Made by a program: the position numbers and the translations under genes. Positions 1 through 24,000 of a stretch of DNA of 24,000 bases are shown here, piece after piece. Where the stretch lies: the NCBI GenBank assembly GCA_043750035.1, contig JAYVCI010000116.1, positions 1-24,000 on the forward strand, given 5' to 3'. Positions within the stretch are counted from its first letter, which is position 1; each line of letters starts with the position of its first letter. Source of the stretch: Chitinophagaceae bacterium. Its GTDB lineage: Bacteria > Bacteroidota > Bacteroidia > UKL13-3. The notes below the pieces were generated by a model. The model ran no database searches. It was not told the origin of the DNA and saw only the letters and a list, made by a program, of their open reading frames with translations.

Positions 1-180
1 TTTGTAAAACGAAAATCCGTAGTACACAAATCGGAACTCAAAAAAAGTAAAAGCTACTGTTTACAGGAAATTGACGATGGTTAGCTGCAAGTTGGGTTAT
101 GTATTAGAAAAACTGATGATGAAGTTGCTGCATTCCAATTAGATGATTCACGCAATATTAAATATTGTTTTAATCCTAAA

Positions 181-1338
181 ATGAATTTAAAGAATTATAA
201 AATTGAAGCGGCCTTAGTATTTACTTATCAATGCCAAGATTTGTCTGCATATTCAGGAAGCCAATGGATTATAGGTCGTGACAATAGTGGCAATCCTATT
301 TATGGCACTTTCCCTACTGTGGGTTCATGGGGAGGTATAGGTATTGGGAGGAATCAATTTTATGTGGATGATATTGTTAAACCTTCACCTTCAACTTTAA
401 AAAGAATTGAAACTATTACACCTTTTCTTCCTTTGGAATGTTTGCCCAAGTTAATTACTTCATATACACAAACAAATTTAGGAGAGAAATTTTGTTTTCC
501 ATTAGTACCGGGTGTTATTACTTTTGACCCTAACGACATTCCTACCCCTTATAATAATTACTTATTAGATGAAGTTAAAATAAGATTTAGTATTGTTATG
601 ATTTCAAATGATAAAGGAAGAGACGGTAATAATATTATATCTTCTCGCATTCTTACTTATCCCGTAACTGTAGAGGAGTCAACAACTGACTTAACACAAA
701 ATGTAGATTTGTATTTGCCACATATCCCTGAGTTTGTTAAATTGCATACTCAGGTTATAGATCCTGCTAATGGCCCAATTAAAGCATGGGATAGAATTAT
801 TATTGATGGAGATATTAGTACACTAAATGGAGCAACTGTTGATCTCATTGCTCGTAATGAAATAGATGTGATATCAGGAGGTAATGTTTCACCTGCCTTT
901 AACTTGTTGATAGGTTCTTCTTTTGTAAATTGTGCATCGCCATACGGGGAAGTTGATGTTAATGAAATAAGTTCATTTTGTCATAAAAGTCTGACTTATG
1001 ATAATAAATACTATTCTGCAAACATAACGAACAGCATGAGTTTTAGCAATACTTTTAATGATCCAAAGAGAGACATTGTGAATTTTATCATCGTCCCCAA
1101 TCCAGCAACAGAAACCATCAACCTAGTATTTAATACCCTAGATGAAACCCAGGGCAGTCTTTTTATATATGATATAACAGGCCACCTAATCAAAACCGTA
1201 TTCAACAACCGCCCACTTGTAAAGGGAGACCACAATATAGGAACCGATATAGCAGACCTTGCAGCGGGCGAGTATATAGTAAGGCTGATAACAACAGAAG
1301 GAGTGCAAACTGCGAAGCTGGTGAAGATAGGGCAATAA
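181..1338 (+). CDS. Secreted protein with a T9SS (Por) C-terminal sorting domain. The N-terminus is probably incomplete.
   Basis: The last ~85 aa (IVPNPATETINLVF...LFIYDITGHLIKTV...AGEYIVRLITTEGVQTAKLVK) match the type-A T9SS CTD pattern. No signal peptide follows the annotated Met. The same frame is open upstream except for one TAG at 82-84. Confidence 0.65.
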   Translation: MNLKNYKIEAALVFTYQCQDLSAYSGSQWIIGRDNSGNPIYGTFPTVGSWGGIGIGRNQFYVDDIVKPSPSTLKRIETITPFLPLECLPKLITSYTQTNLGEKFCFPLVPGVITFDPNDIPTPYNNYLLDEVKIRFSIVMISNDKGRDGNNIISSRILTYPVTVEESTTDLTQNVDLYLPHIPEFVKLHTQVIDPANGPIKAWDRIIIDGDISTLNGATVDLIARNEIDVISGGNVSPAFNLLIGSSFVNCASPYGEVDVNEISSFCHKSLTYDNKYYSANITNSMSFSNTFNDPKRDIVNFIIVPNPATETINLVFNTLDETQGSLFIYDITGHLIKTVFNNRPLVKGDHNIGTDIADLAAGEYIVRLITTEGVQTAKLVKIGQ

Positions 1339-1446
1339 TATATATAGTTTTTTAGTAAAATAATTTCGCAAGGAATATATACAATTAGGATAGTTGCTAA
1401 TAATAAATTGTATCAGAGGAAATTATTACTTATATTATCACCTCCA

Positions 1447-3624
1447 TCACTCCAATCCCACTTCAACCGACCCTTTCCTGCAATCTGTTAGGTTACTTTT
1501 ATATAACACGGCTTCTTTTTGCCACCTGTCAATATAATAGTTCGAATTGCTCAAATCAGCTATATAATGTCTGGCTTTTATTTTGTGGGCCAAGTCTTGC
1601 CAATGCTTTATTGGTCTGTGGCTAATGATGGCAATATCCACCGAATCCTTTAATTCGGCAGTAGGAGTTTGGTCCACAATCAAAATTTTTTTGCCATTGA
1701 AAATATATAGATTTTTATAGTTTTGTAATTGCTTTGTTGTTTGTATAGCGGTATCATGTAAAGAATATAATTTCTTCTCATTTGCCCCCATATCAATCCA
1801 GTGTTTTTGAAATTTGAATTTGAGTGTAGCGGTATTATATAATATATGGGTATCGCCCACCGCGGTTAATTTATCTGAATCGAAGAAACCCACTACTGTC
1901 TTGCCCTGTATGGCATATACAAATACCTTTTTTTGCCTAGCCCAACCATAACTTTCTACCATTTTTGAGCTCAGAAAAATAAAAATACCTATAGCAGCAG
2001 CATAGAAATTGTAGTTGTTTTTATGTGTGAGAAATTGGGTAACAAAAAAGAATATCACCAATAATAAAATCGTTTGCCAAAATCCCACACTCACACCCTC
2101 AAATGTAGCATACGGTATTTGGCCGATAAATATAACAGTATCATCCGTCCATTTTATTAAATAGTCGAGGGCAATGCCCATACCCGATGCCATGGCAGGG
2201 ATAAAAGAAAAAGCCACCAACAATAGTCCTATATAAGTTATAATAGTGGAGAGTGGAATAATAAGTAAATTGCTTATGAGAAAGTAATTGGGAAACTGCC
2301 CAAAATAATAAAACCCCAACGGCGAAGTGGCCAATTGTGCAGCAATGGATACCGCTGTGATATTCCATACCTGATTCATGAACCATGTATTAAAAGTAAA
2401 CCAACTGTAGATGCGTGGATGCAAAAACACAATGCCCAATACTGCCAGATATGAAAGCTGAAAACCCACGTCGTACAGCGAATAAGGATTGATGAGCAAC
2501 AGTATAAACGCTGATGCGGCAATGGAATTATATATATTGGTATTGCGGTGAAAGGTCTCGGCTATAATAATGATGGTAAACATTAATGCTGCCCTATTTA
2601 CGGAAGGCGACAAACCCGTAATTAAAGCATAAAACCAAAGCATAACTATTATAATACAGAAACGCAAAATCCGGAGTGATTTTTTGCGGGTTAAGAAACC
2701 CAACATCGCCTTGAGCACAAAGTATAATATACCCACGTGCAAGCCTGAAACTGCCAGTACATGCAGGGTTCCTGTATCTGCATACGCCTCTACCAAATCC
2801 TGCGATAAATCTTCCCGATAGCCAAAAATCAATGCAGCAGCAACTCCTTTTTGTTCATCACCGGGTATATATATTTTGTATATGCCTACTATATAACTTT
2901 TAATAGCATAAAATATATTATCCAATACATGCGATGAATCTTTTCCTACCTCAGTCCATTCCCCATTACGTGCAAAAACCTGGTAGCTATATCCATTAAT
3001 TTTCATATAGCGGTTATAGTCAAATTCGCCCGGGTTCAGTGGTTTGGGGATTTCAATCGGTTTGCTTTTAATAAGTAATATAGTTCCATGCTCAAGCTGC
3101 ACCGCATTGCTGTCTTTGGGCAAGTATAGTAATATATTGCCACTAGCGTTTATATAATTGCTGTCGTGAATTACTGCCAATACTTTTGCCCTTGCCCGTA
3201 CCGATTTATCACGAGGTATTGCATTTTCTGTCAGCTCAATTTTAATAAGCTGGTTGTCTTTTTGTAGTTTTACAAAATGATTGTTTTTATAATTATCAGC
3301 TTGGGTAACGGGCAATAACAATCCCAGTATAATAAAAGAAACATTTATACAAACAGTATATAATATTTTAAGTTTTCTGGTAAACTTATTTTGATAGAAA
3401 ACGAGAACAAATAATATACAAATCACTACAATAAAAGCCCACTGTATAACATTGAAAATGCCAGTGAAATAAGGCGAGCAAGCGATACCCAAAACCAATG
3501 GCAGCACCATCCGCACAAAAGGTACTTGGTGCCAGGGGTTCACATGCTGTGTTTGTATAATATGTTCTTTATTATACTGCCTTACCCTGAAAAATTGTTG
3601 TATAAAGTTGATGAGCCACTTCAT
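1447..3624 (-). CDS. comEC: ComEC/Rec2 family DNA internalization competence protein
   Basis: 725-aa polytopic membrane protein with the ComEC competence-domain signature DTGTLHVLAVSGLHVGILY and many TM helices. ATG start at 3624. Confidence 0.85.
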   Translation of the reverse strand: MKWLINFIQQFFRVRQYNKEHIIQTQHVNPWHQVPFVRMVLPLVLGIACSPYFTGIFNVIQWAFIVVICILFVLVFYQNKFTRKLKILYTVCINVSFIILGLLLPVTQADNYKNNHFVKLQKDNQLIKIELTENAIPRDKSVRARAKVLAVIHDSNYINASGNILLYLPKDSNAVQLEHGTILLIKSKPIEIPKPLNPGEFDYNRYMKINGYSYQVFARNGEWTEVGKDSSHVLDNIFYAIKSYIVGIYKIYIPGDEQKGVAAALIFGYREDLSQDLVEAYADTGTLHVLAVSGLHVGILYFVLKAMLGFLTRKKSLRILRFCIIIVMLWFYALITGLSPSVNRAALMFTIIIIAETFHRNTNIYNSIAASAFILLLINPYSLYDVGFQLSYLAVLGIVFLHPRIYSWFTFNTWFMNQVWNITAVSIAAQLATSPLGFYYFGQFPNYFLISNLLIIPLSTIITYIGLLLVAFSFIPAMASGMGIALDYLIKWTDDTVIFIGQIPYATFEGVSVGFWQTILLLVIFFFVTQFLTHKNNYNFYAAAIGIFIFLSSKMVESYGWARQKKVFVYAIQGKTVVGFFDSDKLTAVGDTHILYNTATLKFKFQKHWIDMGANEKKLYSLHDTAIQTTKQLQNYKNLYIFNGKKILIVDQTPTAELKDSVDIAIISHRPIKHWQDLAHKIKARHYIADLSNSNYYIDRWQKEAVLYKSNLTDCRKGSVEVGLE

Positions 3625-3739
3625 TCAGTGGCCAAAAGTAAATCAAAAAAGTGAGATTTGAAAAGCTTTGGATAGCGGCAGGTTAAAATAATAATTTATA
3701 TCTTTCATGCTTCACATTGCGAGTCACTATAGCTACGGC

Positions 3740-3793
3740 ACTTATAACCGCAAGTACATTGCCGAGGTGGTTTCCCTTCTTATGGGAGCCCAT
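3740..3793 (-). pseudogene. Degraded RHS-core fragment encoding ..NHLGNVLAVIS..
   Basis: The minus-strand translation MGSHKKGNHLGNVLAVISAV.. matches NHLGNVLAVISD of the rhs ORF. The DNA is about 80% identical over about 35 bp to 11205-11240. Stops lie on both sides. Confidence 0.5.
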
Positions 3794-3907
3794 CGGATTT
3801 TAAAAGGATTTTTGCTGTATGTATGGGTGCTGGGGTTCAAATATTTTCCTAGTTTTCGGGGTCAAATGTAAAACATATCTGTGAATTATTTATTGGGTCT
3901 GTTTTCG

Positions 3908-3915
3908 TATCTTTG
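3908..3915 (+). promoter_or_regulatory. Candidate Bacteroidota -7 promoter element (TAnnTTTG)
   Basis: TATCTTTG is an exact match to the TAnnTTTG consensus. It lies only 5 nt upstream of the GTG at 3920, which implies a near-leaderless transcript or a wrong start call. Confidence 0.25.
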
Positions 3916-3919
3916 AGAG

Positions 3920-4477
3920 GTGAAAAAGAACAAGGAGAAAGAACTGGATTTCGAGATCGACAAACTAACGAACTCTATTGAGAATTCGCTTACGGGAGAG
4001 ATTTTCGAGACCGAGATCACACAGCTCTGGCCCAGCGACAGCAAACAAATAAAGAAGCAGGACTGGGGCTTTGACTGGCACAAAGAATTAAAAAGTACAA
4101 CCAACGAAATATATAAACTCACAACCATGAACAACCCAATGGTTATCCCCGGGCTTATATGTTTCACAGACAAGCACGACCATGTTTTCATGCCCCTGAT
4201 CGAGAGTGCCAAGTTCAACAAAGGGAAGCATAAGCTGTACAGGGGCGTGGCTGGCAACCTGGTTGCTTTTGGCTGTAAAGTGTCTTTTGAAAAAGGCTAC
4301 GATGGTGTGGTTTCCTTCATCGCCAAATCGCAGCTTATAGAGCATTACCACAAAACCCTGGGTGCAAAACAATTTGGTGGCGGCAACCGGATGTTCATCG
4401 ACACCAAAGAAGCCCACACATTAGTAAAACAATATTTTAAAAATTTCAGTTATGATAAACCTAAAAAAAATGGATGA
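3920..4477 (+). CDS. Hypothetical protein, possibly with a GNAT-like acetyltransferase fold, of a family seen on Bacteroidota mobile elements
   Basis: 185-aa ORF with a GTG start. The segment YRGVAGNLVAFGCKVSFEKGYDGVVSFIAKSQLIEHYHKTLGA resembles a GNAT motif-A region. This was recognised from memory only, with no search run. Confidence 0.45.
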   Translation: MKKNKEKELDFEIDKLTNSIENSLTGEIFETEITQLWPSDSKQIKKQDWGFDWHKELKSTTNEIYKLTTMNNPMVIPGLICFTDKHDHVFMPLIESAKFNKGKHKLYRGVAGNLVAFGCKVSFEKGYDGVVSFIAKSQLIEHYHKTLGAKQFGGGNRMFIDTKEAHTLVKQYFKNFSYDKPKKNG

Positions 4478-4607
4478 CCATGATTTCGTGTTCGTGAACA
4501 AGCCATTGACAGAAAAAGAAGAAAAGGAATTTAGTGATTTTCTCAAGCAACGAAAAGCGAGGTTGAGATCTAAAAAAACTGCACAGACGAAAAAAGCATC
4601 GGCATAA
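4470..4607 (+). CDS. Small basic ORF (45 aa) overlapping the stop of the preceding gene
   Basis: The ATG at 4470 overlaps the TGA at 4475-4477 (ATGGATGA). It translates to MDDHDFVFVNKPLTEKEEKEFSDFLKQRKARLRSKKTAQTKKASA. It is not in the supplied track because it is under the length cutoff. Confidence 0.3.
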   Translation: MDDHDFVFVNKPLTEKEEKEFSDFLKQRKARLRSKKTAQTKKASA

Positions 4608-4633
4608 GATTTTCTCTATGCAAGTAAAACAAT

Positions 4634-4777
4634 TATACCCACGACGATTTATAATCATAGCTGTGAACAAGGTTTTGCGATTTGTGATCGCAGTGCACTC
4701 TTTAAAAAGTATTATATACAGTGATTACATTCCGATAGCTATCGGATCACGATTCCATTAGCACGCCGATTACAAAT
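4634..4777. repeat. Left copy (A) of the island-bracketing direct repeat
   Basis: It aligns with 12225-12353. The first 93 bp carry 3 substitutions. Then 19 bp here, part of the perfect 16-bp palindrome TCCGATAGCTATCGGA at 4731-4746, stand in place of 4 bp in copy B. The final 32 bp are identical. Confidence 0.9.
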
Positions 4778-4784
4778 CGGCGTG
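4762..4784. promoter_or_regulatory. Candidate tyrosine-recombinase core site (attP-like) with 8-bp inverted arms and a 7-bp spacer
   Basis: The sequence is CACGCCGA-TTACAAA-TCGGCGTG, with perfect inverted arms. The A/B repeat identity ends one base past the spacer. The site lies 3 nt upstream of the recombinase ORF. Confidence 0.5.
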
Positions 4785-4786
4785 GG

Positions 4787-5620
4787 TTGGTAAAAGAAAA
4801 AAACTATTGGAAAAAATTTAATATGAAATATACTGCCTTTTTATTAAAGAAGGGGTATACCGATAATTACATAGGTTTCCATTTCAAAAATATTAAAGTA
4901 TTTTTTGCTTATCTTGAGCAAGACGGGTTCCCTGGCATAAGCCAAGTGTCCAAATCGTTCTATATTCGAAAAGAAGAGATACCTGTTCTTGTGCTGCTGC
5001 CTGAGCAACTGAGTTTTTTAATCAACAACACTGAGTTTGAACAAACCCTCACGCCCAAACTTAAACGGACCAAAGATTTTTTTGTGTTTGGCTGCACTGT
5101 TGCACTTCGTTTTTCAGATTTGCTGAGGCTTAAGAAATCCAATTTGGTCAAAACAAATTCTAGTTGTTACCTAAGAGTAGTATCACAGAAAACAGAAACT
5201 GAAACACAAATAAAATTACCTGCTTACGCTCTTAAAATACTTGAACAAAACAAAAGCTCGAATAATTTCATATTGCCCAGAATATCAATGGTAAACCTTA
5301 ACAAAAGCATCAAGGAATTAATTGAGGCGGCTGGCTGGACGCATCAGTTGCCAAAAATCCGCAGCAAAAATGGCAAAAAGATTGAAATAAAATCGAAAAA
5401 CAACAAACCTTCGAGATTTTGTGACCAGATGTCGTCCCACGTAATGCGAAGAACAGCTATTACCACTATGCTTATTTTAGGAGTTCCGGAGCAAGTGGTG
5501 AGGAAAATATCTGGACATGCTGCTTCGAGCAAAGAATTTTACAGATACGTTAATTTTTCAAAGGCATTTCAGGACCAAGAAACTGATATGATGTTTGAAC
5601 GATTGATCAGAATAAAATAA
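4787..5620 (+). CDS. Tyrosine site-specific recombinase/integrase, short form (277 aa)
   Basis: Catalytic signature present: ALRFSDLLRL (Arg I), SSHVMRRTAIT (H-x-x-R) and GHAASSKEFYRYV (His plus the nucleophilic Tyr). The start is uncertain, either TTG 4787 or ATG 4823. Confidence 0.85.
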   Translation: MVKEKNYWKKFNMKYTAFLLKKGYTDNYIGFHFKNIKVFFAYLEQDGFPGISQVSKSFYIRKEEIPVLVLLPEQLSFLINNTEFEQTLTPKLKRTKDFFVFGCTVALRFSDLLRLKKSNLVKTNSSCYLRVVSQKTETETQIKLPAYALKILEQNKSSNNFILPRISMVNLNKSIKELIEAAGWTHQLPKIRSKNGKKIEIKSKNNKPSRFCDQMSSHVMRRTAITTMLILGVPEQVVRKISGHAASSKEFYRYVNFSKAFQDQETDMMFERLIRIK

Positions 5621-5674
5621 TCCTCAAAAAATGCACGTTTTTAATAAAAAACACCCATATTTGCATAAAACAAA

Positions 5675-6829
5675 ATGTCAAACTTAACCTACGATACCAA
5701 GCGAGAAGCCCAGATTCCGTATCATCCGTTCGGGAGTGTAATCCCAGGGCGTACTTGGAGCGAGCCGAGCCTTACGGGGGCGTACAGATTTTCATTTACA
5801 GGTCAAGAAGCTGACAACGAAATAGCAAACGATGGTGATTATTATTCTTTTAAATACCGTATCCACGACAGTAGATTGGGCAAATTTTTAAGTATGGACC
5901 CATTAATGAAAAAATATCCTTATCAAAGCCCCTATGTTTTTTGCGAAAACAGGGTCAACGATTGCAAAGAATTAGAGGGAGCTGAAGGACTTAATTCAAC
6001 TATATATGTAACTCCTGCTGTATATGGAATTACTACAGTTTTGACAATTACCAATCCTGCACCGATATCTTGGCAACTTAGTGAAACAAATATTACTGTT
6101 ATGGGAACAGCGACAACTAGAGCACAAATACCCGTAGACCAATTTAGTACAACAACCGGTGGCCGAATGTATCGCGATGGGAGAACTGCTTTTAACTCAG
6201 GTTGGAATGTAGACAGGGCTGGCCTTTTTGTATGGGGTACATCAACTAGTTCTATAGCACCGCAACCAATCCTTTATAGCAATACGAATGATGGAGTTAC
6301 AAGAATTAATACAAATGGAGTAAATCCTGTAAATACAGTACTTGGAACTGCAACATTTGGAACAGGTGCATTAGGCACGGTTCCTGCTTTTGTCGGAGCA
6401 GTTGCCCCTGCGGTAAATAATGCCATGGCTAATGCTAATGCAGCTATAGGTACTACTACTCCTAATGCCCCAACAAATAATAATATACCTATAGCTACAA
6501 ATGTGCCAACAGCGTTAGGCCCCGTCAATATTAACAGCAGTGTACAAACCATTGGACAAACAACTGTTACCGGTATTAATAATTTGACACTCACAATAAC
6601 TGGAAATCCAGCAAACACAGCTCAAATTAATACTCGTGCAGTTGCGTTGCAAACTGCATTCCCAGGTGTTACTGTAGTTTCAAACACTACTCCTGCTGCA
6701 GCAGCTGGACAAGTTTCAGTAAGCTTCTCACACACACAGCAAACTAACATACAAACAATAGCTACTCAACAAACTACAGCTACAACTTCCAATGGCAGCG
6801 TGATTCCTAAAACAATAATCAGTAGATGA
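5675..6829 (+). CDS. Orphan RHS repeat-associated core and C-terminal tip cassette on the opposite strand to the rest of the array
   Basis: The N-terminus YHPFGSVIPGRTWSEPSLTGAYRFSFTGQEADNE..YRIHDSRLGKFLSMDP..SPYVF is an RHS-associated core. It is followed by a T/N/A/G-rich low-complexity tail of about 280 aa. Confidence 0.75.
   Translation: MSNLTYDTKREAQIPYHPFGSVIPGRTWSEPSLTGAYRFSFTGQEADNEIANDGDYYSFKYRIHDSRLGKFLSMDPLMKKYPYQSPYVFCENRVNDCKELEGAEGLNSTIYVTPAVYGITTVLTITNPAPISWQLSETNITVMGTATTRAQIPVDQFSTTTGGRMYRDGRTAFNSGWNVDRAGLFVWGTSTSSIAPQPILYSNTNDGVTRINTNGVNPVNTVLGTATFGTGALGTVPAFVGAVAPAVNNAMANANAAIGTTTPNAPTNNNIPIATNVPTALGPVNINSSVQTIGQTTVTGINNLTLTITGNPANTAQINTRAVALQTAFPGVTVVSNTTPAAAAGQVSVSFSHTQQTNIQTIATQQTTATTSNGSVIPKTIISR
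5720..5775 (+). repeat. 56-bp in-frame RHS-core box, copy 1, inverted relative to copies 2 and 3
   Basis: TATCATCCGTTCGGGAGTGTA (21 nt) and TGGAGCGAGCCGAGCCTTAC (20 nt) are identical to the reverse complement of 11041-11096. The 15 nt between them have 6 mismatches. Confidence 0.85.
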
Positions 6830-7866
6830 CAATTATAATAAGAAATATCTTTTTTTTAGCCTTATTCATATTTTTTTTCTCATGTAAAAATGAATCTAGA
6901 AAAGCAAATTTAGAGGAATTTGAAAAAAAGATTATTGCAGACTCACTACTTGAAAAGTTTACTAACAAACCTGAAGAATTTGAATTCAATATGGATAAAG
7001 ATCAAACAATAAAAATTGCATCTGGTATAGAAATAAAGATATTTAATAAAAGTCTTATTAAGAATCCTGGGAAAATATACCAAGGTAAAGTTAAATTATC
7101 ACTTAAAATGATTAATAAAATCGATGAGTTTTTAAAAGAGTATATAGCTTCAGAAAGTGATAAAGGAGAGCTTATGAGAACGCAAGGTTATTTAAGGCTT
7201 GATTTAAGAGACAGTTTAGGAGAAAGTCTCTTTATAGATCAATTACATCCTCTTAGGCTAGTGATTGATAAAACACATGAGCTTTCTTCATATCATTGTT
7301 ATAGTTATGATACGGTACGCTATGGCTGGGGAATTCCGCAAGATTTTTCAAAAATAAACCTTAAAGATACAGGTTTACCTCCGTTTTTTTGGAGCAATTC
7401 ACTAGATGAAAAAACAGATACTGCAAAGAACTATAATCTATTAGGGCATAAAGTTACAGGAAGTGTTTTCCTGTCTTTCTATGTAACTTTAAGATATGCT
7501 GATACATGGAATGGGATAAATAGGCTTTGGGAAGAGCCTTATATACAACCAGCATATTTTCAATGTAAGTTATCCAATTCTCCTATGGAATTAAAGAATA
7601 TAAAAATGGCTCTAATACTTAAGGAAGACCATTGTTTTTTAACTGGTAAATCATCTAGAAAAAATATTTTTTATCTAGACAAATCAAGTGATGGCATAAA
7701 AAAACTTCCGATAGGGCACGAGGCCTACTTAATTTTGTACGGATTCGAGAACAATAAAGCATATTATTTTCAGAAAAAAATTACAATCTCAAAGCATAAT
7801 GTCGTTGAGGCTCAAATGGCACAAATTACTATAGATGAATTAGAACAGAAAATTAAGAATTTATAA
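6826..7866 (+). CDS. Predicted lipoprotein, candidate cognate immunity or partner of the 5675-6829 cassette
   Basis: Its ATG overlaps the upstream TGA (ATGA). The N-terminus MTIIIRNIFFLALFIFFFSCKNE is a signal peptide with a lipobox-like Cys. No family was recognised. Confidence 0.55.
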   Translation: MTIIIRNIFFLALFIFFFSCKNESRKANLEEFEKKIIADSLLEKFTNKPEEFEFNMDKDQTIKIASGIEIKIFNKSLIKNPGKIYQGKVKLSLKMINKIDEFLKEYIASESDKGELMRTQGYLRLDLRDSLGESLFIDQLHPLRLVIDKTHELSSYHCYSYDTVRYGWGIPQDFSKINLKDTGLPPFFWSNSLDEKTDTAKNYNLLGHKVTGSVFLSFYVTLRYADTWNGINRLWEEPYIQPAYFQCKLSNSPMELKNIKMALILKEDHCFLTGKSSRKNIFYLDKSSDGIKKLPIGHEAYLILYGFENNKAYYFQKKITISKHNVVEAQMAQITIDELEQKIKNL

Positions 7867-7966
7867 TAAGGTAATGTATATGATTATCTGTTTTGCAGCA
7901 CAGGAGTTGATTTGAAAAATATTGCCTTTACTAAACATAATTGTAAAGTATATGATAGTGCGTCAT

Positions 7967-8062
7967 TTACCTCACAAATCTACTATCATATATCCTTGCA
8001 CCTAAATTTATATCATTTCCCTCACCACTAATCTCGTCCACCTTCCCTTTCCAATGAACCCA
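7967..8062 (-). pseudogene. Degraded RHS-core fragment, truncated at both ends
   Basis: The minus-strand translation WKGKVDEISGEGNDINLGARIYDSRFVR* aligns with NGKEKVDEIEGDGNAYDFGARIYDNRLGR of the 8603-9577 cassette. It has no PFGSV box upstream and no tip downstream. Confidence 0.55.
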
Positions 8063-8087
8063 AAAAACTATTCTACAGTTATTGTTG

Positions 8088-8591
8088 TCAAGTATGCGTT
8101 ATCGAGTATTTGTTTTCTTCTAACAATTTAAAAATATGCTCTAATGTTTTGGCGGGTTCATTTAGATAAAGTGAAATAATTGAACCGTTCGCTTTATCAT
8201 ATATTGTAATAAGTTTACTAAGATGATGCCCTCCTTGCTCATAATACAACATAGAGTAATTTTTTGATTCTACGTATAATATCAAACGTTGACTAGGTCT
8301 ATAGAAATTAAATATTGTGCGTGTGCAACCCCCTCTGAATTTCTTGTTTGGATTGGCTATTCTGAACCTTTCATCCGTATGCTCTTCTATTTTTGCCCTA
8401 AAAGATTTGTTGATATGGTTCCTTTTTAAGTATACTTTGACCGCATTTTTTTCCAAACATAATTTTTGTACGATTATATTTGTTGTAGTATCATAAGCTT
8501 CACACCTATGATTTGTAATCGTAAAAAGAACAAATATAATAATCTGTGCAATGATATTCTTATTAGAATATTTAATATTTATAGATTTCAT
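8088..8591 (-). CDS. Exported or membrane-anchored small protein, candidate immunity for the HExxH tip
   Basis: 167 aa, beginning 11 nt after the upstream toxin stop. It has an N-terminal hydrophobic anchor IIAQIIIFVLFTIT. No family was recognised. Confidence 0.5.
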   Translation of the reverse strand: MKSINIKYSNKNIIAQIIIFVLFTITNHRCEAYDTTTNIIVQKLCLEKNAVKVYLKRNHINKSFRAKIEEHTDERFRIANPNKKFRGGCTRTIFNFYRPSQRLILYVESKNYSMLYYEQGGHHLSKLITIYDKANGSIISLYLNEPAKTLEHIFKLLEENKYSITHT

Positions 8592-8602
8592 TTTGAAACG
8601 TT

Positions 8603-9577
8603 TTAATCTTCTGTACTTTCTAGCGTGTGAAGCCCACTTCCCGGATTGCCTTTTTTGACAGGTTGGCTTTGTTTGTCATCTACCTTTTTTGAAGTAGAAG
8701 TAGAATTCTCCGTTGCTGCATCGGTGCCATAATGATTTGTCCTAATAGGAAGATTTAATCTCAATGCCTGAGGGTTCTCGATTTGCTCAATTACTTCTTT
8801 TTCATGAGCGTTTTCCCATTTTGAGTCTACCCTTTCTTGGTTCAGTTTCCATTTTTTTCTAAATGAATAGAACCAAAATATCTTGAAATGCCCAAGTTCA
8901 TGATATAAGGCTAATGCAGGGGTTTGAATTTTTCCTGTAGGTTTGTCTTCATCATCTGCAACATTTGTACCGTCTCGAGGAGCCCAAGTTATTCTCCTCC
9001 TCCACCTATCAGCATAGTCATTCTTACCATGTTTAACTTGATGGATATTAACGGTTTTTTTGTGAGCAGAAATCTGGTCAACTAATCCTTCAGGATCTGC
9101 TTTTCTATTATATTCAAGAGCCGCAACGGTTTGCTCCACAAAATCATTCTTTATTGTGCATGCGACACCTGGTTGGTATACATATCTTTGTTTTACACCA
9201 TTGGCATCCTTATATACTATAACAATTTTTTCACCTGTAGGATCTATGGCAATTAATGGCATATTAGCAACAAATACGTAAGGAGAAATACCTGCGTATT
9301 CACTTTCTAAAGGATCCAAACTCATCCATCTCCCCAACCTGTTATCATATATCCTCGCCCCAAAATCATAGGCATTTCCATCACCCTCAATTTCATCAAC
9401 TTTCTCCTTCCCGTTGAAACCGTACTTGTATGTGGCACTAAGGCTCGGCTCGCTCCAGCTCCTCCCCGGAATCACACTCCCGAACGGATAACTCATTTTG
9501 TGCTTCCAAATTGGTGTTTTGATGTAAAAAGTACCCAATTGATTTATATGTATATGCTTATAATGCAAGGTGGTCAT
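8603..9577 (-). CDS. Orphan RHS-core cassette with a zinc-metallopeptidase-like (HExxH) C-terminal toxin domain
   Basis: YPFGSVIPGRSWSEPSL..YKYGFNGKEKVDEIEGDGNAYDFGARIYDNRLGRWMSLDP..SPYVFVANMPLIAIDPTGE is an RHS-associated core ending in DPxG. The tip contains LALYHELGHF. The likely true start is the ATG at 9496 (MSYPFGSV). Confidence 0.75.
   Translation of the reverse strand: MTTLHYKHIHINQLGTFYIKTPIWKHKMSYPFGSVIPGRSWSEPSLSATYKYGFNGKEKVDEIEGDGNAYDFGARIYDNRLGRWMSLDPLESEYAGISPYVFVANMPLIAIDPTGEKIVIVYKDANGVKQRYVYQPGVACTIKNDFVEQTVAALEYNRKADPEGLVDQISAHKKTVNIHQVKHGKNDYADRWRRRITWAPRDGTNVADDEDKPTGKIQTPALALYHELGHFKIFWFYSFRKKWKLNQERVDSKWENAHEKEVIEQIENPQALRLNLPIRTNHYGTDAATENSTSTSKKVDDKQSQPVKKGNPGSGLHTLESTED
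9439..9490 (-). repeat. RHS-core box, copy 2, one codon shorter
   Basis: It shares ATCCGTTCGGGAGTGT (16 nt) and GGAGCTGGAGCGAGCCGAGCCTTA (24 nt) with the copy at 11041-11096, in the same orientation. Confidence 0.8.
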
Positions 9578-9586
9578 ATGAAAAGC

Positions 9587-10228
9587 CTATCTAATGAATA
9601 ATTGAACACCTAAAGACAAGTCGAAACTAAATCTATTAGAAATTGTATTATAAAAAATTTGGTCCTTGCTTAAGAAAAAATATGAGCGTTGGGAAATAGT
9701 CAACTTCAACCTTTTATTAAAATAATCTAGAAACCCATACGTTAATCCATAAGAAACAAATATATTATTATTAGATGACACATAATTTGATAAATATTCA
9801 TATTTATTGTAAAGTGAATCTAACGGTTTTGTATTAGTTTTATTTAGTATTTGAAGATGATAGTTTGAAATGCCAAGTCCAAAGTCATTTCTGTAATATT
9901 TCCCCTTTTTGTTTTTTTCAACCCCATAAATAATAGAAGATTTATTGCATGAATACATAACAGAATACATGCCTTTTTTTAAGTTGTAATCATCTTGAGA
10001 ATATGAGATACCTATTACTATACCAGGTTTAAAAGTAATAAAAAATGATGCTCCGACATTATCCATAAATAATGGTAATTTAAGATCGAGTATTTGGTTT
10101 TTGGTTATTTTGAGATTACTACCATAGTTTACAATTACCAATAATTTATTCGTGTCGGGAGGGTTCCCTTTAGCTATGCATAAACAGAAAATTAATGCCA
10201 GTAAAGATGTAAAAAACAATTTTGTCAT
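9587..10228 (-). CDS. Signal-peptide protein with features of a small outer-membrane beta-barrel, candidate partner or immunity of the rhs tip
   Basis: Its ATG lies 1 nt after the rhs stop. It has the signal peptide MTKLFFTSLLALIFCLCIAKG. The C-terminal strand RFSFDLSLGVQLFIR alternates hydrophobic residues as an OMP terminal strand does. Confidence 0.5.
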   Translation of the reverse strand: MTKLFFTSLLALIFCLCIAKGNPPDTNKLLVIVNYGSNLKITKNQILDLKLPLFMDNVGASFFITFKPGIVIGISYSQDDYNLKKGMYSVMYSCNKSSIIYGVEKNKKGKYYRNDFGLGISNYHLQILNKTNTKPLDSLYNKYEYLSNYVSSNNNIFVSYGLTYGFLDYFNKRLKLTISQRSYFFLSKDQIFYNTISNRFSFDLSLGVQLFIR

Positions 10229-10229
10229 T

Positions 10230-12233
10230 TTATAGTTGTTTGATTATTTTTTTAGCACTTTTATAAAATTTGAAAACATTTTTAATTGCTTTTTCATTTT
10301 TTGATTTCGCTCCTTCATAGGATACTTTATTTTTAGCTAGTTTTCCGTTTTTCTCATCTATTTTTTTTTGCGTATCCTCAATTTCTTTACTATTGTGTTC
10401 TGAGCCATCTTCTTTCTTCAAAGACTCAAGTTTAGTTTCTATTTGGTTTTTTTCGCGTTCTACCTCTTCATATTTAGATATTATTACTTCATTTGCCTTA
10501 AATTTTTCAGAGTTAACAATGGTTTCCATTTTTACCACATATATTTTGTTTAAAGCCATGCCTTCAAGATAACCTAATCCTACAGCTCCAGCTGCAGCAA
10601 ATTGGAATTTTTTGAAAAACCCTAGAATTGCAGTGCCTGCGACAAATGAAGGTGCTCGAAAATCAAATGGTCCAGAACCTTTAACTAATCTATAATTAAG
10701 AATGTCTTTATATTTTTCATCCATATTAGTGGCTTTGATAGCATTATTAACAACACCGTCTGCAGTTGCGGTTTTAATTGTTAGAGATGTAAAAAAACCA
10801 AGACCGAGATTAAAATTACTTTTGACACCTTCCAGCCCATCAATATCTATACATAAAACAGGTGAATTACTTGCAAATTGATATGGGGATAGCATAGGAA
10901 AGGATTTTGTAACTGGATCAATGCTTAAGAACCTACCTAACCTATCGTCGTATATTCTCGCCCCAAAATCATAAGCGTTCCCTTCACCATGTATTTCGTC
11001 AACTTTATCCTTCCCGTTGAACCCGAACTTGTACTTGGCTGTAAGGCTCGGCTCGCTCCAGCTCCGCCCCGGCAATACACTCCCGAACGGATGATAATCT
11101 GTGGCTTGAACAAGAATAGCCTTATAGTTATTAAAATAGGTAATATGGTTGGTATCTCCCCCTGATATTATTTCAATACTAGTACATTGTGTTTTCCACT
11201 GGTCGGAGATTACCGCGAGCACGTTGCCGAGGTGGTTAGACAATTCGTACCTTTTGGTACTACGAACCAAAGTCTTATAATTATAATTCACATCATATAA
11301 AGTATCAGTAATGCTATCCCTGTTAGTATAAGAACCTGTCAAGCGACTATATACCCCTGCGAATGTCTGTTTTCGTATCATCTGGTCTGCCTGGATAGAA
11401 CCAAGCCTTGAACTTCCATACAAATATAGTTCCTCAAGCTTAAAGTTCTCTACAAAACTTTGAGTATCGCTTGTATAATAGTCTATTAAACTATCATAGT
11501 AGCCTTGTCCAAAATAATCCTTCACATACAAAAGATATTGTTCCTTGGTATAATAGTTTTTTTCATCCTGGGTGTACCCTGCATACAATGGGAAATATTT
11601 CAGTGCCACCCAGTAATTGTCGGGTCCTCCGTTCACAGTGTCCATCCAGTTTGTCCAGTAGTGGAAGTAACTGCTGCCAGGATACAGTGCCCAGGTCTGC
11701 TGGCAGAGCATAAACTTATCATATGCCACAAGGGCATTATACCTTAATGTGTCAGCATACATTGTATTAAGCACATCACCCAGCATTGACAAACCTGTAG
11801 TAGCAGCATCGAAATCTGTATTGCTTAAGGTATTCATTATCGGGGCTAGCCCAGAACAGCCCAGATGCGTGTTACTCCAGACGCTTATCGGAACATCGTA
11901 GAAAGAAGACGCCAGATCGGTCACACATGTCGGGTAGGCAGGTGTTGGGCCCGGTGGATTTACACTTATGTACATCAGGTCGTAGTCTGTGAAAGAATGA
12001 TTAAACAACGCTGTCAGCCATTCTGTTTTTATGTTGGTTATAATAGATGTATGATAGTTTGCAGAATTATAATTGCAGAGATCGGTGGCAAAGACCAATT
12101 TTGTTTGGTACTCTCTGAATATAGTAGCCAGATCAGTAGTGGGATAGCTGGTCAGTACTGTTCCAAGTTGGTTCATATTAAACAGATACTGTTTTATATA
12201 AGCAGTGTCTAACAGGCTGGCCGCTATACCCAC
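10230..12233 (-). CDS. 5'-truncated RHS-family polymorphic toxin fragment: C-terminal shell, RHS-associated core and tip
   Basis: LYLYGSSRLG, RYELSNHLGNVLAVISD and DYHPFGSVLPGRSWSEPSL..FGARIYDDRLGRFLSIDP..SPYQFASNSPVLCIDIDGLEG identify it. The tip has a Gly/Ala-rich hydrophobic stretch followed by a Lys/Glu-rich coiled-coil-like tail. The frame opens only 3 codons above the GTG, inside repeat B. Confidence 0.75.
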   Translation of the reverse strand: MGIAASLLDTAYIKQYLFNMNQLGTVLTSYPTTDLATIFREYQTKLVFATDLCNYNSANYHTSIITNIKTEWLTALFNHSFTDYDLMYISVNPPGPTPAYPTCVTDLASSFYDVPISVWSNTHLGCSGLAPIMNTLSNTDFDAATTGLSMLGDVLNTMYADTLRYNALVAYDKFMLCQQTWALYPGSSYFHYWTNWMDTVNGGPDNYWVALKYFPLYAGYTQDEKNYYTKEQYLLYVKDYFGQGYYDSLIDYYTSDTQSFVENFKLEELYLYGSSRLGSIQADQMIRKQTFAGVYSRLTGSYTNRDSITDTLYDVNYNYKTLVRSTKRYELSNHLGNVLAVISDQWKTQCTSIEIISGGDTNHITYFNNYKAILVQATDYHPFGSVLPGRSWSEPSLTAKYKFGFNGKDKVDEIHGEGNAYDFGARIYDDRLGRFLSIDPVTKSFPMLSPYQFASNSPVLCIDIDGLEGVKSNFNLGLGFFTSLTIKTATADGVVNNAIKATNMDEKYKDILNYRLVKGSGPFDFRAPSFVAGTAILGFFKKFQFAAAGAVGLGYLEGMALNKIYVVKMETIVNSEKFKANEVIISKYEEVEREKNQIETKLESLKKEDGSEHNSKEIEDTQKKIDEKNGKLAKNKVSYEGAKSKNEKAIKNVFKFYKSAKKIIKQL
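11041..11096 (-). repeat. RHS-core box, copy 3, in the large rhs ORF
   Basis: See 5720-5775 and 9439-9490. All copies are in the same codon phase (YHPFGSV..WSEPSL). Confidence 0.85.
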
Positions 12234-12353
12234 GACGATTTATAATCATAGCTGTGAACAAGGTTTTGCGATTTGTAATCGCAGTGCACTCTTTAAATAG
12301 TATTATATACATTGATTGCAAATCACGATTCCATTAGCACGCCGATTACAAAT
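12225..12353. repeat. Right copy (B) of the island-bracketing direct repeat, overlapping the lpdA stop
   Basis: It aligns with 4634-4777. It ends in CACGCCGA-TTACAAA-TGTATACA, in which the lpdA stop (12346-12348) and last codon lie within the 7-bp spacer. Confidence 0.9.
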
Positions 12354-13734
12354 GTATACACTCCCCATACGCATCGGCAGTGGCTTCCATTATGGCCTCG
12401 CTCATGGTAGGGTGTGGGTGTATTGATTTCAAAATTTCATGGCCTGTGGTTTCCAAGCGGCGGGCAACAACGGCTTCGGCAATCATTTCGGTAACATTTG
12501 CACCTACCATGTGGCAGCCGAGCCATTCGCCATATTTGGCGTCATATATTACTTTTACCATTCCATCTTTTACACCCGATGCACTGGCTTTGCCGCTGGC
12601 ACTAAAGGGGAATCGCCCTACTTTAATATCATAACCCAGTTCGCGGGCTTTCTTTTCGGTCAACCCTACACTTGCTACCTCGGGCCAGCAATACGTACAG
12701 CCGGGTATATTATCGTAATTGAGTGGTTCGGGATTGTGGCCCGCAATTTTTTCTACACATATAATTCCTTCGGCACTTGCCACGTGGGCAAGGGCTGGAC
12801 CTTTCACAATATCGCCAATAGCATATATACCTTCTACATTTGTTTTATAAAAATCATCAACCAATACTTTCCCTTTTTCTGTGGCGATTTTCATTTCTTC
12901 TATACCAATATTTTCAAGGTTTGTTTGTATGCCTACTGCCGATAAAACAATATCACACTCAATAATTTCTTCTCCTGTTTTGGTTTTAATTTTCACTTTA
13001 CAACCATCGCCTTTGGTATCTACTGACAGTACTTCAGATTCGGTCATTATACTAATCCCCGATTTTTTGTAGGTCCTTGCCAGGGCTTTTGATATTTCTT
13101 CATCTTCAAGCGGTAATATATTGGGAAGAAATTCTACGATGGTAACTTTGGTTCCTATACTATTATAGAAGTACGCAAACTCAGCACCTATTGCTCCAGA
13201 GCCAACTACTACCATACTTTTGGGTTGGGTTGGAAGCACCATCGCATCTGCATAGCCTACTATTTTTTTGCCGTCCATTTTTATGTTGGGCAATTCACGA
13301 CTGCGGGCACCAGTGGCGAGTATAATACTTTTAGCTTCGTGAATGGTTTTCTTTCCGTCAGCTCCGGTTACTTCCAGTTTGCCTTTTCCAACAATCTTTC
13401 CAATACCTACAATTACTTCAATTTTGTTTTTCTTCATCAAAAAAGAAATGCCTTTGCTCATGCCATTGGCTACATCGCGGCTGCGTTTTACGATATTTGC
13501 AAATTCGGGTTTGTGTTCACCAACCGTAATTCCATAATCTGCTGCATGTTTAATATATTCAAATACTTGGGCCGATTTCAGCAAAGCTTTGGTGGGGATA
13601 CAGCCCCAATTGAGGCATACACCTCCCAATTCAGATTTTTCTACAATGGCCACCTTCAAACCCAATTGACTAGCCCTAATTGCTGCTACATAACCGCCTG
13701 GGCCACTGCCTACTACTATAATATCAAAACTCAT
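12346..13734 (-). CDS. lpdA: Dihydrolipoyl dehydrogenase (E3 component)
   Basis: IVVGSGPGGYVAAIRA (FAD-binding GxGxxG), the redox-active disulfide motif GGVCLNWGCIPTK and the C-terminal HPHPTMSE motif. 462 aa. Confidence 0.95.
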   Translation of the reverse strand: MSFDIIVVGSGPGGYVAAIRASQLGLKVAIVEKSELGGVCLNWGCIPTKALLKSAQVFEYIKHAADYGITVGEHKPEFANIVKRSRDVANGMSKGISFLMKKNKIEVIVGIGKIVGKGKLEVTGADGKKTIHEAKSIILATGARSRELPNIKMDGKKIVGYADAMVLPTQPKSMVVVGSGAIGAEFAYFYNSIGTKVTIVEFLPNILPLEDEEISKALARTYKKSGISIMTESEVLSVDTKGDGCKVKIKTKTGEEIIECDIVLSAVGIQTNLENIGIEEMKIATEKGKVLVDDFYKTNVEGIYAIGDIVKGPALAHVASAEGIICVEKIAGHNPEPLNYDNIPGCTYCWPEVASVGLTEKKARELGYDIKVGRFPFSASGKASASGVKDGMVKVIYDAKYGEWLGCHMVGANVTEMIAEAVVARRLETTGHEILKSIHPHPTMSEAIMEATADAYGECIHL

Positions 13735-13771
13735 AATGCTTGTTTATTTTAAATTAATTCGGGCTGCAAAT

Positions 13772-14066
13772 TAAACCCAAATCACGCAGAAGAAAATAAA
13801 ATACATCCCTGCCTATGAAAAAATTTTCTGATGCGTAGATTTGAGCATCCCGATAGCAATTCAAATAAAAGCAAATTTCACTAGACCTATTTCATAATAC
13901 AAAAATCTTCTATAAAGAAACAGAAACTAATAAAACTGTAGTCCAAATGAGATTGCCACGTCACACAAACACACAGCCAACGCGTCGTTCCTCGCAATGA
14001 CGATGTGAATTATGAAAAAGGTCTACTTGCGTTTTTCGGGATAAACCCAAATCACGCAGAAGAAAA
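13772..14066. repeat. MITE-like intergenic insert flanked by a perfect 25-bp direct repeat
   Basis: TAAACCCAAATCACGCAGAAGAAAA occurs at 13772-13796 and 14042-14066. Internal 17-bp inverted repeats lie at 13882-13898 and 14009-14025 (16/17 match). The insert contains a GATTGCCACGTC...CGTTCCTCGCAATGACG motif. Confidence 0.6.
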
Positions 14067-14068
14067 AA

Positions 14069-14719
14069 TCATTTCACCGCATCCTTGCTTTTCTTTTTTT
14101 CTTTCAGATAAGCCCTGGTTAAGGTTCCCATTGCCACCACTATCATGCCCAAGGTAATTAGCCCAATATGATCGCCAACCCAGGGGAATTTTTTCGCCAG
14201 CCAGTAACCACTGCCTACCATGGTGATGGTCCACATTAAACTCCCGGTTATATTATACAGTAAAAATTTGCGGGCATCTATTCTGGCCACACCCGCAATG
14301 ATGGGTGCAAAAGTGCGTATGATGGGTAGAAAACGACCCAGTATCAAGGCCATTCCCCCGTATTTATCATAAAAGGTTTTTGATAAGGCTATATAGCTTT
14401 TCTTAAATATGAGCGAATTTTCGCGTACAAAAAGTTTCTCACCAACACGTTTCCCGAAAGCATATCCCACGGTGTTCCCCAATATGGCAGCTACGTTAAT
14501 GGAAAATAAAACAGTCCAAAAACCATACTCAAATTTGCCATCGGCACACAGCAATCCAGCGGCAAAAAGCAGGGCATCACCCGGTAAAAAGAAACCAATG
14601 AGCAAGCCCGTCTCGGCAAATACTATCACAAGAAGCAACCAAAAACCGCCATAGGTAATCAACTCCTGAGGGTCGAATACATTGGGTACTTCTTGGGCTA
14701 TCGTTTGTAATAATTGCAT
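14069..14719 (-). CDS. DedA/SNARE-associated family inner-membrane protein
   Basis: 216-aa polytopic protein with the DedA signature GFFLPGDALLFAAGLL and a ..GRFLPIIRTFAPIIAG.. segment. Confidence 0.85.
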   Translation of the reverse strand: MQLLQTIAQEVPNVFDPQELITYGGFWLLLVIVFAETGLLIGFFLPGDALLFAAGLLCADGKFEYGFWTVLFSINVAAILGNTVGYAFGKRVGEKLFVRENSLIFKKSYIALSKTFYDKYGGMALILGRFLPIIRTFAPIIAGVARIDARKFLLYNITGSLMWTITMVGSGYWLAKKFPWVGDHIGLITLGMIVVAMGTLTRAYLKEKKKSKDAVK

Positions 14720-14794
14720 ACCGAATTTTGTAGGTACAATTTTAGGCGAAGGCTTTCAATAAACCGAGTGAAATATTTGAAACGTTGATAATGA

Positions 14795-14975
14795 ATTACG
14801 AATTTTTTGTATCAGTAGCTAGTATCAGGTATCAAGTATTTGTCGCTGCTTCCGGGCTTTTCACTTTTTAAATATAATTTATTTTTATACGCCCCCAACT
14901 TGCCGGTAGCGAATACCTGATACTAGCGACTTGATACTTGATACCTTTCCGTAATTCGTAATTGAAAATTCGTAA
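14795..14975. repeat. Large imperfect palindromic intergenic element (REP/MITE-like)
   Basis: AATTACGAATTTT (14795-14807) pairs with AAAATTCGTAATT (14963-14975). GCTAGTATCAGGTAT (14818-14832) pairs with ATACCTGATACTAGC (14913-14927). The element also contains TTGATAC and ATTCGTAATT tandem repeats. Confidence 0.6.
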
Positions 14976-14980
14976 TTCTT

Positions 14981-15433
14981 CTACTCCCTGCTCTTGCTAT
15001 CTATTATAATAGTAACGGGTCCATCATTAATTATCCTTACCTGCATATCAGCACCAAACCGCCCTGTGGATATGGGTTTTCCCAAATCGCCTGTAAGCAG
15101 TTCTATAAACTTTTCATATAAAGGTACAGCCATTTCTGGTCGGGCAGCTTCTATAAAACTGGGCCTGTTGCCTTTTTTGGTAGACGCATACAGGGTAAAC
15201 TGGCTCACCAATAAAATATCGCCTTCTATATCTTTTACACTTAAATTCATCAGCCCTGCCTCATCTGAAAAAATACGCAAATTACAGAGTTTGGTCACTA
15301 GCCACTGGGTATCTTCTATACTATCTTCTGAGCAAATACCCATTAGCACCATCAGCCCTTTGCCAATTTTGCCCACCGTATTTCCCTCAATAGAAACTTG
15401 TGCTTCTGAAACTCTTTGTATTACTAAACGCAA
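14981..15433 (-). CDS. dtd: D-aminoacyl-tRNA deacylase
   Basis: 150 aa: MRLVIQRV..., VSQFTLYASTKKGNRPSF and the NDGPVTIIIDS motif. Confidence 0.92.
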   Translation of the reverse strand: MRLVIQRVSEAQVSIEGNTVGKIGKGLMVLMGICSEDSIEDTQWLVTKLCNLRIFSDEAGLMNLSVKDIEGDILLVSQFTLYASTKKGNRPSFIEAARPEMAVPLYEKFIELLTGDLGKPISTGRFGADMQVRIINDGPVTIIIDSKSRE

Positions 15434-15464
15434 TTTATCGTACTTGTTTTTTTAATATATAATA

Positions 15465-16403
15465 CTATTTAAGTACCTTATTAATATAAGATATAAAAAA
15501 TTCTTTTTCATAGTCTAGCATATTCTTCATGGCCCTGTTCCAATCAAGCCAACCGATACCTGACTGTAGTTTTCCGCAGCATATTGTTGGTAAAAAAGAA
15601 TGTACCACCGGGTATTTGTTGGTGATGAATTTATGATAGTAAATAACCATATATACATCTCCATCATTGCAATTTCTATGGGTATTATAAAACCACATAC
15701 ATTGGCTGCTATCGTATCGCAGGTTCACAACTTCAGCGGTATTGCCTATCTCTAATAATGAATCAGAAAAAACATCTACTTGGTCATTAAATATATAATT
15801 CCTGAACTTGATATTGGTTGACATGAGCAAGTTGTATGAAAAATCGTGAAAATCGTTTGCTTTCAATGCCATAGGCGATGATTTAATTTCTTTATCGTTG
15901 ATGATATGATAATTGATACAGGCAGAAATTACCCCTTTCTCTTCTTCATTCAGCATGGCCACAAAAAGGTTTCCGGGCACTTCAATCAAATCGACCACTG
16001 AATCTCGCTCCAGTTCAGGCTTGTCGAAACGATACAAAACTTTTATTCGGGTAATTTGGGTTAACGCAGTACTAATGTGCTGGTCCCAAAAATTAAATTT
16101 TATGCCGACTATATCATTTTTGTTAAAAGGGAATTCTTCGTTTCGCTTACTTGCCTTCAACAAATATCTGCCAACATAAACACCTGCAATACCCCCCACT
16201 TTCTCACTTGCATAGGTATTAAATTGATCGGAAAAACATTTGAAAGAGGGAGAGTTTAGCGAATCGAAAAGTTTATCAATATATTTATTGTACACATTCT
16301 GGGTATAGGTTCCCATGCTGTTTGCTGATAAAATTTTGTGCTGCCCACACACATGGGTACAAAAAAATATATAGATTGTACAAAAAAATAAATACTTTCG
16401 CAT
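15465..16403 (-). CDS. Hypothetical exported protein
   Basis: 312-aa ORF with an N-terminal hydrophobic signal-like segment MRKYLFFCTIYIFFCTHVCGQ. No family was recognised. Confidence 0.5.
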   Translation of the reverse strand: MRKYLFFCTIYIFFCTHVCGQHKILSANSMGTYTQNVYNKYIDKLFDSLNSPSFKCFSDQFNTYASEKVGGIAGVYVGRYLLKASKRNEEFPFNKNDIVGIKFNFWDQHISTALTQITRIKVLYRFDKPELERDSVVDLIEVPGNLFVAMLNEEEKGVISACINYHIINDKEIKSSPMALKANDFHDFSYNLLMSTNIKFRNYIFNDQVDVFSDSLLEIGNTAEVVNLRYDSSQCMWFYNTHRNCNDGDVYMVIYYHKFITNKYPVVHSFLPTICCGKLQSGIGWLDWNRAMKNMLDYEKEFFISYINKVLK

Positions 16404-16439
16404 CTTATTAAAAAATTAACGCAAACATACATCAAAAAG

Positions 16440-17207
16440 TTGCATACCAACCAAACCCCCATAAGTGCTGTTATTATAGCCAACAATGCATCCCGCTCTA
16501 TCGGCCAAGCTGTTGCAGCAATGCAATGGTGCGATGAGGTATTGGTAGTTGACTCTGGGTCAACTGATAATACCGTAGATATATGCAAAGCTTTGGGTTG
16601 TAATGTGCTACACCACAAGTTTGAAAGCTATGGGAAACAAAAACATTTTGCCGTTACACAAGCAAAAAACGACTGGGTGTGGGTAATTGATGCTGACGAG
16701 ATAGCTACTCCAGAGATAATAGATGAAGCTTGCGAAAAAATAAATTCGGGAATATATGTTGGTTTGATGGCACCCATTTCTTTGGTATTTATGGGCAAAT
16801 TACTGCGGTTTGGGAATGAATATAAAAAACCACACCTGCGTTTGTTCAATAAAAAACACGGCAACTATAATGATAGTTTGGTGCATGAAGATGTGGTGCT
16901 AACAGGAAATATTGGCAAGCTCCAACACCATGTTTTGCACTACAGTTATTATAATATAGATGATTATTTTAAGAAATTCAATAACTATACAACCCGTGCT
17001 GCACAGCAAATGCATGCACAAGGCAAAAGTGTTTCTATATTTTTAACTATTATAAAACTCCCCTTCAACTTTATTATATTATATATATTCAAAGGGTTAA
17101 TTTTTGATGGCATGCCAGGTTTGTTGTGGGCCAACTTTTCCAGTTGGTACTCCTTTGTAAAATATATAAAATTGTGGGAAATGAATAAACTAAAAACCGA
17201 CCAATGA
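16440..17207 (+). CDS. Family 2 glycosyltransferase (LPS-core WaaE/KdtX-like)
   Basis: ISAVIIANNASRSI..VVDSGSTDNT..VIDADE GT-A fold motifs. TTG start. 4-bp overlap with the next gene. Confidence 0.8.
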   Translation: MHTNQTPISAVIIANNASRSIGQAVAAMQWCDEVLVVDSGSTDNTVDICKALGCNVLHHKFESYGKQKHFAVTQAKNDWVWVIDADEIATPEIIDEACEKINSGIYVGLMAPISLVFMGKLLRFGNEYKKPHLRLFNKKHGNYNDSLVHEDVVLTGNIGKLQHHVLHYSYYNIDDYFKKFNNYTTRAAQQMHAQGKSVSIFLTIIKLPFNFIILYIFKGLIFDGMPGLLWANFSSWYSFVKYIKLWEMNKLKTDQ

Positions 17208-17614
17208 GAGTGATGGCTTTCGATATCGGACTGAAGCGGATTGGCGTGGCTGTTACTGACCCGCTACAAATTATTGCAACTTCAGTGGGAACTTATTCGC
17301 CCAATGATATTGCTGCTTATTTGAATGAATATATAAAAAGAGAGCCTTTGGAGCTTTTTGTATTGGGCAAACCTTTGCAAATGGACGGCAGCAATTCCGA
17401 ATCGTATCATTTGGTTGAACAGTTTTCAGCATGGCTACAAACTACTTTTCCTGATATTCCCCAAAAATGGATTGACGAACGCCTCACTTCCAAAATGGCA
17501 TCACAGGCTTTATTTGATAGCGGCCTGAAAAAAAAACAGCGTCAAGATAAAAAGTTATTGGACGCGGTATCGGCTACCTTAATTTTGCAAACTTATTTAC
17601 TATCCAAATCATGA
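17204..17614 (+). CDS. ruvX: YqgF/RuvX putative pre-16S rRNA nuclease / Holliday junction resolvase-like protein
   Basis: 136 aa with MAFDIGLKRIGVAVTD at the N-terminus. ATGA overlaps with the genes on both sides. Confidence 0.88.
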   Translation: MRVMAFDIGLKRIGVAVTDPLQIIATSVGTYSPNDIAAYLNEYIKREPLELFVLGKPLQMDGSNSESYHLVEQFSAWLQTTFPDIPQKWIDERLTSKMASQALFDSGLKKKQRQDKKLLDAVSATLILQTYLLSKS

Positions 17615-18174
17615 TCCTGCCAATATATGCTTATGGTGAACCCGCACTTAGAAGTGAGTGTATTGAAATACAGCGTACCTTCCCTCACCTTGAAGATATT
17701 ATAAAAAATATGTGGGATACCATGTACCATACCAATGGCGTTGGACTTGCAGCACCGCAAATTGGCCTCTCTATACGCTTGTTTGTAGTTGACTCGACTG
17801 AGATGTATAAAGATGAGGAAGATGAAAACCCCGGCACAGGCATTAAAAAAGTTTTTATTAACCCATCCATTACTAATGAGTCGGGGCATGAGTGGGAGTA
17901 CGAAGAAGGTTGCTTGAGCATACCGGGAATAAGAGAGTTCGTAAGCCGTAAGCCTACGATCACTATCAGGTACCAAGATGAGAATTTTGAAACGCATACC
18001 GAAACGTATGATGGCTTAACTGCCCGTGTTATCCAGCATGAGTTTGATCATATCGAAGCTATATTGTTTATTGATAAGATATCTTCGCTAAAACGCCAAT
18101 TGAACCGCAATAAACTGTTGCAAATTAGCCGTGGCATGGTGGATGTGAAATACCGGATGAAATTTGCGAGATAA
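17611..18174 (+). CDS. def: Peptide deformylase
   Basis: All three canonical motifs are present: GVGLAAPQIG, EGCLSIPG and QHEFDHI. Confidence 0.95.
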   Translation: MILPIYAYGEPALRSECIEIQRTFPHLEDIIKNMWDTMYHTNGVGLAAPQIGLSIRLFVVDSTEMYKDEEDENPGTGIKKVFINPSITNESGHEWEYEEGCLSIPGIREFVSRKPTITIRYQDENFETHTETYDGLTARVIQHEFDHIEAILFIDKISSLKRQLNRNKLLQISRGMVDVKYRMKFAR

Positions 18175-18270
18175 AAAATGGCTTATACTCCTAACTGAAA
18201 CCCAATGGTGGGTGAGCCTAAACTAGGTCCCATACCAATATGTTCCACATCGGCGGCGGTCAATGTTTTA
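18171..18270 (-). pseudogene. Diverged duplicate of the last ~90 nt plus stop of the AAA+ gene
   Basis: It matches 18331-18430 at 86/100 positions, and the first 40 nt are identical. On the minus strand it would encode ..TAADVEHIGMGPSLGSPTIGFQLGV*, against ..TVADVEHISAGPGLGSPTIGFQLGV* in the intact gene. It starts within the def stop codon. Confidence 0.7.
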
Positions 18271-18274
18271 AAAA

Positions 18275-18319
18275 TATTTTACATTTTTTATTTGGTATTT
18301 TTCAGAAAAATGTAAAATA
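18275..18319. terminator. AT-rich hairpin between convergent genes, a possible bidirectional terminator
   Basis: TATTTTACATTTTT (18275-18288) pairs with AAAAATGTAAAATA (18306-18319), giving a 14-bp stem and a 17-nt loop. T-runs lie on both sides. Confidence 0.4.
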
Positions 18320-18342
18320 CTAATTGTAAAATAAAAAATGGC

Positions 18343-20949
18343 TTATACTCCTAACTGAAACCCAATGGTGGGCGAGCCCAAACCAGGGCCAGCACTAATA
18401 TGTTCTACATCTGCAACAGTCAGTGTTTTAACCATTTCGGGTGTTCGGTCTTCGGCTTTCATAGCAGCCAATCTTAGGTTTTGTTGTTTTACGGCATCGT
18501 CCATCAACTTTCGCACTGCTCGTGCATTGCCGAAGAATTTATCACGCTGGGTCCATACATTTTCTAATAGTTTATCCAACATTGTTTTGGCATCGGCATC
18601 GGGAAGAATACCACGCTCAGTAAGCATTTTGGAAGCTATTTGTTTCAATTGTTCCAAATCATAATCTTCAAAAACCATCATACGGTCGAAACGGGATTTG
18701 AGACCTGGGTTCGATTCGATAAATCGGGTCATGGGTTCAGTATAGCCTGCAACTATTACAATAAATTCGCCTCGGTTATCTTCCATGCGTTTCAATATTG
18801 TTTCTACGGCTTCCTTGCCAAAATCATTATCACTGCCATGCAGTGCATAAGCCTCGTCAATAAACAGTACACCGCCCATGGCTTTGTCTATAAGTTCTTT
18901 GGTTTTTAAGGCCGTTGAGCCTATATGGTTTCCTACCAATCCTTGTCTGTCGCACTCTACCAAATGGCCGCGTTCCAATATTCCCAATGCTTTATATATT
19001 TGTGCAAGAATGCGTGCCACCGTTGTTTTTCCGGTACCCGGATTCCCCGTAAATACTGCATGTAAATTGAGCAAACTGCGTAAATCCTTTCCTGTTTCTC
19101 TATAATACCGCACTAGCTTTACCAGTTCGTCAATTTCTGTTTTTGTTTTGTTAAGGCCCACCATATTGCTGAGTTGTGCCATAGAATCACGCAACAAATC
19201 TTCGTCAACAGGGATAGAAGCAATTTCGCGGTTTTTCTTTTCGAAGATGGGCATCAAGTCGGCCACTTCAATTGCCATTAAGTTTTCTTTCGATAATTCT
19301 TCGGGGTTGGGCAACTGCATAATGCGTAATCCCAAGTTCATTTTGGCCTCGTCCAATATATTGTTGACCAAGCGAGCATTCCCGAAATTTTGGTTGCGGG
19401 CACGGTAAGCCTCTACCAGCTTTTTATACATAAATACCTGTGCATCGGGACTGAACTGTACCATGCGTTTTTGAGCAGCATATAATGCAATTTTTTCAAG
19501 CTCATCGGGTTTATAATCGGGGTATTCAAACGTCATTTGGAAACGCGATTTAAGCCCTGGATTTGAATCCAGAAAATTATTCATCTGTTCAGGATAACCT
19601 GCCACCACAATGGCCAAATCGCCTTCACCATCGCTCATTTCACGCACCAATACTTCTATAGCTTCTTTACCAAAATCTTTGCTGTCATCGTCCTTGCGTG
19701 AAAGGCTATAGGCTTCATCAATAAACAAAATCCCACCTCTGGCTTTCTTAATCGCTTCTTTGGTTTTGGGGGCAGTTTGTCCTATAAATTCGGCCACCAG
19801 CTCACTGCGGTCGGCTTCATATACATGGCCTTTGCTCAACAGCCCAAGATTATGATATATTTTGCCAAGCATACGGGCTACGGTTGTTTTACCCGTTCCA
19901 GGATTGCCTGTAAATACTGCATGCAAATTAATTTTATCCGTATCTGTAAAACCTTTTTTACGGCGTAATTTTATAAAATTGAGGTAGCTTGTATAATCGT
20001 GTACTTTCTTTTTGATGCCGCCCAGGCCAATAAGCCCATTCATTTCACTCATCAATTCTTCAAACGATTTACCGCTGTTTATTTGAGGCAAGGTTGTTTC
20101 TTGTAACCTGTTTCGGGTAGGGGTGAAATATATCTTTTCGTCATCCGATATCTCTAACTCTTCTGCCCCAATCTCAAACGGAATTACGGCCACTATTTGG
20201 TTCATAAACACCAATTCCACAGTATATATATCGGTACTCCAACTTCCTTTTATATCACTGCCCCAGCCCACGGTGCAATGTATTTCTTCATCGCCGGGAT
20301 ATATAAATAGCAGCTTATCAACTGAGCCTTTAAGTTGCCCACTCACCGTTTTGAAATTGAAGATAAGTTCGCAAGCCCAGTAGTCGTGTTCTTTCAACAG
20401 GTTTTTGGCATTGAGTTCAACCCATACATAGCGGGTATCGGCACTGTTAAAAGTTTTTAGATAAATGCGGTCTTGCTCAGGGACATTGGCATCGGGCCCT
20501 TCATATATTTTAATTTCGTTGATATCGAAGTACGGATTGTCATAAGCATTGGCAAGTCCATTGTGCTCTATATAAAAGCTACGTTCGGCAGCCATTTTGT
20601 TTTCTATCCAGGCTTCCCAACGATAAGAGCCGCGTTTCCAATAATTTCCCTTGTTTTTAACGCCCCAACCTTCTCTCACAAACACGACACTGTCTTCTTT
20701 TTTTACGGTGCGGTCGCAGTTCAAATTGCATATTTCTGCACCATCGGGGCCAAAGCATTTGAGGCGGATATGCACGTCCCAATCTTGTTCGTCGAACAAT
20801 TTATTAAAGAACGAAAGTTCACAATAAATATAGGATAGTTCACTCTCGTCGTACACCAAACGGTAATTCTTTTCATTATTTGCCAACCACTCGGTACTGG
20901 CAAAAATCCGCAAATCCTTAAACTTGTGCTTCATATCCATAAAGAACAA
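18343..20949 (-). CDS. Tandem double AAA+ ATPase (CbbX/SpoVK-type modules) with a duplicated, uncharacterised N-terminal domain
   Basis: Two Walker A motifs (LHAVFTGNPGTGKTTVAR, twice) and two Walker B motifs (ILFIDEAY, VLFIDEAY). Residues ~10-135 and ~143-262 are homologous repeats sharing DW...GWG..G.W..Y..E. Confidence 0.85.
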   Translation of the reverse strand: MFFMDMKHKFKDLRIFASTEWLANNEKNYRLVYDESELSYIYCELSFFNKLFDEQDWDVHIRLKCFGPDGAEICNLNCDRTVKKEDSVVFVREGWGVKNKGNYWKRGSYRWEAWIENKMAAERSFYIEHNGLANAYDNPYFDINEIKIYEGPDANVPEQDRIYLKTFNSADTRYVWVELNAKNLLKEHDYWACELIFNFKTVSGQLKGSVDKLLFIYPGDEEIHCTVGWGSDIKGSWSTDIYTVELVFMNQIVAVIPFEIGAEELEISDDEKIYFTPTRNRLQETTLPQINSGKSFEELMSEMNGLIGLGGIKKKVHDYTSYLNFIKLRRKKGFTDTDKINLHAVFTGNPGTGKTTVARMLGKIYHNLGLLSKGHVYEADRSELVAEFIGQTAPKTKEAIKKARGGILFIDEAYSLSRKDDDSKDFGKEAIEVLVREMSDGEGDLAIVVAGYPEQMNNFLDSNPGLKSRFQMTFEYPDYKPDELEKIALYAAQKRMVQFSPDAQVFMYKKLVEAYRARNQNFGNARLVNNILDEAKMNLGLRIMQLPNPEELSKENLMAIEVADLMPIFEKKNREIASIPVDEDLLRDSMAQLSNMVGLNKTKTEIDELVKLVRYYRETGKDLRSLLNLHAVFTGNPGTGKTTVARILAQIYKALGILERGHLVECDRQGLVGNHIGSTALKTKELIDKAMGGVLFIDEAYALHGSDNDFGKEAVETILKRMEDNRGEFIVIVAGYTEPMTRFIESNPGLKSRFDRMMVFEDYDLEQLKQIASKMLTERGILPDADAKTMLDKLLENVWTQRDKFFGNARAVRKLMDDAVKQQNLRLAAMKAEDRTPEMVKTLTVADVEHISAGPGLGSPTIGFQLGV

Positions 20950-21068
20950 AATTAGGGGTAAATGGTTGCTTTAGCAAATGGTTGCATACGAGAAACCTAT
21001 AAATCAATTAGCCGCTGGCTTATTCAAGCAATACTTTTGAGTATACGGGCTATTTCAACAACACGCGT

Positions 21069-24000
21069 TTATTTACTAATAGAAATTTTGATGGGCCTTC
21101 CCATCTGTGCGGCTTGCATCATATATATTCCTGCTGGCAGTGATGATACATCAATTTGTGATGAACCAAAATGATTCATCTTATATACTGTTATACCCGA
21201 TAAGTCTGTAATGATTATCTCACTCCCTATATTGGCCGGCATGGTGAGTGTGATCATATTATTTGCAGGTTGTGGGAAAACAGATATAGGATTTTGCTCA
21301 TTGAAAGAAACATAACAAACGGGACTATATATTTCCTCATTTACATTGTAGGCCTTTACCCTATAATACAATCCATTTTGTTGTAATAATTCACTGCTCA
21401 ATATATAATTATAATTGTACCTATTTGTATGGTTTGATGATAATATTTCCGGCTGTTGTTCGATGGGCGTAAAGTGAGAGCCATCAAGCGATTGTTCCAC
21501 TATAAATTCATGTCCTCCGGCACTCAATATACATTCCCAATCTAATTGTATTTCTTTGTCTATTTTCTTTCCATGCAAACCCAACCAATGCACAGGCAAT
21601 GCCTCAAAATTAGCATCACCACTATCGCTGGCTGCAAAAACTGAAAAGCTATTAAAGGGACCTGCCGAAATATAGTTTCTAATAGAATCATAAGTACCTG
21701 TATTTTGTTGAAGTACCCAAGGTGCTGTCGGGCTATCATTTTTCTTGGCCATCATTAGCCTCCGTTCGCTACTATATTTTACGGATCCGATAAGTGCCGA
21801 ATCGAAATAGAGTTTAATATTATAAGTAAAGCCACTGCCACCAGTGGGCAGTAATTGCCAATAGCAGTTCATATATTTTGCATTGGGGCGGGTGCCATTT
21901 TGGGTATTGTTGGGTGGCGTAGTTGCGGTATAATATTTTACATCAACCGATGAAGGCACAGTACCAGTACCACCCCAAGTGAGGGCAGCAATAGTATCAT
22001 CGCCCCATATATAAGTGGTGGTGGTATTAAGTGCCGGACTTCCACTGGCAGTAGCAGAAGGTGGCGTTGCAGATGGTGTAAACTCATCCGATCCGATATC
22101 CGTACCATAACCAAAAGATGTACCCCTAACATCGCCAGCAAAATCAGTATTTATATTTCCCACCGAATTGCCCGCAATTCCTTTTCCATTCACAAACCAA
22201 CACTGCGTACTGCTTGTTTTAATAGTTAAAATTCCATTGGTTGCATTCGTAAACATACTGTCCAAAGGCACGTTAGTAGCGGAAGTAGCCCATGAGTTGA
22301 TATCTAAATATGTAGAAGTTATATAACTATTGAATGAGGTATAATTGATGGCATTATATATAAATTTATTGGTGCCACTATATACAAAGAAGTTATAATC
22401 GCTACTTAATATATTTGTGCTTGCACCATGGTAGATAGACAAACCATTGCCCCTACTATAATAGAGTAAATTGTTTCTTATTTTAACACCATTGCCGTAA
22501 CCATTGTCACGATAACAATAATCTGCATTGCTACCGCCTGCTCTGGTGCCTGCAATTGCTACTGAGTTATAATATATCGCTGAAGTACCGGGCGTAGTAT
22601 TTATATCATAAATGCCCACAAGTTGGCAATACCCTCCACTGGCTGCACTGTTGTCTAAATATATTTGGTTATTATATACTTCTTTTGTTCCTGATGTTTG
22701 AAGTACCATACCACTGGCCTCCGCACCCGTACCCGTGGTGGCAATTACTGCATTGCTGATATCATAGATCCTATTTTTAATTATCTTCAAGGTGCCTCCA
22801 GTATTAGAAATATATAAACCTGTTACCAGTAATTGGTTGGTTCCAGTTGCGGTTCCCCGAATGGCATATATCGTATTTCCACTTATAAGTTGGTTGTGGT
22901 TGGGAGCACTTATATACATTGCTGTGAGATTATATTGTATACCATTATAGGTGGTAGGAGATGAAATATCGTGTATGATATTATTATATATACTGTCATT
23001 GGAACTGCCAGCATGGGTAGCAGATATATTTGCAAGAGCTTTAAAATAGGGATTCGCTGTGCTGCTGGTAGATGGCACTGAAATATTGGCGATAGTATTG
23101 GAAGAGATACTTATATTTTGATTTACAACAGAACTATAACTTATTCCTACAAATTGTGAAGTGGTTGAAGAACTACTTCCAACCGCAATACTATTGGCAG
23201 TAGTTGCATGACCAATGGTATTTCCACTACCTGAAGAATTGCCAATGATATGTTTTCCCGCAATGGCATTAATACCAATGAAAATTGGCGTAGCTCCCGA
23301 ACCATTTAGGTTAATATTTTGTATGGTATTATTATATGTATAACAATAATTGTTGGTATCAATGCCGCTATTATAATAAATCCCATAAAAATTTGCAGAA
23401 GTATTTGAGAGCGTTAAAGCTGAGCCGCCACAGGAAGCAGCAGTTCCTCCTATATAATTCCCACTTATTACAAAACTATCTGCATCGTCCAGTTGTATAC
23501 CATATACTGTAGAACCAGATATGGTAGCGGTATCATATACACTATTTCCACTTATTATATTTCCCGTTGTTGTGCCACTATAATATATGCCTGCCGTGGT
23601 CCAATTAAAAATTTCATTATTGACAAGGTTTATATAGCTTGCCCCCCGCTGTAAAAATCCATAGCTGGGAAAATTGGTAGTCCCTCCGGTTGGGCTTCTT
23701 ATATGGTTGGATGATATATATACACTGTTGGTGCCATTTATATCGGCATATACTACTGCATTGTTGCTTTGTGTGGTATTGCATTCTACAATACAATTTC
23801 TAAGCGTATCGGAAATAGCCCCATTGGTAAACATAATAGTGGAGTGGGCAGAACCAGACGTGGAATGGGTATTGCGGAATTTTAATTTTTTATTTCCGCC
23901 CTCAATAATCACGCGGTCAGCCCCATCTATTCTAATCATTTTATTTGCTAAATTGGCACTGTTTTGAATAGTTCTTAAAGTACCGTCACTTTGAATGGCC
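21069..24000 (-). CDS. Large parallel beta-helix repeat protein with a T9SS C-terminal sorting domain (partial, N-terminus beyond the window)
   Basis: The frame stays open to base 24000. It has repetitive N/G/S/T/I-rich beta-helix-type repeats such as ..GNSVYD.. and ..ISGNYIGG... The C-terminus VFPQPANNMITLTM..IIITDLSGITVYKM..LPAGIYMMQAAQMGRPIKISISK is a T9SS CTD. Confidence 0.8.
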   Translation of the reverse strand, partial: AIQSDGTLRTIQNSANLANKMIRIDGADRVIIEGGNKKLKFRNTHSTSGSAHSTIMFTNGAISDTLRNCIVECNTTQSNNAVVYADINGTNSVYISSNHIRSPTGGTTNFPSYGFLQRGASYINLVNNEIFNWTTAGIYYSGTTTGNIISGNSVYDTATISGSTVYGIQLDDADSFVISGNYIGGTAASCGGSALTLSNTSANFYGIYYNSGIDTNNYCYTYNNTIQNINLNGSGATPIFIGINAIAGKHIIGNSSGSGNTIGHATTANSIAVGSSSSTTSQFVGISYSSVVNQNISISSNTIANISVPSTSSTANPYFKALANISATHAGSSNDSIYNNIIHDISSPTTYNGIQYNLTAMYISAPNHNQLISGNTIYAIRGTATGTNQLLVTGLYISNTGGTLKIIKNRIYDISNAVIATTGTGAEASGMVLQTSGTKEVYNNQIYLDNSAASGGYCQLVGIYDINTTPGTSAIYYNSVAIAGTRAGGSNADYCYRDNGYGNGVKIRNNLLYYSRGNGLSIYHGASTNILSSDYNFFVYSGTNKFIYNAINYTSFNSYITSTYLDINSWATSATNVPLDSMFTNATNGILTIKTSSTQCWFVNGKGIAGNSVGNINTDFAGDVRGTSFGYGTDIGSDEFTPSATPPSATASGSPALNTTTTYIWGDDTIAALTWGGTGTVPSSVDVKYYTATTPPNNTQNGTRPNAKYMNCYWQLLPTGGSGFTYNIKLYFDSALIGSVKYSSERRLMMAKKNDSPTAPWVLQQNTGTYDSIRNYISAGPFNSFSVFAASDSGDANFEALPVHWLGLHGKKIDKEIQLDWECILSAGGHEFIVEQSLDGSHFTPIEQQPEILSSNHTNRYNYNYILSSELLQQNGLYYRVKAYNVNEEIYSPVCYVSFNEQNPISVFPQPANNMITLTMPANIGSEIIITDLSGITVYKMNHFGSSQIDVSSLPAGIYMMQAAQMGRPIKISISK

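What the first reader, a model, noticed from the sequence alone, without database searches (positions are those of the whole stretch)
4762..4784. Perfect 8-7-8 core site at repeat A versus a hybrid site at repeat B: attP-like and attL/R-like architecture
At A the sequence is CACGCCGA-TTACAAA-TCGGCGTG, with perfect inverted arms and a 7-bp spacer. That is the geometry of tyrosine-recombinase core sites. At B (12338-12360) the left arm and spacer are identical, but the right arm is lpdA coding sequence (TGTATACA). The A/B identity stops one base past the spacer, which is where strand exchange would be expected. One possible reading is that A is a reconstituted attP between two tandem elements. 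Under that reading, the second, degraded element would lie to the left at about 3650-4633, holding the GNAT-like gene, the 45-aa ORF and the rhs remnant. A also carries an extra perfect 16-bp palindrome (4731-4746) that B lacks.
Basis: partly seen in the sequence, partly recalled or inferred. Interest (0 to 1): 0.7.

Follow-up and report, generated by a model that had tools for sequence, protein, structure and literature searches.

The report
Palindromic junction site of an Rhs islet
A perfect 23-bp palindrome and its half-replaced copy at the end of the lpdA gene mark the edge of an 8.7-kb block of broken toxin genes inserted between lpdA and comEC; this is a fairly ordinary insertion scar, and the recombinase gene next to it is a truncated relic.

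Summary
The sequences are exactly as described. However, the palindrome is really 10-3-10 (CACGCCGATT-ACA-AATCGGCGTG), so "8-7-8" is only one way to parse it.

Close relatives, including one with at least 90% identical LpdA, have lpdA directly followed by comEC. So about 3655-12345 is an insertion, and the 129-bp repeat is not native lpdA terminator DNA.

The native lpdA end already reads TTACAAATGTATACA. B therefore joins the island's palindrome to lpdA inside an 8-bp identity centred on the palindrome's dyad. This fits an attP-like (A) versus hybrid (B) reading.

A homologous palindrome in a relative's Rhs array (AACGCCAA-TTACAAA-TTGGCGTT) has symmetric arm changes, the same right flank and the same neighbouring hairpin. 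Both arms of A therefore belong to the repeat unit.

Three parts of the interpretation are not supported:
- **Tandem elements.** The tandem-element idea has no support.
- **Left junction.** No attL-like site lies at the left edge, and about 20 nt of native spacer are missing there.
- **Cognate integrase.** The "277-aa recombinase" lacks about 68 N-terminal residues. Its family's conserved context is inverted repeats inside Rhs toxin genes, not this palindrome.

Verdict: a real recombination scar of a known kind, in a decayed Rhs toxin/immunity islet. Interest is modest.

The parts
4762..4784 (.). Intact palindromic site (PAL2, copy A): CACGCCGATT-ACA-AATCGGCGTG. It can be parsed as 8-7-8 around the dyad at 4773.
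   Evidence: The homologue AACGCCAATTACAAATTGGCGTT in L099 shares the right flank GGTTGG(T)AAAAG.
12338..12360 (.). Hybrid site (copy B). The left arm plus TTACAAAT come from the island repeat and GTATACA from native lpdA. The crossover lies somewhere in 12346-12353.
   Evidence: Native ends in relatives.
4634..4796 (.). Repeat element N, complete copy. It has two inverted units: U1 (degenerate palindrome 4640-4662 CACGACGA-TTTATAA-TCATAGCT plus hairpin 4676-4692) and U2 (degenerate hairpin with a 16-bp palindrome in its loop, PAL2, and flank GGTTGGTAAAAG). The outer ~23 nt form imperfect terminal inverted repeats.
   Evidence: (inverted self-match at 4581-4640)
12225..12353 (.). Repeat element N, copy B. 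It has the same left terminus as copy A (TATACC...) and is cut at the centre of PAL2 where lpdA begins.
4731..4746 (.). 16-bp perfect palindrome TCCGATAGCTATCGGA, inserted in the loop of the second hairpin of copy A only. The same 14-mer core recurs in unrelated Bacteroidota loci.
4787..5620 (+). 5'-truncated tyrosine recombinase gene (277 codons from TTG; the gene caller starts at ATG 4823, giving 265 aa). Catalytic motifs are retained. Residues 1-~68 of the family are absent.
5675..6829 (+). Orphan Rhs C-terminal cassette (Rhs_assc_core at its N-terminus). The inverted-repeat arm 5720-5786 lies 100 bp after the recombinase stop codon.
6826..7866 (+). Putative immunity ORF of the inverted cassette. 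The assignment rests on position only; there was no family match.
8088..10228 (-). Second orphan Rhs C-terminal cassette (8603-9577; Rhs_assc_core, weak Peptidase_M91) flanked by two small putative immunity ORFs (8088-8591, 9587-10228).
10230..12233 (-). 3' fragment of the main rhs gene (Rhs_assc_core at aa 380-467). Its reading frame is open right up to the left terminus of repeat copy B, so the gene is 5'-truncated there. It carries inverted-repeat arm 11030-11096.
3744..4633 (+). Fragment of another module: a 12-codon rhs scrap (NHLGNVLAVIS, - strand), a 185-aa ORF, a 51-aa ORF and the first ~5-8 codons of an HTH gene. It is 86% identical to L099 2648-3518 and L100 20-890 and ends at the repeat's left terminus.
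   Evidence: (D14)
3655..12345 (.). Whole insertion (~8.7 kb) between comEC (1447-3624, -) and lpdA (12346-13734, -). It is absent from relatives. The left edge is approximate.

Best explanation
The window carries an ~8.7-kb foreign islet between comEC and lpdA. It is a mosaic of truncated pieces: part of an Rhs toxin C-terminus inversion module (recombinase', two orphan toxin cassettes, immunity-like ORFs, rhs') and a fragment of another small module.

Two copies of a ~130-160-bp inverted-repeat element (N) cap the Rhs piece. Each outer end of N carries a palindromic site of the form xACGCCxA-TTACAAA-TxGGCGTx.

Copy A keeps that site intact, so it is the parental, attP-like form. In copy B the site is joined at its centre to the last 8 bp of lpdA (TTACAAAT), which the native gene already has.

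Most likely step (inferred): a conservative exchange of the tyrosine-recombinase type within the 7-bp central region, between the island-borne palindrome and a pseudo-site formed by the lpdA stop codon region. This left lpdA intact.

The left end of the islet was made or later eroded by a non-conservative event. The adjacent 277-aa recombinase is a relic of an Rhs-locus recombinase family. It is probably not the enzyme that made the junction, and that enzyme is not encoded in the window.

Shown: the insertion, the empty sites, the hybrid nature of B, the conservation of the palindrome unit and the truncation of the recombinase.
Inferred: that the palindrome is a recombinase site and that the B junction was made by site-specific exchange.
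For: - Empty sites: lpdA is directly followed by comEC in L005/L006 (42-bp spacer), L007/L008, and L108/L109. L108 is from MAG GCA_025363675.1, whose LpdA is in the same 90% cluster.
- The repeat is absent from all of these and from 80 recombinase-family loci.
- The native lpdA end is TTACAAATGTATACA in L005, so the B junction lies in an 8-bp identity. That identity (4770-4777) is centred within half a base of the palindrome dyad (4773).
- L099 carries the hairpin, then AACGCCAATTACAAATTGGCGTT, then GGTTGGAAAAG, collinear with window copy A. Two arm positions are changed symmetrically and the centre is identical.
- The same left terminus (TATACC...) abuts two different truncated genes, at 4633|4634 and 12224|12225. 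This is as expected for a discrete element.
- The hairpin is not followed by a T-run, so it is not an intrinsic terminator.
Against: - Only one hybrid junction exists.
- No reciprocal (attL) junction is present, and ~20 nt of native spacer are lost at the left edge.
- No intact recombinase is present, and the neighbouring gene's family shows no such palindrome in 80 loci.
- The other three N junctions lie at the element's termini, not at palindrome centres.
- N was not found in viral contigs, JGI metagenome contigs, plasmids or phages, so there is no population of sites to show recombination.
- Symmetric arm changes in a single homologue fit a hairpin or an operator as well as a recombinase site.
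- Other insertions at the same spot also start right after the stop codon (IS256-type element in L097, MITE-like insert in L007). Position next to the stop codon is therefore not itself evidence of targeting.
Confidence: 0.5

Rival explanations
1. N is a structured, MITE/REP-like repeat with terminal inverted repeats. The B junction and the other abrupt junctions arose by illegitimate, microhomology-guided joining and by deletions between repeat copies. No site-specific recombinase acted on the palindrome.
For: - N has ~23-nt imperfect terminal inverted repeats and a defined left terminus used twice.
- The A-right junction lies in a 9-10-nt microhomology, TTGGTAAAAG, shared by the unit's flank (L099 GGTTGGAAAAG) and the recombinase gene (homologues TGGGTAAAAG).
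- All genes abutting N except lpdA are truncated.
- The left edge of the islet is non-conservative.
- The locus is a general insertion hot spot.
Against: - N is not multi-copy anywhere that could be searched.
- No target-site duplications are present.
- The 8-bp microhomology at B coincides with the dyad of a 23-bp perfect palindrome, roughly a 1-in-100 coincidence if junctions were random within N.
Confidence: 0.3
2. Two tandem integrative elements sit at the lpdA 3' end. A is an attP reconstituted between them, the left one (3650-4633) is degraded, and the 277-aa recombinase is the integrase acting on A and B.
For: - B has exactly the sequence predicted for attR from attP = A and attB = the empty site.
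- The two N copies differ by 4 substitutions and a 16-bp indel, which is compatible with separate histories before they were joined.
- A sequential integration into an earlier hybrid site would regenerate a perfect palindrome at A.
Against: - The left block is homologous to a different module and is not collinear with the right block.
- There is no attL.
- The recombinase lacks two of the four core-binding helices.
- The recombinase's junction to N is 3-12 nt outside the palindrome.
- The recombinase family's recurring partner sites are Rhs-internal inverted repeats 100-170 bp from the gene.
Confidence: 0.1
3. The palindrome is an operator or other regulatory protein-binding site, or an RNA/DNA hairpin with no role in recombination. 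Its position at the lpdA junction is coincidental. Alternatively, the arrangement is a metagenome assembly chimera.
For: - The 10-3-10 perfect dyad is typical of dimeric HTH operators.
- An HTH gene follows the 181-aa/50-aa module in L099/L100, where N sits in the window.
- The source is a MEGAHIT contig.
Against: - An operator does not explain the 8-bp identity with the native lpdA end exactly at the dyad.
- The longest exact A/B identities (52 and 32 bp) are well below the final assembly k of 141 implied by the contig name.
- Junction-flanking ORFs are recorded from NCBI, ENA and Logan sources.
Confidence: 0.1

Closest known systems
Core-type sites of tyrosine recombinases (lambda att core, loxP, FRT, dif, IntDOT/NBU att cores) and attP/attB/attL/attR hybrid logic
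   Same: - Inverted arms lie around a 6-8-bp central region.
- The hybrid site shares one arm and the centre with the parental site.
- The centre is identical in both partners.
- The target overlaps the 3' end of a gene, which is left intact.
   Different: - No intact cognate recombinase is present.
- The reciprocal junction is absent.
- The central region is itself partly palindromic (10-3-10).
- The site lies at the end of a small inverted-repeat element rather than next to an integrase promoter.
Recombinase-associated orphan immunity/toxin arrays (polyimmunity loci with XerC/D-like genes, Zhang et al. 2012, PMC3482391; rAID-1 of Bacteroidales, Ross et al. 2019, doi 10.1101/471110)
   Same: - A tyrosine recombinase gene sits beside orphan polymorphic-toxin and immunity cassettes in Bacteroidota.
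- Repeated intergenic sequence lies at block boundaries.
- The content varies between strains.
   Different: - rAID-1 is defined by a 5' recombinase followed by co-directional low-GC genes.
- Here the genes are in mixed orientation, only two repeat copies are present, and the recombinase is truncated.
- Identity to the rAID-1 recombinase was not tested.
Shufflon-type multiple-inversion systems (R64 Rci/pilV)
   Same: The recombinase family of the window's truncated gene recurrently sits next to an Rhs gene. A constant N-terminal part of that gene faces an inverted alternative C-terminal cassette through inverted repeats in the coding sequence.
   Different: - Inversion has not been demonstrated.
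- The repeats are 77-330 bp of coding DNA.
- The A/B palindrome is not part of those repeats.
MITEs / REP-like palindromic repeats
   Same: - The element is about 157 bp with imperfect terminal inverted repeats and internal hairpins.
- It is non-coding.
- It has a defined terminus abutting different DNA.
   Different: - No target-site duplication is present.
- It is not detectably multi-copy.
- One copy is cut at the dyad of its terminal palindrome.

Membership tests
Tyrosine-recombinase core site with attP/attB/attL/attR products | Inverted binding arms flanking a 6-8-bp overlap region | tested here: met
   CACGCCGA-TTACAAA-TCGGCGTG is perfect. The arms actually extend to 10 bp, leaving a 3-nt centre.
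Tyrosine-recombinase core site with attP/attB/attL/attR products | An unoccupied attB that shares the overlap sequence, and a hybrid junction whose crossover lies in the overlap | tested here: met
   L005 empty site is CTATAATC-TTACAAA-TGTATACA. B is CACGCCGA-TTACAAA-TGTATACA.
Tyrosine-recombinase core site with attP/attB/attL/attR products | A reciprocal junction (attL) at the other end of the inserted DNA | tested here: not met
   Local alignment of the right half-site against 3640-3720 scores no better than 66% of random window positions. About 20 nt of native spacer are missing.
Tyrosine-recombinase core site with attP/attB/attL/attR products | An intact cognate recombinase encoded with the site | tested here: not met
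   The gene lacks ~68 N-terminal codons, which form half of the core-binding domain. The family shows no such palindrome in 80 loci.
Tyrosine-recombinase core site with attP/attB/attL/attR products | Recombination activity at the site | not testable with these tools
   This needs read-level or biochemical data.
Integrated genomic island at the 3' end of a gene | Present/absent polymorphism at a conserved locus in close relatives | tested here: met
   lpdA-comEC are adjacent in L005-L010 and L108/L109. L097 has a different insert.
Integrated genomic island at the 3' end of a gene | Direct repeats bracketing the whole insertion | tested here: not met
   Copy A lies ~1 kb inside the left edge. 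Nothing repeat-like is present at 3650-3700.
rAID-1 / recombinase-associated polyimmunity array | A 5' XerD-like recombinase (>44% identity to BF9343_RS08045) followed by 2 or more co-directional low-GC genes with repeated intergenic motifs | tested here: inconclusive
   - The recombinase is only weakly Xer-like.
- Only two genes are co-directional with it.
- GC is 27-41% across the islet.
- Two repeat copies are present.
- Identity to the reference recombinase was not tested (criteria from doi 10.1101/471110).
Rhs C-terminus inversion module (architecture seen here in the recombinase family) | Recombinase gene 100-170 bp from an inverted-repeat arm that starts at the (Y)PFG-coding motif and pairs with an arm inside an rhs gene | tested here: met
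   Arm 5720-5786 lies 100 bp after the recombinase stop codon and pairs with 11030-11096 (84%) and 9439-9489 (86%). The same layout occurs in L071, L077, L079, L084 and L086. Both the recombinase and the rhs gene are truncated here.
MITE / REP-like repeat | Many dispersed copies with target-site duplications | tested here: inconclusive
   - There are two copies in the window and one related half-unit in L099.
- None was found in 1.3 Mb of related loci, viral or JGI metagenome scans, plasmids or phages.
- GTDB genomes were not scanned for it.
- No TSD is seen.

The most novel reading that the evidence does not exclude
The palindrome-bearing units (hairpin + xACGCCxA-TTACAAA-TxGGCGTx) could be the boundary recombination sites of a cassette-moving system. 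By exchange at the palindrome centre, such a system would excise and re-insert blocks of Rhs toxin/immunity DNA in environmental Bacteroidota, in the manner of integron attC or pdif modules. The lpdA junction would be a captured secondary-site event. A recombinase of the Rhs-associated family, perhaps even the N-terminally shortened form, would be the enzyme.
Probability: 0.1. Interest if true: 0.7.

Novelty: new member of a known kind. Interest (0 to 1): 0.35.

Why it matters
As a junction site it matters little. It documents how a scrap of an Rhs toxin/immunity locus landed in an intergenic hot spot without damaging lpdA, and it gives a candidate 23-bp recombination site that could be tested.

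The context is worth more. The truncated recombinase belongs to a large Bacteroidota family (1581 hits). That family recurrently sits beside giant Rhs genes facing inverted alternative toxin ends. This suggests recombinase-driven switching of toxin/immunity pairs, and I could not find that described in the searchable literature.

Tried and rejected
- **Right arm of A as recombinase coding DNA.** I first read TCGGCGTG as recombinase codons R-R-G, on the model that the palindrome was a chance or pseudo-site juxtaposition. I rejected this because L099 and the inverted unit U1 carry the same right arm plus the GGT... flank with no recombinase gene. DNA homology to the closest recombinase genes starts only at about 4787.
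- **SSV-like split integrase.** The idea was an attP inside int with the N-terminal part at the other end. I rejected it because no N-terminal coding sequence exists anywhere in the window and the frame upstream is full of stops.
- **N as native lpdA terminator.** Rejected on the empty sites and the lack of a T-run.
- **N upstream of the closest full-length recombinase genes (L002-L004).** Nothing was found.
- **A conserved palindrome near the recombinase gene across 80 loci.** I found only terminators and one genome-specific palindrome.
- **Similarity between the Rhs inverted-repeat boundary (GATTACTATCC...) and CGATTACAAATCGG.** They share only GATTAC, which I judged to be chance.
- **Collection scans with 18-23-mers of N** (viral twice, JGI metagenomes once). 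All hits were chance matches inside unrelated coding sequence.
- **First genome-contig scan with a single recombinase.** It found nothing.
- **Look-up of the 956-aa ORF to reach the rest of the contig.** It failed.

Full report
**Observation.** lpdA occupies 12346-13734 on the minus strand, and its stop codon is the TTA at the start of the 'spacer'. The repeat is 4634-4777 versus 12225-12353, at 96% then 100% identity, with a 16-bp palindrome present only in A. Identity ends one base after TTACAAA.

Two qualifications apply:
- The inverted repeat extends into the spacer. The true structure is a perfect 10-3-10 palindrome, with a DNA hairpin of -11.1 kcal/mol and z = -6.75.
- A perfect 8-7-8 somewhere in 24 kb is expected in about half of composition-matched shuffles, and a second one exists at 3555. 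The geometry alone proves nothing.

**Source and neighbours.** The window is a MEGAHIT metagenome contig (ERZ27314274, 41 kb). The genes between A and B are as follows:
- A Phage_integrase-family ORF.
- Three ORFs with the Rhs-associated core domain: 5675-6829 (+), 8603-9577 (-) and 10230-12233 (-).
- Small ORFs without family matches that sit where immunity genes usually sit.

No tRNA or Rfam RNA is present.

**The recombinase is truncated.** The full-length homologues shown are about 340-415 aa, against 265-277 aa here; 1581 were found. The reading frame upstream of 4787 is closed by stops, and the missing ~68 residues are encoded nowhere in the window. In an AlphaFold model of homologue P0003 (mean pLDDT 85.8), residues 1-68 contain two of the four helices of the N-terminal core-binding domain. 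The catalytic motifs remain.

**Empty sites.** LpdA proteins 94-95% identical (P0122, P0123) lie on contigs where lpdA is followed directly by comEC. The spacer is 42 bp in L005/L006. In L007/L008 the same spacer holds a ~150-bp MITE-like insert. A member of the same 90% cluster, from MAG GCA_025363675.1 (L108), also has lpdA-comEC adjacent, with a 48-bp spacer. Another member (L097) has a different 5-kb insert containing an IS256-family transposase.

From this it follows that:
- About 3655-12345 of the window is an insertion in a hot spot.
- The native lpdA end already reads TTACAAATGTATACA (L005). Variants are TTATAAAT in L108, TTACAAGT in L097 and CTACAAAT in L007.

B is therefore a hybrid of the island-derived left arm and native lpdA. 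The two partners are identical over 8 bp (TTACAAAT), and that stretch is centred on the palindrome dyad.

**What the repeat is.** L099 is an Rhs orphan-cassette array from the same MAG that has the empty lpdA site. Its sequence is CTGCGATTGCAAATCGCAAAACC-TTTAA-AACGCCAATTACAAATTGGCGTT-GGTTGGAAAAG. Window copy A is collinear with this: a degenerate hairpin with the 16-bp palindrome in its loop, then ATTCCATTAG, then CACGCCGATTACAAATCGGCGTG, then GGTTGGTAAAAG.

The two palindromes differ at two arm positions, changed symmetrically, and share the centre. The left end of N (4640-4693) is a second, inverted and partly degenerate copy of the same unit. N is therefore a ~157-bp element with ~23-nt imperfect terminal inverted repeats.

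This has three consequences:
- Both arms of A belong to the repeat unit, so A is the unrecombined form.
- The junction to the recombinase gene lies outside the palindrome, within the short shared stretch TTGGTAAAAG.
- The same left terminus (TATACC) abuts two different truncated genes. One is an HTH gene cut after ~5-8 codons at 4633|4634. The other is the rhs fragment, at 12224|12225.

**The left block.** Window 3744-4632 is 86% identical to L099 2648-3518 and L100 20-890. It consists of an rhs scrap, a 181-aa ORF, a 50-aa ORF and the start of an HTH gene. It is not a degraded copy of the right block.

The 185-aa protein family is large (1604 hits), highly conserved and mostly found on ~1-kb contigs. 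In L101/L102/L104 it sits beside a tRNA gene (the sequence reads as tRNA-Met by eye; ARAGORN was not run). Beyond the 3' end of that tRNA the DNA differs between strains. Its normal habitat therefore seems to be the edge of variable or integrative regions.

No attL-like sequence is present at the islet's left edge. About 20 nt of native spacer next to the lpdA stop codon are missing.

**What the recombinase family normally accompanies.** In 80 GTDB loci, the gene commonly sits next to giant Rhs ORFs, in two recurring layouts:
- Class 1: 23 of the 51 loci with at least 5 kb upstream have an inverted-repeat arm ending 125-170 bp upstream of the recombinase gene. This arm pairs with one inside an upstream rhs gene.
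- Class 2: the arm starts ~130 bp downstream of the gene and pairs with a downstream minus-strand rhs.

The arms begin sharply at the codons for (D)YYPFG, run 77-330 bp, and reach 95-100% identity. The window has the class-2 layout (5720-5786 / 11030-11096, 84%), but with both the recombinase and the rhs gene truncated.

None of these loci has a palindrome like A. This makes the neighbouring gene an unlikely catalyst for the A/B site.

**Mechanism.** The best reading (confidence about 0.5) is that the palindrome is a recombinase-type site at the end of an island-borne repeat element. On this reading, B arose by exchange within its 7-8-bp centre with the matching lpdA stop-codon region.

The main rival (0.3) is microhomology-guided illegitimate joining of a MITE/REP-like repeat. 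That rival fits the other three junctions and the non-conservative left edge. It makes the coincidence of the 8-bp identity with the dyad a roughly 1% accident.

The tandem-element model with the 277-aa enzyme as integrase keeps about 0.1. An operator-only role or an assembly chimera together keep about 0.1.

**Searches for further copies of N.** All failed: two viral scans and one JGI metagenome scan gave only chance coding matches; plasmids and phages gave none; and 1.3 Mb of related loci gave only L099. GTDB genomes could not be scanned for N because both genome scans went to the recombinase.

**Comparison with known systems.** The A/B pair behaves like a parental and a hybrid core site of a tyrosine recombinase. 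Two defining features, the reciprocal junction and an intact cognate enzyme, were tested and not met. It should therefore be called an att-like scar rather than a functional att system.

The setting resembles recombinase-associated polyimmunity loci (PMC3482391) and rAID-1 arrays (doi 10.1101/471110), but it does not meet their architectural definition. Literature searches for recombinase-linked inversion of Rhs C-termini returned nothing relevant. I list that architecture as a side observation worth its own study.

Noticed in passing
window 4787-12233; loci L014, L020, L024, L026, L029, L031, L036, L037, L051, L075 (class 1) and L071, L077, L079, L084, L086 (class 2): The recombinase family (1581 hits, Chitinophagales/Flavobacteriales/Sphingobacteriales) recurrently sits 100-170 bp from an inverted-repeat arm. 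That arm starts at the YYPFG-coding motif of an 'orphan' Rhs C-terminal cassette and pairs with the same motif inside a giant rhs gene. The arms are up to 100% identical over 77-330 bp. This looks like recombinase-driven switching of toxin/immunity ends. I found no description of it in the searchable literature.
   Followed up: partly
window 4732-4745; L086 9840, 12717, 12978, 14367; L054 20519; L101-L104 (7615 / 820): The palindrome CCGATAGCTATCGG, often extended to GGCGTGTC-CCGATAGCTATCGG-GACACGCC, recurs in unrelated Bacteroidota loci. It appears four times around one recombinase/Rhs locus and also next to the 179-aa ORF module. Its function is unknown.
   Followed up: partly
window 3920-4607; L099-L107: The 185-aa + ~50-aa ORF pair belongs to a very large, highly conserved family (1604 hits, 70-89% identity) with no Pfam or NCBIfam match, mostly on ~1-kb contigs. 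In L101/L102/L104 it lies beside a tRNA gene (tRNA-Met by eye; ARAGORN not run). Beyond the 3' end of that tRNA, strain-specific DNA begins, which suggests the pair marks the edge of an integrative element.
   Followed up: partly
L007 11390-11545; L097 11390-12700: The same lpdA-comEC spacer holds a ~150-bp MITE-like insert with inverted ends (CGTCATTCTGAGC...) in one relative. In another it holds an IS256-family transposase with 40-nt inverted repeats plus TPR/MORN genes. The spacer is a general insertion hot spot.
   Followed up: partly
window 13772-13796 and 14042-14066: A perfect 25-bp direct repeat, TAAACCCAAATCACGCAGAAGAAAA, occurs 270 bp apart, just upstream of lpdA and downstream of the VTT-domain gene.
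   Followed up: no
window 18164-18271 and 18324-18431: A 108-nt direct repeat (84% identity) occurs 160 bp apart, between the peptide deformylase gene and the end of the 868-aa AAA-type ORF.
   Followed up: no
window 3555-3577: A second perfect 8-7-8 palindrome, GTATAATA-TGTTCTT-TATTATAC, lies inside the 5' end of comEC. It is AT-rich and probably chance.
   Followed up: no
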